Numbered from the stretch's first letter, positions 1-64,000 are shown. The stretch is DNA of 64,000 nucleotides from Oligoflexia bacterium (GCA_903881565.1 CAIRTR010000299.1:2645-66644), one strand, 5' to 3'. Notes: a model not told the origin generated them from the sequence alone. Numbers and translations are program-made.

Positions 1-438
1 GTTGTCGGCAGTGAGAAGTTCCGGCCGAAGCAGGAGCTGTTCTAGTTGCGGTATTGCGTTTTCATAATCCCAGCGTCTAAAGTAGCAAAGTGCCAGTGCC
101 AGGCGCGCCTCGGGATGAGAGTCTAGGTCCAAAGCGTGAAGTATTTTCATGGCTTCGCGATTCGAACCGATGGAAATAAGCGTGAGCGCGTAAATAATTT
201 TAGTTCTTGCTTCGTCTTGAGTCAGGAGCCCTGCGGGTCTGAGAACTTTAAGGGCAGGGTAAAAAAGTTCCACTCGTCGCAAGCAGTTAGCCAGTTCCGA
301 TCGAAGCGGCGCGGAAACTCGGATGCGTTTTTTAAAAAAGGGGCGCAGTTCGCTTATCGCGTAGCGACGCTGTCCCTGGTCAATGGCAGCTGTGATCCGA
401 GGGATCGCTTCGGTAAGTTTTTCTTCAATTGATGACAT
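1..438 (-). CDS. Partial CDS: its N-terminus is in the window, and it runs off the window's 5' edge. Hypothetical helical-repeat (TPR-like) protein.
   Basis: Hand translation of the minus strand from ATG at 438 gives MSSIEEKLTEAIPRITAAIDQGQRRYAISELRPFFKKRIRVSAPLRSELANCLRRVELFYPALKVLRPAGLLTQDEARTKIIYALTLISIGSNREAMKILHALDLDSHPEARLALALCYFRRWDYENAIPQLEQLLL... with no stop before position 1. The six-frame track does not list it because it is open-ended. The plus-strand ORFs 136..432 and 383..817 are antisense to it and to relE. Confidence 0.5.
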   Translation of the reverse strand, partial: MSSIEEKLTEAIPRITAAIDQGQRRYAISELRPFFKKRIRVSAPLRSELANCLRRVELFYPALKVLRPAGLLTQDEARTKIIYALTLISIGSNREAMKILHALDLDSHPEARLALALCYFRRWDYENAIPQLEQLLLRPELLTADN

Positions 439-442
439 AGGG

Positions 443-727
443 TTACTCTTCGTAAACATTCTTCCGGTGTTTGATGAAGACTATGGTTACCGTATTGGTC
501 TTGATATCGACACGATAAACGATTCGATAATCGCCCACACGAATTCTACGATGTCCAATGAAACTATATCTCAGCGGTTTTCCGAGCCCGATGGGCTCAA
601 CTGCCAAACGAGTTTCGATGGCTTTTTTAATCAGTGCGCGCATCGTCTTGGGCAGGGCAGGAATATCTTCCGTAACCACATTGTCGAGATATTCGATAAT
701 ATAGGGACTATTTCCAGGCTTTGGCAT
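443..727 (-). CDS. relE: RelE/ParE-family type II toxin (mRNA interferase)
   Basis: C-terminal region ...RIRVGDYRIVYRVDIKTNTVTIVFIKHRKNVYEE is typical of RelE/ParE. It overlaps an upstream RHH antitoxin ORF. The likely start is the internal Met (MPKPGNSPYII) at 727; the longest ORF starts at 757. Confidence 0.75.
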   Translation of the reverse strand: MPKPGNSPYIIEYLDNVVTEDIPALPKTMRALIKKAIETRLAVEPIGLGKPLRYSFIGHRRIRVGDYRIVYRVDIKTNTVTIVFIKHRKNVYEE

Positions 728-929
728 GGGAGATGGTTTTCTTGGACTTTGCTTCACGTTTCATTGCCATTTCGGACAAGAGCATGTCCTCGTGCTTCTC
801 GAGGGCGTCCTCCATGAGCTCTTTCGCGACGACCGACATGGATTTTCCTTCTTGAAGCGAGAGGGTCTCAATCATCTTGTAGAGTTCATTGTCTAAAACG
901 ACATTTAACCTTGGATTTTTTGTAGGCAT
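708..929 (-). CDS. relB: RelB/DinJ-like ribbon-helix-helix antitoxin
   Basis: 73 aa, MPTKNPRLNVVLDNELYKMIETLSLQEGKSMSVVAKELMEDALEKHEDMLLSEMAMKR: an N-terminal RHH DNA-binding fold followed by an acidic/helical toxin-binding tail. Its stop overlaps the toxin start, which is the usual TA arrangement. Confidence 0.7.
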   Translation of the reverse strand: MPTKNPRLNVVLDNELYKMIETLSLQEGKSMSVVAKELMEDALEKHEDMLLSEMAMKREAKSKKTISHAKAWK

Positions 930-949
930 TTTCTGTTCCTCAAAAAAAA

Positions 950-969
950 GTGTATCACTAGTGATGCAC
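950..969. promoter_or_regulatory. Candidate relBE operator: perfect 12-bp palindrome ATCACTAGTGAT (954-965) inside the extended inverted repeat GTGTATCACTAGTGATGCAC.
   Basis: Seen directly in the sequence, about 25 bp upstream of the relB start codon (minus strand). RHH antitoxins autoregulate through palindromic operators. Confidence 0.35.
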
Positions 970-992
970 TTGTGTCAACTTCACAAACTTTA

Positions 993-2318
993 CTACTCGA
1001 ACCTCACTAAATGATACGTTCGTTTTCCCTTGCGCAGAAGCAGCGTAGCCCCTGGGAGCAAGTCACTTGCGGTCACGGCTTTTGCGACATCGGTTACGCG
1101 CTCGTTGTTAAGATAAATTCCTCCGGCTGTGATCTCTTTGCGAGCGGCGCCTTTGGAGGCCACGAGCGCCGTTTCAACCAAGAGATCGGCGAGTGCCACG
1201 CCGGCGCCTGCGAGTGAGGATTTTCCTCTCCGGGTTGAAGGCGCCTCAGAAAAAACATCGAGCAGTGTTTTTTCGTCCAGCTCCCGAATGCCGGCTCCAA
1301 ATAAAGCGGCACTGGCTCGTTCCGCGCGCGCCAGTTCTTCTTCGCCGTGGACGAAACACGTGAGTTCACGTGCGAGCGCATTTTGCGCTTCACGTTTTTC
1401 AGGTTGGGTTTTCATTGACGTTTCAAGTTCTGCCATTCGTTCCTGAGAGAGAAACGTGAAGTATTTGACAAAAGTCATCACGTCCGCATCGGCAGTTTGA
1501 ACGAGGAACTGATACAGGCGATAAGGCGAAGTTTTGTCTGCATTCAGCCAGATGGCGCCGGATTCGGTCTTGCCAAACTTCGTGCCGTCGGATTTGAGCA
1601 CGAGTGGAAGGGTGATCCCATAAACGTGGTCTTTTTCGGTGGTGTTTTCGGGCGCATGCCCTTCTTTATGTTCTTGGGCAGCTCGCATTCTGCGGGTCAG
1701 CTCAATGCCCGCCGTGATGTTGCCCCATTGATCGGAGCCGCCGATTTGCAGGGTGCAGTTTTCCTGCTCGTTTAGAGAGTAAAAGTCGTAGGCCTGAAGC
1801 AGCATGTACGAAAATTCGGTGTAGGAAATCCCGTGCTCCCGGTCCTCAAGTCTGGCGCGCACAGATTCTTTGGCCATCATGTGATTGATCGTGAAGTGCT
1901 TGCCCACATCGCGTAAAAAATTGATGTACGAATGTCCTTTAAACCAATCGGCGTTGTTCACGACCTTGCCTCCTGAGGGCCCAGGCTTCAAATCTAAGAA
2001 GCGTGAAATGACGGCGCGAATTCCTGCGACATTCTTCTCGAGCACTTCTTCAGTGAGAAGATTGCGCTCTTGAGATTTGCCGCTCGGATCTCCGATCATG
2101 CCGGTGGCGCCGCCGACCACCGCAATCGGGCGGTGACCCTTGAGCTGAAACCTTTTTAGGGTCATCAGAGGTAATAGGTGTCCAATGTGGAGACTATCTG
2201 AGGTAGGATCAAAACCGCAGTAGAGGGTGAGCGGGGATCCGTTAACGAGCGCTGGGATCGCGGGATCCGTAAATTGCTTGACAAGGCCACGGGATTGGAG
2301 ATCTTCAAAGAGGTTCAT
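993..2318 (-). CDS. tyrS: Tyrosine--tRNA ligase
   Basis: Class I aaRS HIGH motif (DSLHIGHLLPL), KMSKS-type motif (KFGKTESG), and a C-terminal S4-like RNA-binding region. 441 aa. Confidence 0.9.
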   Translation of the reverse strand: MNLFEDLQSRGLVKQFTDPAIPALVNGSPLTLYCGFDPTSDSLHIGHLLPLMTLKRFQLKGHRPIAVVGGATGMIGDPSGKSQERNLLTEEVLEKNVAGIRAVISRFLDLKPGPSGGKVVNNADWFKGHSYINFLRDVGKHFTINHMMAKESVRARLEDREHGISYTEFSYMLLQAYDFYSLNEQENCTLQIGGSDQWGNITAGIELTRRMRAAQEHKEGHAPENTTEKDHVYGITLPLVLKSDGTKFGKTESGAIWLNADKTSPYRLYQFLVQTADADVMTFVKYFTFLSQERMAELETSMKTQPEKREAQNALARELTCFVHGEEELARAERASAALFGAGIRELDEKTLLDVFSEAPSTRRGKSSLAGAGVALADLLVETALVASKGAARKEITAGGIYLNNERVTDVAKAVTASDLLPGATLLLRKGKRTYHLVRFE

Positions 2319-2346
2319 GCATACAACTATAGCTTCAAATCGCAGA

Positions 2347-4701
2347 ATGAAAAAGCCGCTTCGAAAATTTTTGATTCTTGGGGTGGCGAGTCTTGCCCTT
2401 TGTCTGGTTTTTGGACTTTTTGGGCGGCTTTTCGAGGCAGTTGGCGATGAACTCCAATCCGATATGGCGTTGCGTCTTAAGGGAATGTCTTGTGAGGTTT
2501 ATCAAGACCCCCAAGGAATACCCCATGTGCGCCCGCGGGACACTCAGGATGCGTTTGCCGTCTATGCATGTTTTGGGTACCTGCATGGGCGAGATCGTGC
2601 GTGGCAGATGGATTATTTCAGGCGCACGGCTGAGGGGAGAACCGCCGAAGTGCTGGGGCGCGATCAGATTCGTACGGACTTCTTTATGCGCCTTTTGGGC
2701 CTCAAAGAGCTTGCGGAAAGAATTTACAGTACTCTCCCTAAAGTCGATCAATCCCGGTTTTGGGCCTATGCAGAGGGCGTGAACCGCGGGTTTGCCGAGG
2801 CCTTGAAGCTGGGCTCTTACGAATTGAAGGCCTTGGATTATGGATTGGATCCCTGGCGGGCCCAGGATTCGATCATGCTTGTTTTGCTTCAGTCCTTTGA
2901 CCAGACGAAGAGAGTTTTTCAGCACTCTTTAAATGAAGAGCAATGGCATGAAGGTTTTGCGCAAGAGGCCTCAACCCTTTTTGCAAATGAAGACCTCCCT
3001 TGGGATGTATCAGTGCTTAAGCCAGGCGAGTTCCCGACGAAGAAGGCGGGAGTTTCCCACGCTCAGTCTTTGCCGGTAGAAACGAGCTCGCAAAAGGCTG
3101 CTTCATACTCATTTGGTTACTCATTTGCTTCACTTGATCGCGCTTTCCCCGAAGTTTTCGGTTCTGAGGCCGGTGGCGGGAGCAATAACTGGGTTTTGGC
3201 GCCCCAGCGTTCGAAAGGGGGGCGGGCTTGGCTTGCGAACGATCCTCATCTCTCGCTGAAGCATCCTCCGTTTTGGTATTGGGCTCATGTTAAGGGTTAC
3301 GATGTTTCGGGCAAGCTTTTGGATGTGATCGGGGCAAGTCTTCCGGGAGTTCCTGTTGTGGTGAGTGGGGCGAATCCTTGGGCGGCCTGGGGCTTGACCA
3401 ATGCTTTTTTGCCGGCGGCTCGGGTCTTTTATGTTCCCCAAGCCGATGTGGAAAAACTCGAGGCCGTTCGTCCCTGGATTTGGGTTCGTTTTTGGAAATT
3501 CAAGTTTCCCTTCTTTTTTAAGACTTTTCAGCGAACAAAAACCGGGTTGCCTGTGTTGCCTTTGCCAGCCCCCGAAGGGCGAGCGCTCGTGTTGCAGTGG
3601 AGTGGCTATGGCCTGGTGGGTTCGGATATTTCGCCTCTTTTTGATGTAGGCACCTCGGAGTCTGCGTCGGTGCTCGATCGCGCGCTCTCGCGTGTGGGCG
3701 TTCCCACTTGGAATTTTGTTTTTGCGGATACTCAGGGTTCCGTGGGCTTTCGGGCCGTGGGACGAGTGTTTCGTTTGGAAGGCGCGCCGTCATTCGGGGT
3801 TCCTCGTGAAAGTCTGGCGAAAGTCGAACACGAGGACTCTGCGCAAAACAGGCTCCTTACTGCCTCCGAAATGCCGCATCTTCTTAACCCAAAGCGGGGC
3901 TTCATTGCGACGGCCAATAACCGGCAATGGCCACGTCAGGCGAAGTTTGATTCTGGGCGCGGACAATGTTTAGGATTTCGAGCTTTTCGGATTGAAGAGC
4001 TTTTAGCGAAGAACTCTCGGCACGATCTCCAGTCGCAGCGCGAGATTCAGTGCGATGTGCAGGCGGTGGATGCGCGGTTTCTGACCCCTCTTTTATTGCG
4101 CGTGTTGCGGGAGCATCATCTGGATGCTCAACAGATCAAAGGTTTTAAGCTTCTGGAGGGTTGGAATTTTGAGGCCAACCTCAATTGCCGGGCTTGTGGA
4201 CTTTATCGACGCTGGGTGAATGAAGTGATGTCGTTGCAGCGCTTTAACGAAACGGCGCTTTTTCGGAGGCTATCCAGTGGGGCGAGTGCTGAGTTGAAGA
4301 AGTCAGTTTTTGAAAGTTTTGTGCTGGTGCTTAATGAACTGCCGGATTTTCCAAAGTGGGGAGATCTCCATCGTAACTATTTCAGGCATTTGGCAGGGGA
4401 GGGGTATTTTACGGCTGCGCCGATTGCTACTCCGGGCGATGACTTTTCGGTGAATCCGGGCACTTCGGATTGGCAGGCTGGGGAATTCAAACATCGCGAT
4501 GGAGCCTCGCAACGCATGCTCGTGGAGCTGTCGAATCCTCCGGTCGTGTATTCGGTGCTTGCGGGTTCCAATCGGGATTTAGATCAGCGCGATTTGGCGT
4601 TGCTTGATGGTCCTTGGCAGAAGTGGGCACAATGCGGCTTAGAGCAACGCGTTTTCCCGCTGGATTGGACAAAAGTGCACGGGGATCTTGTTAAATTCTA
4701 G
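2347..4701 (+). CDS. Penicillin amidase/acylase-family Ntn hydrolase (penicillin G acylase or AHL/PvdQ-like acylase), secreted
   Basis: Signal peptide MKKPLRKFLILGVASLALCLVFG. Conserved autoproteolytic nucleophile motif GGSNNWVLAP (Ser-Asn-Asn-Trp of penicillin acylases). About 784 aa. The longest ORF (2227) overlaps tyrS on the opposite strand, so the internal ATG at 2347, which has the signal peptide, is the preferred start. Confidence 0.85.
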   Translation: MKKPLRKFLILGVASLALCLVFGLFGRLFEAVGDELQSDMALRLKGMSCEVYQDPQGIPHVRPRDTQDAFAVYACFGYLHGRDRAWQMDYFRRTAEGRTAEVLGRDQIRTDFFMRLLGLKELAERIYSTLPKVDQSRFWAYAEGVNRGFAEALKLGSYELKALDYGLDPWRAQDSIMLVLLQSFDQTKRVFQHSLNEEQWHEGFAQEASTLFANEDLPWDVSVLKPGEFPTKKAGVSHAQSLPVETSSQKAASYSFGYSFASLDRAFPEVFGSEAGGGSNNWVLAPQRSKGGRAWLANDPHLSLKHPPFWYWAHVKGYDVSGKLLDVIGASLPGVPVVVSGANPWAAWGLTNAFLPAARVFYVPQADVEKLEAVRPWIWVRFWKFKFPFFFKTFQRTKTGLPVLPLPAPEGRALVLQWSGYGLVGSDISPLFDVGTSESASVLDRALSRVGVPTWNFVFADTQGSVGFRAVGRVFRLEGAPSFGVPRESLAKVEHEDSAQNRLLTASEMPHLLNPKRGFIATANNRQWPRQAKFDSGRGQCLGFRAFRIEELLAKNSRHDLQSQREIQCDVQAVDARFLTPLLLRVLREHHLDAQQIKGFKLLEGWNFEANLNCRACGLYRRWVNEVMSLQRFNETALFRRLSSGASAELKKSVFESFVLVLNELPDFPKWGDLHRNYFRHLAGEGYFTAAPIATPGDDFSVNPGTSDWQAGEFKHRDGASQRMLVELSNPPVVYSVLAGSNRDLDQRDLALLDGPWQKWAQCGLEQRVFPLDWTKVHGDLVKF

Positions 4702-4706
4702 AAACT

Positions 4707-5867
4707 GGTCCCTCACAGTGTGCTTACCGAGTAAGGGCGTCAACCTTTAAGGGATACTTATTCTAGTGGCAATATTAAGATCAGGATAGAAGTGTTAGGA
4801 AACTCCTCATGCGCGTCGTGAGACGCTGCCCCTACGCCGGAATCGGCTTCGTGAGGACCGTGTTGTGGTACTGAACGAATATCGAGAGGTGTGCCGCGAG
4901 GCGATCGGCTCTCTTGGTAGTGCACCATGTGCGACGGACAAGTCGATTGATGTTCGCACGAATCATGGCGCACGTGTGATTGAGATCGAACAAAGGATCA
5001 AATCCAATTTTCTTTAGTTCGCCCTGACCCACCACACATCCCCTGCGCCCCTTTACAGCTATATGGGTCGCGTCTTTAAAATGAGGTTTAAGCCATCCCG
5101 GATATTTTGGATTCTGGTCAGTCGTGACCGTGGCCTTCGGATGAATGTAGGCGCGAAGTTCATCAAATAGATCCGACGTCAGTCTGCCCCGATGATCAAC
5201 ACGCGGCCCGTATTTTTTGCGCGAAACCGCGGCAAGTGGGCCTTTAGCTGGCATACTTGCGACTCGAAACCCCAAGATCTTACGGCTCCCCGGATGAACC
5301 ACCAGCGGAATACTTAACGGCAAGCACTTGGATTTTTCAAAACTTTCCATTTCATCAAACTGTACTTCCACGATCCTATTCTGTTCGGACTCAAAAGAGA
5401 GGAGAAACCTCTTATGTTTCTTGTCCGCCTCTTTCGCGAGAAACAACAACTTTCGCACGACGGTCTTGCGGTTGATCTTCAAAATCAGCGCAATTCTGCG
5501 TTGAGAAACACACGAATTCAGGAGGGTGAAAACTGTGGAATTTATTCTGCGCTTTTTCTGCCCAAAGCACGACGAGTACGAGCCTCTGGAAAAGAGACGT
5601 TTACAGGAGTGACAGTAAAAGCGCCCAATCCGTTTCGAATCACTTGCTCTGAGGTAGGAGCCTTTTCGGATGATGTGACTGATCCCTGGACCTAAAGCGC
5701 CCCCATTCGCCTGCGGAGAGGTGTGCGAAGGACAGTTGAAATAATAGCATTTCTTAGGGATTTGGCTGGAATGCGCGTTCTTCATGTGGCGGTAAGAGAG
5801 CAAATGCTCTGCCAAACTCAGAACTTGGGCCCACTTGCTGATTAGCTACCGCACACTTTGGGGGGCC
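4707..5867 (-). mobile_element. IS1-family insertion sequence, about 1.16 kb
   Basis: Imperfect terminal inverted repeats: GGTCCCTCACAGTGTGC (4707-4723) against the reverse complement of 5851-5867 (GGCCCCCCAAAGTGTGC), 14/17 matches. They bracket a single transposase ORF. No clear target-site duplication could be identified. Confidence 0.55.
4832..5815 (-). CDS. IS1-family transposase (fused InsA-like zinc finger + InsB-like DDE domain)
   Basis: N-terminal Cys/His zinc-finger region (CYYFNCPSH...CHSCKRLF). The C-terminus ...LVRRTWCTTKRADRLAAHLSIFVQYHNT matches the characteristic IS1 InsB tail (...RRTLCFSKS...HxLxIxxYH...). Confidence 0.8.
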   Translation of the reverse strand: MAEHLLSYRHMKNAHSSQIPKKCYYFNCPSHTSPQANGGALGPGISHIIRKGSYLRASDSKRIGRFYCHSCKRLFSRGSYSSCFGQKKRRINSTVFTLLNSCVSQRRIALILKINRKTVVRKLLFLAKEADKKHKRFLLSFESEQNRIVEVQFDEMESFEKSKCLPLSIPLVVHPGSRKILGFRVASMPAKGPLAAVSRKKYGPRVDHRGRLTSDLFDELRAYIHPKATVTTDQNPKYPGWLKPHFKDATHIAVKGRRGCVVGQGELKKIGFDPLFDLNHTCAMIRANINRLVRRTWCTTKRADRLAAHLSIFVQYHNTVLTKPIPA

Positions 5868-6460
5868 AGTTTTAACTGTTTTAGACAGACCATTGCGACC
5901 TTTTCTGCGTCGCTGCTTTTGAGGTTTCCGAATCTTTCAATCATTGCCGAGAGAACCATGTTATCAATTCTGCCGCACATCCCGCTGAACATCCACGGAG
6001 TGACAACAAAGTCAGTGCCCCAGTCCAGGTTTAAGAAGTTATAGACTGCGCCTCCGCAGTCCGATTTTGTACTATAGCAAAGCTGGCCGCCGTCGCCGGT
6101 TCCGTTATCGATTAAGAGTTGGCCATTTTTCGCATCGCCCCCTTTTTCGCAGGCTTGCTCAAAGCCTTGTCCTTCAATATTGAGAGTCTGATTTTCCAAG
6201 ACCTCAAGTAGCTTCATTCGAAGTTTGAATAATTTGAAATCCGATTGGAGCAATCCACAGGTTTTTACGGCTTGAAGCGTTTTTTGAAATGTGGAGAAAA
6301 GTTTGAATCCGAGTGCTTCGGGAAGATCTACAGTGTTTAGAGAGGGGCCGTTGTCAGTGCTATACGTTCCGGCCTTTGCAGGGGACGAGAGCTGCGTGAG
6401 AAGAAGGGTGAGAGCCATTGCAGCGATCGAGGTTGAAGTTAGTTTTTTCATGGATTTCAT
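5846..6460 (-). CDS. Secreted hypothetical protein; its C-terminus was rewritten by the IS1 insertion.
   Basis: Signal peptide MKSMKKLTSTSIAAMALTLLLTQLSSPAKA. The last 7 codons (LAPQSVR*) are encoded by the right inverted repeat of the IS1-like element (5867..5846), so the native 3' end has been replaced. Confidence 0.5.
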   Translation of the reverse strand: MKSMKKLTSTSIAAMALTLLLTQLSSPAKAGTYSTDNGPSLNTVDLPEALGFKLFSTFQKTLQAVKTCGLLQSDFKLFKLRMKLLEVLENQTLNIEGQGFEQACEKGGDAKNGQLLIDNGTGDGGQLCYSTKSDCGGAVYNFLNLDWGTDFVVTPWMFSGMCGRIDNMVLSAMIERFGNLKSSDAEKVAMVCLKQLKLAPQSVR

Positions 6461-6615
6461 TTTAGGCCCTCTGTTTTCCCCCAGCTGGACTGTCCATTGG
6501 GGTGAGTCGCACCTTATATGATTTGACGCAATGGGTCAAGAAGGCAGACCTAAATCACGCTTCTTTTTTGAAGTTTTAGCCTGAAGCTTTGGGAAGTTTT
6601 TGCCGATAGCATTTT

Positions 6616-7524
6616 ATGACTCGTTTGCGGGTTCATGGAGTTGCTTTACTCTTATTAGCTGTCGGGGTGGGATTGTTAGAACTTCCTGGAATTACGGGGA
6701 ATTCTCCAGTTCTATCTCAACCCCCGGGACCCCCAGTGGCTCTTGCAGAGGCAATTTCTCGATTGGGGTTATCTCAATCGGGGCGCGATATTTTGGAGCG
6801 GGCCAGGCACTATTGGCGATTGGGCTCCACGTCTGAGTTGCTGACTCGCGTTAAATGGGGGCTGGCTTCTCGGACGGACGCGGTCCTGACACGGACGCTG
6901 GACCCCAAAACGGGGAAAGAGGGTCGCAAACGCGAAGTCTCTGTTTATATTCGTCAGGGTCAAACCCTGGTTGAAACTACTTTGGATATTGCGCACGAGT
7001 TGGTGCATGCCACTGCGCCTCCGGCTTGGGATCCTTACGATCCAGACCTCACGCTGGGGCGTTATATTCTTGCCGCCATCGAAGGTGAGGGGGGCGAGGT
7101 AGAGGCGGTCGCACAAGAGTGCGAAGTCGCATCCCAGGTTTTCCCTGCCGATGCGGTGACAAGGGAGAGGTGCGGACGCTATGTGGGCGGGCAGGGGCGA
7201 GTTCCTGCGTCTTTAGTGGGTTCAGGGTTGGGTTCAAGATCCGGAATCCGCGATTCGATTCGCAAAGATTTTTATCGCTCGGGCCGGTGGTTTGCCGATC
7301 TTCAAAAAAACTTAGGTATGGAAAAAGGGATTTTCCCGCTGCTTTCGGCGGATTCACCGGTGCTTTATTCATCGACCGGGAATGCTCCCTATCCTGCCGC
7401 GCTGATGCGGGAGTATCGCGAGCTCAACCTAACGGCGTGCAAGAATACGTTGAAGCGCTTGGATACTGAGACGCAGACGATGCGGTTTGCGCAGCGGTTT
7501 ATTCAAAAACGCTGCGGGGAGTAG
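6616..7524 (+). CDS. Secreted hypothetical protein with an HExxH motif (possible zinc metallopeptidase)
   Basis: Signal-like N-terminus MTRLRVHGVALLLLAVGVGLL. Motif DIAHELVHA (HExxH). Confidence 0.5.
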   Translation: MTRLRVHGVALLLLAVGVGLLELPGITGNSPVLSQPPGPPVALAEAISRLGLSQSGRDILERARHYWRLGSTSELLTRVKWGLASRTDAVLTRTLDPKTGKEGRKREVSVYIRQGQTLVETTLDIAHELVHATAPPAWDPYDPDLTLGRYILAAIEGEGGEVEAVAQECEVASQVFPADAVTRERCGRYVGGQGRVPASLVGSGLGSRSGIRDSIRKDFYRSGRWFADLQKNLGMEKGIFPLLSADSPVLYSSTGNAPYPAALMREYRELNLTACKNTLKRLDTETQTMRFAQRFIQKRCGE

Positions 7525-7918
7525 GCCTTCACCTTGAGTCTTGCAATCTGCGGAAGGTGATCGAAATCTGAATCTCGATCAAATAAAACCAAATTATGCT
7601 GCAAAACGAGCGCAGCAATCCAAAGATCATTCGTCGGAATCGGTTTCCCCTTCTTGCGAAGGTAGGCATACAGATCTGCGTAAAAATGGGTGGTTTGATC
7701 ATCGGGGCAAAGAATGAACACGCCTTCGTTGTTGAGAAAATGGGTGAGGACGCGCTCATTTTTTTCTTTATGCGTGCCATTTGCGAAGCCGGCTCTTTGC
7801 TCAGCAATGACAATGAGGGGGACGTAAATCTCGGCAGCGCCCTCAACGGACTCGACCACTTCGGGAAGTCCCCTACAAAAATCCGTATAGCGATTTGAGT
7901 CGATTGCGATTTTCATCA
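7503..7918 (-). CDS. vapC: PIN-domain toxin (VapC-like ribonuclease)
   Basis: MMKIAIDSNRY... (conserved N-terminal Asp), TNDLWIAA and LFDRDSDF PIN acidic motifs. A 4-nt ATGA start/stop overlap with the upstream antitoxin ORF. Confidence 0.8.
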
Positions 7919-8185
7919 TTTCGAAAGGTCCGGCCAAAGTTTCGAATCGATCTGATGTTGAGCGCGAATTTCTTCTTCAATTTGGGTCGCTTCTTTTTCA
8001 GACAAAGAGCCTATGACTTCACTGAAGTCTCGTTTGGGCTTGAAACTCTCGCCCGCGCCTAGGGTTAGGGCCTCAAGCGCGACTTGATTGAAGCTTTTTC
8101 CTGATTCTTTTGCGCGTTTTCTCAAAGCTCGATCGACCGGGTCAGGGACGCTTCTTATGGTGTATTGGCGTGTATACTTATACAT
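7916..8185 (-). CDS. vapB: VapB-like antitoxin (RHH/CopG-type)
   Basis: 89 aa; ...TIRSVPDPVDRALRKRAKESGKSFNQVALEALT is an RHH-like N-terminus. Translationally coupled to the PIN toxin. Confidence 0.65.
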   Translation of the reverse strand: MYKYTRQYTIRSVPDPVDRALRKRAKESGKSFNQVALEALTLGAGESFKPKRDFSEVIGSLSEKEATQIEEEIRAQHQIDSKLWPDLSK

Positions 8186-8190
8186 GTATA
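8163..8190. promoter_or_regulatory. Candidate vapBC operator: inverted repeat GTGTATAC-N8-GTATACAC centred on the vapB start region.
   Basis: Seen in the sequence (GTGATACAGTGTATACATGTATAAGTATACAC on the coding strand). Type II antitoxin operators are typically palindromic. Confidence 0.3.
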
Positions 8191-8283
8191 CACTGTATCA
8201 CAAAAATGTATATATCGTCAATAATACAAAAAAACACCCGCGAACTGAGCCAATCTCAAAATCGCAGGTGCCTTTTTAGTTCG

Positions 8284-8341
8284 ACGGAAGAAATCTAACG
8301 GAAGAAAATTAACGAAAGAAAACTAAGCGAAAAATGAACTA
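8284..8341. repeat. Degenerate 14-nt tandem repeat, about 4 copies (ACGGAAGAAATCTA / ACGGAAGAAAATTA / ACGAAAGAAAACTA / AGCGAAAAATGAACTA)
   Basis: Seen directly, immediately 3' of the pilin gene stop (minus strand). Confidence 0.4.
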
Positions 8342-8845
8342 GGGCGACGTGATCGTGAACGTCAACGTATCGCTATAAGATCCCTGCATGAGGCTGTCTG
8401 CGGCGGTTCCTGTGTAGCTGATCGTCAAGGGCTTCGTCACGTTGACAACCGAGTTGGAAGCCGTGCCCGTGGTCACCGTTTGTGGGGTTGCCGAGAGCGT
8501 GTAGCTTGAGCCGTTATATTGAGAAGTGTAGGTTACGCTCCCGAGGGTTCCGTTTTTCAGTAGCCCTGCGTTTGTGGAGGCTACCTTCACGCTGTACCCA
8601 AGGGTCGTGTTGTTAATTTCTCGCACCGTTGCGACGTTCAAGTTGGATTGCGTTGTTGAGAGGTCCAACGAGTTATATCCCGCAGCGGGAGTGACGGTGA
8701 TGGCAGTCGCAGCAGCGACTGTGCCTGATAAAGTGATGGTGCCGGTTGTGGCGGCCTGTGCGCTAACGGCAAAGGCGACACTCGCAGCGATCATGAATAA
8801 TCCGGTGAATAGTTTTGTGGAATGAGTGAAGTGACTTGTTTTCAT
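8339..8845 (-). CDS. Csu-type (spore coat protein U/SCPU domain) fimbrial major subunit
   Basis: Signal peptide MKTSHFTHSTKLFTGLFMIAASVAFAVSAQA. Ser/Thr-rich beta-strand protein ending ...SYSDTLTFTITSP, as SCPU/CsuA/B pilins do. Adjacent to a chaperone-usher operon. The preferred start is the internal Met at 8845. Confidence 0.75.
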   Translation of the reverse strand: MKTSHFTHSTKLFTGLFMIAASVAFAVSAQAATTGTITLSGTVAAATAITVTPAAGYNSLDLSTTQSNLNVATVREINNTTLGYSVKVASTNAGLLKNGTLGSVTYTSQYNGSSYTLSATPQTVTTGTASNSVVNVTKPLTISYTGTAADSLMQGSYSDTLTFTITSP

Positions 8846-9153
8846 TTGAGATGCCCCTCTTTCGTTTTTTCGTGGTCGACAGAGTCTTTCTGCGCCAGCT
8901 CCGTTACTCGCATTATGTTCCGTTGTCATCTATTACATCGGCCGTGCCAACAAAAAATTGATTAAAGATTTCAACATAATCTCTAATCTAGGACCCCTAA
9001 ACCCAAAGGGATGAGGGGTCCTATGAGTAATTATTTCATAGTGGTTTCATAAGGCTAGAAAATATTACACCACTTTGCTTGACGCGGAGCGGCATAAAAT
9101 GTAAAATAATATTTATAAACGGGGTATCTCACTGTAAGAAGGCGGGGTTTTTT

Positions 9154-9708
9154 ATGTCACGCAGTACGAAGGTTTATGAGTTATGGAAACGCCATTTTGA
9201 CGCGCATGGTGTCATTTTGGGAATTTCACTTATTCTTTACGCTGTGAGCACCTTGAGTGCCCTCAAGCCCCAGGCCTCATATGCCTCCGGATCAGCAAGC
9301 CTCATGTTAGCGGCATTTGTATCAGGTTCTGCCAATGTCAGTGTTTCTCGTGGTACCTCGCTTAACCGCGTGGTGCCCTGGGCGACTTGGAGAGGAGACG
9401 GCAGTGCCGCTGGTGATTTTGAGGTGTTGCACCTAACAGGTTCGAGCAATTTGCAGGACGGGTTTTTTGTCAGTCTCAATTCGAACTTTTCTTCAAATGC
9501 TTCTGGGCAGCCTAACCGATCTCCCGCCTACTCCATTAACTTGGTAGGGGAGAAGGGGAGTTCGCCTGAGAAATCCGAGTCCGTTTTCATGGCAGGAGCC
9601 TCTCGCCACGCGATGAAACAGGATATTTCGATTCGCTTTCGGGGCGGCCCTGAGGTCCAGAGAAGCGGATTTTCTGATCGACTTGTCGTCACGGTTGCGG
9701 CACCTTGA
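9154..9708 (+). CDS. SCPU-domain fimbrial subunit (minor pilin-like)
   Basis: Signal-like N-terminus and a C-terminal ...FSDRLVVTVAAP beta-strand motif. First gene of the chaperone-usher operon. Confidence 0.55.
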   Translation: MSRSTKVYELWKRHFDAHGVILGISLILYAVSTLSALKPQASYASGSASLMLAAFVSGSANVSVSRGTSLNRVVPWATWRGDGSAAGDFEVLHLTGSSNLQDGFFVSLNSNFSSNASGQPNRSPAYSINLVGEKGSSPEKSESVFMAGASRHAMKQDISIRFRGGPEVQRSGFSDRLVVTVAAP

Positions 9709-9712
9709 GGGC

Positions 9713-10519
9713 ATGAGTAGCGCGTTCACACAAAAACAGGTTATAAGAAAACAGGTAAAACATCAGATCGGTTTGGGGGCTATTTTCCTGGCCTTTGCCA
9801 CGGTCGTTTCACTGGCCGTTTCCCCAGGTGCCTTTGCTTTTACCTTGACCCCCATGTCTGTGAGTTTCGAGCCTTCGGGAAAAGGCGCGACTCAAGCATT
9901 CGTGATTGAAAATGATTCGGCCGAGAAGATCCCTATTCAGGTCTCAATCGCCCAACGCTTGATTACGGCAGAGGGAGAGGAGACCAATCCCGAGCCTCCC
10001 GAGCTTGAAAATCTTTTTTTGGTTTTCCCCTCCCAAATGATTTTAGAGCCTAAAGAAAAGCGCACCGTCCGGGTGAGCTGGAAAGGGGCTTCTCAGCCCA
10101 CCAGTGAACTCGCGTATCGGATTATTGCCGAGCAGTTGCCCGTGGATACGCAGAAGCCTAAGAATGAGCAAAAGACAGGGGCAATGATTCATGTGCTCTT
10201 TCGGTATGTGGGGTCGATTTACATTACCCCCTCTGGTTTAAAGCCTGATTTAAAGGTGTCGGCTGAAGCGGTACAAGGTCCCAAGAAAGTGCGAAAACTT
10301 CTCGTCCGAATTCAGAACAAGGGCGGGGCACATCTCGTCTTGTCTCGCATGAAACTTGTGCTGAGTTCCGGTTCCAAAGAAGTGGTTTTGAAGGGGGATG
10401 CGCTCAAGGCTTTTGAGGGGCAAAACATGCTGGCGGGGCTTACGCGTCGATTTACTTTTCCTTGGCCGGAGGGCTTGAATGTCACGGGACTCTCGGCCGT
10501 TCTAAAGTCTGATGACTAA
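9713..10519 (+). CDS. Periplasmic pilus-assembly chaperone (PapD/CsuC-like)
   Basis: Signal peptide, then an FTLTPMSVSFEPSGKGATQAFVIENDS... Ig-like N-domain typical of PapD-family chaperones. Sits between the pilin and the usher. Confidence 0.8.
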   Translation: MSSAFTQKQVIRKQVKHQIGLGAIFLAFATVVSLAVSPGAFAFTLTPMSVSFEPSGKGATQAFVIENDSAEKIPIQVSIAQRLITAEGEETNPEPPELENLFLVFPSQMILEPKEKRTVRVSWKGASQPTSELAYRIIAEQLPVDTQKPKNEQKTGAMIHVLFRYVGSIYITPSGLKPDLKVSAEAVQGPKKVRKLLVRIQNKGGAHLVLSRMKLVLSSGSKEVVLKGDALKAFEGQNMLAGLTRRFTFPWPEGLNVTGLSAVLKSDD

Positions 10520-10535
10520 AACGTGAAATGTAGAG

Positions 10536-12992
10536 ATGAATAGCGTTTTAATTTTATCACTCACTTTCCTGTTTGTCGCAGCTCCTGTCTGGGCCAAAGG
10601 GCCTCAGATTCAGCCTATTCCCGTGCTTATTGATCGTTACAACGTGGGTGAAGTCGAGTGCGTTTTGCCCGAGGGGACAAAACTCAAAGTCCGATTTAGT
10701 GGACTGGAACCTTTGCTTTCTGAAAAGATTGAATCCCTGGTTCTGCAACGTCTGAATGAGAGGGCGAGGCTTGGCACCCCTGCTGGTTTTTTGGATGAGG
10801 AGGCATTTTCAGAATCCGGACTCGTCGTTCGTTTCGATGCTTCAAAGGTCGAGCTTCAAGTGGAGATTCCGGCCTTCTTGCGAAAACCGCAGCTTCATTC
10901 GTTTCTCTATGCTCAAGAGGAGCACATCTATCGCAATCCATTGTATCCCAGTGACTTCAGCGCTTATGTGAATGCCTTTGGGAACGAGGATTTTGTCTGG
11001 AATCAGACGTACGGCGTGAATGGTCGGCAACCCGTGAATCTTCAGTTCGAATCGGCTGCCAATGCCAAGGCCTGGGTACTGGAGGGACAGGCAGGATATA
11101 TCGAGTCCAAAACGACTCCATCGTGGCAGCGCGGCGATGTTCGCGTTGTTCGCGATTTGCCAGAAAAGCAGGTTCGTTTCGCAGGCGGTGATTTGAATTT
11201 TCCCGTCACCGGTTATCAGCGTTTTCGTCCGATGGCGGGAGTCATGGCCACTCGCAATTTTGATTTAAGGCCAACCCAGCTGAGTTTTCCAGTTGCGGAG
11301 CGGGAAATTTTTCTGAAGAATCGATCCACGGTTCGGGTTTACGTTAATGGTAACCTCGTGCGTACTTTGGATTTAGAAGCCGGCAGACACAAACTCACCG
11401 AACTGCCCTTGGGCGGTGGCGTGAGTGTGGTGCGCCTGGAGATTGATGATATTTTGGGGCGACATGAAACGATGCTTTTGGATTATGCCTGGGAATCCGA
11501 GCTTCTCAGGCCCGGGGTTTCTCAATTTACTTATGCCTTAGGGGTTCCTTCTGAGCGTGAGGGGGCACATTACAAGTATTCATCTAATGCCCTTACCGCA
11601 TCAGTCTCGCATCGGCTGGGCCTTACCGATCGCTTTACGGTGGGCCTAAATGGGCAAGGGGATCATACGCAATCCGTATTTGGCGTTGATCTTTCATGGG
11701 CTACGCCCATCGGTACTTGGAATCTTGACCCTGCTTATTCGCTTAAGTTCGGAGGCGTGCAAGGCGGGGCGTTTGCGGCAGCCTTGGCATCTAGACTGCG
11801 CTACACTTTCACGGATTACCAGGGGTATCGCTCGTCACCTCGCAGTCTGAGTATGGCGTTTGAAAAGATGGGAGAAAACTTTTTGCCACTCGGAATGCTT
11901 TCGCCGCTTAATCCGATATCCCAGAATTATTCAGCGCTTTATAGTCAGCAGCTTTGGATGTTGTGTGGGGCCTCTGTGGGATTTGATTATTCGTGGGCTC
12001 GCCCCAATTATGGATATGCGGCGAATCCTCGCTCAGTTAATTTGACCCTGAATCGCACATTTTTTTCGTCTCTGCAGAGCAGTGTCACGTTTAATGTGAA
12101 ACGCATGGAGAGTGCGCAGAATGAGCAAAGCGTGTTTCTCCTTTTGAGCCAGGCTTTTCCGGGGACCAACCAGTATGTGAATGCGGCGGTTGATACGCAA
12201 TCCAAGTCTTCTCATCTGGATTGGAGTACGGGCTCTCCGTCAGAGCCAGGGCGCGCTAATTTTGGGGCGCGCGTGGACGACACCTCCGGGACGAAAACCG
12301 GAGAGGTCCGTGCGGACTATACCGCAAATCGCATGCAGCTCGGGACGACGCAGACGGCGCTGCGATCTCCCTCATCGGCAAACACGAGTTATCGCTCAGC
12401 GCTGCGCGCGCAAACGGCGCTGGTTTTTGCGGGAGGACATCTGGCTTGGAGTCGCGTGGTGCGGGATAGTTTTGTGCTGGTCACACCGAATGATCGGCTA
12501 AGCAGCGAGATCATCGCGCTTAATCCCTCCAGCGATTCTCATTATCGTGCACGGGCGGATGGGTTAGGGGCGGGCGTGATTTCGGATCTTGCGTCTTATC
12601 GCCCCAGTGAGTTGCAGTTGGATCCCTCGATGGTCAGCCCTGGCTTATCGCTGGGCGAAGAGCGCTTCACGCTACTTCCTACCTATAAAAGCGGAACTTA
12701 TTTGAAAGTGGGGACCGATTCGGATCTGATTTTGTCGGGGACGCTTCAAACGTTTGAAGGAGCGCCGCTAGGGCTGGTCTCGGGTGAGATTGCGTGTCTG
12801 AGTGATACGAAGTGGAAAAATGTGACCTTTTTTACGACGCGTCAGGGGCGGTTTAAATTGGATGGATTCAAGTCCGGTTTATACGTGATTCGCCTGTTTG
12901 ATGAAAAGTGGGATACGAAGGCTTTTGAAATTCCCGCCCATCCGTCGGGGATTTTTGAAGTAGGCAAACTTCAGATGAGGAGTATTAAATGA
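10536..12992 (+). CDS. Fimbrial outer-membrane usher (CsuD/PapC-like)
   Basis: 818 aa with a signal peptide; length and neighbourhood are typical of usher porins. A 4-nt overlap with the downstream adhesin-like gene. Confidence 0.85.
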   Translation: MNSVLILSLTFLFVAAPVWAKGPQIQPIPVLIDRYNVGEVECVLPEGTKLKVRFSGLEPLLSEKIESLVLQRLNERARLGTPAGFLDEEAFSESGLVVRFDASKVELQVEIPAFLRKPQLHSFLYAQEEHIYRNPLYPSDFSAYVNAFGNEDFVWNQTYGVNGRQPVNLQFESAANAKAWVLEGQAGYIESKTTPSWQRGDVRVVRDLPEKQVRFAGGDLNFPVTGYQRFRPMAGVMATRNFDLRPTQLSFPVAEREIFLKNRSTVRVYVNGNLVRTLDLEAGRHKLTELPLGGGVSVVRLEIDDILGRHETMLLDYAWESELLRPGVSQFTYALGVPSEREGAHYKYSSNALTASVSHRLGLTDRFTVGLNGQGDHTQSVFGVDLSWATPIGTWNLDPAYSLKFGGVQGGAFAAALASRLRYTFTDYQGYRSSPRSLSMAFEKMGENFLPLGMLSPLNPISQNYSALYSQQLWMLCGASVGFDYSWARPNYGYAANPRSVNLTLNRTFFSSLQSSVTFNVKRMESAQNEQSVFLLLSQAFPGTNQYVNAAVDTQSKSSHLDWSTGSPSEPGRANFGARVDDTSGTKTGEVRADYTANRMQLGTTQTALRSPSSANTSYRSALRAQTALVFAGGHLAWSRVVRDSFVLVTPNDRLSSEIIALNPSSDSHYRARADGLGAGVISDLASYRPSELQLDPSMVSPGLSLGEERFTLLPTYKSGTYLKVGTDSDLILSGTLQTFEGAPLGLVSGEIACLSDTKWKNVTFFTTRQGRFKLDGFKSGLYVIRLFDEKWDTKAFEIPAHPSGIFEVGKLQMRSIK

Positions 12993-13939
12993 GATCAGCT
13001 CTGTTTGTGTTGGGGGCTTTGTTTTTTGGGCTAGGGACAGAAGAGTGCTTTGCGGCTACCTGTAACCCGAATATCATCGCAAGTAGCGTTGTCGCGACGT
13101 GGAACTCAAGTTACTCATCGCAAGCGGTTACGTTTAGTGTGACCAATAATTCAAAGAATGCGTGTCAGTATTATTTGGGTTTTTCGCATGGAGGGGGGGC
13201 AGACTATGCTTCTCGGCGTTTAGTCAGTGGTGTTGATACGATCGGTTACCAACTTTACGGCGACGCGGGCTTGGGGTCTGTTCTAAAGACTCCGCCTGAT
13301 ACTCTTTCAAGTTCCGAAGTATTGGTGGGAGAATTTTTCCATACGGCAAGTCCAGGGGCTGTCCAAACGTTTACCTACTACCTCTCCGTGCCGCAAGCCG
13401 GGGTGTCCTCTCCGACTTGGAGGCGCTCTGGGACCTATGCGGATACCTTCACGATTCGCTTGTATAAGGGGTCTTTTGCTCCGGGAGCCGCCACGTCATC
13501 TGATTCGCAAAGCGTAACGATCAGCATGGTTATGCCGAAAATTATTCAGCTGGCGATGGTTCCTACCGGAGGCGCGTTTGATTCGGGTGCCACGGCGCTC
13601 TCGATGAATTTTGGGACGTTGGTCAACGGTGCGCAGGCGAGTTTTGATCTTCGCGTGACGACAAACGCAGGCTATGCCGTGTCGGTCTCTTCGACAAATG
13701 GGGGCGTGATGAAACATCAAAACCCGGCGGTGACGACGACCGTTCCGTATCAGCTCAATGTTTCTGGCAGTCCTGTGACGCTTTCGGGAGTCACTCCGGT
13801 GACGGTCTTAACGGGTGGCGGCCAAACGGCCACCGGTGGAGTGGTCGCACCCGTGGCGGTGACGGTGCTGGCCGTGGATAACCGGCTTGCCGGGTCGTAT
13901 AGTGATGTGATTCAGGTATCGGTTGCGACGACGGAGTGA
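12989..13939 (+). CDS. SCPU-domain tip adhesin-like subunit (CsuE-like)
   Basis: Signal peptide. A two-domain secreted protein ending ...SYSDVIQVSVATTE, a SCPU-like C-terminal strand. Last gene of the usher operon. Confidence 0.6.
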   Translation: MRSALFVLGALFFGLGTEECFAATCNPNIIASSVVATWNSSYSSQAVTFSVTNNSKNACQYYLGFSHGGGADYASRRLVSGVDTIGYQLYGDAGLGSVLKTPPDTLSSSEVLVGEFFHTASPGAVQTFTYYLSVPQAGVSSPTWRRSGTYADTFTIRLYKGSFAPGAATSSDSQSVTISMVMPKIIQLAMVPTGGAFDSGATALSMNFGTLVNGAQASFDLRVTTNAGYAVSVSSTNGGVMKHQNPAVTTTVPYQLNVSGSPVTLSGVTPVTVLTGGGQTATGGVVAPVAVTVLAVDNRLAGSYSDVIQVSVATTE

Positions 13940-13993
13940 GGATGTCAAAAACTGATCGCTAAACACTTTCGCATTGAATGCCGAAACGTTGAC

Positions 13994-14410
13994 ATGGCAG
14001 CCGACGAAGTGAAAAGCCAATCGAGACATATTTTTAAGTCGGATGACGAGGTTCTCCTCCAATCACTTAAAGAATTCAAGAATGAGCGAGCCATATTTGT
14101 TCAGGAAGTTATCGAAGTTGATGGCGGATTCGCGTTTAGCGAAAGGCATTTTTTTGATCAGCACGCGGATATGAGTAAGTGGCTCTGGGATATACCGGGA
14201 ACCTCGAAATACGTGGCCGTCGCAGTGAGTGATACCGAGCAGATGCTGACCTATAGCGGAAAGAAGTTCGTAATGTCATATGCGAATATTGCTAGCAAGC
14301 CTGAAGTCACCTATTACGCGTCCTTCTCCAAGTTGCCGAAGTACAAGATCAACGAGAGCGCATTGAAAGAATCAGTTTCTGAAATTGTTAGCAGTCTTAA
14401 AGGCGAATGA
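13994..14410 (+). CDS. Hypothetical protein, 138 aa
   Basis: ORF only; no recognisable motifs. Lower GC than the flanks. Convergent and overlapping with the next ORF. Confidence 0.4.
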   Translation: MAADEVKSQSRHIFKSDDEVLLQSLKEFKNERAIFVQEVIEVDGGFAFSERHFFDQHADMSKWLWDIPGTSKYVAVAVSDTEQMLTYSGKKFVMSYANIASKPEVTYYASFSKLPKYKINESALKESVSEIVSSLKGE

Positions 14411-14777
14411 GCATTTGAAACTCTCGCTTTGCGAGATCTTTAAGTAGGGATCCTTTTTCTGCGGAGTTCAAAGTGGCGTATTCTTCTTCGATGAAACGGA
14501 GAATGTGCCGCACGAAAAGATAGATCCGGCCATAAAACTCGCTGTCTTCGCCCTCCCATTGATTTGAGTCTGTCTGTTGTTCCGCGAGATAAATGTAAGA
14601 CCCTGTTCGCCTGTCCCGAGCTACTAAGTGAAGAGCTATGTTGCCATTGGAGTTTTCGGCCCGTATGAGATCAAATTCGACTTCAACTGTCGGTCTTTTT
14701 AATTGAGGATTATCGCTCCTGACTTTTGAGGTGAGGCAGCTTACTATATTCCGAGTTTGGGAGGGCAAGTCGTGCAT
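14397..14777 (-). CDS. Hypothetical protein, 126 aa
   Basis: ORF only; no recognisable motifs. 14-nt convergent overlap with the 13994..14410 ORF. Confidence 0.4.
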   Translation of the reverse strand: MHDLPSQTRNIVSCLTSKVRSDNPQLKRPTVEVEFDLIRAENSNGNIALHLVARDRRTGSYIYLAEQQTDSNQWEGEDSEFYGRIYLFVRHILRFIEEEYATLNSAEKGSLLKDLAKREFQMLIRL

Positions 14778-14887
14778 TCTCGGTGCGTATGCGATCCCTG
14801 GGCCAATTGTGGGTAATCAATGGAGTCCTTAGTCGGTGTCGCTAACTTTTCGGTTTAAAGCGGTAATTCCTTTCGATCTGAATACAT

Positions 14888-16552
14888 TTGATTTTGGTAG
14901 CGCCTGTTTCTGAGCTCCGGAAGTCGTACATCCGGAGGTGGAAGCGGACCCTGGAGGTGAGGGTGCCAAATTTCTGGCAGTTTTCGCTCCCAAAGCTCGA
15001 AATTCCTCTTTGTCAGCTTAATTCATTAAGTGCATTCGATCTAAATTTATTCAGTTTTTCTCCCGATGAGTCCTTCGAGGGGGATCGCCTGAAAACGCCG
15101 TTTTGTAACCATCTTGCTGGTCTGATTTTGAGCCTAATGCTTTTGGGATTTGGAATCTCGGGCGCAATTGCGGGCCCAAAGCAAGCTGCGCCTAAGCAAG
15201 CTGCGCCCATTGATCAGGAAAAAGCACTTTTGATTCTGAATCCACATGATGCCCTTTCGGTTCGCGCTGATTTGTTCGCAAGTGCACAGAAAACTATCAC
15301 TTATTGCGTTTACGGCTTTTCCAACGATGCGACGGGTTTGGAAATGCTCACCCTGCTTCGCGATGCGCGCAGGCGTGGGGTTGCGGTGCGATTGATCGTC
15401 GATTACATGCACAACGAACTTCCCGTATCGATGATGCTCCATTTGAAGAATGAGGGCATCGAAATTCGTGAGTATCACGCACCCTCGTTTATGCGCCCAA
15501 GGGATTTCGGGAAGCGAATGCATGACAAGTTTATCGAAGTCGACACTGTTCACTCGATTACGGGCGATCGCAATGTGGGGGATATTTATTTTGGGCGAAC
15601 GGCCTCGCAATCAATGGTGAGTCGGGATGTGTATCTCTACGATCCTTTGCATGCGAGTGCCGCGCGAGAACATGCGGATCGCCTCTGGGCGAGCGAAGAG
15701 GTCACGCCTCCGAAACTCAAAGAGGTCACCGCCTATGACCTGAATGCGGCAAAGGATCGCCTTGATTTTGCGCGTAAGCGCTTGGTGGAACGCAAGCTCA
15801 TCAACAATCTGGGGTCACGCTCAGATCGATGGCTCAAGCATGCATTTAACGTAAAGAGCACTGAGTTTTTTTATGACAATCCCGGCCTTAAGGGCAAGCA
15901 GCCTGGAGCTGCAGAACGCGTCTTAGAAGGGATTCGAAAGGCGAAAGTCTCGCTGGTAATTGAAAATCCGTATATCGTGCTCTCGCCCGAATTTTTTCAG
16001 GAGCTCAAGGCGGCCTCGGAGCGAGGCGTTTCGATTGAGGTGTACACCAATTCTCGAAAAAGCCTTGATGTGCCTCTTATTCAAGAGGCCTTGGAGGAGA
16101 GTAAGCGCCGTCTTGCGAAATTGGGAGCGACCATTTGGGAGCTTCCGGGTGAAAACGCCCTGATTGACAATATGGAAAATGGTGTTGTGATTGACAAAAA
16201 GAAACCAAGGCTTTTTAGGAGCGCGCATTCACCCAATTTTGAAAAAAGAGTTCCTAAGTGGATTCGCTCCCAAGATGGATCTTCGCTTCATGCGAAAACC
16301 ATGATCGTCGATGGGGAGACCTCTTTTGTCATGTCATTGAATTTTGACCCTCGTTCTCACAAATTAAATACCGAAGTGGGGAGTATTATCGAAGGCAAAG
16401 AATTCGCAGCCGATCTACGCAAGGGGCAGATCGAAACACGAAGCAAGTCGGGCTACCTTTTTTTTGCTGACCACGGTCTGGTGCTTTGGCGTGACGATGA
16501 GGGGAGTTGTTTGCGGAAGGTGCTGAGTGTACTGTTGCGGAGTCATTTTTAG
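14888..16552 (+). CDS. Phospholipase D-family protein with two HKD motifs (PLD/cardiolipin-synthase-like)
   Basis: Two HxKxxxxD motifs: MHDKFIEVD and LHAKTMIVDGE. Hydrophobic segment LAGLILSLMLLGFGISGAIAG. The start is uncertain; the internal ATG at 15137 (MLLGFGISG...) is an alternative. Confidence 0.75.
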   Translation: MILVAPVSELRKSYIRRWKRTLEVRVPNFWQFSLPKLEIPLCQLNSLSAFDLNLFSFSPDESFEGDRLKTPFCNHLAGLILSLMLLGFGISGAIAGPKQAAPKQAAPIDQEKALLILNPHDALSVRADLFASAQKTITYCVYGFSNDATGLEMLTLLRDARRRGVAVRLIVDYMHNELPVSMMLHLKNEGIEIREYHAPSFMRPRDFGKRMHDKFIEVDTVHSITGDRNVGDIYFGRTASQSMVSRDVYLYDPLHASAAREHADRLWASEEVTPPKLKEVTAYDLNAAKDRLDFARKRLVERKLINNLGSRSDRWLKHAFNVKSTEFFYDNPGLKGKQPGAAERVLEGIRKAKVSLVIENPYIVLSPEFFQELKAASERGVSIEVYTNSRKSLDVPLIQEALEESKRRLAKLGATIWELPGENALIDNMENGVVIDKKKPRLFRSAHSPNFEKRVPKWIRSQDGSSLHAKTMIVDGETSFVMSLNFDPRSHKLNTEVGSIIEGKEFAADLRKGQIETRSKSGYLFFADHGLVLWRDDEGSCLRKVLSVLLRSHF

Positions 16553-16559
16553 GTTGGGC

Positions 16560-17615
16560 TTAGAACCCAACCCCAAAACCGAGACAATAGTTATGCTCTT
16601 GCGCGATTTGAGTCAGGTTGATCGATAAAGTTTGATAGCGAAGATCGATGAAATAATTGAGCTTAGATTGTGGCTTTTTGAGTCTCGTCTTGAGTCCGAG
16701 TTCAATCCAATGATTTGAGCCGAGGGCTAAAAAGGTGAGTCCGCCCCCTGAAATCAAACCGTATGAGAACCGAGGTTCAAGGTTCACGGTTTTACCAATG
16801 GAAAAAACTGATGCCAGGCTGCCGTAAATGCCGCTGTAAAGACTGATTCCTGTGGTGGCGCCTGAAACGGATCCGAGATGATAACCTAGGTCTAAATGAA
16901 GGGTGGGGCGGTTGATCTTTTTGATGAGGTCATAACCCGCAAAAATCAGAAGGCGAAGATCTGATGTCGAAGTTTGGCTGCTCCTGTTTGTAAGGGCGAT
17001 GAGAGATGAGGCAAGTGAGGTTCCGACGAGGGCGCGCTCTTTTAAGAAGGGGACGCTCACTTCAGCTTTCGCGCCTAGGGTTGATTGATTGATGGCCGCA
17101 TAGCCTGTTTCCAGATAGTTCGTGCGCGCAAACACGAGCTGGGTATCAAGATTAAAGGGGAGAACTCTCTTTTCAGTCACTGTTTCAGCCGGTGCTTTTG
17201 AGAGGTAAAAAAAGTTTCCGTAGGTTTTTCCCTTGTCGTCGATCATGACGAGCTCAATGTCCTGTGGGGTTTTTTCCATTTCAATAAGCGCTGAGAAATT
17301 TTGATCCGAGGCTTCAACAACTTTTTTGTTGATCACAAAGGATTGGAAGTTTCTTTTGAGTGCGCGGCCCTCAAGGAGAATTTCGTTGGGCGATTTAAGG
17401 ACGCAGTTTTTCCATTCAACCAGTGGCGAAATAGAAGTGCTCTTATCGAGAGAGAGCTGAAGGCGGCAAGCATCGTTTCGAAATGATTCTTTGAGCTTTG
17501 AGAGAGGTGGGGTTGAGGCTTTAGAAGGTGCGATCTTTGTGTCCGCGTGGAGGGGCTGGATAGCTGCGATGAACAGTCCAATCGTGCAAAGCGCGAGTAT
17601 CCGGCTTAAAGGCAT
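16560..17615 (-). CDS. Putative outer-membrane beta-barrel protein
   Basis: Signal peptide MPLSRILALCTIGLFIAAIQPLHA and a C-terminal ...CLGFGVGF aromatic terminus typical of OMPs. Confidence 0.5.
   Translation of the reverse strand: MPLSRILALCTIGLFIAAIQPLHADTKIAPSKASTPPLSKLKESFRNDACRLQLSLDKSTSISPLVEWKNCVLKSPNEILLEGRALKRNFQSFVINKKVVEASDQNFSALIEMEKTPQDIELVMIDDKGKTYGNFFYLSKAPAETVTEKRVLPFNLDTQLVFARTNYLETGYAAINQSTLGAKAEVSVPFLKERALVGTSLASSLIALTNRSSQTSTSDLRLLIFAGYDLIKKINRPTLHLDLGYHLGSVSGATTGISLYSGIYGSLASVFSIGKTVNLEPRFSYGLISGGGLTFLALGSNHWIELGLKTRLKKPQSKLNYFIDLRYQTLSINLTQIAQEHNYCLGFGVGF
17571..17595. repeat. Direct repeat copy 1 (GAACAGTCCAATCGTGCAAAGCGCG) within the 5' end of the OMP gene
   Basis: Near-identical (23/25) copy at 18814..18838. 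The two copies bracket the Fic gene. Confidence 0.6.
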
Positions 17616-17679
17616 AGCTAATTGTTACCTAAGGGGGTTTGCGGGTAAAGGGGTTTATCAAGAAAGTTGAAAAATGAAC

Positions 17680-18744
17680 TCATACTCGCTGATACCTCGT
17701 CGTACGTCCAGCGCCCTGACGCTTGATCAGTTTGAGTTCGAGTAAGCGATTTAGAATCTGCTTTGCTGTAACGGTCGGAATCGATAGTGCTTCAGCGACA
17801 AGCTTTGTTGAGATTTCATCTGCGTTGTCGAAAAGTGCCAGTGCTTGTTGCTGATTAGAGGAGAGTAGGGAATCCATAGGTGACTTTTCTAGAAAGCCTC
17901 GTAAAACCTCAATCTGCCTCATCATCGCATTGACAAAAAAACGCACCCAGCGCGCCATTTCAGCCTTTGGAGATTTGCCGTCCTTTTGAGCGGTGCGAAG
18001 CGCGATGTAGTATTCGGTTTTGTGGTCCTCGATGATCTTTTCGAGAGATGCGTAAGGAATGTAGGTGTATCCCGATTTTGCGAGCAGAAGGTTCGTTAGA
18101 ATTCGACTGAGCCGCCCATTGCCATCATGAAAAGGATGGATGGCCAAAAACTCGACAATGAAATTTGCGATGACGAGGATCGGATGAAATTCTTCAGCCT
18201 GAAGTTGCTTGCGGGTCCACTCGATGAGTTCGCGCATTTCTGCGGTGACCAAGTGAGGTTCAGTGGGGTTGAATAAAACGGTCTGGCCTCCTGCGCGATC
18301 AAATGCCACCACTTTGTTGGGGGTCGATTTGTATTTGCCTCGGCTTTGTTTATCTTTGTCAGAGAATTTCAGGAGCTGAGAGTGGAATTGAAGAATGACT
18401 CCTTCACTAAAAGGAATGTCCCTATAGGAGTCGAAAACAGTCTGCAACACTTCGGCATAGCCTGCGACTTCTTGCGAATCGCGGTCTTTAAGCTTACTTG
18501 TCTTCAGCCCCTTGAGGAGTTTTTCAACTTCTGTGTCTGAGAGGGTGCTCCCTTCGATACGTGTGGACGCACCGGTGGAGGTGATGACAATGCTCCGCTT
18601 GAGGCGCCCGAGTGCCTGCGGGTTTAGAGTCGAAGTCCCGCGCCACCAGCCTTTGAACTCATCAATCCTCGTGATTTTTGTTAGGATGGAGGAGAGGTCT
18701 TTGCTGGACATGTTTTGCAGGCGCTGGCTTAATCGGTTCCTCAT
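17680..18744 (-). CDS. Fic/Doc-family protein (adenylyltransferase-type), with a DUF4172-like N-domain and a C-terminal winged HTH
   Basis: Canonical Fic motif HPFHDGNGRLSRIL (HPFx[D/E]GNGR). 354 aa. Confidence 0.9.
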   Translation of the reverse strand: MRNRLSQRLQNMSSKDLSSILTKITRIDEFKGWWRGTSTLNPQALGRLKRSIVITSTGASTRIEGSTLSDTEVEKLLKGLKTSKLKDRDSQEVAGYAEVLQTVFDSYRDIPFSEGVILQFHSQLLKFSDKDKQSRGKYKSTPNKVVAFDRAGGQTVLFNPTEPHLVTAEMRELIEWTRKQLQAEEFHPILVIANFIVEFLAIHPFHDGNGRLSRILTNLLLAKSGYTYIPYASLEKIIEDHKTEYYIALRTAQKDGKSPKAEMARWVRFFVNAMMRQIEVLRGFLEKSPMDSLLSSNQQQALALFDNADEISTKLVAEALSIPTVTAKQILNRLLELKLIKRQGAGRTTRYQRV

Positions 18745-18813
18745 AACTATATCCTATTATATCCGATTGTATCCGAAACGGGAATTCTTTTAGACGAGGG
18801 ATGGCGTTTACGT

Positions 18814-18838
18814 GAGCAGTCCAATCGTGCGAAGCGCG
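18814..18838. repeat. Direct repeat copy 2 (GAGCAGTCCAATCGTGCGAAGCGCG)
   Basis: Matches 17571..17595. Weaker similarity extends about 20 bp on both sides. Confidence 0.6.
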
Positions 18839-18999
18839 CTTAGGCCACGGTTATGGTTTTTTGCTAGTGGATGATTTTATTAGTAAATTTAAACAATCAG
18901 GGTTCTTGTTTCGGAAAGGCATACGATTTGAGGGTGGGTATTTTGTGACTCATTACAATAAGCCCCGTGATTTGAGATACTTTCCCTACGGGGATTCAT

Positions 19000-20496
19000 A
19001 TGAAAACCAATTGTTATGTCACCTTCACAAGTAGCTTGATCGTTCTTTGCCTGCTCTTTAGCGGTGGGTGCATGAGGCCCAAGTTTGTGGCCGCTCCTGC
19101 GGCTGCAGTAGTGTCCGACTCGAGTACGGATCCATCTCCTAGTCCCGCGACAGAAGTGAGCACCAGCCCATCGCCTGAGGTGAGTGCCACGGCTACTAAT
19201 GGAACGACTATTTATGTCGATGCGCTTGGGAGTAACACCAACGACGGCAGCAGCGCTCTGAAGGCATTCAAGACCATCACCAAAGCTCTCACTGTGGCAA
19301 CCGCTGGGAATACCATCAGCGTCGCTCCGGGAACCTACAATGCCGCATTAGGTGAAACGTTTCCTTTGATGGTGCCTGAGGGCGTGAGTCTTTTGGGTGA
19401 TCCTGATACGAAGGGTGTCACGACACTCATTACTGGAGAAGGGATTACTAGTCTGCTCGTCTCCGAATTTGGGGGAACATTCACGATTGGTGGGATCGTT
19501 TATTTCAAAGGAGGAGATGTCTCCTTTAAGGGCTTCACTGTTTCAAGTGCTTCGAGAAGTTTTGATTTTGGCACAACTCAAATAATGGGCGCAGTGACTT
19601 GTTACTTGTGTACTTCTATTGCAATTGAGTCCAATAAATTTTCAGCAATTGGGCCTACCATCAGTTACGCCGATAATGGGATTCCTGCAGTCTCGGTAGG
19701 AGGGGGAATTGCCTCAATTGAAAACAATGTTTTCCAAAACGTCTTTAGCGCAATCAATATCCAACCAGCGCTCGAAATTACCGCAACTGTTTTTTCCAAC
19801 CTGTTTTCAGGTACTTTTTACGGTAGTACGGGACTTAATTTTCGGGGCTCCGACACTGCTAAGCTTTTGGTTGCTCAAGTGGGGGATGGTACCGATGCTC
19901 ATGCAAACACCTTTACAAATTTTACTAACGACTCCCATCGGGCGATTTCAATCGCTAAAGCCCTGGTGCGGGTGAATGTTGATACGAATACTTTTACCGG
20001 GAGTGGTGGTATTGAAGTGAGTAGTGATATTACATCCCAGGTTCATTCGTTATTTAGCTGTCCAAGTTGCGAGATTAAGAATAACCACTTCACGGGTTCA
20101 ACCTACTCCTCGATTCGGATCGCTGACGCGCTCTTTGGCAGCGTCAAATCAAATGTCATTGTTTCCGATACCTACTCTGGGATCGACGTCAAGAATTCGA
20201 GTGTCGCCCTGTCACTCAATTCGGTTTCCGGTAATACTGCAATCGGATGTGGGCTTGTGATTGATAATACGGACGCGACAGCCCTTACGTCTTCAGGAGA
20301 TCACTACTTCGGGAATTTGCACGGGATCTGCCTCGCTAGCAGTGCTTCATTGATTTTGACCAACGGGAGTGAAGCTTGCGATGTGACCGGTAATACCACT
20401 GAAAATGTTACCCTTGGTGAATTCACCCACATTAACGTCTCGGGCTGTGCTCAGTTTACGGTCAATTATGGAGGGAATGGGACCCATACCCCTTAA
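19000..20496 (+). CDS. Secreted/lipoprotein-like protein with parallel beta-helix-type repeats
   Basis: Signal peptide MKTNCYVTFTSSLIVLCLLFSGGC, a Ser/Pro-rich linker, then repeated Asn/Gly-rich segments (…NNVFQN…NTFTNFTNDSH…NNHFTGS…) typical of pectate-lyase-like beta-helix proteins. Confidence 0.55.
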   Translation: MKTNCYVTFTSSLIVLCLLFSGGCMRPKFVAAPAAAVVSDSSTDPSPSPATEVSTSPSPEVSATATNGTTIYVDALGSNTNDGSSALKAFKTITKALTVATAGNTISVAPGTYNAALGETFPLMVPEGVSLLGDPDTKGVTTLITGEGITSLLVSEFGGTFTIGGIVYFKGGDVSFKGFTVSSASRSFDFGTTQIMGAVTCYLCTSIAIESNKFSAIGPTISYADNGIPAVSVGGGIASIENNVFQNVFSAINIQPALEITATVFSNLFSGTFYGSTGLNFRGSDTAKLLVAQVGDGTDAHANTFTNFTNDSHRAISIAKALVRVNVDTNTFTGSGGIEVSSDITSQVHSLFSCPSCEIKNNHFTGSTYSSIRIADALFGSVKSNVIVSDTYSGIDVKNSSVALSLNSVSGNTAIGCGLVIDNTDATALTSSGDHYFGNLHGICLASSASLILTNGSEACDVTGNTTENVTLGEFTHINVSGCAQFTVNYGGNGTHTP

Positions 20497-20513
20497 CAGA
20501 GTACCTTAGCGGT

Positions 20514-21251
20514 CTACGGCGCCAAACTCCCCGCATACTTCGCCGCTACTTCTTTCGCCTTGCTCGAGATCCGCTCTATTGGCGAGGCCTGCGCTTTTTC
20601 TAAAAACTCGCGCGCATAGCTTGCCTGCGCAGGCGTGAGCTTAGGGTGGTTCTCAAGAAACCGCTGCACACTCGCGACAGACATGACTTCTGGGTAGGCC
20701 CTAGTTAGCTCATCAGCGCCTTCTAGGTGCTTCTCCTCGCCATGGGCGTCCACTGGGTCGGCTTTGGTGCAATCACTGAGGCTTAAGCAAGGCTGGTCCG
20801 TCACGACCTGGGTCAAAAACGACCAATCTTCTGCTGTCTCAAGTTCTCGGCCCATCAAGAAGACGACCGTGCCACGTTCGTTTCGTTTTTCAGCAGCAAT
20901 CGCGGTGTAGCGCTCTTTAAGTAGTGTTTTGGTAGCCGGACTGAGTTTGCGCAACTCAGTGTCGAGCCTGGGATCATTGTCGTTTTTGGAAATTAGAATT
21001 TCATTCAGAAGTGCGACTCGGCTTTTTGCGTCTTTCCATTCAGGGCCATCGCGCGAAACAGCGGCGGCAGAGGGCATTGGAGATGGAGTGCTTTTGGGAA
21101 CATCCGCTGGTGCGGAGAGTGTGTCTTGTGTTTGAGAGATTCCGGAGGTTGGCGCATTCACCGAATTCAAAGGATGCAGGGATCGATTGAAGGCGACCCA
21201 CACCACTGCGATGGCCAACGCTCCGGAAGCTAGAAGTAACTTAGATTTCAC
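20514..21251 (-). CDS. Secreted hypothetical protein
   Basis: Signal peptide MKSKLLLASGALAIAVVWVAF. No recognisable catalytic motif. Confidence 0.5.
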   Translation of the reverse strand: MKSKLLLASGALAIAVVWVAFNRSLHPLNSVNAPTSGISQTQDTLSAPADVPKSTPSPMPSAAAVSRDGPEWKDAKSRVALLNEILISKNDNDPRLDTELRKLSPATKTLLKERYTAIAAEKRNERGTVVFLMGRELETAEDWSFLTQVVTDQPCLSLSDCTKADPVDAHGEEKHLEGADELTRAYPEVMSVASVQRFLENHPKLTPAQASYAREFLEKAQASPIERISSKAKEVAAKYAGSLAP

Positions 21252-21259
21252 CTGAGTTC

Positions 21260-21940
21260 TTAGTACAGGTCTTTCTTGATAGCGGTAATGGCGTCAGCGT
21301 CGATGATGCGTTTGAATTGATCATCGGCGTAGAAGCCTGCGTCCATTTTTACTTTTTCGTTACAATTTGCGCAAAATTTGGAAACGTTTTTGAGCATGAT
21401 CATCGAAGAGCCGTAAGAACCAAATGGGGTTTCATCACAAGCAGGCTCGCCCGCAAGGGTTGATCCGGTCCAAATGCTGATGATCTCTTTGCCATCGGCG
21501 CCCACAAATGGATCTGGGCAAGTTGCATGTGACCAGTTTCCGTTGCCGGATTCGGTATGGCGAGATTCATGATACACGATCATAAGCCTAGCAATTTGGG
21601 GGTGGCTGAATTTTACAAAGTTCTGGGTGAGCCACATCTTGCTCGGATTATAAAAAGGGATCACACAAGCCACAGCTTTGGCCGATCCGCAGTCATTCAT
21701 GCCGATGGCACTGACTCGGGATTCAAAAAAAGTTTTGTAAGCAGGACCAGAAACCGCACCAAAAATTTTCTGGTGAAGCCCTGAAGTGCCATTGCCCGTG
21801 ACCGATGCCATAAAACCCAAATCAGCAGTCATCTGAGTTTTAATGTCTGATGGGACATTGGTGTCGAATGTATAGGCCATGGCCGGAGCCGAACCTAATG
21901 TGAGTGCCAAAAGAATAAGTGAACTAATTGTTTTAATCAT
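21260..21940 (-). CDS. Secreted hypothetical protein with HExxH (YHESRH)
   Basis: Signal peptide MIKTISSLILLALTLGSAPAMA. Multiple Cys residues. HESRH motif. Confidence 0.5.
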   Translation of the reverse strand: MIKTISSLILLALTLGSAPAMAYTFDTNVPSDIKTQMTADLGFMASVTGNGTSGLHQKIFGAVSGPAYKTFFESRVSAIGMNDCGSAKAVACVIPFYNPSKMWLTQNFVKFSHPQIARLMIVYHESRHTESGNGNWSHATCPDPFVGADGKEIISIWTGSTLAGEPACDETPFGSYGSSMIMLKNVSKFCANCNEKVKMDAGFYADDQFKRIIDADAITAIKKDLY

Positions 21941-22080
21941 GAATCCCCCTTAGTCAAATAAGACTAGGGGAAATTTGGGGGAAAGCAACCCGGTTTGACA
22001 TTTTTTTGACGAATTTTTCAAGAAAAGTTGTGACTGTTTGCGGCATTTTTCTGGCCTATCTCTCGCATATCTTTTGGCTC

Positions 22081-23022
22081 ATGAACACTTCAATTGAGCC
22101 CTTTATTCACCGCAAAGTAGTTGTCATGAACGAAGAAGCACTCGCTTCGGATGCTGCGCGCGCCATGCGTGATCACTCCCTGGGATGTGTGCTGGTCTCC
22201 GGAAATTCCGGAGACGCCGGTTCCGGAGCTGGAGAGATAATCGGCATTGTCACCGACCGCGATTTGGCGTGCAGGCTTGCTGCCGCCTACACTTTTACGA
22301 GTGTCACACTGTCTAAGATCATGACTAAAGGAGTCGTCTGCGCCAGCTCAAGCCAAGGCGTGGGCGAAATTCTCGAACTCATGGAGCGACACGGCGTGAG
22401 GCGTGTCCCGATCATGGAATCGAAGGTCAAAGGCGAATCGCAAAAGTGCATTGGCCTTATCACCCTGGATGACCTACTCGCTTCGTCAATGGTCACTGCA
22501 TCGACCTGCTCGCGAATCATCAGGCGTCAACTGGGTCGCCAAATGGGGCTTCGCCTGGGCCGCAGCGGCGGTGTCTCACGTTTGACTCCGCGCTCTACCT
22601 CGCGCACGCGCCAGACACTTTCGTGTTTTTACAAAGATCAGGCGAAAAAGTCGGATATTGGCGTCGAACTTATTCCGCAGGTCAGTCATGCACTTTTAGG
22701 TGCACTCGTGCAACGCATGACCTATTCGGGCGCTTCGAAGTTCATCGCACAGCTACCGCGACTTTTGCAGGATTCGCTCTTGCAGCTTCGCCCGGGCCCG
22801 GATCGAAGTGTGACGCCTGAGAAAGTTATTCTAGATTTCTCAAGCCGCTTCGAAATCGATGAGGGCCTGGCACGCCAGATTGCCCAAAGTTTCTACTGCG
22901 GTCTCCGAGATCACATCGACCCCGGCGAGATGGAAAACGTACTGGCCCAGCTGCCCGAGGATTTTCGCGCTCTCTTTGAGCTGCCTTATGAAAAAGAACG
23001 GGAGCTCAAGCATGCTGCATAA
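22081..23022 (+). CDS. CBS-pair domain protein
   Basis: Two CBS-like segments (…GIVTDRDLACRL… and …HGVRRVPIM…IGLITLDDLL). The start is uncertain; the longest ORF begins at 22006. Confidence 0.65.
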   Translation: MNTSIEPFIHRKVVVMNEEALASDAARAMRDHSLGCVLVSGNSGDAGSGAGEIIGIVTDRDLACRLAAAYTFTSVTLSKIMTKGVVCASSSQGVGEILELMERHGVRRVPIMESKVKGESQKCIGLITLDDLLASSMVTASTCSRIIRRQLGRQMGLRLGRSGGVSRLTPRSTSRTRQTLSCFYKDQAKKSDIGVELIPQVSHALLGALVQRMTYSGASKFIAQLPRLLQDSLLQLRPGPDRSVTPEKVILDFSSRFEIDEGLARQIAQSFYCGLRDHIDPGEMENVLAQLPEDFRALFELPYEKERELKHAA

Positions 23023-23458
23023 AAAACGAAAAGAACAAATTCCAGAACTTCTGGAGCCCGGAGCAAATGAGCCGGAGTTCTGCACCCCAGGCTCCATTGA
23101 GCAGCAACTGGATATGTGCGAAGAGGGCTCCTTGCGAGGCGACGAGATTCTTCATCATCATGGGGAGGAGCGAGAGGTTGAGGCCACAGCTGAAACTCCC
23201 GTGGACCGCCTGATGGACCGCTATCAGATGAATATGGCTGAAGAAGGACGCGAAGGCGATGAACTCAGTGGAGATGAACACTCTTCGGGGCTTCAGGGGA
23301 GTGACCCTGAACTTTTCGGTGACTCTGTCCAATCGGAGAGAGCTCGCGAGCTCCAGGAGGCGCCTGAGGAGGCTCCTCTGATTCTGCTCCCGCGCCCGGA
23401 AAGAAGAGCAAAACGTAAACACCACGGCAAAGGTAAAAAAGGGGCTAAATCGGCTTAG
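23012..23458 (+). CDS. Hypothetical acidic protein
   Basis: The ORF is coupled to the CBS gene stop (ATG overlapping TAA). Highly acidic, with a basic KRKHHGKGKKGAK tail. Confidence 0.4.
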   Translation: MLHKKRKEQIPELLEPGANEPEFCTPGSIEQQLDMCEEGSLRGDEILHHHGEEREVEATAETPVDRLMDRYQMNMAEEGREGDELSGDEHSSGLQGSDPELFGDSVQSERARELQEAPEEAPLILLPRPERRAKRKHHGKGKKGAKSA

Positions 23459-23502
23459 TTTTCTTTTTTGACTTTTGGCGGGAGTCTTTCTATTACGGAC
23501 CT

Positions 23503-24423
23503 ATGAGCATGCGTTGGAATTTTGTGATGATGCTGGCGTTACTTAGTTTGACCTTTGGGATGTGCTATGCGCATTCAGCTGAAGTCGATGAGCTCACGCT
23601 TCGATTTGCCCAATATCACGAATCCCTGCCCGTCTTGGACGGCGAAATTAATCTGCGGCTGGATTTGGCGGTAGCAGACGCCAATCAATTCCGGGGTTGT
23701 GATGAGGATTTTTTGCTGTATGCGCTGAAGGCTCAGTTTCTGCGCCCTTTTCGAGGACAGGTTGAGGGTTGGGCCGAAAACAATCCAGAAGTTTTCAAAC
23801 AGACCCTTAAACTCTCCCAATCGATTTATCAAGACATCAAGATCTGGCAAAATCCTCCGGTGCACCTTGGAAAATTGGGGCTTGCCAGTGTGTTTCAGCT
23901 CAATGGGATCCTGGTGGGGAGTGATAAGTTAGGTCATTTTTTTGATGAGGGTTTCGAAGAGTTCACGCGCGCTCATAAAAAGGGTGGAAGTGTTGACGAT
24001 GCCCTCCAGTATGGCGTGGATTCGGAAGAAGGTTTTTATGGACTGGCGACCACTGGGGTGAATTCGTATGGCGACCGAGTGGCAAACTTCAATGGACTGC
24101 GTTTTTGGGAGCGCGCTCTTGGAGAGCGCGCTTTGGGTTTAGGGGCTGACTCTCCTTATATCGTCTGCGAGGCAAAGCGGTGGAAGCGTGGTGCTGTTTT
24201 TAGCTTCGCCGATTTTGTCGATGCCGGTTGGGATGAGGCGATCAATTGTAGCGCGTATAAGGATGCCGATTTTGAGGCGAAGGTTAACGCCCGGATCGCA
24301 ACGCTTGAGGCCAAGTTCGGCCGCCCTTTGCAGTGTCCTGTGGATCAAGAGGCGTGTGCGGGTTTGGTGGTTAAGTACGGAGAATTCGCTTCGAAGTTAT
24401 TGCATCCGGCGTGTTTGGAATAA
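23503..24423 (+). CDS. Secreted hypothetical protein
   Basis: Signal peptide MSMRWNFVMMLALLSLTFGMCYAHS. Contains an in-frame 15-nt tandem duplication (ERALGERALG). Confidence 0.5.
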   Translation: MSMRWNFVMMLALLSLTFGMCYAHSAEVDELTLRFAQYHESLPVLDGEINLRLDLAVADANQFRGCDEDFLLYALKAQFLRPFRGQVEGWAENNPEVFKQTLKLSQSIYQDIKIWQNPPVHLGKLGLASVFQLNGILVGSDKLGHFFDEGFEEFTRAHKKGGSVDDALQYGVDSEEGFYGLATTGVNSYGDRVANFNGLRFWERALGERALGLGADSPYIVCEAKRWKRGAVFSFADFVDAGWDEAINCSAYKDADFEAKVNARIATLEAKFGRPLQCPVDQEACAGLVVKYGEFASKLLHPACLE

Positions 24424-24586
24424 GTTGAATTTTTTCAAAATAGCGACCGACGCCGAGTGCGCTGTTGATAACTTCACTCTTTGAGAAGTTGCGGTGGGGT
24501 CAACTTTTTGACAGGCGCTTTTCTGTCCCGCTACAACACCGAAAACAAGCGTTTAGTTCCACCCCCCACTTGCCGATAGGCTAATT

Positions 24587-26053
24587 GTGGAAACCTCTGG
24601 CTCAGACCTCCCTAAATTATTACAGACCATCCTAGGTACTTTTATTGATTTGTGTGGTTGTGATGGAGGTTCAATTTTCACCCTTCACAAAGACGCAAGC
24701 GGTGTGGAGTTTCTCGTTTTTGAAACGATGATCACTCGAAGTATTCGGCTCCACCAAGTTCCTGAAGAGGTGAGCTATCTTCGGTTTCCGGTCGATGAAT
24801 CCTCGCTTGTGGGGCGTACGGCCCAGATGCGTAAAGTTCAAAAAGAATCCTTTTCTAAAGCAGCATCCGATGAAAACCGTGTTGATCAGCTTTTAAACTT
24901 TACTACGAGAAACATTCTCTCAGCCCCCTTGGTCACCCCTCGTGGAGACCTTGTAGGTGTGGTGCAACTTCTTAATAAACTCCCCTTTCCAGGGGGCGGT
25001 GACACGAATCCCATTGTCAAAGAGGATCCTGATTTTGATGCAAGAGATGAACGCTTAGTGAGTTGTGTCGCTGGACAAGCGGCTCTTGCGATTGAAAACA
25101 GTCTTTTGCTTGAAGAGCAGGAGCGCCTCTTGGAGGGTTTTGTCAAAGCCTGTGTGACGGCGGTTGAAGCGCGAGATCCTGTGACTTCGGGGCATTCTCA
25201 GCGTGTTGCGGAGTATTCGGTGGCCCTGGCGGATGCGGTTTCGCGGACTCAAACGGGAGAATACGGGAGTACTAATTTTTCACCCCTGCAAATTCGCGAG
25301 CTTCGTTATGCTGCCGTCTTGCACGATATTGGCAAGATTTCGGTTCGCGAGAATGTGCTCAACAAAGAAAAGAAACTGTTTCCCTGGGACCTTGAGCTGA
25401 TTCACATGCGTTTGAAACTCATGCGTGCGGAGCTACGCCGGCAAGAGGCGCAAAGCGGACGCGACGTTACTGAAGAAGTGAAGCAGATCGAAAGTGCCTG
25501 GAAGATGATTCAAACGGCCAATGAACCCAATGTTCTTTTTGCTTCAGTCGAAAAGGTGCTTTCCGGCATCGCGACCGTCATCGTGAACACGCAGGAGGGG
25601 GAAACGCTTGAAGTGCTTAATGCGCACGAAAAAGAGCAGCTCTCCATTGGCCGTGGAACTTTGACGGCAGTGGAGCGGGTGGAGATTGAGCGACACGTCT
25701 CCAATACTTACGAAATTCTAAAGCGTGTGCCTTGGAGTCGAGGCTTGGATCAGGTGGCGGAGATTGCATATAAGCATCACGAGAAACTCGATGGCAGCGG
25801 GTACCCTTGTCATCTGGGGTCGACTGAGATTCCGGTTCAAAGCAGAATCCTTACGATTTGTGATATCTATGATGCTCTGACTTCGCAAGATCGCACCTAC
25901 AAGCATGCGATTGCCTGGGAGCGCGCGGTGAGGATTCTGGAGCAAGATGTCCGGGGCGGAAAACTTGACGCATCACTGATGAAGATCTTTGTCGAAGCGC
26001 GCGTGTTTGAGCATGTTCATATCTTTACTGAAGAGATCCGTCGCGCAGCTTAA
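24587..26053 (+). CDS. GAF-domain HD-GYP phosphodiesterase (c-di-GMP signalling)
   Basis: GTG start. HD motif AAVLHDIGK and GYP motif HHEKLDGSGYP. Confidence 0.85.
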   Translation: METSGSDLPKLLQTILGTFIDLCGCDGGSIFTLHKDASGVEFLVFETMITRSIRLHQVPEEVSYLRFPVDESSLVGRTAQMRKVQKESFSKAASDENRVDQLLNFTTRNILSAPLVTPRGDLVGVVQLLNKLPFPGGGDTNPIVKEDPDFDARDERLVSCVAGQAALAIENSLLLEEQERLLEGFVKACVTAVEARDPVTSGHSQRVAEYSVALADAVSRTQTGEYGSTNFSPLQIRELRYAAVLHDIGKISVRENVLNKEKKLFPWDLELIHMRLKLMRAELRRQEAQSGRDVTEEVKQIESAWKMIQTANEPNVLFASVEKVLSGIATVIVNTQEGETLEVLNAHEKEQLSIGRGTLTAVERVEIERHVSNTYEILKRVPWSRGLDQVAEIAYKHHEKLDGSGYPCHLGSTEIPVQSRILTICDIYDALTSQDRTYKHAIAWERAVRILEQDVRGGKLDASLMKIFVEARVFEHVHIFTEEIRRAA

Positions 26054-26125
26054 TCGGCTTAGTGTGGCGTCCTATTCATACTTGCCGGGTTGCGTTTCAA
26101 AAAGTCTCATGGAATAATTTGTTAC

Positions 26126-26458
26126 ATGCGCTGGTTTCGGTTTCTCGCATCACTGGCTTTGGTTTGGGTTAGCTTTCAAAGTATAGCGCTACCCATTCAT
26201 AGCATTCGCCACTTTGTTGAGAAGATTCAGGCAGAGCAGCAGGCCCGAGATGATTCACAGGGTGGAGTTGTCTCCTCGGACTGTGGAATTTGTTTCAGTG
26301 CCCACATGACTACTGTGGTCGCTCCGGTCATTGTATCCTTGAGTGCGGGGACGCCTATGGCGCGGCTCCCAGATTCGCGAGAGCTGATCAGCACTACTTC
26401 AAATTCTTATCTACTCCCGAGCGTCAGAGCGCCTCCTTTTTCCTCTTTCCTAACTTAA
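26126..26458 (+). CDS. Small hypothetical membrane/secreted protein
   Basis: Internal Met start MRWFRFLASLALVWVSFQSIA with a hydrophobic N-terminus. Upstream of the zinc-uptake genes. Confidence 0.3.
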   Translation: MRWFRFLASLALVWVSFQSIALPIHSIRHFVEKIQAEQQARDDSQGGVVSSDCGICFSAHMTTVVAPVIVSLSAGTPMARLPDSRELISTTSNSYLLPSVRAPPFSSFLT

Positions 26459-26561
26459 TCTTCGCATTTTTGGCCTAAGTTTAGGCCTTCATTTTAGATA
26501 AAATTATTGCCACGTTGACACGTTTCCCGTCCGTGGCTCGTTCACTTATGAAGGAGAGAGT

Positions 26562-27620
26562 ATGTCATCATCATTTTTTTGGGTAGCCGTATTGTGTCTT
26601 GCGAGCAGTGCTGGGGCGGCCGAGCAGCCATCAGTTCGAGGTAAAGTCTTTAATCCGGATATCAGTGCAAACTTCTTAGGTCTAGGTGCGTGGGGATCGG
26701 CGGTGTCAGACGATCCGCTTCAGGCGCCGCATCGTGGATTATCGCTTCAAGAAGCGGAGCTGCAATTTGTTTCGGACGTGGATCCGTATTTCAGGGCGAG
26801 CGCATTGTTTTCTGTTGCTCAAGAGTCCGGGGCGGCGGGTTTCGGTATTAGCCCCGAGGAGGTTTATCTTGAAACGATTTCGCTGCCGTTTGTTACCTTT
26901 CGCGCGGGCAAAATCAAACTTGCCATGGGGAAACACAATCTGCTGCACACCCATGCGTTTACCTTCATCGATGAGCCACTTGTGCATCAGGCCCTTCTGG
27001 GTTCTGAGGGGCTCAATGAAGTGGGTGTCTCAGCCGCTGTTTTAGTGCCGCTGAATTGGTATTCGGAATTCGTCGTGCAGGGATTTAGTCCAACCAATGA
27101 TGTGCTTTTTGGCGCGCATGCCTCAGGAGAGCTGGGTGTTTTGGGTCATTGGAAAAACCTTTGGGATTTGAGCGATGATTTTACCTTGGAGCTGGGGGCA
27201 TCCGGCGTGGAGGGGAAAAACGCATTGGGTTCTACTTCTACGGCTTTTGGGGGCGATCTGACGTTTAAGTGGCGTCCTTCAGTCGGAGGCAAGTATCACG
27301 CGTTGATCTGGTCTACGGAGTATTTGCAGTCACATGGCGTGACGGGGGAGCTTCTTGGTGGCTTGGCAAGTTGGGTCCAATATCAATTTGCCGAGCGTTG
27401 GTGGGTGCAGGGGCGAGGGGAGCGGCTTGGAATTCCTCATGCTGAGGCTTTTCAGCCACAATACAAAGCAAGTGCGCTGTTGGGTTTTTTCCCTTCGGAG
27501 TTTTCGGGGATGAGGTTGCAGGCGGATCAGATTGTGACGCAAGGGAAAGCTAATTCGGATTATGCAGTACAGGCCCAATATATCATCAGTATCGGCGCAC
27601 ATCCTGCGCATTCGTATTAA
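26562..27620 (+). CDS. Putative outer-membrane channel/porin-like protein
   Basis: Signal peptide MSSSFFWVAVLCLASSAGAA, alternating-hydrophobic beta-strand character, aromatic C-terminus (...AHSY). Immediately upstream of the znuA-like gene. Confidence 0.45.
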   Translation: MSSSFFWVAVLCLASSAGAAEQPSVRGKVFNPDISANFLGLGAWGSAVSDDPLQAPHRGLSLQEAELQFVSDVDPYFRASALFSVAQESGAAGFGISPEEVYLETISLPFVTFRAGKIKLAMGKHNLLHTHAFTFIDEPLVHQALLGSEGLNEVGVSAAVLVPLNWYSEFVVQGFSPTNDVLFGAHASGELGVLGHWKNLWDLSDDFTLELGASGVEGKNALGSTSTAFGGDLTFKWRPSVGGKYHALIWSTEYLQSHGVTGELLGGLASWVQYQFAERWWVQGRGERLGIPHAEAFQPQYKASALLGFFPSEFSGMRLQADQIVTQGKANSDYAVQAQYIISIGAHPAHSY

Positions 27621-27635
27621 AAGGAGCAAATTTTA

Positions 27636-28544
27636 ATGAAACTATTATTGATCGTCGGTGTTTTGATTTTTTCGAATATTTTATTCAACTCGCAAGCCCA
27701 CGCGAAACTCAATGTGCTCACGACGACCACAGATCTACGCTCGTTGGTTGCCGAAGTGGGGGGCGATAAGCTAACGGTTGAGTCCATTGCAAAGGGAACG
27801 CAGGATCCTCACTTTATCGAGGCAAAGCCCTCCTTTATGCTCAAGGCCAATCGAGCGGATCTGCTTGTTTCGGTCGGCCTTGATTTGGAAATTGGATGGT
27901 TGCCTAGTGTAATCCAAGGGGCCCGTAATCCCAAAATCACGCAGGGGAAAAAGGGCTTTCTTGAAGTGGGGCCTTTGGTGAAACCCCTTGAACTGACTGT
28001 GGGCGCGATCACGCGCGCTGAAGGAGATGTGCATCCTTTGGGCAATCCGCATGTGACCTTGGATCCGATTCGTGATGGCGAAATCGCAGTCGCGATCGCT
28101 GAGCGCCTGGGGGCATTGGATGCCCCAAATGGGGCTTATTATTTAGACACTGCCAAAAAGTTCCAGGCGAGGATGTTGGAGAAAACCAGTGCCTGGCAAA
28201 AGCGCTTGGATAAAATAGCGGTCAAAAAGGTGATCACTTATCACAAAACGCTGACCTACTTCTTGGATCGATTCGGGATTCAAAATGTGGCTATCTTGGA
28301 ACCCAAACCCGGAATCCCACCCACCAGTGGTCATGTGCTAGACGTGATTGGCGAGATCAGAGCTCAAAAAGTTCCACTGATTTTGGTGGAGAATTATTTT
28401 GATCCCACGGTCACGCAAAAAATTAAACAAGAAGTTCCAACGGTTCGGGCCGAGACTGTGCCGGTCGCGGTGGATGGCGCTTCGGGAATGGGTTCTTTGG
28501 AAAATGTAATTGAAAATCTCGTTAAGACAATTGAAGGAAAATAG
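27636..28544 (+). CDS. znuA: Metal (Zn/Mn) ABC transporter substrate-binding protein (ZnuA/TroA-like)
   Basis: Signal peptide, then ...LNVLTTTTDLRSLVAEVGGDKLTVESIAKGTQDPHFIEAKPS..., typical of cluster A-I substrate-binding proteins. Confidence 0.8.
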   Translation: MKLLLIVGVLIFSNILFNSQAHAKLNVLTTTTDLRSLVAEVGGDKLTVESIAKGTQDPHFIEAKPSFMLKANRADLLVSVGLDLEIGWLPSVIQGARNPKITQGKKGFLEVGPLVKPLELTVGAITRAEGDVHPLGNPHVTLDPIRDGEIAVAIAERLGALDAPNGAYYLDTAKKFQARMLEKTSAWQKRLDKIAVKKVITYHKTLTYFLDRFGIQNVAILEPKPGIPPTSGHVLDVIGEIRAQKVPLILVENYFDPTVTQKIKQEVPTVRAETVPVAVDGASGMGSLENVIENLVKTIEGK

Positions 28545-28547
28545 ATT

Positions 28548-29396
28548 ATGCCACAACATGGGATGGACGCATTGACTTTTTTAGCAGCGCCCTTTGTGAT
28601 GTGCCTCATTTTGGCGGGAATTCATTGCTATCTGGGGCTTCATGTTCTTGCTCGAGGCGTGATCTTTGTCGATTTGTCGTTAGCGCAGGTGGCGGCCTTG
28701 GGCGCGACCGTCGGCGTGCTGTTGGGGTTTGATCATCATGATGGTGCCACTTATCTTATTTCGTTGGCCTTCACGTTTTGTGCGGCCGCCCTGTTTGCGC
28801 TTGCTCGCAGGCACGAGAAGCTTTTCTCGCAAGAAGCGATCATAGGCATCGTGTATGCGCTGGCTTCAGCGGCGGTCGTGTTGGTCGTGGATCGCGTGGC
28901 GCACGGGGCGGAGCACATCAAGGATATCTTGGTGGGGCAAGTCCTGTGGGTGACCTGGGCTGATGTTTTGAAGACGGCTGCGATTTACTCCGTAGTTTCA
29001 ATTGTGCACTTTGTTTTTCGAAAGCAGTTGCTTGCGGCGTCATTTGGAAAACATGTGGGTTCGACGGCCGTTTGGGATTTTCTATTCTATGCTCTTTTTG
29101 GGGTCGTGATCACGTCGTCGGTGAGCTTGGCCGGCGTCCTTCAAGTATTTGCCTATCTCATTGTGCCTGCCGTGGTGGGTACTTTGCTATTTAAGACGAT
29201 TAGGGCTCGGTTGTTTTTTGGCTGGGCGTTGGGGTTTTTCGTGAGCTTTGGCGCGATGTGGCTGAGTTATGTCTGGGATTTGCCTGCAGGAGCCTTTATC
29301 GTGGTTTGTTTCACAGCGCTTCCCGTTTTGCTTTTGCTTGCCTCTTCTCTTTTTCGGATATCGGGCTTGCGGATTGCGGGATTTAAGCGAAAATAG
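28548..29396 (+). CDS. znuB: Metal ABC transporter permease (ZnuB-like)
   Basis: Polytopic membrane protein following znuA with a 3-nt gap. Typical size, 282 aa. Confidence 0.8.
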   Translation: MPQHGMDALTFLAAPFVMCLILAGIHCYLGLHVLARGVIFVDLSLAQVAALGATVGVLLGFDHHDGATYLISLAFTFCAAALFALARRHEKLFSQEAIIGIVYALASAAVVLVVDRVAHGAEHIKDILVGQVLWVTWADVLKTAAIYSVVSIVHFVFRKQLLAASFGKHVGSTAVWDFLFYALFGVVITSSVSLAGVLQVFAYLIVPAVVGTLLFKTIRARLFFGWALGFFVSFGAMWLSYVWDLPAGAFIVVCFTALPVLLLLASSLFRISGLRIAGFKRK

Positions 29397-29400
29397 GGGG

Positions 29401-29970
29401 ATGAAACTCAAACGCTTCGCCTTCTTGGTTTGTGCAATTACTGTCGCATTCACTTCTAGCTCTGCCCGGGCTGAGCCCCTGTCTCTGGGGATAGAACCTT
29501 TAGTCGGTTATGAGCTTGTTCGAAAGCTCTATCCCACCGAGCACAGTTCGAAGCGGATATTTTATGGGGGTAGAATGACGCTTGGGATTTTGCTCATCTC
29601 CCTTGAGGGCGAGTATACGCGGGGGAGCAATTCTGAAACCTATGATGCTCAAGGCATCACGTATAAAGACACTGCAGATCGGGCAAAGCTTGGGCTTCGC
29701 TCAGGGATGCGGTTGAGCACCTTGTTGAAATTATATGCGCGTGCGGGGGGGCAGGCTTCGCGCAACAAGCATGAGGAGATCGCGGGAGCAGATGATTACG
29801 CGATCTGGGAGCCGATCAAAGTGCGGCCTTATGCCGGTGCGGGTTTTCGAGTTGCGCTGAGTTCAAAGTTTGCTTTTACGGCCGATGTTGTGGGCGTCAT
29901 CAATGATTATCACTTGCTGCGAAACAACGAATATCAGACGACAGCAGGCTTTGTCGTGAGGCTCCCCTGA
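29401..29970 (+). CDS. Small outer-membrane beta-barrel protein (OmpW/OmpA-like fold)
   Basis: Signal peptide MKLKRFAFLVCAITVAFTSSSARA. Ends ...AGFVVRLP. The longest ORF (29269) overlaps znuB, so the internal start is preferred. Confidence 0.55.
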   Translation: MKLKRFAFLVCAITVAFTSSSARAEPLSLGIEPLVGYELVRKLYPTEHSSKRIFYGGRMTLGILLISLEGEYTRGSNSETYDAQGITYKDTADRAKLGLRSGMRLSTLLKLYARAGGQASRNKHEEIAGADDYAIWEPIKVRPYAGAGFRVALSSKFAFTADVVGVINDYHLLRNNEYQTTAGFVVRLP

Positions 29971-30770
29971 TGCGGATGCCTGTTTTGTTCTTAGGGCACG
30001 GCAATCCCATGCACGCCGTAACCGAAGATGCGTTCTCAAAAACGTTGGGAGAGCTTGGGGCCCGTTTGCCCGCTCCCAAAGCGATTCTTTGTATTTCGGC
30101 GCATTGGTTGACTCAAGGGACGTTTGTCACGCATGTGGCTCAGCCTAAGACGATTCATGATTTTTTCGGGTTTCCAAAACCGCTTTTTGAAGTGCAGTAC
30201 AAGGCGCCAGGAAGTCCTGAGCTTGCGGAGCGTATTTATTCTCAGATTTCAAAGCCTGGCTTTGAAATCCAATTGGATGAGCAGTGGGGGCTGGATCATG
30301 GAGCGTGGGCAGTTCTCAGGCACCTTTATCCACAGGCTAATGTTCCTGTTGTTCAGCTCAGTATCGATACGGAGCAGTCCTTGAGTTTTCATTATAAATT
30401 GGGGATGGAACTTCGCAAACTTCGTGATGAGGGAGTCCTGATCGTGGGCAGTGGAAACATCGTGCATAATTTACGGCAGATTAAGTGGGAACCTAATCCT
30501 CCCGCGTCTGACTGGGCCGTGAGTTTTGATGAGTGGGTGAAGTCTAGGTTGCTCGCGCGCGATTTTGCAGCCCTTGCGAGTGATGATCTTTGGAACGACG
30601 TGGGAGAGTCTGCTCGCATGAGTGTGCCGAGTTGGGATCATTGGATACCGATTCTGTATGCGCTAGGGGCGTCAGATGAGGGCGATTCGTTGGAATTTGT
30701 GTATGATGCGATTGAAAACGGATCAATCGCGATGCGAAGCCTTGTGCTGGGGGCGGGGGCGAAGGTTTAG
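29970..30770 (+). CDS. ygiD: 4,5-DOPA extradiol dioxygenase-like protein (YgiD family)
   Basis: N-terminus MRMPVLFLGHGNPMHAV... and conserved ...ILCISAHWLTQGT...; 266 aa. Confidence 0.75.
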   Translation: MRMPVLFLGHGNPMHAVTEDAFSKTLGELGARLPAPKAILCISAHWLTQGTFVTHVAQPKTIHDFFGFPKPLFEVQYKAPGSPELAERIYSQISKPGFEIQLDEQWGLDHGAWAVLRHLYPQANVPVVQLSIDTEQSLSFHYKLGMELRKLRDEGVLIVGSGNIVHNLRQIKWEPNPPASDWAVSFDEWVKSRLLARDFAALASDDLWNDVGESARMSVPSWDHWIPILYALGASDEGDSLEFVYDAIENGSIAMRSLVLGAGAKV

Positions 30771-30790
30771 GAAAGAGCTACGATTCGCTC

Positions 30791-30856
30791 GTTAATTAGT
30801 GGAATAGAGTGGAATTCATATTTTTGGATTGATTCCACTCTATTCCACTAATTAAC
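30791..30856. terminator. Perfect 25-bp-stem hairpin (TTAATTAGTGGAATAGAGTGGAAT ... ATTCCACTCTATTCCACTAATTAA, 16-nt loop) between convergent genes
   Basis: Seen directly: 30792-30815 is the exact reverse complement of 30832-30855, with an extra flanking G/C pair. It lies between the stops of the + strand dioxygenase gene and the - strand 30874 gene. Confidence 0.55.
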
Positions 30857-30873
30857 TACTGTAAATCGACTGT

Positions 30874-31518
30874 CTACGCCTTCTTCACGTTGACTGCGTT
30901 CAAACCTTTTTTGCCTTCTTGAATCTCAAATTGGAGAATGAGGATGACTCGAATCCCTTTCATCTGGGCTTCGTCTGCCATTTTTTGAAGTTCAGCAGGA
31001 AGGGTCAGAAACATATGGGTTCCGAGGTCCTTGGGGTCGAGGGCAGGGAACGCAAGGCCTTTGCTTTCGTTAAAGAATTTAACGGTGCCTGTTTTCATGC
31101 GCTTGAGTTCCGAAGAATTCTTGGCAGAGGCATCAGCAAGGACTAAAGCCGAGAGGGGAACCACTTCATTGATTCCATCCATGTGGGGTGCGGCGCCCTT
31201 GGCTTTTTCGCTGAGAATTTCGAATATCGATTCGCTCGAGACGGCTCCTGCAAGGACGCCTCCCGCAAACGGGATAGAGCCTATAGCCGCAGAGACGGCT
31301 GTTTTTCCTAGGTTGATCGGAGTTTCTACGAGTTTGAAGTAAGCCGTCGTTACGCCGGCTTCGTCGCGCATATCCAAGGAGTAGGAATAAGTCCCAGGGT
31401 CAAGACTCAGGTGGACTTGGGCGATGTTGTCGTTGATTTGTTTCTTGTCTGCGGCTTGTGCAGAGACTGAAAGGGCGAGGGCGAAAAATGTGATAAAGAC
31501 GGTGAGTTTTTTGCTCAT
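30874..31518 (-). CDS. Secreted hypothetical protein
   Basis: Signal peptide MSKKLTVFITFFALALSVSAQA. Confidence 0.5.
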   Translation of the reverse strand: MSKKLTVFITFFALALSVSAQAADKKQINDNIAQVHLSLDPGTYSYSLDMRDEAGVTTAYFKLVETPINLGKTAVSAAIGSIPFAGGVLAGAVSSESIFEILSEKAKGAAPHMDGINEVVPLSALVLADASAKNSSELKRMKTGTVKFFNESKGLAFPALDPKDLGTHMFLTLPAELQKMADEAQMKGIRVILILQFEIQEGKKGLNAVNVKKA

Positions 31519-31696
31519 AAATAGGGTTCCTTCTCTCTTGGGGCATCATTTAGCAATCGATGCGCCAAAAGCCGATGGGCAAAAACTCAACAAATTCGAT
31601 AAGCTGAAATCGTTGAACTGTCTAAGAATTAGACGACTGTGTTAGGATTACTTACGCATTTCCAGAAGTGAAATGGCATTTTCAATTCAAGAAGGC

Positions 31697-31852
31697 TTTT
31701 ACAAAATCAGCCTCCGTAATGATCCCCACAAGTTTTTCGGCCGCAACTCGCGCGGAGGAGTCGGGTGAGATGGTTAGCATTTTTCGTCCCATTACCTGAT
31801 GGATGGCTCGTTTCTCAAAAACCTCTTTGAGAGTTTTCATTTCAGGTTACCA
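31697..31852 (-). CDS. Possible small ORF (51 aa) resembling a single CBS-domain fragment
   Basis: Hand translation: MKTLKEVFEKRAIHQVMGRKMLTISPDSSARVAAEKLVGIITEADFVKAFLN. Below the 60-aa ORF-track cut-off. Speculative. Confidence 0.2.
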
Positions 31853-32009
31853 TTCGCAAAGATTGCGCCAGTCGGAGGGCTTGCTCTCGCCTGGAAATCA
31901 GCGCAAGGTCATGACGCTTCTTTTGCAGGCGCTGGAGTTTGTTTCCGTGAATCAAAAAGAAGAAGCAGATAATGCTCTTGATCGACTCAAGAACCTCTGT
32001 GACTAGCCG

Positions 32010-33347
32010 CTAGCTCAGAGTCCGCGTTGCGATATTCGATTCTGTGCCGCCACGCCCTGATTCGCCTCCTTCTCGTCCTTCCCTTCCTTGCGTGTCCTGA
32101 AACTTCTTAAGCGGAATATTCTCCGGGAACTGTGGGCGATCCGGCACGGCGCGCGCTACCTCTTCTTTTTGTGCTTTTTCTCTGAACGCGTAAGTGTTTT
32201 TCTTAGGCACGGTCACGACGAGCGTGTCGCCTTGAAACTCGCGAGCGAGCTTCTTGCCATCCACGGGCCAGGGCAGGGGGAAACTTTCGCTATAGGATTG
32301 GAAGGACTGTGAGCTTTGGGTGTGTCCGGGAGCGAGATCGAGCTTCTCCTGAGCTCTTCGAGTGCCCGAAAGAACGAGATTGTCTCCCCGAACGGATAGG
32401 TTTACATTCTTCTGCTCGTGCTCGGGAATCGTTGCTCTGAGGACAAAGTTGTCGCCTTCTTCAGTAAGTTTTGCATCCAAGCGCAGGAGCTTGTAAAAGG
32501 GGTCTTCTTGTCTGGAAGCGTAGGCCGAAAGTTTGGCCGAAGTGTCCAAGCGTGTTTCTTTGATTTTTCGAGCGGCTTGGGACTCTAAGCGAGCAAGGTC
32601 GGTGCGCTCGTTATCGGTGAGTTCTTTTGATCGTTGCTCGAAATGCTCGCGCGCTTGCTCTGTTGCGGCATGGGCGTTGGTGGTGATACGCTCAAATTCC
32701 TTGTCAGCCTCTTCGGTGGCTTGGCCGATATTGAGGGTGGTCGTGTTTCTCATCGCGTCCGTTTGGGCGCTATGCTTTTGTTGCAGATCTTCTAAAAGCA
32801 TTTGTTGCTCTTTTTGGGCGCTGTCTCGTTGCATTCCGTTTTGGGTTAAAATCGTATCGAGCTGTTCGCGTCCCTTTGTTTCGGTCCCGTAAATCGTGTC
32901 GGTATAGTAGTTTTTGGTGTCCGCAAGCGTGCGCTCTCCTTCGCGCTTGACGCGATTAAGTTCCGCTTGCTGTTGGCGCTGCAATTCTCGGATACGGGCA
33001 TAGCCACTTTCGCGCTGAGACTCGAGAGAAGTGTCCTGCCGTTCGGCTTCATTCTCTTTCATTTTTGAGTAACTATCTTTGATCTGATCTAAAGTCGTGG
33101 ATTCTTCTTGCTGGGTTTGCTGCACTTGCTTGTGCGCAGCCAGGATGCGGTTTCGCGCTTCTTTTTCTGCCGCTCCGGCCGATTGTTGGTTCGGATCTTC
33201 GCCTTCACGGGCTTGAGACCGAGTCTGCTGAGTGAGCGCTGATCGCGTAGCGGGGGTCGGTGTAATCGACGACATAATCCCTTCCTTGGGAAATAACCAG
33301 GGGGGTCCCCGGTCGTGCAGCCCTGCTATAAGGATAACCGAAGCCAA
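32010..33347 (-). CDS. Long coiled-coil (Gln/Glu/Arg-rich) protein with a C-terminal Hsp20/alpha-crystallin-like domain
   Basis: About 300 aa of Q/E/R/K-rich heptad-like sequence, then ...FVLRATIPEHEQKNVNLSVRGDNLVLSGTR...FQSYSESFPLPWPVDGKKLAREFQGDTLVVTVPKK, resembling the sHSP ACD beta-sandwich. The internal Met at 33275 is an alternative start. Confidence 0.5.
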   Translation of the reverse strand: MASVILIAGLHDRGPPWLFPKEGIMSSITPTPATRSALTQQTRSQAREGEDPNQQSAGAAEKEARNRILAAHKQVQQTQQEESTTLDQIKDSYSKMKENEAERQDTSLESQRESGYARIRELQRQQQAELNRVKREGERTLADTKNYYTDTIYGTETKGREQLDTILTQNGMQRDSAQKEQQMLLEDLQQKHSAQTDAMRNTTTLNIGQATEEADKEFERITTNAHAATEQAREHFEQRSKELTDNERTDLARLESQAARKIKETRLDTSAKLSAYASRQEDPFYKLLRLDAKLTEEGDNFVLRATIPEHEQKNVNLSVRGDNLVLSGTRRAQEKLDLAPGHTQSSQSFQSYSESFPLPWPVDGKKLAREFQGDTLVVTVPKKNTYAFREKAQKEEVARAVPDRPQFPENIPLKKFQDTQGREGREGGESGRGGTESNIATRTLS

Positions 33348-33439
33348 TAGGGCCTTGCAAGCTGCGGCATGAAAAAAGATGTCGATTTTAATGCACTGCA
33401 GATTTGACTCCTCGCGGAACCTCTGCCTACAATTAACTT

Positions 33440-34543
33440 ATGAGTAGGACCCCGACACGGAAGTCAGTGGAGCGCCGAAAGAAACCAAGAACCAAGAAAT
33501 CTTCGGCTCGTGAAGTTGCTAAACCCTCTCGTCTTAAGTCCCAGGAGTCTCATGCTCCTCAGGAGCTTTCTGCTGTAGACGGATGCAGAAGCTGTGGCAA
33601 GGATTTGAGAGGTTCTGAACGAGCATTGTTTGTCGAAGAGGATGTGGGCCGGGTTTTTTGTTCGGAAACCTGTATCTCGGCACATTTTACCCCCGAGATC
33701 GAGCGTCTTGAAAAAGACTATCTTAGGCGAGTCTCGTCGAGTGATTTGACGGCCGAAGAGCGCGAAAAGTACGCGCATCTGCGTTGGATCACCCTTCAAG
33801 AAGCCGATGAAGTGTGGCGCGAGAAGACGCTCACGGGCGATCATCGCTATACTCTGATTTCGGAGTATTCGCCCGGCACCGAGAAAATCTGGTCCATCTG
33901 CATTTGTCTGTTTTTGCGTGATGAGCCCAGTTTCTTGTATCTGGCGTTTCCTACCCGAAGCACCGCCTTGATGAATGCCTATCGAAAAGGGGAGCGCGTC
34001 CGTTGGGAAAAACCCGAGTCGTCGAAAGCGGCCAAACGGGGAGCAGCCAAAAAAAGCGCCAAGCAGCAGGAGTCCGCCCCTGTCGGCCCTGAGGAGGACT
34101 TCGAAAGGACCGACCGCCTGGGTGAGCCTTGGACCGATGATGAAACGTTTCTCGCGCAGATGAATCAAGACCGCTCGCAGCGCTCGGATGACGATATCCA
34201 ACCTGAGGAGTTCAGCCTCTATGAAGGCTTTGTGGATGAGACGCTTGAAAATCCCGATGAGGTTTGGGTTTTGGAAACGTTAGCCGAGGGTGAGGCCGCG
34301 AATGCTGAAGCGGCAAATGCCGAGGTGGGGCCGCCTCGAGTTTTTCATTTTATAAAACAATTTGAAAAAGAGAACCCGCCGATTTGGTACGTCATCGTCG
34401 CGCGCGATACGGATGAAGAAGAGCAAATCGAGATTCTCGATGCGTTTCCCACCCGTGATCCTGAAGTCATCGAACGATATCGGCGAGGCGAGCAGCAAGT
34501 CGGCGGAGCGCTGACTCGAACGAACGTTCGAACGGTGCACTAG
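33440..34543 (+). CDS. Hypothetical protein with a basic N-terminus, a zinc-ribbon (CRSCGK...CSETC) and an acidic C-terminus
   Basis: ORF with a CxxC...CxxC motif. Divergent from the coiled-coil/Hsp20-like gene. Confidence 0.45.
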   Translation: MSRTPTRKSVERRKKPRTKKSSAREVAKPSRLKSQESHAPQELSAVDGCRSCGKDLRGSERALFVEEDVGRVFCSETCISAHFTPEIERLEKDYLRRVSSSDLTAEEREKYAHLRWITLQEADEVWREKTLTGDHRYTLISEYSPGTEKIWSICICLFLRDEPSFLYLAFPTRSTALMNAYRKGERVRWEKPESSKAAKRGAAKKSAKQQESAPVGPEEDFERTDRLGEPWTDDETFLAQMNQDRSQRSDDDIQPEEFSLYEGFVDETLENPDEVWVLETLAEGEAANAEAANAEVGPPRVFHFIKQFEKENPPIWYVIVARDTDEEEQIEILDAFPTRDPEVIERYRRGEQQVGGALTRTNVRTVH

Positions 34544-34558
34544 CGTTCGTTAGAGTTA

Positions 34559-35149
34559 TTATCTGAATTGACCGAATGAAAAAGCGGGGCAGAGGTATTC
34601 ATTGCCCGACAGCAGGCATTGCTGCATTTGTTGCTGGTTTGCATAGTCCACGACAAAAACCGCGTTGTATTGGATTCCTTTAAATTCGACAAAAGCGCCT
34701 GAAGCAGCAAGATCGGTGCATTGATTAAACAGGCCGCCGGTTTGCGTATTGGCTTTGGTGAGAATATTTTGGGCGTCGATGACTTCAATAGGAAAAACAC
34801 AGATTTTTCTTGCGATAAAAGGCGAGAGATCCAACATGATCTTCGATTCATCCGTGCGATGGCGACACACCGTATAGTCATGGGTGCGTTCAATGTCGGC
34901 ATCGTAGGTCGGCGTGACGTTTACTTGTGAGGGACACGTGTAATCTGGATTCTGGTTTGCAGCTAGGCTCAGATCCACACTGGATTGGGTTGAGTTTGAA
35001 CTCGTGGACGTAGCAGGCGCGCGTACTGTTTTCCCAGCGGAGAGTCCCATGATTCGGGGCTGCGTTCCACACCCACTTGAGAGGGTAATGAAAATGACGG
35101 CTGATCCGCTCATAACTAGAAAAGTTGAAATACGTCGAATGGAGTTCAT
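34559..35149 (-). CDS. Putative lipoprotein
   Basis: MNSIRRISTFLVMSGSAVIFITLSSGCGTQP: signal peptide with a lipobox-like LSSGC. Confidence 0.5.
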   Translation of the reverse strand: MNSIRRISTFLVMSGSAVIFITLSSGCGTQPRIMGLSAGKTVRAPATSTSSNSTQSSVDLSLAANQNPDYTCPSQVNVTPTYDADIERTHDYTVCRHRTDESKIMLDLSPFIARKICVFPIEVIDAQNILTKANTQTGGLFNQCTDLAASGAFVEFKGIQYNAVFVVDYANQQQMQQCLLSGNEYLCPAFSFGQFR

Positions 35150-35473
35150 ACTCGTAGTTAAAGCAAGGGGTGTGCCGGAGCGGGGTGGGGTGGTTTTACG
35201 GGGTTTTTACGGGTTTGTCGATTGAGGATGGGCGGGAGGTGTCTAAGCTTTTGACAGTTGAGTGGTGCCGTGACCCCGCCGGCGTTGCGGTAGCACGCTC
35301 TCCCGTAAGCCCACGGTGAGGGACTAGTTTGTACAGTAAAAAAGTTTATTTTAAGACCCTAATAAAACCAAGCGTGTAAAAAAATATTTTTTAAAAATAT
35401 CTCTTTGACCATACTTAATTCACATGCCAAAATTTCTTATGGCATCCATCCATCCAGCTGACCTGGCTTTAAA

Positions 35474-37596
35474 ATGCGCAACGAAGTAAGCGCAAAACAT
35501 ATCCACGACGGCATTAAAGAGCTTCTACCCACAATCCTGTACGCGGGTATTGCCAGTGTTCTAGGGCTTGCTCTTTTTCTGATCTTGCACCGTTTTGCCA
35601 GTGAGCCCTTTTCTCATCGAACCTTTATGTCCGGGCATTTGATTTTTATCGCGGCCTTCTTCGGGGTGCTGACCTATGGTTTTCAAAAACTGCGAAAATC
35701 ACAAACGTTTAGCAACATCGTGCTCCGGACGCTGCCCTTTCCGATGGATATTGTGGACTCACAAGGGACGATTCTATTCGCCAACAAGCACATGCTGGAT
35801 ATATTTGGCAGAGATATTCGTGGCGAGCGTTGCTGGGAAATCTACATGGATGATTGCCAGCAAAGTGAGATGTGCCCCCTTCGTGAGTCTATGGTGTTGG
35901 GTCAGACTAAATCCATTGAGGTGAGTGGGGCGCTGGGGGGGCAGGTTTTTGATGTTTGGCATACCTGGATTCAGTACGAAGGAAAGCCCGCGATTCTTGA
36001 AGTCTTTCAGAACATCACCGAGCGAAAACGAAGAGAAGTAGCTTTAATTGGAAGCGAGAAAAGGCATCGCACGCTGTTTGCCAGCTCACAAGATGCACTG
36101 ATGACTCTCGCGCCCCCTTCGTGGGCTTTTATCCAGGGCAACGCCCAAGCAATCAGACTGTTTGGCGCAAAGGATGAGGTGGATTTTGTTTCTCGCGCTC
36201 CCTGGGAATTCTCTCCTGAGTGCCAACCCAACGGCGTGCAATCCTCCAGCATGGCCAAGGAGATGATCGAAGTCGCAATGCGCTACGGTACCCACTCCTT
36301 TGAGTGGCTGCATAGAACCTTGAGTGGCAGAGAGTTTTTTGCCGCAGTCACGCTGACACGATTGCAAGTGGATGAGCAGCATTTCTTGCAAGCTACAGTG
36401 CGCGATCTTACCGCCATCAAGAATGTTGAGCGCGAAAAGGCAGCGACCCAGGCCCAACTGCTTCACGCCTCGAAGCTGGCATCTTTAGGTTCGCTTGCCG
36501 CAGGAGTGGGCCATGAGATTAATAATCCGTTGGCCATCATTCTTACGAATTGCGATGTGATCTCGAGGTTGGTGAAAAACCTCGGCGGAAACGAAGAGAT
36601 TGCCTCGTGCTTGGAGGATCAGCGCAAGGCCGTTAAGCGAGGTGCCGCGATCGTCAAGGGGTTGCGCAGTTTTGCTCGCGTAGATACCAGCGAGAATAAA
36701 ATGATCGATATTCACAAAACGATCAAAGGCCCCCTTTCGTTTTTTGGCCCCCTTTACCTTAAAGATGGGATTGCCATTGAAGAGCGCCTCAACTCAAGAC
36801 AACCGTTTTTTGTTGGAAACGAAGGGAAACTCCAGCAAGTGATCATCAATCTTCTGTCAAACGCGAAGGACGCCTGCGAAGGTAAAGACGGTGGGATCAT
36901 TACGGTGGAGACGGCGGATGAGGTTGCGGCCGAGGGGGCTCGGGTGGTCCTTCGGATTTCGGATAGTGGGTCGGGGATTTCGCAAGAGCACCTCACTAAG
37001 ATATTCGAGCCGTTCTTTACCACCAAGCCCGTCGGCAAAGGCACGGGCATAGGGCTTCCGATCTCCTATTCGATTATCCAGTCTTTCGGCGGCACGATGA
37101 GCGTGGAAAGTGAGCAAGGCAAGGGGACATCCTTCAGGATTGCGGTTCCGTTATCCACCGCCACCTCTGGGGACACCGGGGGGCTTGATAAAACTGACAA
37201 TGCGAGCCGAGAACAAGAGCGAGTCCGAGAAGAAGCAAAAGACGCACGAAAATTTTCGGGTCACGCTCTGATCGTTGATGATGAAGAGACGCTTCGTGAA
37301 GTTTATAAGAAGATGCTGACGTATCTTGGCGTCGCAGTGACTACGGCACCAGACGGGGTTACCGCCCTTGAGATTTTGAAAACGAAAACTTTTGATTGCG
37401 TCTTTGTCGACAACAAGATGCCAGGAATGAGTGGACTTGCGCTCATCTTGCCGGGACTCGGTTTGTGGTCATGTCGGGTGATCTTGATATTGACGCTGTC
37501 CCGCAGCAGCTTGGTATGAACGCAAAAATATACGGCTACCTCAAAAAGCCTTTTGCGACAGAGGAGCTTGTCGCATTTTTAAGGCAGGTACCCTAG
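35474..37596 (+). CDS. Hybrid sensor histidine kinase (TM + PAS + HisKA + HATPase) with a C-terminal receiver domain interrupted by a -1 frameshift
   Basis: H-box AAGVGHEINNPLAII; HATPase G-boxes (DSGSGIS, GTGIGL). REC domain starts ALIVDDEETLRE...DNKMPGMSGLAL in frame 1 (ORF ends 37519) and continues AGTRFVVMSGDLDID...YLKKPF in the +2 frame (ORF 37396..37596). The junction is near 37445-37455 (TTGCCGGG). Confidence 0.75.
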
Positions 37597-37646
37597 AATA
37601 GAAAAGGATTAGCCTAGTTTGCTCCCATAAACTTTTTGAAGAGTTT

Positions 37647-37715
37647 ATGAACGCCAGAAACACGGCCCATCTTGCAATCTTCGTTCAATGCCACAACACG
37701 ATTCTCAGGGTTTTC
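37647..37715 (+). mobile_element. Remnant of an IS1-family transposase C-terminus (about 23 codons)
   Basis: NARNTAHLAIFVQCHNTILRV aligns with the C-terminus of the intact IS1 transposase at 4832 (RADRLAAHLSIFVQYHNTVL), at about 70% nucleotide identity. No flanking inverted repeat was recovered. Confidence 0.4.
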
Positions 37716-37831
37716 ACGGGCGAAAGAGGCCCCTCAGGGCTGACGCCACACCTCGGTAAACACGCGGCGGGTGGCGGGTGGCTTCAGTTTAGCCTTGCAA
37801 TGACATTGCCCGTGACTTATATGCCTCTCAG

Positions 37832-38527
37832 ATGTCCGCTGACCACCCAAAAAAGAAAATCTCCAAGCCCAAAGCGCCCAGAGCTCCAAGAGCGTCAAAA
37901 GCTTCAAGACCCACCCAGCTCTTATTGCCGCTTGCAGGCCTCAAGACCGGAAAAGCTGCCCAAGAACATGGCGGAGAAACGTACGCCAAATCGGGCCGTC
38001 GTAAAACCGCGCGCCCTTTTGATCCCCGAAAACCCCTGCACATCACGATGCGCTCGTCACTGGCGGTTGCAGAGCGCTCTATGCTTCACCCTAAACGTGC
38101 GCGCATCATTAAAAACATTGTCTATAATGCCGGCAAACGACAGGGCATCGAGATAAAGAAATATGTGTGCGTGGGAAACCATTTGCATATCCTGCTTCAG
38201 ACTAAAGCTCGGCGTATGATCCACGCCCGACCGGCACTCCGAGCCTTCTTGCGAGAGGTGGGCGGGCTCGTCGCACGCGTCGTGACCGGCGCAGAGAAGG
38301 GGCGACCCCTGAACCTAGCAAGACAGACGGCCACACAGCAGACTCAAGAAAAAGAAAACCTGCGATTCTGGGATCATCTCGCCTGGTCACGCATTGTGAG
38401 CTGGGGAAAAGATTTGCTCGGAGTCGGCAAGTATTTTCTAAAAAACGAATACGACGCTATACATATTCTCACCCTGAACTGCTGGCCAGACGTAGGATTG
38501 CAGGACACCCGAGCCTCACCGGGCTAA
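37832..38527 (+). CDS. IS200-like/REP-associated (Y1 HUH) transposase-family protein
   Basis: HUH-family features: ...KPLHITMRSS... (Y1 transposase N-terminal strand), GIEIKKYVCVGNHLHILLQTK (HxH motif), ...NLRFWDHLAWSRIV...KYFLKNEY (C-terminal block with the catalytic Tyr region). A long basic N-terminal extension. Confidence 0.5.
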   Translation: MSADHPKKKISKPKAPRAPRASKASRPTQLLLPLAGLKTGKAAQEHGGETYAKSGRRKTARPFDPRKPLHITMRSSLAVAERSMLHPKRARIIKNIVYNAGKRQGIEIKKYVCVGNHLHILLQTKARRMIHARPALRAFLREVGGLVARVVTGAEKGRPLNLARQTATQQTQEKENLRFWDHLAWSRIVSWGKDLLGVGKYFLKNEYDAIHILTLNCWPDVGLQDTRASPG

Positions 38528-38634
38528 AGCGCGCCGCCCACGAGGGCGATGCTCGATTGCGCGAAAACTATTCCATCAATGTGCCGCGCAAGGGGCTCGA
38601 GAGCCAAATCATTCTTCACCGAGAACTGCCGCAT

Positions 38635-40254
38635 TTATGGCTTTTTTCGGATGGCACTAATGCCCCATAGCCCCGCAATCCCCAAGATCAAAGCCAGAGG
38701 CCCAAACCAATCGCCCCATTTGAGAATCAGGGTCGAAATCTTCGGCATGATCGGGATTTTCACGTTCAAAATCGTAGGAATAAATTTTTCAGTCTTCTCA
38801 ATGATCTCACCATCGGGCATCACCAGGGCCGAAATCCCGGTGTTCGTGCCCCTAAGTTGGGGGAGCCTCGTTTCTATGCTTCGAAAAGTCGTGAGCGCCA
38901 GGTGAAGCTCAGGCTCGCCACGCGCGCCAAACCAAGAGTCGTTTGTGATGTTGAGAATGAGTTGGCTTCCGTTTCTTGCGGCCGCCACGACATAGTTCGT
39001 GAACAGCGCTTCGTAGCAAATGATCGGTCCCACGTTAAGAACGGTCGACGTATTTAGTGTCACCGGCACGACCTCTGGCCCCACCCCTCGTCCGAAGTTT
39101 CCCACTTGCGGGAACGCCTCTTTGAGAAACGAGAAGGTCTCGGCACCCGGAATATATTCTCCAAAAAGCAGCAGGACGTTTTTGCGATAAATGCGAAGAT
39201 CCAGTTCGTCCGGAAATCCCGAGCGCGGTTGGGGAAAAAGGAAAAAGAAGGCATTATGATCCTTGTTATTGAAGCGATCATAGCCGCCAAAAAGCAGCGG
39301 TGTTTTTCGCTCTTTTACGAAGCTCTCCACGCGCTGATCGCGCGCCAATTCGTCGGCCGTTTGGGGGTGTTTGAAGTTTGAAGGGTACGCCGTTTCGGGC
39401 CAGATAAGCACTTGCGGTTTAGGCGTCAAAGCCAGTGCTTGATCGGAGAGTCCAATGTAGGTGTCCAATACTTTTTGGCCGGCACCTCGCACGCCTCGCT
39501 CGGAGGCGATCTTGTCAAAATCCCCGATATTGCCCTGAATGACGGCCGCCTGCACGAAGCGCTCAGGGTTGGCCTGAATGCCTTGGATCTCTTGCAGGCG
39601 ATGAACGCCGTAGGTTCCTAGAACGATGCCCAAAAGGATCGGCCCCAAAAGAGGAACGACGCGGGCGAGGCCCTTCGTCTGTTTCCAGGTTTTGAGGGTC
39701 CGGTAAAGTCCGTCGTTTATCCAAAAAATTAGAAACGTCAACAGCGGCGCGCCCCCGAGATCTGCACATTGTCTGAGCCATTTTTGCGCGTATTGGGAGT
39801 GCCCAAGCGTATCGACAAACAGTTTCGGAATCACCCAATCAACGCCCGTGTAAAGAAGGGAAATCAACACGGATAACAACGCTACCGGAATAACTCTGCC
39901 CGTGTGACCCGTGCGTTCCAGAAAAAATCTTCGCAGCACCGCGAAAGCCAAAAACTGTGGCTGCCCAATGAGTGAAAATCCTGCGAGTCCAACAATGGCC
40001 AGAATCCAGGGGAGATTGGCAAACTCTTGCAGCACAAAGGCCACCCAGTAAAAGCCGCCCAGACTCATGAAGATGCCCAGCCACATCGCCTGGGCCACGG
40101 TTTGTTTCCAGCTCTTGCAGCGGTCCAAGACAAAGAACCAAGGGATGAGGCTAATCCAAATAAGGGGGGTGAGATCCCAGGGCGGGAACGCAAAGACGAT
40201 CAGAGCTGCCGATAATAATGTTAAAGGGGCGGGGACCCAATCCTTTTGCTTCAC
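38635..40254 (-). CDS. lnt: Apolipoprotein N-acyltransferase
   Basis: N-terminal multi-TM domain plus a C-terminal CN-hydrolase (nitrilase-fold) domain. 539 aa. Confidence 0.8.
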   Translation of the reverse strand: MKQKDWVPAPLTLLSAALIVFAFPPWDLTPLIWISLIPWFFVLDRCKSWKQTVAQAMWLGIFMSLGGFYWVAFVLQEFANLPWILAIVGLAGFSLIGQPQFLAFAVLRRFFLERTGHTGRVIPVALLSVLISLLYTGVDWVIPKLFVDTLGHSQYAQKWLRQCADLGGAPLLTFLIFWINDGLYRTLKTWKQTKGLARVVPLLGPILLGIVLGTYGVHRLQEIQGIQANPERFVQAAVIQGNIGDFDKIASERGVRGAGQKVLDTYIGLSDQALALTPKPQVLIWPETAYPSNFKHPQTADELARDQRVESFVKERKTPLLFGGYDRFNNKDHNAFFFLFPQPRSGFPDELDLRIYRKNVLLLFGEYIPGAETFSFLKEAFPQVGNFGRGVGPEVVPVTLNTSTVLNVGPIICYEALFTNYVVAAARNGSQLILNITNDSWFGARGEPELHLALTTFRSIETRLPQLRGTNTGISALVMPDGEIIEKTEKFIPTILNVKIPIMPKISTLILKWGDWFGPLALILGIAGLWGISAIRKKP

Positions 40255-40263
40255 GAACCTATC

Positions 40264-41451
40264 TTATTGCGGCTGACCTGGCTCGGAAAGCAGATTCAGC
40301 ATCGTGACGGGTTTTTGTGCCATCAGGCTGCCGGGTTTCGGCAGTTCAAGGGGGGTACTCAATGCCATGAGGGCTGAATAAGCGTTCACTCGGCCGCCGG
40401 AGGCCACTTTTTCAGATAAGCCGGGGAGCCTGTCGACTGACTTGAGAATGAGTTGCTTGAGCTGCTGGGGGGTGAGTGAAGGATTGTGAGCTAGGAGCAG
40501 GGCTGCGATTCCGGTGACAAACGCCGTGGCTTGAGACGTTCCCGTCATGAAGCCGTACCGTCCGCCAGGCAGTGTGCTGTAGATGTTCTCGCCAGGAGCC
40601 GCGACATCGACCGCTTTTTTGCCCCAATTGGAGGAGGGCAAAATCTGGTTATGGATGTCAGTTGCGGCCACAGAGATGATGTTGCTCAAGTGATATGCCG
40701 AAGGATAGTAGTAATTCTGGCTTAGGTCCGTGTTCTGGTGCTCGTTGCCGGCAGCGGCCACAAACAGAATTCCTTTGGCTTCAGCTTTTTTGATCGCGAG
40801 GTATTCGTCTTCGCTGAACTCGGGGCCACCGCCGCTATAGTTAATGATGCGAGCGCCGTGGTCCACGGCATACTCAATGGCTTTGATCGTGTTGCGCAGG
40901 TTTACGGGGCCGGTGTTGCCATCTGAATAATATTTCACAGACATGATTGAAACTTTTTTAGCGACTCCGCTGATGCCCACCTTTGTGTTAGTGACCGCGC
41001 CGATGATGCCCGCAACGTGAGTGCCGTGCCCATGGTCATCGCGAGGGTTTGCTTTGTCGACGACAAAGTTCCAGCCATAAACTGAGTTATTGGATTCGTT
41101 GGGATCATGCCAGACGTTCTGATTTAAGTCTTGGTGCGTCGAATCGATGCCGGTATCAATGACGGCAACGACGACGCCGCGGGAGCCCTCTTCGATTTTC
41201 CAGGCTTCAGGAGCATGAATGTGGGAAGGGGCTTCAGAGTTTGCCAAGCCCCAGTTTTTGAAACTGATGGCGGGAAGCTTTTGGGGAAGAACGGGTTTCT
41301 CAGTGTTCGGCAAACCAAACGCCGTGACCGTGGCAAGGCTGGTCAGGATGGCGACTAAGAAACCGACTTGTAGGGATGATCGTTGCATACTTTTCTTCTC
41401 CACAGGCCAACACTCAGCAAGCTCCATGCCTCTGCGGGTCAAAAACGACAC
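40264..41451 (-). CDS. Secreted subtilisin-like serine protease (peptidase S8)
   Basis: Catalytic triad motifs DTGIDSTHQDL (Asp), HGTHVAGIIGA (His), GTSQATAFVTGIAALL (Ser). Signal peptide. Confidence 0.85.
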   Translation of the reverse strand: MSFLTRRGMELAECWPVEKKSMQRSSLQVGFLVAILTSLATVTAFGLPNTEKPVLPQKLPAISFKNWGLANSEAPSHIHAPEAWKIEEGSRGVVVAVIDTGIDSTHQDLNQNVWHDPNESNNSVYGWNFVVDKANPRDDHGHGTHVAGIIGAVTNTKVGISGVAKKVSIMSVKYYSDGNTGPVNLRNTIKAIEYAVDHGARIINYSGGGPEFSEDEYLAIKKAEAKGILFVAAAGNEHQNTDLSQNYYYPSAYHLSNIISVAATDIHNQILPSSNWGKKAVDVAAPGENIYSTLPGGRYGFMTGTSQATAFVTGIAALLLAHNPSLTPQQLKQLILKSVDRLPGLSEKVASGGRVNAYSALMALSTPLELPKPGSLMAQKPVTMLNLLSEPGQPQ

Positions 41452-41586
41452 CTAAAAGAAGAATTGAAAAACACTGAAATTATAGGGGTTTGAAGAGCCC
41501 TGGTCTTCTGGGGCGTCAGCGATTAGGGTGATGCGCTGTCGAAAGATTAGACAGCTGCAAAGCAAATCAAGCGAATTACCAGAGAA

Positions 41587-42564
41587 TTAAGGAAAGCCAG
41601 GGAGCGGCTTTTTAAGGAGGCCCGCTTTCAAGAGCTCCCAAGCCAGCTCGTAGTCTGCCCCGTCCGTGTTAGTGAGTCCTAAGGAATCAATGATCGTTGG
41701 CGTAGCCGCAGGGTGCACCCCCGCAAGAATCACGAAACCCTTTTCGGCCCATAATTGCGAGATCGCCGCAGTGCCATCCGAATACTTTGCAATGATAGAA
41801 CCGCTGCCTGCCGAAGCAGTGACCGGCCCTCCGTACCAGAGGAGTTCTCGAGACGGTCGATTTGGAAATCGAGTCCGAGCCATGGTGTAGTGCAGCCCTT
41901 GGATCCCCATGTAGGTCGGCTGTTGAACGGGAAGGTTGAGGATCCCCAGCCCATACGAGGCTTCGCCTTCCGGCGTTGTTTCGGGCGACGCTGCTATCCA
42001 GGCACCTGCGCAAAATCCGAGATAGCTTACCGCCTTTTTTCGCACAGCTTCTCTTAGATTGAAGCGAGTAGCGGGGGTGAGTGCATCGGTGATCGTTTGC
42101 GAATCTCCTCCCGGGAAAATAATGAGGCCATAGGACGCGAGTTTCTCTTGCGTGAAGCCGTTGATTTCGGCTGCGTCTGTGACATGCGTGCGCACCTCTT
42201 GAAGCGAGAGAATGCTCCAAAGCGCTGAAGCTTCAGCGGTCCATGTGCCCGTGCCCGCGTAGATAAGAACCTCGGGAAAGACAATCGGAGCTTCGGGGGC
42301 ATCCGGTATACGAGGGGCTGAAAATGAAGGAACCGGGACCGGCGAAATCACGGCTAGCGGAGTCCCCCGGCTTCCAGCAATGGGAGGGGCGGGTTCCTCA
42401 TGGGTCGGAGGCGGAACGATCGGTGGAATTTCTGAATACACCGGCGGTGTTGCAGGTGGCGTGCTTTGTTGGGGGGGGGCGGGAACGCAGCCTCCCGCGG
42501 TGACAATCGTCGTAAGCAAAGCCGCGAACAAAACAAAGAATTTTAGAATACTCTCACGCACCAT
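41587..42564 (-). CDS. Pro-rich lipoprotein with a class-I glutamine-amidotransferase-like (GATase1/BPL_N-like) domain
   Basis: Internal start MVRESILKFFVLFAALLTTIVTAGGC (lipobox). ...LIIFPGGD... and ...YLGFCAGAW... (Gly-x-Cys-x-Gly nucleophile elbow). Confidence 0.45.
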   Translation of the reverse strand: MVRESILKFFVLFAALLTTIVTAGGCVPAPPQQSTPPATPPVYSEIPPIVPPPTHEEPAPPIAGSRGTPLAVISPVPVPSFSAPRIPDAPEAPIVFPEVLIYAGTGTWTAEASALWSILSLQEVRTHVTDAAEINGFTQEKLASYGLIIFPGGDSQTITDALTPATRFNLREAVRKKAVSYLGFCAGAWIAASPETTPEGEASYGLGILNLPVQQPTYMGIQGLHYTMARTRFPNRPSRELLWYGGPVTASAGSGSIIAKYSDGTAAISQLWAEKGFVILAGVHPAATPTIIDSLGLTNTDGADYELAWELLKAGLLKKPLPGFP

Positions 42565-42583
42565 AAAGCACCTCAAATCACCC

Positions 42584-43405
42584 CTATAGAATAAAACCTG
42601 TAATCCACGCGCCAACGCTCCACGAGTTCGCTCTGGCCGGAGAAAAGGGAGACCCATCACTTGCAGGACTCAGCGAAACAAAGGGTTCAATACTCAACGC
42701 GCTCATAGGTTTCCATACAAGTCCAGGCTCCAGGGCTAGGTCATTCTTCGAAGTCTGAACCCATCCCCAACTCTTGATATGGTTATAGTTGAGCGAGACG
42801 CGGGTTTGCAGCGAAACGCTGGAGCTAAGGGCGTAAGTGACCGAGGGTCGTACGTTTCCCATGACGTCAAACCAATAAAGATCCGTAGAATAGGGGTAAT
42901 AACGAACCCAGTGTTGAAGCCCAAGCCCCAAAGGGGAGGCGCCCAGGCGCGCGTGTAGAATCTGACAGGAGCCCGGCGAAACGCCCAGACCTACACTTCG
43001 CGAGGCCGACGTTAAGGGGGGCTCTAGATTCAGATTTGCCCAAATGCTCCACTCATCCGAGAGGTTCGCAAACGTCGAAAATCCAACTCGAGGGTTGCCT
43101 AAGCTCCATTGAGAATCGTGGGATTCGCCCGCATAGCTCAACGTGTTTTGCGTCTGGGCCTCAAGTTGAAAACTCTCGCTTAACCGAAAGCCTAGCGTGA
43201 TCAGGTTCCACATCGAGGACAGATCGGGGGTTCGAGCGGCCTGCACTTCACTGTAATAAATCACCCGAATGCTTTTCCCCTCATTTTGATAGGAGGTCTC
43301 CGCGCGGGCCGAGGTCAAAGGGGGCAGCGTTCCTAAGATTAGACCGAAGATTAGCCCGAAGATTAGCCCTAAACTTGGGTTGATGAATGCAAGGGCGCGG
43401 CTCAT
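42584..43405 (-). CDS. Putative outer-membrane protein
   Basis: Signal peptide carrying a GLIFGLIFGLILG repeat. Beta-rich; ends ...AWITGFIL. Confidence 0.45.
   Translation of the reverse strand: MSRALAFINPSLGLIFGLIFGLILGTLPPLTSARAETSYQNEGKSIRVIYYSEVQAARTPDLSSMWNLITLGFRLSESFQLEAQTQNTLSYAGESHDSQWSLGNPRVGFSTFANLSDEWSIWANLNLEPPLTSASRSVGLGVSPGSCQILHARLGASPLGLGLQHWVRYYPYSTDLYWFDVMGNVRPSVTYALSSSVSLQTRVSLNYNHIKSWGWVQTSKNDLALEPGLVWKPMSALSIEPFVSLSPASDGSPFSPARANSWSVGAWITGFIL
43335..43370. repeat. 12-nt tandem repeat x3 (AAGATTAGMCCK) within the signal-peptide coding region
   Basis: Seen directly. Encodes GLIF-GLIF-GLIL. In-frame copy-number variation is possible. Confidence 0.5.
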
Positions 43406-44373
43406 GCCACTTTTTCGCTTTCCTCAACTGTTGGCGCTTGAGGTTTTGAAAAATGAACGTTCTCAAATACCGCGACCTTCACCGGCGCAAGCGGGCGACG
43501 AAGATTCTCGCTGAGCCTTGGAGTCCTGCTTAGAATCGCAAGCCACACGGTTAAGACGTAAGGCAAGCTTAAGAGCGGTAAAATGGGCTGTCGCAGGAGC
43601 TGATTAAGCGCGAGCGTCACAAAAGATGAAAGAACGCAAAAGAGAATGATCGTCTTCCCACTAAAACGCTCATGAAAAGAAGACAAGCCCAGCCCCAGTA
43701 GCCCCGCTGAATAGGTGAGCAGCCCCTTGCTGAGGTCTGACGAATCGGTGATCAAAATCGAAGCGGCCCCAAGTGCCACGACTGTTCCTATTAGAAAGTA
43801 GATCGCTCGTCTAGGACTGAAAACAAAAAGCAGAGCGCAGATAAGTCCCCCAAACAGGGGACTGGGGAGGAAGAGCATGCGTCCCATACTCAGAAAAGGC
43901 GTTGCGATACCCAGCGGCTCAGGACCAAAGGGAGAAGTTCTTGGCGTGAGCCAGCTTTCGCCCGCACAAAGGGAAACCAGCCAGATCGCAAAAATGTAGG
44001 GAATGATGTAGGGACTTAATTTCCAATGTGACAGGATTTCGTAAAAGGCTTTTGTGACAAAGGGAACGCAAAGCGTTCCTCCGATCAAGAAAAAGAAAAA
44101 CGCAGGGGAGAAGTCATAGAGGCTCGCCAGAGCGATGCCGAAAAAGAAACAATTAATCGGAATTAATCCCGAAGCTTTCAACATCATGGGCGTTGAGGTG
44201 CGGGTTTGAGCCGCGTAACCTATGAGGGAGGCTCCCAGTCCGCAGTAAAACAGCGGGAGATCAAAAAGCGCAAAGCTTGCTATAAACAGGGCCCCGAAAA
44301 GTGCGCTTTCGAGGAACAAGCTTTGACTCATGTTGCGAAGATATTTTTTGCCGTGATCAAACAACTGTTTCAT
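43402..44373 (-). CDS. Polytopic inner-membrane protein (hypothetical transporter-like)
   Basis: 323 aa, multiple hydrophobic segments. 4-nt overlaps with both neighbours. Confidence 0.5.
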   Translation of the reverse strand: MKQLFDHGKKYLRNMSQSLFLESALFGALFIASFALFDLPLFYCGLGASLIGYAAQTRTSTPMMLKASGLIPINCFFFGIALASLYDFSPAFFFFLIGGTLCVPFVTKAFYEILSHWKLSPYIIPYIFAIWLVSLCAGESWLTPRTSPFGPEPLGIATPFLSMGRMLFLPSPLFGGLICALLFVFSPRRAIYFLIGTVVALGAASILITDSSDLSKGLLTYSAGLLGLGLSSFHERFSGKTIILFCVLSSFVTLALNQLLRQPILPLLSLPYVLTVWLAILSRTPRLSENLRRPLAPVKVAVFENVHFSKPQAPTVEESEKVA

Positions 44374-45032
44374 AGGTCAATCCATTCTCCATAGCTAAAG
44401 ATTTTGTCGCCCCAGTGCAGAAGTCGTGGGCACTCTGTTCGCAAAGCAAGAAGCGCTCCGAAACCGGTTTCTTGATCCGGCGTAAACCAGTTGCCCCAGG
44501 TGGAGTCGTAGAATTTTGCTTGGTTACCCTCCATCTCGAGGACGCATAGTTCGTGATAAACAACTTCGTTTCCGATCCAGGGAAAAGTCGCATGGGTCTT
44601 TTCCTTTTTTTGGTCCTTTAAGGGTTCTGGTAGCGGGTTTTTTGGGGGCTTTTTCCAAAGCCCTTTCCAATGCGTGGTGCAAGTCGGATTGAAACTCAGC
44701 AAAGCTTGCGCGGGATGGGCTTCGAACCCTTGTGCAGTAAAGGCCTCGCGCGCCAGAGCCGCAAAAACGCCGCAGTCGAGGGTTTTCATTTTGACAAGTT
44801 CGCACCATGCAATCGGCCATGCTGAGGGGCCCCAAGTGAAGAGTTGTGAGAGCCACGTCGGCGCTCTCAGCTCATAGCGCGAGAGCGCGGAGATCTGCAT
44901 GGAGCGGGCGTAACCTAAAAACCACATCCGTGCCTCTTCACAACAACGAGCGTCGTGGTGGACAATGTGAGAGGCGGGATGCTCAACCCAGGCTTGAAAT
45001 GAGGATTCTTTTTTAACCACGTCCAAAGCCAT
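44370..45032 (-). CDS. Hypothetical protein; possible papain-like/transglutaminase-like Cys-His fold
   Basis: ...KTLDCGVFAALAREAF... (Cys within a helix-start motif) and downstream His residues. Weak inference. Confidence 0.4.
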   Translation of the reverse strand: MALDVVKKESSFQAWVEHPASHIVHHDARCCEEARMWFLGYARSMQISALSRYELRAPTWLSQLFTWGPSAWPIAWCELVKMKTLDCGVFAALAREAFTAQGFEAHPAQALLSFNPTCTTHWKGLWKKPPKNPLPEPLKDQKKEKTHATFPWIGNEVVYHELCVLEMEGNQAKFYDSTWGNWFTPDQETGFGALLALRTECPRLLHWGDKIFSYGEWIDL

Positions 45033-47391
45033 AACTCATGCTCCTTTCGTAACCGCCTGCATCCCCGAAAATCACCAAGTCGCCGATTTGCACGTCAGGG
45101 GGGATGCTGATGTTTTGTCCCAGAATGTCGTCTTCCATACAAATGCGTCCCAGGATCCGCGCTTTTCCCGGTTGGGCCAAAGCGAACGTTTTTCTTTGCG
45201 GGACGTGTGCCACTCCCAGTGGCACACGTGCCACCTCGGATGGCACACGTCCCGCTTCTTGGAAAAAGATTCGGTGAGGAAACGCCTGGGCCAAGGGAAG
45301 TTCGGCGATGCAGGCGTCGACCACGATTTCCTTGATGACTTCGGTGTCGGATTCGGCGCGAGCTTCAGACGAATTGGCTTTGGTATTTTTGTTTTTCCGG
45401 ATGTCTAGAATTCGTGTGAAGAGGATTTCGCTCTCCTGGGTCAGGGAACGCCCCGGCTCCAGATACAAAGTCTTGACTTGGGGCAGCTGCGAATGAACCC
45501 GTTCGCCCAGCGCGGCGAGGTTGAGTTTTTCAAGATCCTCCGGAAAATATCCTCCGCCTAGATCGATCGTATGCACCGGCAGGTCGCAGAGCTGTTCAAG
45601 GCCTTTGCACCAGTAGAGGAAACTCTCGAGCGCTTCAATCCAACGTTTGAGTCCGATGGACCAGCTGGGCATGTGAAAATGAAAGGCAAGGCCGGGCTGG
45701 CGCTTGATTCTTTTCAAATCCTGGAGTGCAGACAAGAGACCTTCAAAGTCTTGATAGTTGGAGAGCGTGTTTCCAAATCGGGAGTGAATCTGGGGCAGCT
45801 GAATCCGGAGGCCCAGGGTCTTGGGTTGCTCTTTAGCCTTGAGCACTCGGCTAAATTCTTCTAAAGAGTCGCAAAACAGGAGTTGAACGCCGGTGATGGG
45901 ATTGTCGGTGAGAGGCCAGAATTTTCCGGGTCCGTTGAGAATGATCTGGTGAGGGGCGAAGCCAAAGTTCAACGCCCGCTGAACTTCTTTTTGGGTGATA
46001 CACTCAGCATAAAAGCCGCAATTCTTAGCCGCCTGCAGGTGATGATCGGTTGGACTAGTCTTTACGCTATAGCCAATTTGAATGCGAGGCTTTCCGGTTG
46101 CACAATAGGTTTGTACCTTCTGGTGAAGGGTCTCGAATATCTGTTGAGTCCATAGCGGGAGGGAGATTCGGCTTGGGGTTTCTTCGGAGAAAAACAGGGC
46201 AATGCTTGAGATTTCGGCAGCCAAGTTCGCAGGAGGAAGGGGGAGCAGCGGCACGACTTCGCTTGTGGATTGCTCTTCTAAATTTGGGAGAAGCGCTGAA
46301 AACGACGGTCCCCCTTTGCCGTGCTTTCCATCAGTGGCCCAGGTGAAGGTACTGGGATCTTTCGGGCGCGGCAGGCCCACGGCGTCTTTAGTCGGGATTT
46401 CGTAAACCACCCGTGTGAAGGTGGCCGAAGGTTTAATGGCTTCAAGCAGCGGCAGTTTCCAAAGATGCGAGATGAGTTTGCCGGGGAGGTTTGCCCCCAT
46501 TAGGGCCGAGCCATAGATCCAGGCTGGAAAACGCGGATTGCATTCGATGATCCACTTTCGGCCATCGGGGTCGCGTACGAATTCAAGCTCGCCGCCGCCC
46601 GTCCAGCCGAGTTGCTGCACCATTTGTCCCAGGTTTTGAGACATCGATTCGTCCAAAGGTTTGACCCGGCCCGCCCAGGTTTTTCCTTCCGGCGTGAGCT
46701 GTAGTTTTTCCAGATGGACCGCCCCGAGCAATTGGCCCTGATGGGCGGCGAAACTGATGGTCTCCTCATTGCCAATCACGTTGCGCTGTAGAAAAAGATT
46801 GGAGGTTTTCCAGTTGGATTTGAGATAGGCCCGCGCGCGCTCGAATACGCTCCAAGAGGAGATGCGAAGAGCGTCGTGATAAGGGCTTTTCAGCCAGCAC
46901 TGCCAGCAATGGGTGCGAAGGAACGAATGGATTTCGGCGTCCGGCAGATTGGCTGAAATATAGTCCGGGACTTGAAACTCAGCGAACTCGCCTGCTGCGC
47001 TTGAACTCACAGGCCAGTTTTCCAGAATTTTTACTGCGGGCTTGGCCGTGAATTCGAGTGCTTCTTTGTTGGGAGCCAGCAAATGAGGGTGGGTGCCAAA
47101 ATGTTTCGAAAGCCAGTAGACCTCCATATCAAGGGCGGCAATCCACAAGTGTCCTTCTTCTAAACGAGCTCGAATGAAGGCTGCATGTTCGTCATCCTGA
47201 ATTTGGCTCCACTGCGGGAGCAATAATTCTTCGTTGATGATTGAATCGTGTAACCCCGAACTCCCGTGCGTATGATCGACTCCGACCAGGGTCACGTCCG
47301 GAAACGCTCTTCGTAAACAGCGGGCGATGCCCAAACCTGAACTTGGATTTTGTCCCGAATGCATGCCGGTGATATAGATTTTCTTTTTCAT
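45013..47391 (-). CDS. Fusion protein: N-terminal ATP-grasp ligase + C-terminal fold-type-III PLP-dependent decarboxylase (DapDC/ODC-like)
   Basis: ATP-grasp: ...GWTGGGELEFVRDPDGRKWIIECNPRFPAW.... Decarboxylase motifs in order: YSVKTSP (PLP Lys), LNGPGK, HFHMPS, DLGGGY, EPGRSL, GRICMEDDIL (catalytic Cys), FGDAGGYERSMSYGF. Confidence 0.8.
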   Translation of the reverse strand: MKKKIYITGMHSGQNPSSGLGIARCLRRAFPDVTLVGVDHTHGSSGLHDSIINEELLLPQWSQIQDDEHAAFIRARLEEGHLWIAALDMEVYWLSKHFGTHPHLLAPNKEALEFTAKPAVKILENWPVSSSAAGEFAEFQVPDYISANLPDAEIHSFLRTHCWQCWLKSPYHDALRISSWSVFERARAYLKSNWKTSNLFLQRNVIGNEETISFAAHQGQLLGAVHLEKLQLTPEGKTWAGRVKPLDESMSQNLGQMVQQLGWTGGGELEFVRDPDGRKWIIECNPRFPAWIYGSALMGANLPGKLISHLWKLPLLEAIKPSATFTRVVYEIPTKDAVGLPRPKDPSTFTWATDGKHGKGGPSFSALLPNLEEQSTSEVVPLLPLPPANLAAEISSIALFFSEETPSRISLPLWTQQIFETLHQKVQTYCATGKPRIQIGYSVKTSPTDHHLQAAKNCGFYAECITQKEVQRALNFGFAPHQIILNGPGKFWPLTDNPITGVQLLFCDSLEEFSRVLKAKEQPKTLGLRIQLPQIHSRFGNTLSNYQDFEGLLSALQDLKRIKRQPGLAFHFHMPSWSIGLKRWIEALESFLYWCKGLEQLCDLPVHTIDLGGGYFPEDLEKLNLAALGERVHSQLPQVKTLYLEPGRSLTQESEILFTRILDIRKNKNTKANSSEARAESDTEVIKEIVVDACIAELPLAQAFPHRIFFQEAGRVPSEVARVPLGVAHVPQRKTFALAQPGKARILGRICMEDDILGQNISIPPDVQIGDLVIFGDAGGYERSMSYGFGRG
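45199..45252. repeat. Nested inverted repeats (GGGACGTGTGCC...GGCACACGTCCC; ACGTGTGCCACT/AGTGGCACACGT) inside the decarboxylase coding region
   Basis: Seen directly. Produces the peptide repeat VARVPLGVAHVP. Confidence 0.4.
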
Positions 47392-47546
47392 GCGAGTTCC
47401 TTTTTTTGAGCGCAGTTCTTGGATATGCTGATCCAGTGTTTCTCACGAAAGAGGCTTAAAAGGAGTTGTTTTTTAATAAATCGACCGCCGCAGTTGGTAG
47501 AAGCGCAGCGCGAATTGCGAGGGGTTGCAAAAACCAGGAGAGAGTT

Positions 47547-48005
47547 ATGCAGAATGCAATTGAGTTACAGGACGCAATCCCTCAGGAGCACCCTCTGGGG
47601 TGTGCGGTCGCATGTGTCGCGTATCGGCGGGGTGTGAGTTACGAAGACGCCCACTCATTATTTGTCACTCCCGAGAATGCCTGGGGGCGTGGGTATTATT
47701 GTGCGGAGGTGGTAGCGGCACTAAATAAAAAAAGCAGGCTTGAATATGTTTTTTCGAAAGCGGATGTCTTGAAAAAATCGGAACTCAAGAAAATCCTGCT
47801 CACCGAGGGCACGCTGGTTTTTGTGGGGAGCTGCTCCCGCTATCCTTTGGGGCATTATTTAGTGAGAGCGACGGAAAAGGCAAAACACAGAGCCCAGTGG
47901 ATGAATCCCTGGATCAATGCGCCTCGAATGATCCCGGTGCAATCGGGGTTTGAGTCAAAGCTCCCGGGCCCTGTCGAATATGTTATGTGGGAGCCGGTTC
48001 TTTAG
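47547..48005 (+). CDS. C39-like (papain-fold) cysteine peptidase/acyltransferase-domain protein (Peptidase_C39_2 / BtrH_N-like)
   Basis: ...QEHPLGCAVACVAYRRGVSYEDAH... (GC nucleophile at a helix start, as in C39 peptidases) and a downstream ...RYPLGHYLV... His. Divergent from the ATP-grasp/decarboxylase gene. The longest ORF starts at 47466. Confidence 0.45.
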   Translation: MQNAIELQDAIPQEHPLGCAVACVAYRRGVSYEDAHSLFVTPENAWGRGYYCAEVVAALNKKSRLEYVFSKADVLKKSELKKILLTEGTLVFVGSCSRYPLGHYLVRATEKAKHRAQWMNPWINAPRMIPVQSGFESKLPGPVEYVMWEPVL

Positions 48006-49176
48006 GAGGCTGCTCTTTAGATCCCTTATAAAGTTCATACTGCAGAAGTCGGCACTCCATAGCGCCGTTATAAAGGACGTGCCTTCGCTTGGGGCGCAAG
48101 CCAATTTCGTGAGACAATTCTCGGCTGCCTGTGAAGACAAAGCCAGACCAGCCACTGAATTTCTTTTTGAATGTCTCGCCGATGGATTCATAAAGCGGTT
48201 TGAGCGCTTCGAGTTCGCCTAAGCGCTCACCATAAGGAGGATTGAGAACGATGACCCCTTTTTCCGCAATCGGCTCGCATTCTGCGAGTGCGCGTTTTTC
48301 AATGTGCACCCGGCCGTGGAAACCGGCCCGCTCGACATTAGCGAGTGCTACGCGAACTGCTTTGAAGTCTTCGTCGTATCCCACGATGGTGGGCAGAAGT
48401 TTCTTGTCTTTAATCTCGAGGTCTCGCGCTTCTTCGAGGAGCTCCTCCCAGATTTTGGGCTCATGTCCTAGCCAGTGGGTGAAACCGTAAGTTTCGCGCA
48501 TCAGTCCCGGCGCTCGGCGTGCGGCGATCATGGCGGCTTCAATGGGCAAGGTACCAGATCCACACATGGGATCCATGAAGGCGCCGCCTGTTTTTGCCGC
48601 TTCTTTCCAGTTTGCCAGGGCCAGAATTGCGGCGGCCAGGTTTTCTTTAAGCGGTGCCGCGGTACCTTGTTCGCGGTAGCCTCTGCGGTGCAGGCTTTCG
48701 CCTGAGAGATCCAGGCTCACCGTTGCCACGTCTTGGTAAAGATATACGTTGACTCGGATTTGAGGATTAATCGAATCCACATCGGGGCGAGAGCCTTGCA
48801 CACTTCTCAGCTGATCCACGAGCGCGTCTTTGACTTTCAGCGCGCCGAAGTGGGTGTGAGTGATGGCGGAGTCGGTGGACGAAAATTCCACGGCAAAGGT
48901 TTCTTTTGGACTTAAGTGATCTGACCAGCGAATGGATTTTGCGCCGCCATAAAGTTTCTCGGGCGTCGGGGCTGGAAATGTCTTCAGCGGCAGGAGGACT
49001 CGGTTAGCCACGCGAGACCAAAGGCAGGCGCGGTAGGCGATTTTGATGTCCCCCTTGAAGGCAACTCCAGCACGTGTCGGAGCGATGTCGGAGGCCCCAA
49101 ATTCTAGCAGTTCGGAGGCAAGCAAGGCTTCCATTCCTTTGGCGGTGGTCGCAAAAAAACTAAGGGGGGTCGTCAT
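47983..49176 (-). CDS. rlmL: THUMP-domain SAM-dependent rRNA (guanine-N2) methyltransferase, RlmL-like
   Basis: N-terminal THUMP region MTTPLSFFATTAKGMEALLASELLEFGA... and MTase motif I DPMCGSGTLPIEAAMIA. Confidence 0.75.
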   Translation of the reverse strand: MTTPLSFFATTAKGMEALLASELLEFGASDIAPTRAGVAFKGDIKIAYRACLWSRVANRVLLPLKTFPAPTPEKLYGGAKSIRWSDHLSPKETFAVEFSSTDSAITHTHFGALKVKDALVDQLRSVQGSRPDVDSINPQIRVNVYLYQDVATVSLDLSGESLHRRGYREQGTAAPLKENLAAAILALANWKEAAKTGGAFMDPMCGSGTLPIEAAMIAARRAPGLMRETYGFTHWLGHEPKIWEELLEEARDLEIKDKKLLPTIVGYDEDFKAVRVALANVERAGFHGRVHIEKRALAECEPIAEKGVIVLNPPYGERLGELEALKPLYESIGETFKKKFSGWSGFVFTGSRELSHEIGLRPKRRHVLYNGAMECRLLQYELYKGSKEQPPKEPAPT

Positions 49177-49248
49177 AGGGTAATGCTACTACCCTAACGG
49201 GACGCATTAGTAAAACAATGAGCAAACTTTCGTCGCGAGTAAGTATAC

Positions 49249-50598
49249 ATGTTGCACGCGAATCCTAAGATGAAGCACACAGCTAATTGGCTTAGCGTAC
49301 TGGTTTTAATGACCTCAATATCAGTGATAATGGTGCCCACCTTTGGGTTTTCTGCGACAGTATTTTCGGCCCCCGAGCCCAATGACATAGCGAGAAACCT
49401 GGTCGACGAATTCAAGTACGACACTCTTGAGCAAATGAAGGTTGCGGGCCTTGAGCAGTCCCAGGTTTCGGCCCAGCCGTGGTCGGGTTGGTATTGGCCC
49501 CTGAACGAAGGGGGATTAGCCTATCGCTATGCGGATATCACGTTTCCCAGAGGCGCTAATTGGCCAACGGTTTCAAGTTACCTCCTGAGTACCATCGGGT
49601 TTGGCCCAGTTAACAGGCTTTCGCCCGCCGAAAAATATGATCTCTTGCTGGGGGATGGCAATTTTACTATGACCCGGATGATGATCCAAATTGCGGAGGA
49701 TCATAAGGTCGGCGGAAATGTCGATGCATGGATGGGGTATTGTACGGGCTGGGCCAATGCCGCGATGATGATGCCTAGGCCTGCTCATTCGGTTATCGTG
49801 ACAGCGGCGGATGGAAAAACTCGGATTGATTTTCGTCCGAGCGACATCAAAGCTTTGGGGGCGCTCCTCTGGGCAAACGGGGGTTCTCCTGCACGTGTTG
49901 TAGGTGGCTTGTGCCAGGAGAGCCCGGTGCGGCGTGATCCTGTTACTGGGCGTGCAATTGATCCAGCATGTAGGGACACAAATCCGGCCACTTTTCACCT
50001 TTCGATCGTCAATCAGATCGGCGTAAGCCATCGATCGTTTTTGATCGATAGCGACTCGGGCTATCAGATCTGGAATCAGCCGGTCTCAAACTACAGCTAC
50101 TCTTACTTTAATCCCGCGACAGGAAAAGCCGCGCCGCTCGAAGAGGCAAGCGTCGCGCTCAGTGATTTTCCAAATGATGTGTTTAAAGGGTTTCGCGCAC
50201 CGGGCACAAAATATGTGGTCGGCGTGGAGACGCAGCTTACCTTTATTTATGAAACGCGGCCTAGCGCTCTCCCTACTGACTCGCCGGAAACCGACGATAA
50301 ACGAGTTCCCGTTTATCGGTATGATCTTGAACTTGATGCCTCAGGGAAAATAATCGGGGGAGAGTGGTACTCCCGTTTGCATCCGGATTTACTTTGGGTT
50401 GCCCCGCCTGGCTCAGATCCAGCCACACGAGGGGATTCATTCGTTCATCCGGGGGAGCACTGGGATCCTGAGCAGCCGCTACCTTCGTCCTGGCTAACGG
50501 CTGCAGCGTCATCCGAGCAGTACGTTCAACCGCTTGGCGTGATTGTCGAGAAACTTTTTGAATGGGCGAGTGATGTAAGCACTCCTGCTCAGCAGTGA
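49249..50598 (+). CDS. Secreted hypothetical protein (possible papain-like Cys motif GYCTGWANAA)
   Basis: Signal-like N-terminus. 449 aa. Confidence 0.45.
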   Translation: MLHANPKMKHTANWLSVLVLMTSISVIMVPTFGFSATVFSAPEPNDIARNLVDEFKYDTLEQMKVAGLEQSQVSAQPWSGWYWPLNEGGLAYRYADITFPRGANWPTVSSYLLSTIGFGPVNRLSPAEKYDLLLGDGNFTMTRMMIQIAEDHKVGGNVDAWMGYCTGWANAAMMMPRPAHSVIVTAADGKTRIDFRPSDIKALGALLWANGGSPARVVGGLCQESPVRRDPVTGRAIDPACRDTNPATFHLSIVNQIGVSHRSFLIDSDSGYQIWNQPVSNYSYSYFNPATGKAAPLEEASVALSDFPNDVFKGFRAPGTKYVVGVETQLTFIYETRPSALPTDSPETDDKRVPVYRYDLELDASGKIIGGEWYSRLHPDLLWVAPPGSDPATRGDSFVHPGEHWDPEQPLPSSWLTAAASSEQYVQPLGVIVEKLFEWASDVSTPAQQ

Positions 50599-51137
50599 GG
50601 CGGGCCCATAAGGCCTGAGTTGTAGTCGGCAAAAGTGCTTTGCCAGCTCAAAACTTGGGCTTGGTCTGAGGAGCTTAGGGCACTCCAGTCATTAAAGTCA
50701 TGAGTTGCGAGAAACAGGTTAGCCGCTAGTAACGTTGCACTGATTGATGCTGGACTTGCGCCCCTTGCGATCGCGATTTTTGCACCTAACATTTGAGCGT
50801 AGAGTTTCGTAATTCCGTTGCTGGAGCCTCCGTAGACATTTTGACTAAGAACATCGCCCGCGATCGTGGTCGTGGTCACGGCTAGCGTTTTAGCTCCGCC
50901 TGGGGTTCCGAGATATAAAGGGAGAACGGGTCCGACAAGAGTGAGGTGATTTTTCCAATAGCCAATGGTCCCGCTACATCCGCAGGTTTCGGTTGCTGCA
51001 AAGGCCGTCGCGGACGCATGATAATGGGTCAGCGTATCGTGGGTTACGAGGTCCGCTGCGTTTACTAAATCAAAAGTAGATCCGCAGGTCGCAGCATTGT
51101 TCGTAATCGTGACGGTATAATTGATCGTTTGTGTGTG
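50589..51137 (-). pseudogene. Gene fragment truncated by the adjacent IS insertion (C-terminal about 180 codons of a Thr/Ala/Gly-rich protein)
   Basis: The minus-strand reading frame stays open from 50589 up to a TGA at 51138-51140, immediately at the left end of the IS element. The first ATG is only at 50879. No N-terminal or signal region is found on the other side of the IS. Confidence 0.5.
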
Positions 51138-51387
51138 TCATTACCAAGGGACTTTGGCCGGTTAATTACCCAGCGATTCTGACCACCTATCGGCGTCATA
51201 ACTCCAAAACTTTTGAGAAATCTGTAGGCGGTTTTCAGTTTTCTGTAATCCGATTGCAGTACTGTCTGTCAGTTACCGTTTCATGACCTGTTGCGACAGG
51301 GCTATGACTGAGCAATTGTCGAGTCCCCGTAAGTTTTTTGGTCCCACTTTCTGTGAGAACCAAAAAAACTTACGGAGGACTTTCTCG

Positions 51388-51696
51388 ATGTTGACTCATT
51401 TCAGAACCTACAATCTCGCCGTCCAGTTTCATCACGCGTGCTGCTCTGCAAAGATGCCTGGGTATCTAAAGTCGCAGCTCCTGAGGGCATCCTCGTCGAT
51501 CGCTCTTAACCTTGCGGAGGGCTCTGGCAAACCCACTCCGAAGGATCAGCTCAGGTTTTACTTCATTGCCTTAGGGAGTTTGCGCGAGTCACAGGCGGCA
51601 CTGGATCTTGCTCCTATTCGGATGCCAAGCCTTATTGCCCTCGCTGATCACGTCGGCGCAAGCCTCTACAAGCTCTGCCAGTCGATTCAAAGTTGA
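51388..51696 (+). CDS. Four-helix-bundle protein (TIGR02436 / 23S-rRNA-IVS-protein / Avd-like family)
   Basis: Signature ...ALNLAEGSGKPTPKDQLRFYFIALGSLRESQAALDLA (NIAEGxG...GSxxE). About 102 aa from the internal Met. Preceded by a 16-bp-stem hairpin at 51327-51375. Confidence 0.65.
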   Translation: MLTHFRTYNLAVQFHHACCSAKMPGYLKSQLLRASSSIALNLAEGSGKPTPKDQLRFYFIALGSLRESQAALDLAPIRMPSLIALADHVGASLYKLCQSIQS

Positions 51697-51706
51697 TCGA
51701 TGATGG

Positions 51707-53410
51707 TTACCCCTCTACAGCGGCAAGCTTCGGTTTTACCCAGCGTGGACCTTGCAGTCTCAGGAAGAGATGTACCGCTCGATAATTCGGAGTTTCAATT
51801 TCAAGGGCGTGTTTACAGGCCTCATTGACTCCATCGCGATGATGATCTTTTGCAAAGCCAAGAACTCCAAAAATGGTTTTGGTATCGATAAAACCATTGC
51901 CCCGCTCCAAGACCATGAGGATTAACTGATCGACCCCAGTCCCAAGGTTTTGCGCCGATTTTCGATAAAATGAGGTGGGATGCATCGCTCGTTTCCACGG
52001 CCCTTTGTGTTCAGGCTTAGTCGAATTAATTTGATGAGAGCCGGTGAGTCTTTGATGCGTTTCGATCAGCTTGCCCTCTTGGTAAATGCGAACCTCTGAG
52101 ACCTCTCCGATAACCCTCATTTTTTGTCCTATGTATTTTTCATCCACTGAATAATAGCGATTGAGATGAACAACGTGGCCATCGGCTCTGACCTTTTGCT
52201 CGATCGTAAGATCGAGTTGGGCAGGGACCGGAGCCTCTTCGTTACAAGCGGGGACTATTTTAAGATTGGCTTTTTCTGGCTGTTTTACCTTGCTGACCTC
52301 TATTTCTTTGCCAGCAAAAAACACCTTCCAACTCAAATCTTGATAGGTTCTGACCTCGATCCTTTGCTTATGAATCGAGTGCTTCAACGGGGAGTCAATT
52401 CGGTAGATCTCAGTGTCCCAGCTAAAAGTATGATCACGAGCTACCGTTCGATCTTCTTTTAGACAAAAGGTTTCATGGAGATCAAATCCCTGCGGTACCG
52501 GTTTGTAGGCTGTTTGAAGATTCGCCGGTGTCACTTTAAATTTGGAGGCGTACTCGTTTGGTAAAAACTGATCCTGCAAATATGCATTGGCCCCGTCATA
52601 GTTGTCGATGCCTCTGATCCTCATTTCCGGGATCAGGCGATCTTGAAGCGTCCCCCACAATCTCTCGATCCGTCCTTTTGCCTCTGGGGAGTTTGCAAAA
52701 ATAATATGAGTCCCAAGCTCTTCGAGTGCTCGCTTGACCTGTGAGAAGTGCGCTCGCTTGGATCCTCCAAAAATCCCTGCGCGGTCCACGTAAAGAATTT
52801 GAAAAATCCCCATTTTTTCTATGATTTTTTGCAAAACCCTCATGCAAGAGATCGTGTCCTCAGCTGGGAAGAATTCTCCAAAAGCTACGTCGCTATCGGC
52901 GTCATCAATGGCTGCAATTAAACACGAAGGCTTATCGCCAAACCATCGATGATGACTCCCATCCATCTGAAGCATCAGGCCAGTCTGCTGCATTCGCTCT
53001 CGTCGTTTTCGAACCTTTGGGGCACGACGTTTCGCCTTCTTCACCATCTTGATCTCGTGACACCAACGTCTGAAGACTTCTCGCGTGACCACGAGATTTT
53101 CTGTCGCCTTCAATTTTTCAAGACAGTGGGTCATGTTGAAGTCGAAGTACTTTTCTTTAACCAGAGATTGGACTGCCTTCTTCAACTCCTCATCGGAGCG
53201 GTTCGCTGGCACCGCATCACAGTTTCCGTGCTTTACGAACAAAACCCCCTTCTGCAAATATTCGGCAAGATAGCGCCGAAGGGTCCGCTCTGAGACATTT
53301 AGAATCTTTTGACCTTGGTCACGGTTCATGATCCCTGATGAAATTTTGACGATAATATCTAACTGCAGTTGCTCGGTTGCACTCATACTGAACACCTCCA
53401 AATCCCCCAA
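51707..53410 (-). CDS. DDE/rve-type transposase with an N-terminal HTH (ISNCY/IS1202-like; family assignment tentative)
   Basis: N-terminal HTH region (NVSERTLRRYLAEYLQKG). Catalytic-core-like blocks LQMDGSHHRWF (D) and ILYVDRAGIFGG (D). 567 aa. No IstB-like partner. Confidence 0.75.
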   Translation of the reverse strand: MGDLEVFSMSATEQLQLDIIVKISSGIMNRDQGQKILNVSERTLRRYLAEYLQKGVLFVKHGNCDAVPANRSDEELKKAVQSLVKEKYFDFNMTHCLEKLKATENLVVTREVFRRWCHEIKMVKKAKRRAPKVRKRRERMQQTGLMLQMDGSHHRWFGDKPSCLIAAIDDADSDVAFGEFFPAEDTISCMRVLQKIIEKMGIFQILYVDRAGIFGGSKRAHFSQVKRALEELGTHIIFANSPEAKGRIERLWGTLQDRLIPEMRIRGIDNYDGANAYLQDQFLPNEYASKFKVTPANLQTAYKPVPQGFDLHETFCLKEDRTVARDHTFSWDTEIYRIDSPLKHSIHKQRIEVRTYQDLSWKVFFAGKEIEVSKVKQPEKANLKIVPACNEEAPVPAQLDLTIEQKVRADGHVVHLNRYYSVDEKYIGQKMRVIGEVSEVRIYQEGKLIETHQRLTGSHQINSTKPEHKGPWKRAMHPTSFYRKSAQNLGTGVDQLILMVLERGNGFIDTKTIFGVLGFAKDHHRDGVNEACKHALEIETPNYRAVHLFLRLQGPRWVKPKLAAVEG

Positions 53411-53578
53411 TCATCAACTTGTTGAACTGCTTGATAATTGGCAGACTACCGCGCCTTCTTTGACGCGGGTAGGTGGTCAAAATCCCTTGGTAATTGAGAC
53501 CGGACAGAATCGCTGGGTAGTTACACTTATCTCAAAAAAACCTCAAGAATTCGTTCCGTCCGTCGATAGAGCCATTGG

Positions 53579-54208
53579 ATGCGATTGCCTCTGAAGGGAT
53601 CTATTCATTTACCCCCTAAAACCGGCCTGGTTTCCCTCCTTCTATTGATAGTCGTCAGTTTATTGCCTTCGGTTGCGCAGGCGGGGTCCGCCAACGAATA
53701 TTCACCCATCATCGAAATGGGGACGATTCTCCACAGCGGGACGACCGGCAAGAGTCTTACGGGGACCACGGGATACTACATGGCTTTCCGCTCGGAGCAG
53801 CGAAAAGGCCATTTTAGGCCAGAAATGGCAGCCGAACTGCAAATGACCAGCGGGACGATCACCCTCGACGACATCAAGGTCTCAACTTCAGTGTTCGGGG
53901 CAGCTTTTCTGGGGGGATTTCACTTCTTCTTTTTCAAAGAAGGAAGTTTCCAGCCGTTCGTGGGGGTCAACGGAGTTTTGGGTTGGCACAGTCTTCGAAT
54001 GACAAGCCCTCCTGCCGGGGTTGAGCCCTATACCCAGGGGCTGTCCTACGGTTATGAGGCGACCGCTGGGGTGGATATGCGGTTTGGGTCGGCTGAGGGC
54101 ACGGCCTTTCGGGTCCATAGCGGGCTGTGGTCGGTGGCGAGTTCGCTCGCTGGGGTTTCCGGATTTCAGCTCGGCGGCATTCGAATTTCAATTGGTCTTG
54201 TGTACTAA
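53579..54208 (+). CDS. Small outer-membrane beta-barrel protein
   Basis: Signal peptide ...LLLLIVVSLLPSVAQA. Ends ...GGIRISIGLVY. Confidence 0.55.
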   Translation: MRLPLKGSIHLPPKTGLVSLLLLIVVSLLPSVAQAGSANEYSPIIEMGTILHSGTTGKSLTGTTGYYMAFRSEQRKGHFRPEMAAELQMTSGTITLDDIKVSTSVFGAAFLGGFHFFFFKEGSFQPFVGVNGVLGWHSLRMTSPPAGVEPYTQGLSYGYEATAGVDMRFGSAEGTAFRVHSGLWSVASSLAGVSGFQLGGIRISIGLVY

Positions 54209-54593
54209 CTCCTGGGTAGACCATTTTTGCTGATTTTGGCTGATTTATCCTTAAAAACGGCTAATTTTCGAGCTAGAACAGAACTTACCGTTTTGGTCAA
54301 GAGGGCGAAATATTTTTGCCTCGCAGCATCTTTTTTTTCTTCCCTCAATTTCCGACTTATCCCTAAGGCTTCTTGGCCAAAAGCCTAAACACCACGGCAA
54401 CCTAACGCGGCTCAACCTGAACTATCCCTAGGGGGGTGTGAAGAGATGACCACAACTAATTGTAGTTCCTTTTTTGACGGACGAGTGGTGTTTGTAGCAA
54501 CCTTGAATGTACGGGGAGATGTTTTTTTGGGTCCTCCGGACCAGACTGCAGCAAGAGGGCTTGCTGTGGCAGCATGATGCGAAATAGAGTCCC

Positions 54594-57500
54594 ATGAATT
54601 CAACTTGGGAAGAGTTTTTTGGGAAACACATTGGGGGGAGTAGAGGTATGGAAAAAATCACGGATCAGATGACGGGTACAAAGGCGGAAAATACGGATGC
54701 CACTTTAGGGGTGATCGGAGCGAATGCTCTTTTGAAGAAAGGAAACAAAAAAGGCAATAAGCTGCTTAATTCAAAAAAAGAAGCACCTCAGCTGACCCTG
54801 GATTCTGCTCGTGAGCTCATGGCCGGAACGAACCGCGCCCACGCATCCCACGCATCCCATGTCGCGCACGTACCTATGTCGCGCTACTTCACTCGCGAAC
54901 TTAACTCCAACGGGATGAAGCCCTTGGATGCGGTGTCGTATGTTTATTCAACGTCCAAGATTAAAGATACCGATGGCCGAACCGTCTTTGAAATGAAAGA
55001 CGTCGAAGTGCCCGCAGGCTGGAGCCAGCTTGCCGTGGATATCTTGGTCTCCAAATATTTTAGAAAAGCGGGCGTCGCAGGCACCGGCCACGAGACCTCG
55101 ATTAGACAGGTGATCCATCGCCTCTCTCATACCATCGCCTCGGCAGGTTTGCAGATGGGGTATTTCAGTGCTGATTCTGCCGCGATCTATGAAGAGGAGC
55201 TGGCCTATCTTTTGGTTCATCAGATGGGGGCGTTTAATTCTCCGGTGTGGTTCAATTTGGGCCTTTCGCAGGAGTACGGCATCACAGGCTCAGGTGGAAA
55301 CTACGCCTGGGACTCCGTTTCAATGCGAATTGTTGAAATGAAAGATGCTTACGTCAAGCCCCAGTGCTCGGCTTGTTTTATTCAAGCAGTCGATGATGAT
55401 TTGATGTCGATTTTCCAACTCGTGAAAAACGAAGCCAGGCTCTTTAAATACGGCTCGGGCACGGGAACGAATTTCTCAAAAATTCGTGGTCAACAAGAGA
55501 AGCTCTCAGGCGGTGGAACCTCCTCTGGCCTCATGAGCTTCTTGGATGTGTTTGATAAAGGAGCCGGCGCCACTAAATCCGGCGGCACCACCCGCCGCGC
55601 GGCCAAGATGGTCTGCCTCGATATGGACCATCCTGAGATCGTGGATTTTATCACCTGGAAAAGCCGTGAAGAGCGCAAAGCAAAAGCCTTGATTGCTGCC
55701 GGTTATAGCTCGGATTTCAACGGTGAAGCTTATAAATCCATCGGTGGCCAGAATTCGAACAACTCGATTCGGGTGAACGACGAATTCATGCAAGCCGTAG
55801 AGATCGGCAGCAAGTGGAATACTCGTAAACGCACCTCCGGCGAGATTCTTGATACCTACGAAGCACGCGTCCTGTGGAAGATGGTTGCCGAAGCGGCGTG
55901 GAGCTGCGCCGATCCTGGGGTTCAGTACGATACCACCATTAATAAATGGCATACGTGTTCGGGAACGGATCGGATCAATGCTTCAAATCCTTGTTCCGAG
56001 TACATGTTCTTGGATGATTCGGCCTGCAACCTGTCTTCTTTGAATCTTGTGAAGTTCATGCGTCGTGATGGGTCTTTTGATATTGAAGCCTATCGTAACG
56101 CTGCTCGAACATTTGTGGTTGCACAAGAGATCTTAGTTGATGCGTCTAGCTATCCTACGGAGCGCATCGCGAAGAATTCACATGATTATCGTCCGCTTGG
56201 ATTAGGCTATGCCAACCTAGGAACGATGCTCATGCTCAAGGGCATCCCTTACGATAGCGATGAAGGTCGTGCCTGGGCCGGTGCCTTGACCGCGATCATG
56301 ACGGGACACGCCTACGCCGTGAGTGCTGAAGAAGCTGCGGTCATGGGTCCATTTGCGGGTTATGCGCAGAACCGCGAATCGATGTTAAACGTGATTCGTA
56401 TGCATCGTGAAGCCGCTTACAAGATTGATGAAAATAAACTTCCTAAGGAGCTCGTGGCTGCGGCTCGTGAGGATTGGGATCACGCGCTTTCCATGGGTGA
56501 AAAACATGGTTTCAGAAACGCGCAAGTCAGTGTGCTTGCGCCTACGGGAACCATCGGACTTCTCATGGATTGCGATACGACTGGGATCGAACCTGATTTT
56601 GCTTTGGTGAAGTTCAAGAAGCTCGCCGGAGGCGGATACTTTAAGATCGTCAATCAGTCGGTGCCACTTGCATTGAAGAACCTGGGCTATGACGATTCTC
56701 AAGTCAAAGCAATCCTCACCCACATCTTGGGTTCGATGAGCTTCGAAGGCGCTCCTCATATCAATCAAGAGTTCTTGAGATCAAAAGGTCTCGAAGAACG
56801 CGATATTGAGAAGCTCGAAAAAACGCTGGCTGGAACGTTTGAAATTTCCAGTGCGTTTACTCGATTCACGCTAGGCGACGAGTTGCTTAAGCGCATCGGG
56901 GTTCCTGCGGCTGAGATGGAAAAACCGACCTTTAGTTTCCTGCGTTGGGCAGGATTGACGGATTCGCAGATCGAAGCTGCAGGCGAATTCATTTGTGGCA
57001 CGATGACCATCGAGGGCGCTCCACAATTGAAGGCAGAGCACCTGCCTGTTTTTGATTGCGCCAATCGTTGCGGCAAGACCGGTAAGCGCTTTATCGCGCC
57101 GATGGGCCATGTTCGCATGATGGCGGCAACCCAGCCGTTTCTGTCGGGAGCGATTTCCAAAACGGTCAATGTTCCAAACGAAACCACCGTTGAAGAGATT
57201 CAAGAGATTTATACCCAAGGCTGGAAACTGGGCTTAAAAGCCATCGCACTCTATCGTGATGGTTGCAAGTCTTCACAGCCATTGTCCTCTAAATCCGAAA
57301 GTGCTACGGACAAGAAGTCGCCTTCTGCTCTTCAGGCTGCTGCTCAGGCTGATACTCAAAAGACGACGACCTCGGTTGAAGCCACGATGACGGGACCCGT
57401 GTGGAACCCGGTCAGACACAAGCTTCCGGCAAAACGCCAAGGCTTTACACAAGAGGCAGGCGTCGCGGGTCACAAAGTTTATCTTCGTACGGGTGAGTAT

Positions 57501-58031
57501 GAAGATGGAACCTTGGGCGAAGTCTTCATCGATATGCACAAAGAAGGGGCGGCTTATCGCTCCATGATGAACTGCTTTGCGATCTCCGTGAGCTTGGGAC
57601 TTCAGTATGGAGTGCCACTTAAAGAGTTCGTGGATAAGTTCACCTTCACACGCTTTGAGCCTTCAGGGGTTGTCGATGGACATCCTAACGTGAAGATGGC
57701 AACCTCGATTGTGGATTATATTTTCCGCGTCCTGGGGATGGAGTACTTGGGGAGAACCGATTTTGTGCAAGTCAAACCCGCGGTGGATTTGACGGCTGAA
57801 AAAGGTGCTGCTTCACGTGTTTATCCTAAGGATACGGTTGCTAAAATTCTAGCCGCGCGCGATGCGCGTGATGCTGCTCGTGATTCGGCTACGAATGAAA
57901 CTACAATGTCTGGGCATTTGGCTGAGATGATGGGCGATGCGCCTCCTTGCGATAGCTGTGGTCACACCACCGTTCGTAACGGCGCTTGCTACAAGTGTCT
58001 GAACTGCGGCAACAGCATGGGTTGCAGCTGA
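54594..58031 (+). CDS. nrdJ: Adenosylcobalamin-dependent (class II) ribonucleoside-diphosphate reductase
   Basis: Conserved class II RNR blocks (…[16 protein letters not shown]…, …[13 protein letters not shown]…, …[21 protein letters not shown]…) and a C-terminal Zn-ribbon CDSCGHTT...CYKCLNCG. An N-terminal extension of about 90 aa makes the true start uncertain; later starts near 54651 or 54870 are possible. Confidence 0.85.
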   Translation: [1145 protein letters not shown]

Positions 58032-58035
58032 GAAG

Positions 58036-59010
58036 TTAATTAGGCCAGTCTTCGGGTAGAGGCGCCTCGATTAAAAGAGGCGCCTTTCCATTTGCGCTTG
58101 GGAGTGTGAGTTTCCACGCATGAAGCCACAAGCGCGTTGAGGACGTTTTTCCGTAAATAGGATCTCCCAGGATCGGTGCGCCGTTCGCACTTAAGTGGCA
58201 ACGGATCTGATGGAAGACTCCGGTTTTAATTTCAATCGTCAAATCAAGCAGGCGAATCTCGGGGGCGCTCTTGCATATTCGGGTGTCGCGGATAAGGGTG
58301 ATCGCCGGAAGTGGCTTGCCACGAATTTCACTCGCCCGCATTTTTTCCGCTTCAAATGCGATCATTCGTTTCGAAGAATGGCGCGAGTGGGCCAGCGGCG
58401 TGTTGATCGCCTCTGGTAATGGGTGCGGTGATTTTGGGCAAACAATCGCCCGATAGATTTTCTCAGAGGATTTCCACGCTTCTCTGAGGCGCACAAACTC
58501 TTGCGCGGTTTTCGCAAAAGCGAGAACACCACTGGTGCCGGTGTCCAATCGATGAAGGAGTCCTGGCTCAAGGGGCGGACAAGGACCCAGGTGAGGGGCA
58601 AGGCTTGAGAGCGATGCAAGCTGGGGTGCGCGCGCCAGGGCTGCGCTGACGGCTGTTCCGGTTTCAGAGCCCGATAACGGGAGGCTGGGCGTACCACTGG
58701 ACTTATTCAAGATCAGAAGATTTTCGTCTTCAAATAAAATCGGTAAGAAACACTCTTTGGCGCCTTGGGCTTGCGTGAGGTCATGAAGATCGGCCTCCGT
58801 TACCCCTTCAATTCTCACCCAGCAGCCTGGGGGAGCGATTTTATGTGATGGATCAAGCGGCCGGTCTGATTCGGCGTTTTTGATGCGCCCTTGCGTAAAC
58901 CACTGTTTGAGAATCCTTCTAGAAAAAGTAGAGGCATACCCTCGTAATGATTCGAGAATGAGGGAGTCAAGGCGAGTGGCGGTGTTTGTATGGAGTTCAA
59001 GTTTGAGCAC
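58036..59010 (-). CDS. RluA-family pseudouridine synthase
   Basis: Catalytic motif HRLDTGTSGVLAFAKT. N-terminal S4-like region. Confidence 0.8.
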   Translation of the reverse strand: MLKLELHTNTATRLDSLILESLRGYASTFSRRILKQWFTQGRIKNAESDRPLDPSHKIAPPGCWVRIEGVTEADLHDLTQAQGAKECFLPILFEDENLLILNKSSGTPSLPLSGSETGTAVSAALARAPQLASLSSLAPHLGPCPPLEPGLLHRLDTGTSGVLAFAKTAQEFVRLREAWKSSEKIYRAIVCPKSPHPLPEAINTPLAHSRHSSKRMIAFEAEKMRASEIRGKPLPAITLIRDTRICKSAPEIRLLDLTIEIKTGVFHQIRCHLSANGAPILGDPIYGKTSSTRLWLHAWKLTLPSANGKAPLLIEAPLPEDWPN

Positions 59011-59081
59011 GCTGTTTATGAGTTTTTCATAAGATTAGTTTGTTTCCAAATAGAAACGCTCTCAGCTAGGATGCCCTCGTT

Positions 59082-60137
59082 ATGGCGTCTCGTTTTTCGG
59101 TTTTACAATATCCCGAAGTTCTACCTGTCCGTGCGCTGCATGCCCTGGTTCGCGCGCGCCTCATAGGCGCTGGCTTTAAGTGGGAGACGCGCCGAACGGG
59201 GGATCTGCAGATTGGTTTATGGCGCAAGTCGTTGGCTCCGAAGTCCAAAGCAAAAACACTTCCTGCGCCGAGCGCTCATGAAAAAGTGAAGCGGATTGTC
59301 TGGATCCCGACCTTGGGGGATTCTCCGCTTTCGTGGTTTCCGGTTTTGATGCTTCTCAAAACTTTTTTACGAGGCAAGCGGGGCAAGTACGATGAACTTG
59401 TTGTTGTAGATTATCCGGGATTTTCTGGCTTTTTGGCCAAGGAGCCGGCCTTTCATTCTTTAGACCTTTTGTTTGAAAATACCTTCGACGTTTTTGATTC
59501 GCTCAAGCCTCACACGCTGGTTGGACATGGCCTGGGCGGCTGGCTTGCGGCTCGCTACGCGGTTTATTGGGGGCAAGGCGGACGAAAGAAAACTCGCGGC
59601 TACGATGGGCCAAAAAAAATCATTGTCGTGGATCCCGGAGGCGTGTTTCGCGATGCCTCAAGGCGATGGATGCTGCCTCAAATGTCTTTGCAGGAGAATC
59701 TGCAAGGCTCAGCCGACCAGAGAACGGACGAATCTAGGAGTGTCGCCTTTCGGCGCAAGATGTTTAAGCGCGAGCCGCGCTGGCTTAAGTTTCTGACGGG
59801 AGATTTGGATCGATGCCTTGGGACTCCAGAGATCCAGAAACTCGGGGAATCCGTTCGGCTTGAGCATTTGCTGGATCGAAAGCTCGATTCACTGCGGTGT
59901 CCCGCCGTTGTCATTTGGGGTGAAAACGACGAAGTGGTTCCCTGTGCCGCTTTGGGTACGTGGCTTGAGGAACTCGCACAGAGTGAAGGGTTTGGCTCAT
60001 ACGGCGTTGTTCTGCATGGGTGTGGCCATTCGCCTCATCTGGAAAAGCCGCTGATGCTTACCCGTGTGCTCTCCTCGGCACTTAAGGGGCAACGGCTTGC
60101 TTCAAGAGCAGGGAAGTGGACGGCTATACATCCTTGA
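59082..60137 (+). CDS. Alpha/beta-hydrolase-fold protein with an atypical nucleophile elbow (GHGLGG)
   Basis: ...HTLVGHGLGGWLAARYA... matches the GxSxG elbow context but has Gly at the Ser position. C-terminal ...HGCGHSPHLEKP is the typical His region. Confidence 0.6.
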   Translation: MASRFSVLQYPEVLPVRALHALVRARLIGAGFKWETRRTGDLQIGLWRKSLAPKSKAKTLPAPSAHEKVKRIVWIPTLGDSPLSWFPVLMLLKTFLRGKRGKYDELVVVDYPGFSGFLAKEPAFHSLDLLFENTFDVFDSLKPHTLVGHGLGGWLAARYAVYWGQGGRKKTRGYDGPKKIIVVDPGGVFRDASRRWMLPQMSLQENLQGSADQRTDESRSVAFRRKMFKREPRWLKFLTGDLDRCLGTPEIQKLGESVRLEHLLDRKLDSLRCPAVVIWGENDEVVPCAALGTWLEELAQSEGFGSYGVVLHGCGHSPHLEKPLMLTRVLSSALKGQRLASRAGKWTAIHP

Positions 60138-61875
60138 AGCGCTGGTCATCATGCGCGGGCAGTTCTCCCGAGGCGCCGGGCTTGATCTGCGCAAATGGTT
60201 CCTGAACTGCTTGGTGGCGTTCTTTTTTTTGCGTAAAATGAATGACCTTGCTGGATTGTTTGGAATGCTGCTTCGGCATTTTTTCAACCAGGGGTTGAGG
60301 GGATTGCTGCCCGTTCACAATTGATAGGAGCTCTGCAACCGCATTGCGGAGATTCTCGGCATCCTTGGCGAGCGACCCTGAGGCCGATGAAGACTGCTCA
60401 GATGCGGCGGTGTTTTGTTGGGTGACTTTATTGAGTTCATTCATGGCATTTGAAATTTCATCAGCTCCTCGGGCTTGTTCTTCAGTGGCAGCGCTGATGT
60501 GGCCCACCATTTGCGAAACCTGACTGACATTTGAAACAAGACCATCGAGGACTTCTCCGCAGCGTTTTGCAATCACGGTTCCTGCTTCAACTTTAGATTT
60601 TCCTGAGGAAATCAAATGCTCGACTTTGGTCTGCGTATTTTGAACGATGCTTTGCACTTTATCGATACTGCCCTCCAGGAGCGCCGAAATTTCTTTTGCG
60701 GCATTACCGCTCATTTGCGCGAGGTTTCCCACTTCTTCGGCCACAACGGCAAAGCCTTTGCCGTGCTCGCCGGCGCGCGCGGCTTCGACCGAGGCATTGA
60801 ACGAGAGGAGCTTGGTCTGAAAGACGATGTCGTTGATGACTTTGGTTTTGTTTCCGATTTCCACGATGACTTTGGTGATTTCGGAAATCTCGCGGTTACT
60901 CTCTTGAATCTGCACCATGATGTCATTGTTGGACGCATTGATCTCGCCGATGGCGTTGATCATATCCCCCACGACTTTTTTGCCTTCGGTCGCGCTATTT
61001 TGGCTCTCAGAGGCGAGCTGGATCGAGTTTTTGGCATTCTCGGCACTCGTCGCGGCCGTCGCCGTCAACTCTTGCACCGAAGCTGCGGTTTCCTGGATAG
61101 CGGCCGCCTGCTCAGTTGCGCCCGAAGAGAGAGAGTGGCTCGTGGCCGCGATTTCTTGTGCAGCGGAGGCGACCCCATCGGAGCCTCGGGAGAGGGACTC
61201 TGCGGTGAGGCCAATCGATTGTGTAAGCGAGGAAGAAAAACGAAAACCGATGAATAGGCCTGCCGCGAGACCCCCGAGGGAGACGGCGAGTAAAATGATC
61301 ATTCCAATCGTGTTGGCGTTTTCAGCCTGTTTGACCCAAGCTTTCGATTGATCGGTTTGAAAATCCAGCAGTTTGGTGATCGCATGCCGATAGGCAAGGG
61401 CAACCGTCATGCAATCGCCGAAGAAGATCTCGCGCATTTTGGCTAAATCGGCCGGAGTTCCTGCTTTTTGAAAAGCCAGGATGTTAGCGCCGACAACTTT
61501 GAACTTTTTCCACTCGTTATTGACCTCGTCGTAAAGGGCTTGTTCACCCGGAACAAACGGAATGTCGTTATAAGCCTTGTCAGCGGCTTCATAAGCTTTG
61601 GTGCCGTCTTCGACCTCTTTGATGGCGGTTTGGCTTTGCGCAGGTGTCACGCCTTGGATGCCGAGGGTTCTAAGTCCAATTCGAATTTTTCTTAATTCTG
61701 AAAGCATGGTGCCGAGAAATGCGGTGTTGGGGAGATTGACGTGAGCCACGTGATCATATTTGTGAGTGACTTGTTCGAAAGCGATAAAACTGATGATCCC
61801 CGAGATGAAGGTAAAGCTTGAGAGAAGGATAACGAGGGCGAGGATTTGCTTTTTCAGACCTTTGTTTTTGAACAT
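60124..61875 (-). CDS. Methyl-accepting chemotaxis protein
   Basis: N-terminal TM and sensor region, HAMP, and a highly conserved signalling domain (...SSGATEQAAAIQETAASVQELTATA...). Confidence 0.85.
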   Translation of the reverse strand: MFKNKGLKKQILALVILLSSFTFISGIISFIAFEQVTHKYDHVAHVNLPNTAFLGTMLSELRKIRIGLRTLGIQGVTPAQSQTAIKEVEDGTKAYEAADKAYNDIPFVPGEQALYDEVNNEWKKFKVVGANILAFQKAGTPADLAKMREIFFGDCMTVALAYRHAITKLLDFQTDQSKAWVKQAENANTIGMIILLAVSLGGLAAGLFIGFRFSSSLTQSIGLTAESLSRGSDGVASAAQEIAATSHSLSSGATEQAAAIQETAASVQELTATAATSAENAKNSIQLASESQNSATEGKKVVGDMINAIGEINASNNDIMVQIQESNREISEITKVIVEIGNKTKVINDIVFQTKLLSFNASVEAARAGEHGKGFAVVAEEVGNLAQMSGNAAKEISALLEGSIDKVQSIVQNTQTKVEHLISSGKSKVEAGTVIAKRCGEVLDGLVSNVSQVSQMVGHISAATEEQARGADEISNAMNELNKVTQQNTAASEQSSSASGSLAKDAENLRNAVAELLSIVNGQQSPQPLVEKMPKQHSKQSSKVIHFTQKKERHQAVQEPFAQIKPGASGELPAHDDQRFKDV

Positions 61876-62204
61876 GGGTGGTTTCTCACTTTCAGTTTTC
61901 TTCTTGTTGCGTTCCCTGAGCTATTCGGTGTTCCTTCTCCAAGAGTTTAGCCTCTTAGTGCCTGTTTTATATTAAGGTTTGTCCATAATGGGCCCATGAT
62001 ATGAATGTTTGTGAAATCCCGAAGGTTTAGCAGCGCATCTCTCGAGCCGCGATCCGCCCCACCCGCGCATTCGGAAGTCCGAATCTTGCTCCAATCGTCC
62101 GGTCTCTGAACTGATCGAAAAACGCAACTCAGCGATTCCAAAAGAAAAGCTCCTGGCTCCGATCCTGCAATTCTGCCGGATCCTCACAGCACAAAGGAGA
62201 CTTC

Positions 62205-62453
62205 ATGTTTAATACCCTCAGATATGCTAAGATGCTAGAAGAGACCGGCTTTTCCAGAGAGCAGGCTGAAACTTCGATAAAAATTTTGGTGGAAATTATG
62301 GAAGACAAACTGGCTTCTAAACAAGATTTGCAAGAGTTACGAGTCGAGATCCAGCATTCGATTGCTCAACTTGAATCTAAACTTACTATTCGAATGGGAA
62401 CGATGCTTGCGGCTTCAATCGCGATTTTGACGGCGATTCAAAAGTTCGTTTGA
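62205..62453 (+). CDS. DUF1640-like coiled-coil protein
   Basis: MFNTLRYAKMLEETGFSREQAE... and a C-terminal TM helix. This family is expanded in Bdellovibrio-like genomes. The last 12 nt including the stop are tandemly duplicated downstream. Confidence 0.55.
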   Translation: MFNTLRYAKMLEETGFSREQAETSIKILVEIMEDKLASKQDLQELRVEIQHSIAQLESKLTIRMGTMLAASIAILTAIQKFV

Positions 62454-62525
62454 AAGTTCGTTTGAAGGACTAGGGCACCCAGAGTCATTGACCCCCATCG
62501 CGCTTCAGGATAAGACCCACCCACC

Positions 62526-63470
62526 ATGGATCTATTTTTCGAAATCGCGCGCCTCAAAAAAGAAAAGAACGCCGTACTTTTGGCTCACTACTATCAAGAG
62601 CCCGACATTCAAGACATTGCTGACTTCGTAGGCGATAGCCTGGAGCTGGCGCGTGCGGCCCAAAAAACCACGGCCGATCTTATTGTTTTTGCGGGCGTTC
62701 ATTTTATGGCTGAAGGCGCAAAGATCCTGAACCCCTCACGCAAAGTCGTGCTGCCCGATATGCGCGCGGGCTGCTCGCTTTCGGATAGTTGCCCCCCCGA
62801 AGCGTTTGCGCGTTTTCGCGCCCTGCATCCGGATCATTTTGTAATCTCATACATCAACTGTTCAGCTGCGATCAAAGCACAGAGTGACGTGATCTGTACG
62901 AGTTCCAACGCGGTAAAAATCGTGGAACGAGTGACTCGTGAGTTTGGTCCTGATCGCCCGATTATTTTTGCGCCTGATCGCAATTTAGGTGCTTATGTGG
63001 CCAAACAAACGGGCAAGAAGATCGGCAGCCAGATGCTGCTCTGGCAGGGTACGTGTATCGTGCACGAGACTTTTTCAGAAAAGAAGATAGCCGCTTTGAA
63101 ATTAGAGCATCCCGAGGCCGAACTCATCGCACATCCGGAGTGCGAAGCGACGCTCCTTGAGAAGTCTGATTTTGTGGGGAGCACTTCGGCGCTTTTGAAG
63201 TACGTCATGGAGTCTTCTAAAAAGACTTTTATCGTCGCAACCGAAGAGGGGATCTTGCACCAGATGCGCAAAAAAGCGCCTGAAAAGCTGCTGATCCCCG
63301 CTCCGCCAAATGCGAACTGCGCGTGCAATGAATGCCCCTTCATGAAGCTCAATACGCTTGAGAAGATCCATCTTTGTCTGCGCGATGAAGCGCCTGAGAT
63401 GATTATGGATGAAGAACTTCGCAAAAAAGCGCTGCTTCCACTTCAGCGCATGCTGGATTGGTCAAACTAG
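62526..63470 (+). CDS. nadA: Quinolinate synthase
   Basis: [43 protein letters not shown]... and conserved Cys ligands. 314 aa. Confidence 0.9.
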
Positions 63471-63547
63471 AGTGCCCGAAAAGAAAATCCATGAGCCTAA
63501 TCCGCTGTGGAAACCCGGGGACCCCATTGAATCGCCCGTCCAGGCGA

Positions 63548-64000
63548 TGAGTGCGATTGATTTTACGAAGCTTGATTCGACGCCTGCCTATAAGCTCATG
63601 ACGGGCGCGATTGTTCCTCGTCCGATTGCGCTGGTGAGCACGCAAGACCTTAATGGGGTGGTGAATGTCGCGCCCTTTAGTTTTTTTACCGGCGTTTCAA
63701 GCCATCCCCCGTGTCTGTTGCTGTCGATCACGCGCAAACCTGATGGCGGGAAAAAAGATACGCTTCTTAATATCGAAGCGACTCGAAGTTTTGTCGTCAA
63801 CACGGTCTCGTCTTGGATGGCGGGGCCGATGAATTATTGCTCAGCTGAGTTTCCGTACGGCGTGAGCGAGCTAGAAAAGTCTGGGTTTACGGCCGTGCCC
63901 TCGCTCAAAGTTGCGCCGCCCCGGATCGCGCAATCGCCGATTCATATGGAGTGTGAGCTTTATGCGCTTCACGAGGTGGGCGAGGGGGATTTAGGCTCCG
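63548..64000 (+). CDS. Partial CDS running off the window's 3' end: flavin reductase-like (FMN-binding split-barrel) protein
   Basis: MSAIDFTKLDSTPAYKLMTGAIVPRPIALVST...VAPFSFFTGVSSHPP..., typical of the flavin reductase family. An in-frame GTG at 63473 is an alternative start. Confidence 0.6.

Follow-up and report, generated by a model that had tools for sequence, protein, structure and literature searches.

A conserved gene pair was identified in the window (the whole 64,000-nucleotide stretch of DNA that was analysed), comprising a fusion of an ATP-grasp ligase with a PLP decarboxylase and, directly downstream, a transglutaminase-like Cys-His-Asp protein. These two genes, with or without a urea-transporter (UT) family homologue, make up the conserved core and usually occur alone in unrelated contexts. 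We favour, at about even confidence, a reading in which the fusion would ligate and then decarboxylate an amino acid and the transglutaminase-like protein would transfer the acyl group, often alongside a UT channel. All open reading frames of the original prediction were recovered at the same coordinates (Table 1).

Table 1. Coordinates of the core genes, the coupling junction and the accessory genes in the window.
Feature	Position	Strand	Basis
Fusion of ATP-grasp ligase and PLP decarboxylase, 792 aa	45013..47391	-	Pfam and fold comparison
ATP-grasp ligase domain, N-terminal (fusion residues 1 to ~345)	46357..47391	-	
PLP decarboxylase domain of alanine-racemase fold, C-terminal (fusion residues ~388-792)	45013..46230	-	
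Coupling junction: the final fusion codons (GGYERSMSYGFGRG, then stop) contain the Shine-Dalgarno AAGGAG and the 220-aa ATG	45013..45045	-	Direct sequence reading
Transglutaminase-like Cys-His-Asp protein, 220 aa	44370..45032	-	Fold; 20-nt overlap with fusion
UT family channel homologue, 323 aa	43402..44373	-	Pfam UT; 4-nt overlap with both neighbours
Porin-sized protein, 273 aa, N-terminal hydrophobic signal-like segment; lineage-specific accessory	42584..43405	-	
GATase1-like (BPL_N-type) putative lipoprotein; accessory	41587..42564	-	Pfam BPL_N 3.3e-08, SNO 1.5e-3
Divergent gene, 152 aa; accessory	47547..48005	+	Conserved Q13 / G18-C19 / G102-H103 pattern

The prediction that an ATP-grasp ligase is joined here to a complete fold-type-III decarboxylase was borne out, with intact motifs throughout. 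Orn_Arg_deC_N (2.2e-15) and Orn_DAP_Arg_deC (3.8e-06) were both matched above the Pfam cut-off, and these matches (PF02784 and PF00278) were accompanied by the PLP lysine, His, the Gly-rich phosphate loop, EPG, the catalytic Cys and the C-terminal Tyr. The motifs that had been quoted (YSVKTSP, LNGPGK, HFHMPS, DLGGGY, EPGRSL, GRICMEDD and GGYERSMSY) were found in the fusion. Across 26 diverse relatives (39-58% identity to the fusion), K444, H571, H573, D610, G612-614, E645-P-G647, C751 and Y781 were invariant, and the catalytic residues of both halves were invariant in relatives down to 39% identity. By fold, the decarboxylase half was nearest to SbnH, DAPDC, BtrK and FslC, a clade in which all members other than DAPDC act on amino acids that are already conjugated (PMC7857480).

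The decarboxylase domain is preceded by a disordered linker (residues 347-382). The N-terminal half comprises pre-ATP-grasp, central and C-terminal domains with an E-x-N Mg/ATP site, which is the ATP-grasp fold. It is a divergent subfamily that lies under the curated cut-offs of Pfam (ATPgrasp_Ter, E = 0.0084, 16.3 bits against 29.1) and NCBIfam (PRK12767, 17.9 against 218). Its best structural matches were a CPS-like protein and PylC; sequence similarity to these ligases (2pn1, 4ffl) was marginal (PDB profile E of at least 0.02) and, unlike the protein described here, they have no fused decarboxylase.

The 220-aa protein has a transglutaminase/NAT-like fold with an invariant Cys-His-Asp set, in which the catalytic Cys lies at a helix N-terminus and the His and Asp lie on adjacent strands. 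It had been described as papain-like; the papain-superfamily Cys-His-Asp fold was upheld, and the protein is more precisely transglutaminase-like. Its nearest known counterparts are the transglutaminase-fold acyl transferases AdmF, the arylamine N-acetyltransferases and the amide synthase GdmF. AdmF, a transglutaminase homologue from andrimid biosynthesis, is cited as a known condensation catalyst in PMC7183216. Pfam and NCBIfam searches with the 220-aa protein returned nothing, including no C39 or BtrH_N profile in Pfam, and a Transglut_core-type Pfam profile matched 0 of 39 members of its family at E up to 10. The family has 295 representatives at 50% identity.

Start and stop codons overlap as originally predicted. 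The 220-aa start overlaps the fusion stop by 20 nt, with AAGGAG placed 8 nt upstream of the ATG, and the 220-aa/UT and UT/273-aa junctions are 4-nt overlaps of the ATGA type. The same -20 nt overlap between the fusion and the 220-aa gene was seen in many loci across phyla. Two database proteins in which neighbouring genes appeared to be joined were considered as Rosetta-stone cases and rejected: P0343 (fusion plus transglutaminase-like) is without the C-terminal decarboxylase motif, and in P0322 (transglutaminase-like plus UT) the DCG region is scrambled. Each resembles a frameshift artefact arising from overlapping genes, so neither was counted as evidence.

The predicted conservation of gene order was confirmed for the core: the transglutaminase-like gene lies directly after the fusion in all 74 fetched loci that keep both genes, spanning more than 10 phyla, so the pairing is far beyond chance. 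Relatives of the fusion made up more than 740 protein clusters among 8000 candidates scored, and species-representative genomes contain at least 595 stretches that encode one. Culturable carriers include Pseudomonas, Collimonas, Nocardioides and Actinokineospora. Public records label the relatives 'diaminopimelate decarboxylase' or 'hypothetical', and literature searches returned no description of the fusion or of its coupling to UT.

The third gene of the run, originally noted as a polytopic membrane protein, belongs to the UT family, an identity that had been missed. Like known urea transporters (UT-A/UT-B, 3k3f, Yut), it is a member of Pfam UT (PF03253; 2.8e-47, 161.7 bits against a cut-off of 25) and aligns over its full length with 3k3f, the matches to solved UT-A/UT-B and to this bacterial urea transporter covering residues 11-282. 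It differs from them in being coupled to biosynthetic-type enzymes, with no urease genes in the annotated neighbourhoods of the module, and in scoring below the cut-off of the Yut equivalog (TIGR03441; 89.3 against 274.6). A UT gene follows the transglutaminase-like gene in Bdellovibrionota, Myxococcota, Methylomirabilota, an Actinomycetota MAG, Pseudomonas, Collimonas and some Sphingomonadales, and in distant phyla it overlaps that gene or starts within ~10 nt of it. It is present in only ~20 of the 74 loci that have both core genes. Its tight coupling suggests either that a small amide metabolite has gone unrecognised or that UT channels have a further class of cargo.

A decarboxylase of this kind working with an ATP-grasp enzyme has been characterised only in the butirosin and closthioamide pathways, where the substrate is tethered to a protein, free Asp does not serve as substrate and the third partner is a transacylase of the papain superfamily (PMC7183216). 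In closthioamide biosynthesis these roles are taken by CtaD (ATP-grasp), CtaF (a PLP decarboxylase of the Orn/DAP/Arg family), CtaG (papain-like transacylase) and CtaE (PCP), and 95% of CtaD-type loci have a PCP gene (PMC7183216). The original prediction had likened the locus to BtrJ/BtrK/BtrH of butirosin; BtrK is among the closest structural relatives, and the closer precedent CtaD/CtaF/CtaG had been missed. With closthioamide, three enzyme types are in common: an ATP-grasp enzyme, an alanine-racemase-fold decarboxylase and a Cys-His-Asp enzyme of the papain superfamily. There, a tethered amino acid is the substrate of the first two, working in tandem, and the third makes the amide bonds. 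The likeness of the ATP-grasp half to BtrJ and CtaD is one of enzyme type; its best structural matches are those given above, and no solved structure of BtrJ or CtaD came up among the matches.

The differences from closthioamide are several. Here the ATP-grasp and decarboxylase enzymes are a single polypeptide, the thiol enzyme is transglutaminase-like rather than of the C39/BtrH family, a UT channel is coupled, and the unit has two to three genes and another range of taxa (Acidobacteriota, Proteobacteria, Bdellovibrionota and others, as against gene clusters of Firmicutes and Actinobacteria). No PCP gene is nearby. As predicted for a carrier protein (ACP), no PF00550 match was found in or adjacent to the operon in Pfam listings of 10 annotated neighbourhoods, the sole instance lying at the L089 edge, 10 kb from the operon, and no PP-binding domain was found in the fusion by Pfam. 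Compared with the 95% of CtaD-type loci that have one, a defining element of the precedent is thus missing nearby, though a carrier may be encoded elsewhere in the genome. Against butirosin, whose BtrJ, BtrK and BtrH act with the carrier BtrI, the enzymes are fused here, no BtrI-like carrier or aminoglycoside genes are present, and nothing matches the BtrH_N or C39 profiles.

On the favoured reading, the ATP-grasp domain would convert a carboxylate to an acyl phosphate and couple an amino acid to a nucleophile by a linkage that spares the alpha-amino and alpha-carboxyl groups of that amino acid. The fused PLP domain would then strip the alpha-carboxylate from the tethered amino acid, so that, for example, Glu would yield a 4-aminobutyryl unit and Asp a beta-alanyl unit, or an acyl-diamine would come from a diamino acid acylated on its side chain. 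The Cys-His-Asp triad of the transglutaminase-like protein may carry the acyl group and transfer it to an amine acceptor, or release it, and in many lineages the UT-family channel may let a small neutral compound, substrate or product, cross the inner membrane. As the best reading, the proposed chemistry would be that of BtrJ/BtrK/BtrH and CtaD/CtaF/CtaG in a compact, fused form that operates with no dedicated carrier-protein gene. Counting against this reading are the missing carrier-protein gene nearby, the best matches of the ATP-grasp half (a CPS-like protein and PylC) and a partner that is transglutaminase-like rather than of the BtrH/C39 family. In addition, the module is mostly alone rather than within a biosynthetic gene cluster, and the urea-sized solutes of UT channels suit most imaginable products poorly.

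A more specific form of this chemistry, which we consider distinctly unlikely, is a carrier-free, self-templated amide machine. The ATP-grasp domain would load Glu or Asp directly as a thioester on Cys87 of the transglutaminase-like protein, and the fused PLP domain would decarboxylate it in place. The aminoacyl thioester would then be transferred to an acceptor, or would cyclise to give a small neutral amide or lactam, with the UT homologue as its way out. A gamma-glutamyl thioester is the same intermediate that transglutaminases form. If this form were true, amide building that dispenses with a phosphopantetheinyl carrier would be a new route, and a UT-family channel would gain a non-urea metabolite as cargo. 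The favoured reading extends the rare amide-forming logic of ATP-grasp, decarboxylase and papain-fold enzymes, previously seen only in butirosin and closthioamide, to a fused form, to loci that have no carrier-protein gene and to far broader taxa, and a core of strictly two genes lends itself to direct testing in vitro.

We regard as rather unlikely a route on free small molecules in the style of SbnE/SbnH or FslA/FslC. A PylC-like ATP-grasp enzyme would attach an acyl group to a free diamino acid (Lys, Orn, Dab or Dap) at its side-chain amine, and the decarboxylase would produce an N-acyl diamine. The transglutaminase-like protein would act as an amidase for recycling, activating or regulating that product, and UT would export or import a small component. 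The CHAP amidase of glutathionylspermidine synthetase/amidase offers a parallel for the amidase role. However, the citryl-amino acid decarboxylases of NIS siderophore pathways, SbnH, FslC (FigC) and AcsE, partner with NIS synthetases and not with ATP-grasp ligases (PMC7857480). Siderophore genes are absent here, a mere recycling amidase leaves the strict 1:1 translational coupling with the Cys-His-Asp protein unexplained, and N-acyl diamines are not obvious UT substrates.

Tagging of a protein or peptide is improbable. In that case a TTL/RimK-like isopeptide addition would leave a pendant alpha-carboxylate to be trimmed by the decarboxylase, and the transglutaminase-like protein would be the cognate peptidase or transamidase, much as vasohibin is the cognate peptidase for TTL. 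No conserved candidate substrate gene lies beside the module, however, and clustering of the neighbours gave no recurrent small open reading frame; SET and TauD genes are near the module in only a few loci of one family, and the coupling to UT is left unexplained.

Lower still in probability is a route in which urea, or an amide resembling it, enters through UT for catabolism or assimilation, is activated by the ATP-grasp enzyme and is processed as an adduct by the others. Translational coupling of UT in several phyla would suit this, as would the weak resemblance of the ATP-grasp half, in sequence and fold, to urea carboxylase and amidolyase, which reflects general ATP-grasp similarity. Genes for DUF1989, which we take to be urea-carboxylase-associated, lie within ~6 kb in L004/L005 and L006. 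Against it, that proximity is limited to two contexts, UT is missing from most of the loci, no biotin carrier or carboxyltransferase is present, and an amino-acid decarboxylase would have no obvious job. An ordinary LysA (diaminopimelate decarboxylase) joined by chance to an unrelated domain is scarcely credible: DAPDC is a top sequence match and some relatives carry that label, but the fusion scored only 69.9 on the TIGR01048 equivalog (cut-off 297.9), its substrate loop reads CMExD where the aligned DAPDC has CESxD, the ATP-grasp half is conserved as much as the decarboxylase half, and the transglutaminase-like gene is always paired with the fusion.

The genes flanking the core were compared with those of 87 related loci, including the Bdellovibrionota locus L001. 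The locus had been framed as an envelope operon that includes an S8 protease and Lnt, and this framing was not sustained: homologues of both were near the module in 0 of 87 loci, and the porin-sized and lipoprotein genes are accessories confined to Bdellovibrionota loci. Transfer onto an envelope component is unsupported. TGase_elicitor and RlmL were likewise rejected as members of the system, with no homologue near the module in the 87 loci. The 'c2' family, an upstream partner in relatives, is absent from the window, and a PDB profile search with it was empty. A promoter and terminator scan gave counts no higher than in shuffles.

The porin-sized, GATase1-like and 152-aa genes recur only in Bdellovibrionota loci. 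Homologues of the 152-aa gene lie divergently beside the fusion in L011 and, across a gap of 42 bp, in L090/L091; in L001 the homologue is two genes upstream. Q13, G18-C19 and G102-H103 are invariant in this family, and the Q...GC...GH order fits the pattern behind the original C39/BtrH_N-like call, which profiles did not confirm; Pfam and NCBIfam gave no significant C39 or BtrH match (best Peptidase_C39 E = 0.18, in 2 of 9 members, not significant), a PDB profile search returned nothing relevant, and the 152-aa and 220-aa families were unrelated in profile-profile comparison. The 273-aa protein, putatively of the outer membrane in the original prediction, had no Pfam or NCBIfam match, and the same slot in L001 and L090 holds a gene of 284-294 aa with no detectable sequence similarity to it. 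The gene for the GATase1-like lipoprotein is also present in L090/L091. The protein shares 44% identity with its L001 equivalent, including the nucleophile-elbow motif GFCAGAW, and the start at 42564 in the public gene call gives a signal peptide ending in AGGC.

Every gene named in the original prediction was present in the ORF list. The leading gene encodes the fusion, an ATP-grasp domain joined to a PLP decarboxylase domain, and is followed by genes for a transglutaminase-like (TGase-like) protein and a urea-transporter (UT) family membrane protein. The sequence was read for the ATG of the TGase-like gene, which lies 20 nt inside the 3' end of the fusion gene, 8 nt downstream of an AAGGAG Shine-Dalgarno sequence encoded by codons of the conserved GGYERS motif. 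Since this Shine-Dalgarno sequence and start codon are made of the codons of the decarboxylase C-terminal motif GGYERSMSY (window 45030..45050(-)), protein motif and coupling signal are mutually constrained. The next two junctions, TGase-like/UT and UT/273-aa, are 4-nt overlaps.

Coordinates of the module and its neighbouring genes in the window
Feature	Coordinates	Strand	Source or remark
Fusion, 792 aa	45013..47391	-	ORF list
TGase-like protein, 220 aa	44370..45032	-	ORF list
UT family protein, 323 aa	43402..44373	-	ORF list
273-aa protein	42584..43405	-	ORF list
GATase1-like ORF	41587..42660	-	public gene call starts at 42564 (325 aa)
S8 protease	40264..41451	-	ORF list
Lnt	38635..40254	-	ORF list
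152-aa small gene	likely start 47547	+	public gene call

Both halves of the Orn/DAP/Arg-type decarboxylase scored above cut-off in the fusion (Pfam), and its ATPgrasp_Ter match was sub-threshold. LysA was ruled out (69.9 bits; NCBIfam cut-off 297.9). By sequence, the closest solved structures (each at ~1e-9) were DAPDC, FslC (an N-citrylornithine decarboxylase) and BtrK. The fusion was aligned with 26 relatives (39-58% identity), across which the PLP lysine K444, H571/H573, D610-GGG, E645-P-G, C751 and Y781 are invariant on the decarboxylase side, and K229, E268, E270 and N285-PRFPAW on the ATP-grasp side. An AlphaFold2 model built from this alignment was confident (pLDDT 82.8, pTM 0.83); residues 347-382 form a disordered linker in it. 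Both domain assignments were thus confirmed, by profile matches, invariant active-site residues and the model.

The 220-aa protein had no match in Pfam or NCBIfam. DCG (C87), YHE (H160) and D176 are invariant across 39 relatives, together with further Cys, His and Trp residues. In a confident AlphaFold2 model (pLDDT 89.5, pTM 0.87), C87 is placed at a helix N-terminus and H160 and D176 on consecutive strands, and the protein is assigned to the transglutaminase-fold Cys-His-Asp enzymes, a family comprising hydrolases as well as acyl transferases. A profile search of 1.84 billion proteins gave 295 representatives, nearly all standalone and ~200 aa long. In one member (P0377, 376 aa) the TGase-like domain is fused to a C-terminal GNAT acetyltransferase, and in another (P0291, 584 aa) to a ~385-aa Cx7CxxC domain (CSWARQGGCTVC motif) that had no Pfam hit and is possibly radical-SAM-like. 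Two other apparent fusions, one with the ligase-decarboxylase and one with UT, look like frameshift artefacts.

The polytopic protein of the original prediction is a membrane protein, but its identity had been missed: by sequence it is assigned to the urea-transporter family (Pfam UT, 2.8e-47), with full-length alignments to mammalian UTs and to the bacterial urea transporter 3k3f and a score under the Yut equivalog cut-off. The 325-aa protein is GATase1-like (Pfam BPL_N, 3.3e-08), with a GFCAGAW nucleophile elbow kept in relatives. No family was detectable for the 273-aa protein. Each Bdellovibrionota locus encodes a protein of 273-294 aa between the UT gene and that of the GATase1-like lipoprotein (window 42584..43405(-), L001 11924..12778, L090 1098..1982), with no sequence similarity detectable between the window protein and those of L001 and L090. 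The 152-aa protein had been called C39/BtrH_N-like; its Q...GC...GH pattern is invariant, but it had no significant C39 or BtrH match, and the call is retained as a lead only. No relation was found between the 152-aa and 220-aa families.

More than 740 full-length relatives of the fusion were found among 8000 scored candidates, and with one genome taken for each species, a scan gave at least 595 stretches encoding one. The 79 fetched loci span Acidobacteriota (Pyrinomonadaceae), Sphingomonadales, Methylomirabilota, Myxococcota, Bdellovibrionota, Verrucomicrobiota, Actinomycetota, Gemmatimonadota, Chloroflexota, Nitrospirales and one Bathyarchaeia MAG; Pseudomonas, Collimonas, Nocardioides and Actinokineospora isolates are among them. 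A 220-aa homologue lies directly 3' of the fusion in 74/74 loci retaining both (own ORF calls and phmmer), and the two genes overlap in every one, very often by the identical 20 nt. In Bdellovibrionota, Myxococcota, Methylomirabilota, an Actinomycetota MAG, Pseudomonas akapageensis, Collimonas and some Sphingomonadales, UT comes next after these two genes, either overlapping them or at most ~10 nt away; the majority of acidobacterial and sphingomonad loci are without it. The full window layout (152-aa gene divergent from fusion, TGase-like, UT, ~290-aa protein, GATase1-like protein) is repeated in L090/L091 and mostly present in L001, and in L011 the three-gene core is accompanied by the 152-aa gene only. 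S8, Lnt, RlmL and TGase_elicitor genes showed no linkage to the module across 87 related loci. The proposed envelope role, with transfer onto an envelope component, is not supported.

The DAPDC-related alanine-racemase-fold decarboxylases FslC/FigC, SbnH, AcsE, MccE and BtrK form one clade, whose non-DAPDC members act on amino acids already conjugated to something else (PMC7857480). Pairing of such a decarboxylase with an ATP-grasp enzyme has been characterised in butirosin and closthioamide only: the ATP-grasp enzyme puts Glu or Asp on a carrier protein, the decarboxylase takes the tethered amino acid as its sole substrate form, and the amide is formed by a papain-superfamily transacylase, BtrH or CtaG (PMC7183216). 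A transglutaminase homologue, AdmF, is a condensation catalyst in andrimid biosynthesis (cited in PMC7183216). These three predicted catalytic types are all found in the window module, with the difference that two are fused and the third is translationally coupled. For these reasons we favour, at about an even chance, a machine in which the ATP-grasp domain would ligate, the fused PLP domain decarboxylate and the TGase-like protein transfer. The butirosin-like interpretation is partly supported. A carrier-protein gene occurs in 95% of CtaD-type loci (PMC7183216), and the main departure of the window-type operon is that none was found in or adjoining it (precomputed Pfam listings, 10 annotated neighbourhoods). 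Possibly a carrier gene lies in another part of the genome. A second explanation, rather unlikely, is that the substrates are free small molecules, like those of SbnH and FslC. That the invariant Cys of the TGase-like protein is itself the thioester template is quite improbable. The presence of UT would imply that a small neutral substrate or product crosses the inner membrane. Full-text literature searches found neither the fusion nor its link with UT described. The module is very widespread and compact and can be tested directly; it may bring to light amide assembly without a carrier, or a cargo new to UT channels.

Neighbouring genes were also recorded. A ~240-aa family, absent from the window, is encoded immediately 5' of the fusion in 49 loci (Pyrinomonadaceae, Allosphingosinicella, Verrucomicrobiota and others), and is what the acidobacterial and sphingomonad loci without UT have instead. 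It is very well conserved and often duplicated (L006 6070..7605, L019 8328..9913; alignment A5), with an invariant HRDH...H (H160-R-D-H163, H210); sequence searches of Pfam and PDB gave no match, and it may be an oxygenase-like, metal-dependent partner. In Pyrinomonadaceae, a TauD/TfdA-family dioxygenase flanks the module in 8 loci (L012 8645..9622(-)), and a 144-aa SET-domain gene lies directly 3' of the TGase-like gene in 3 (L019 12936..13370(+)). Genes of DUF1989, a family linked to urea carboxylase and to the metabolism of guanidine, lie a few kb from the module in two unrelated contexts (L004/L005 16885..18211(-), L006 4013..4606(+)); this may be chance or hint at a nitrogen/urea metabolism link. 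In Collimonas antrihumi (L021), a same-strand class-V aminotransferase gene (8391..9641(+)) precedes the module and has a divergent LysR regulator on its far side, and an OsmC-YcaO fusion gene follows on the opposite strand (13964..16168(-)). Two genes from the window module, 49249..50598(+) encodes a protein of 449 aa that starts with a hydrophobic segment and has a 'Transglutaminase elicitor' match (PF16683, an oomycete family; Pfam E 5e-33), with no homologue in the 87 related loci. Near the locus, ORFs resembling a 23S rRNA intervening-sequence protein (51283..51696) and a Mu transposase (567 aa, 51707..53410(-)) were named from public gene calls on the same contig, and GC falls to 0.47-0.50 across 51283..53410.
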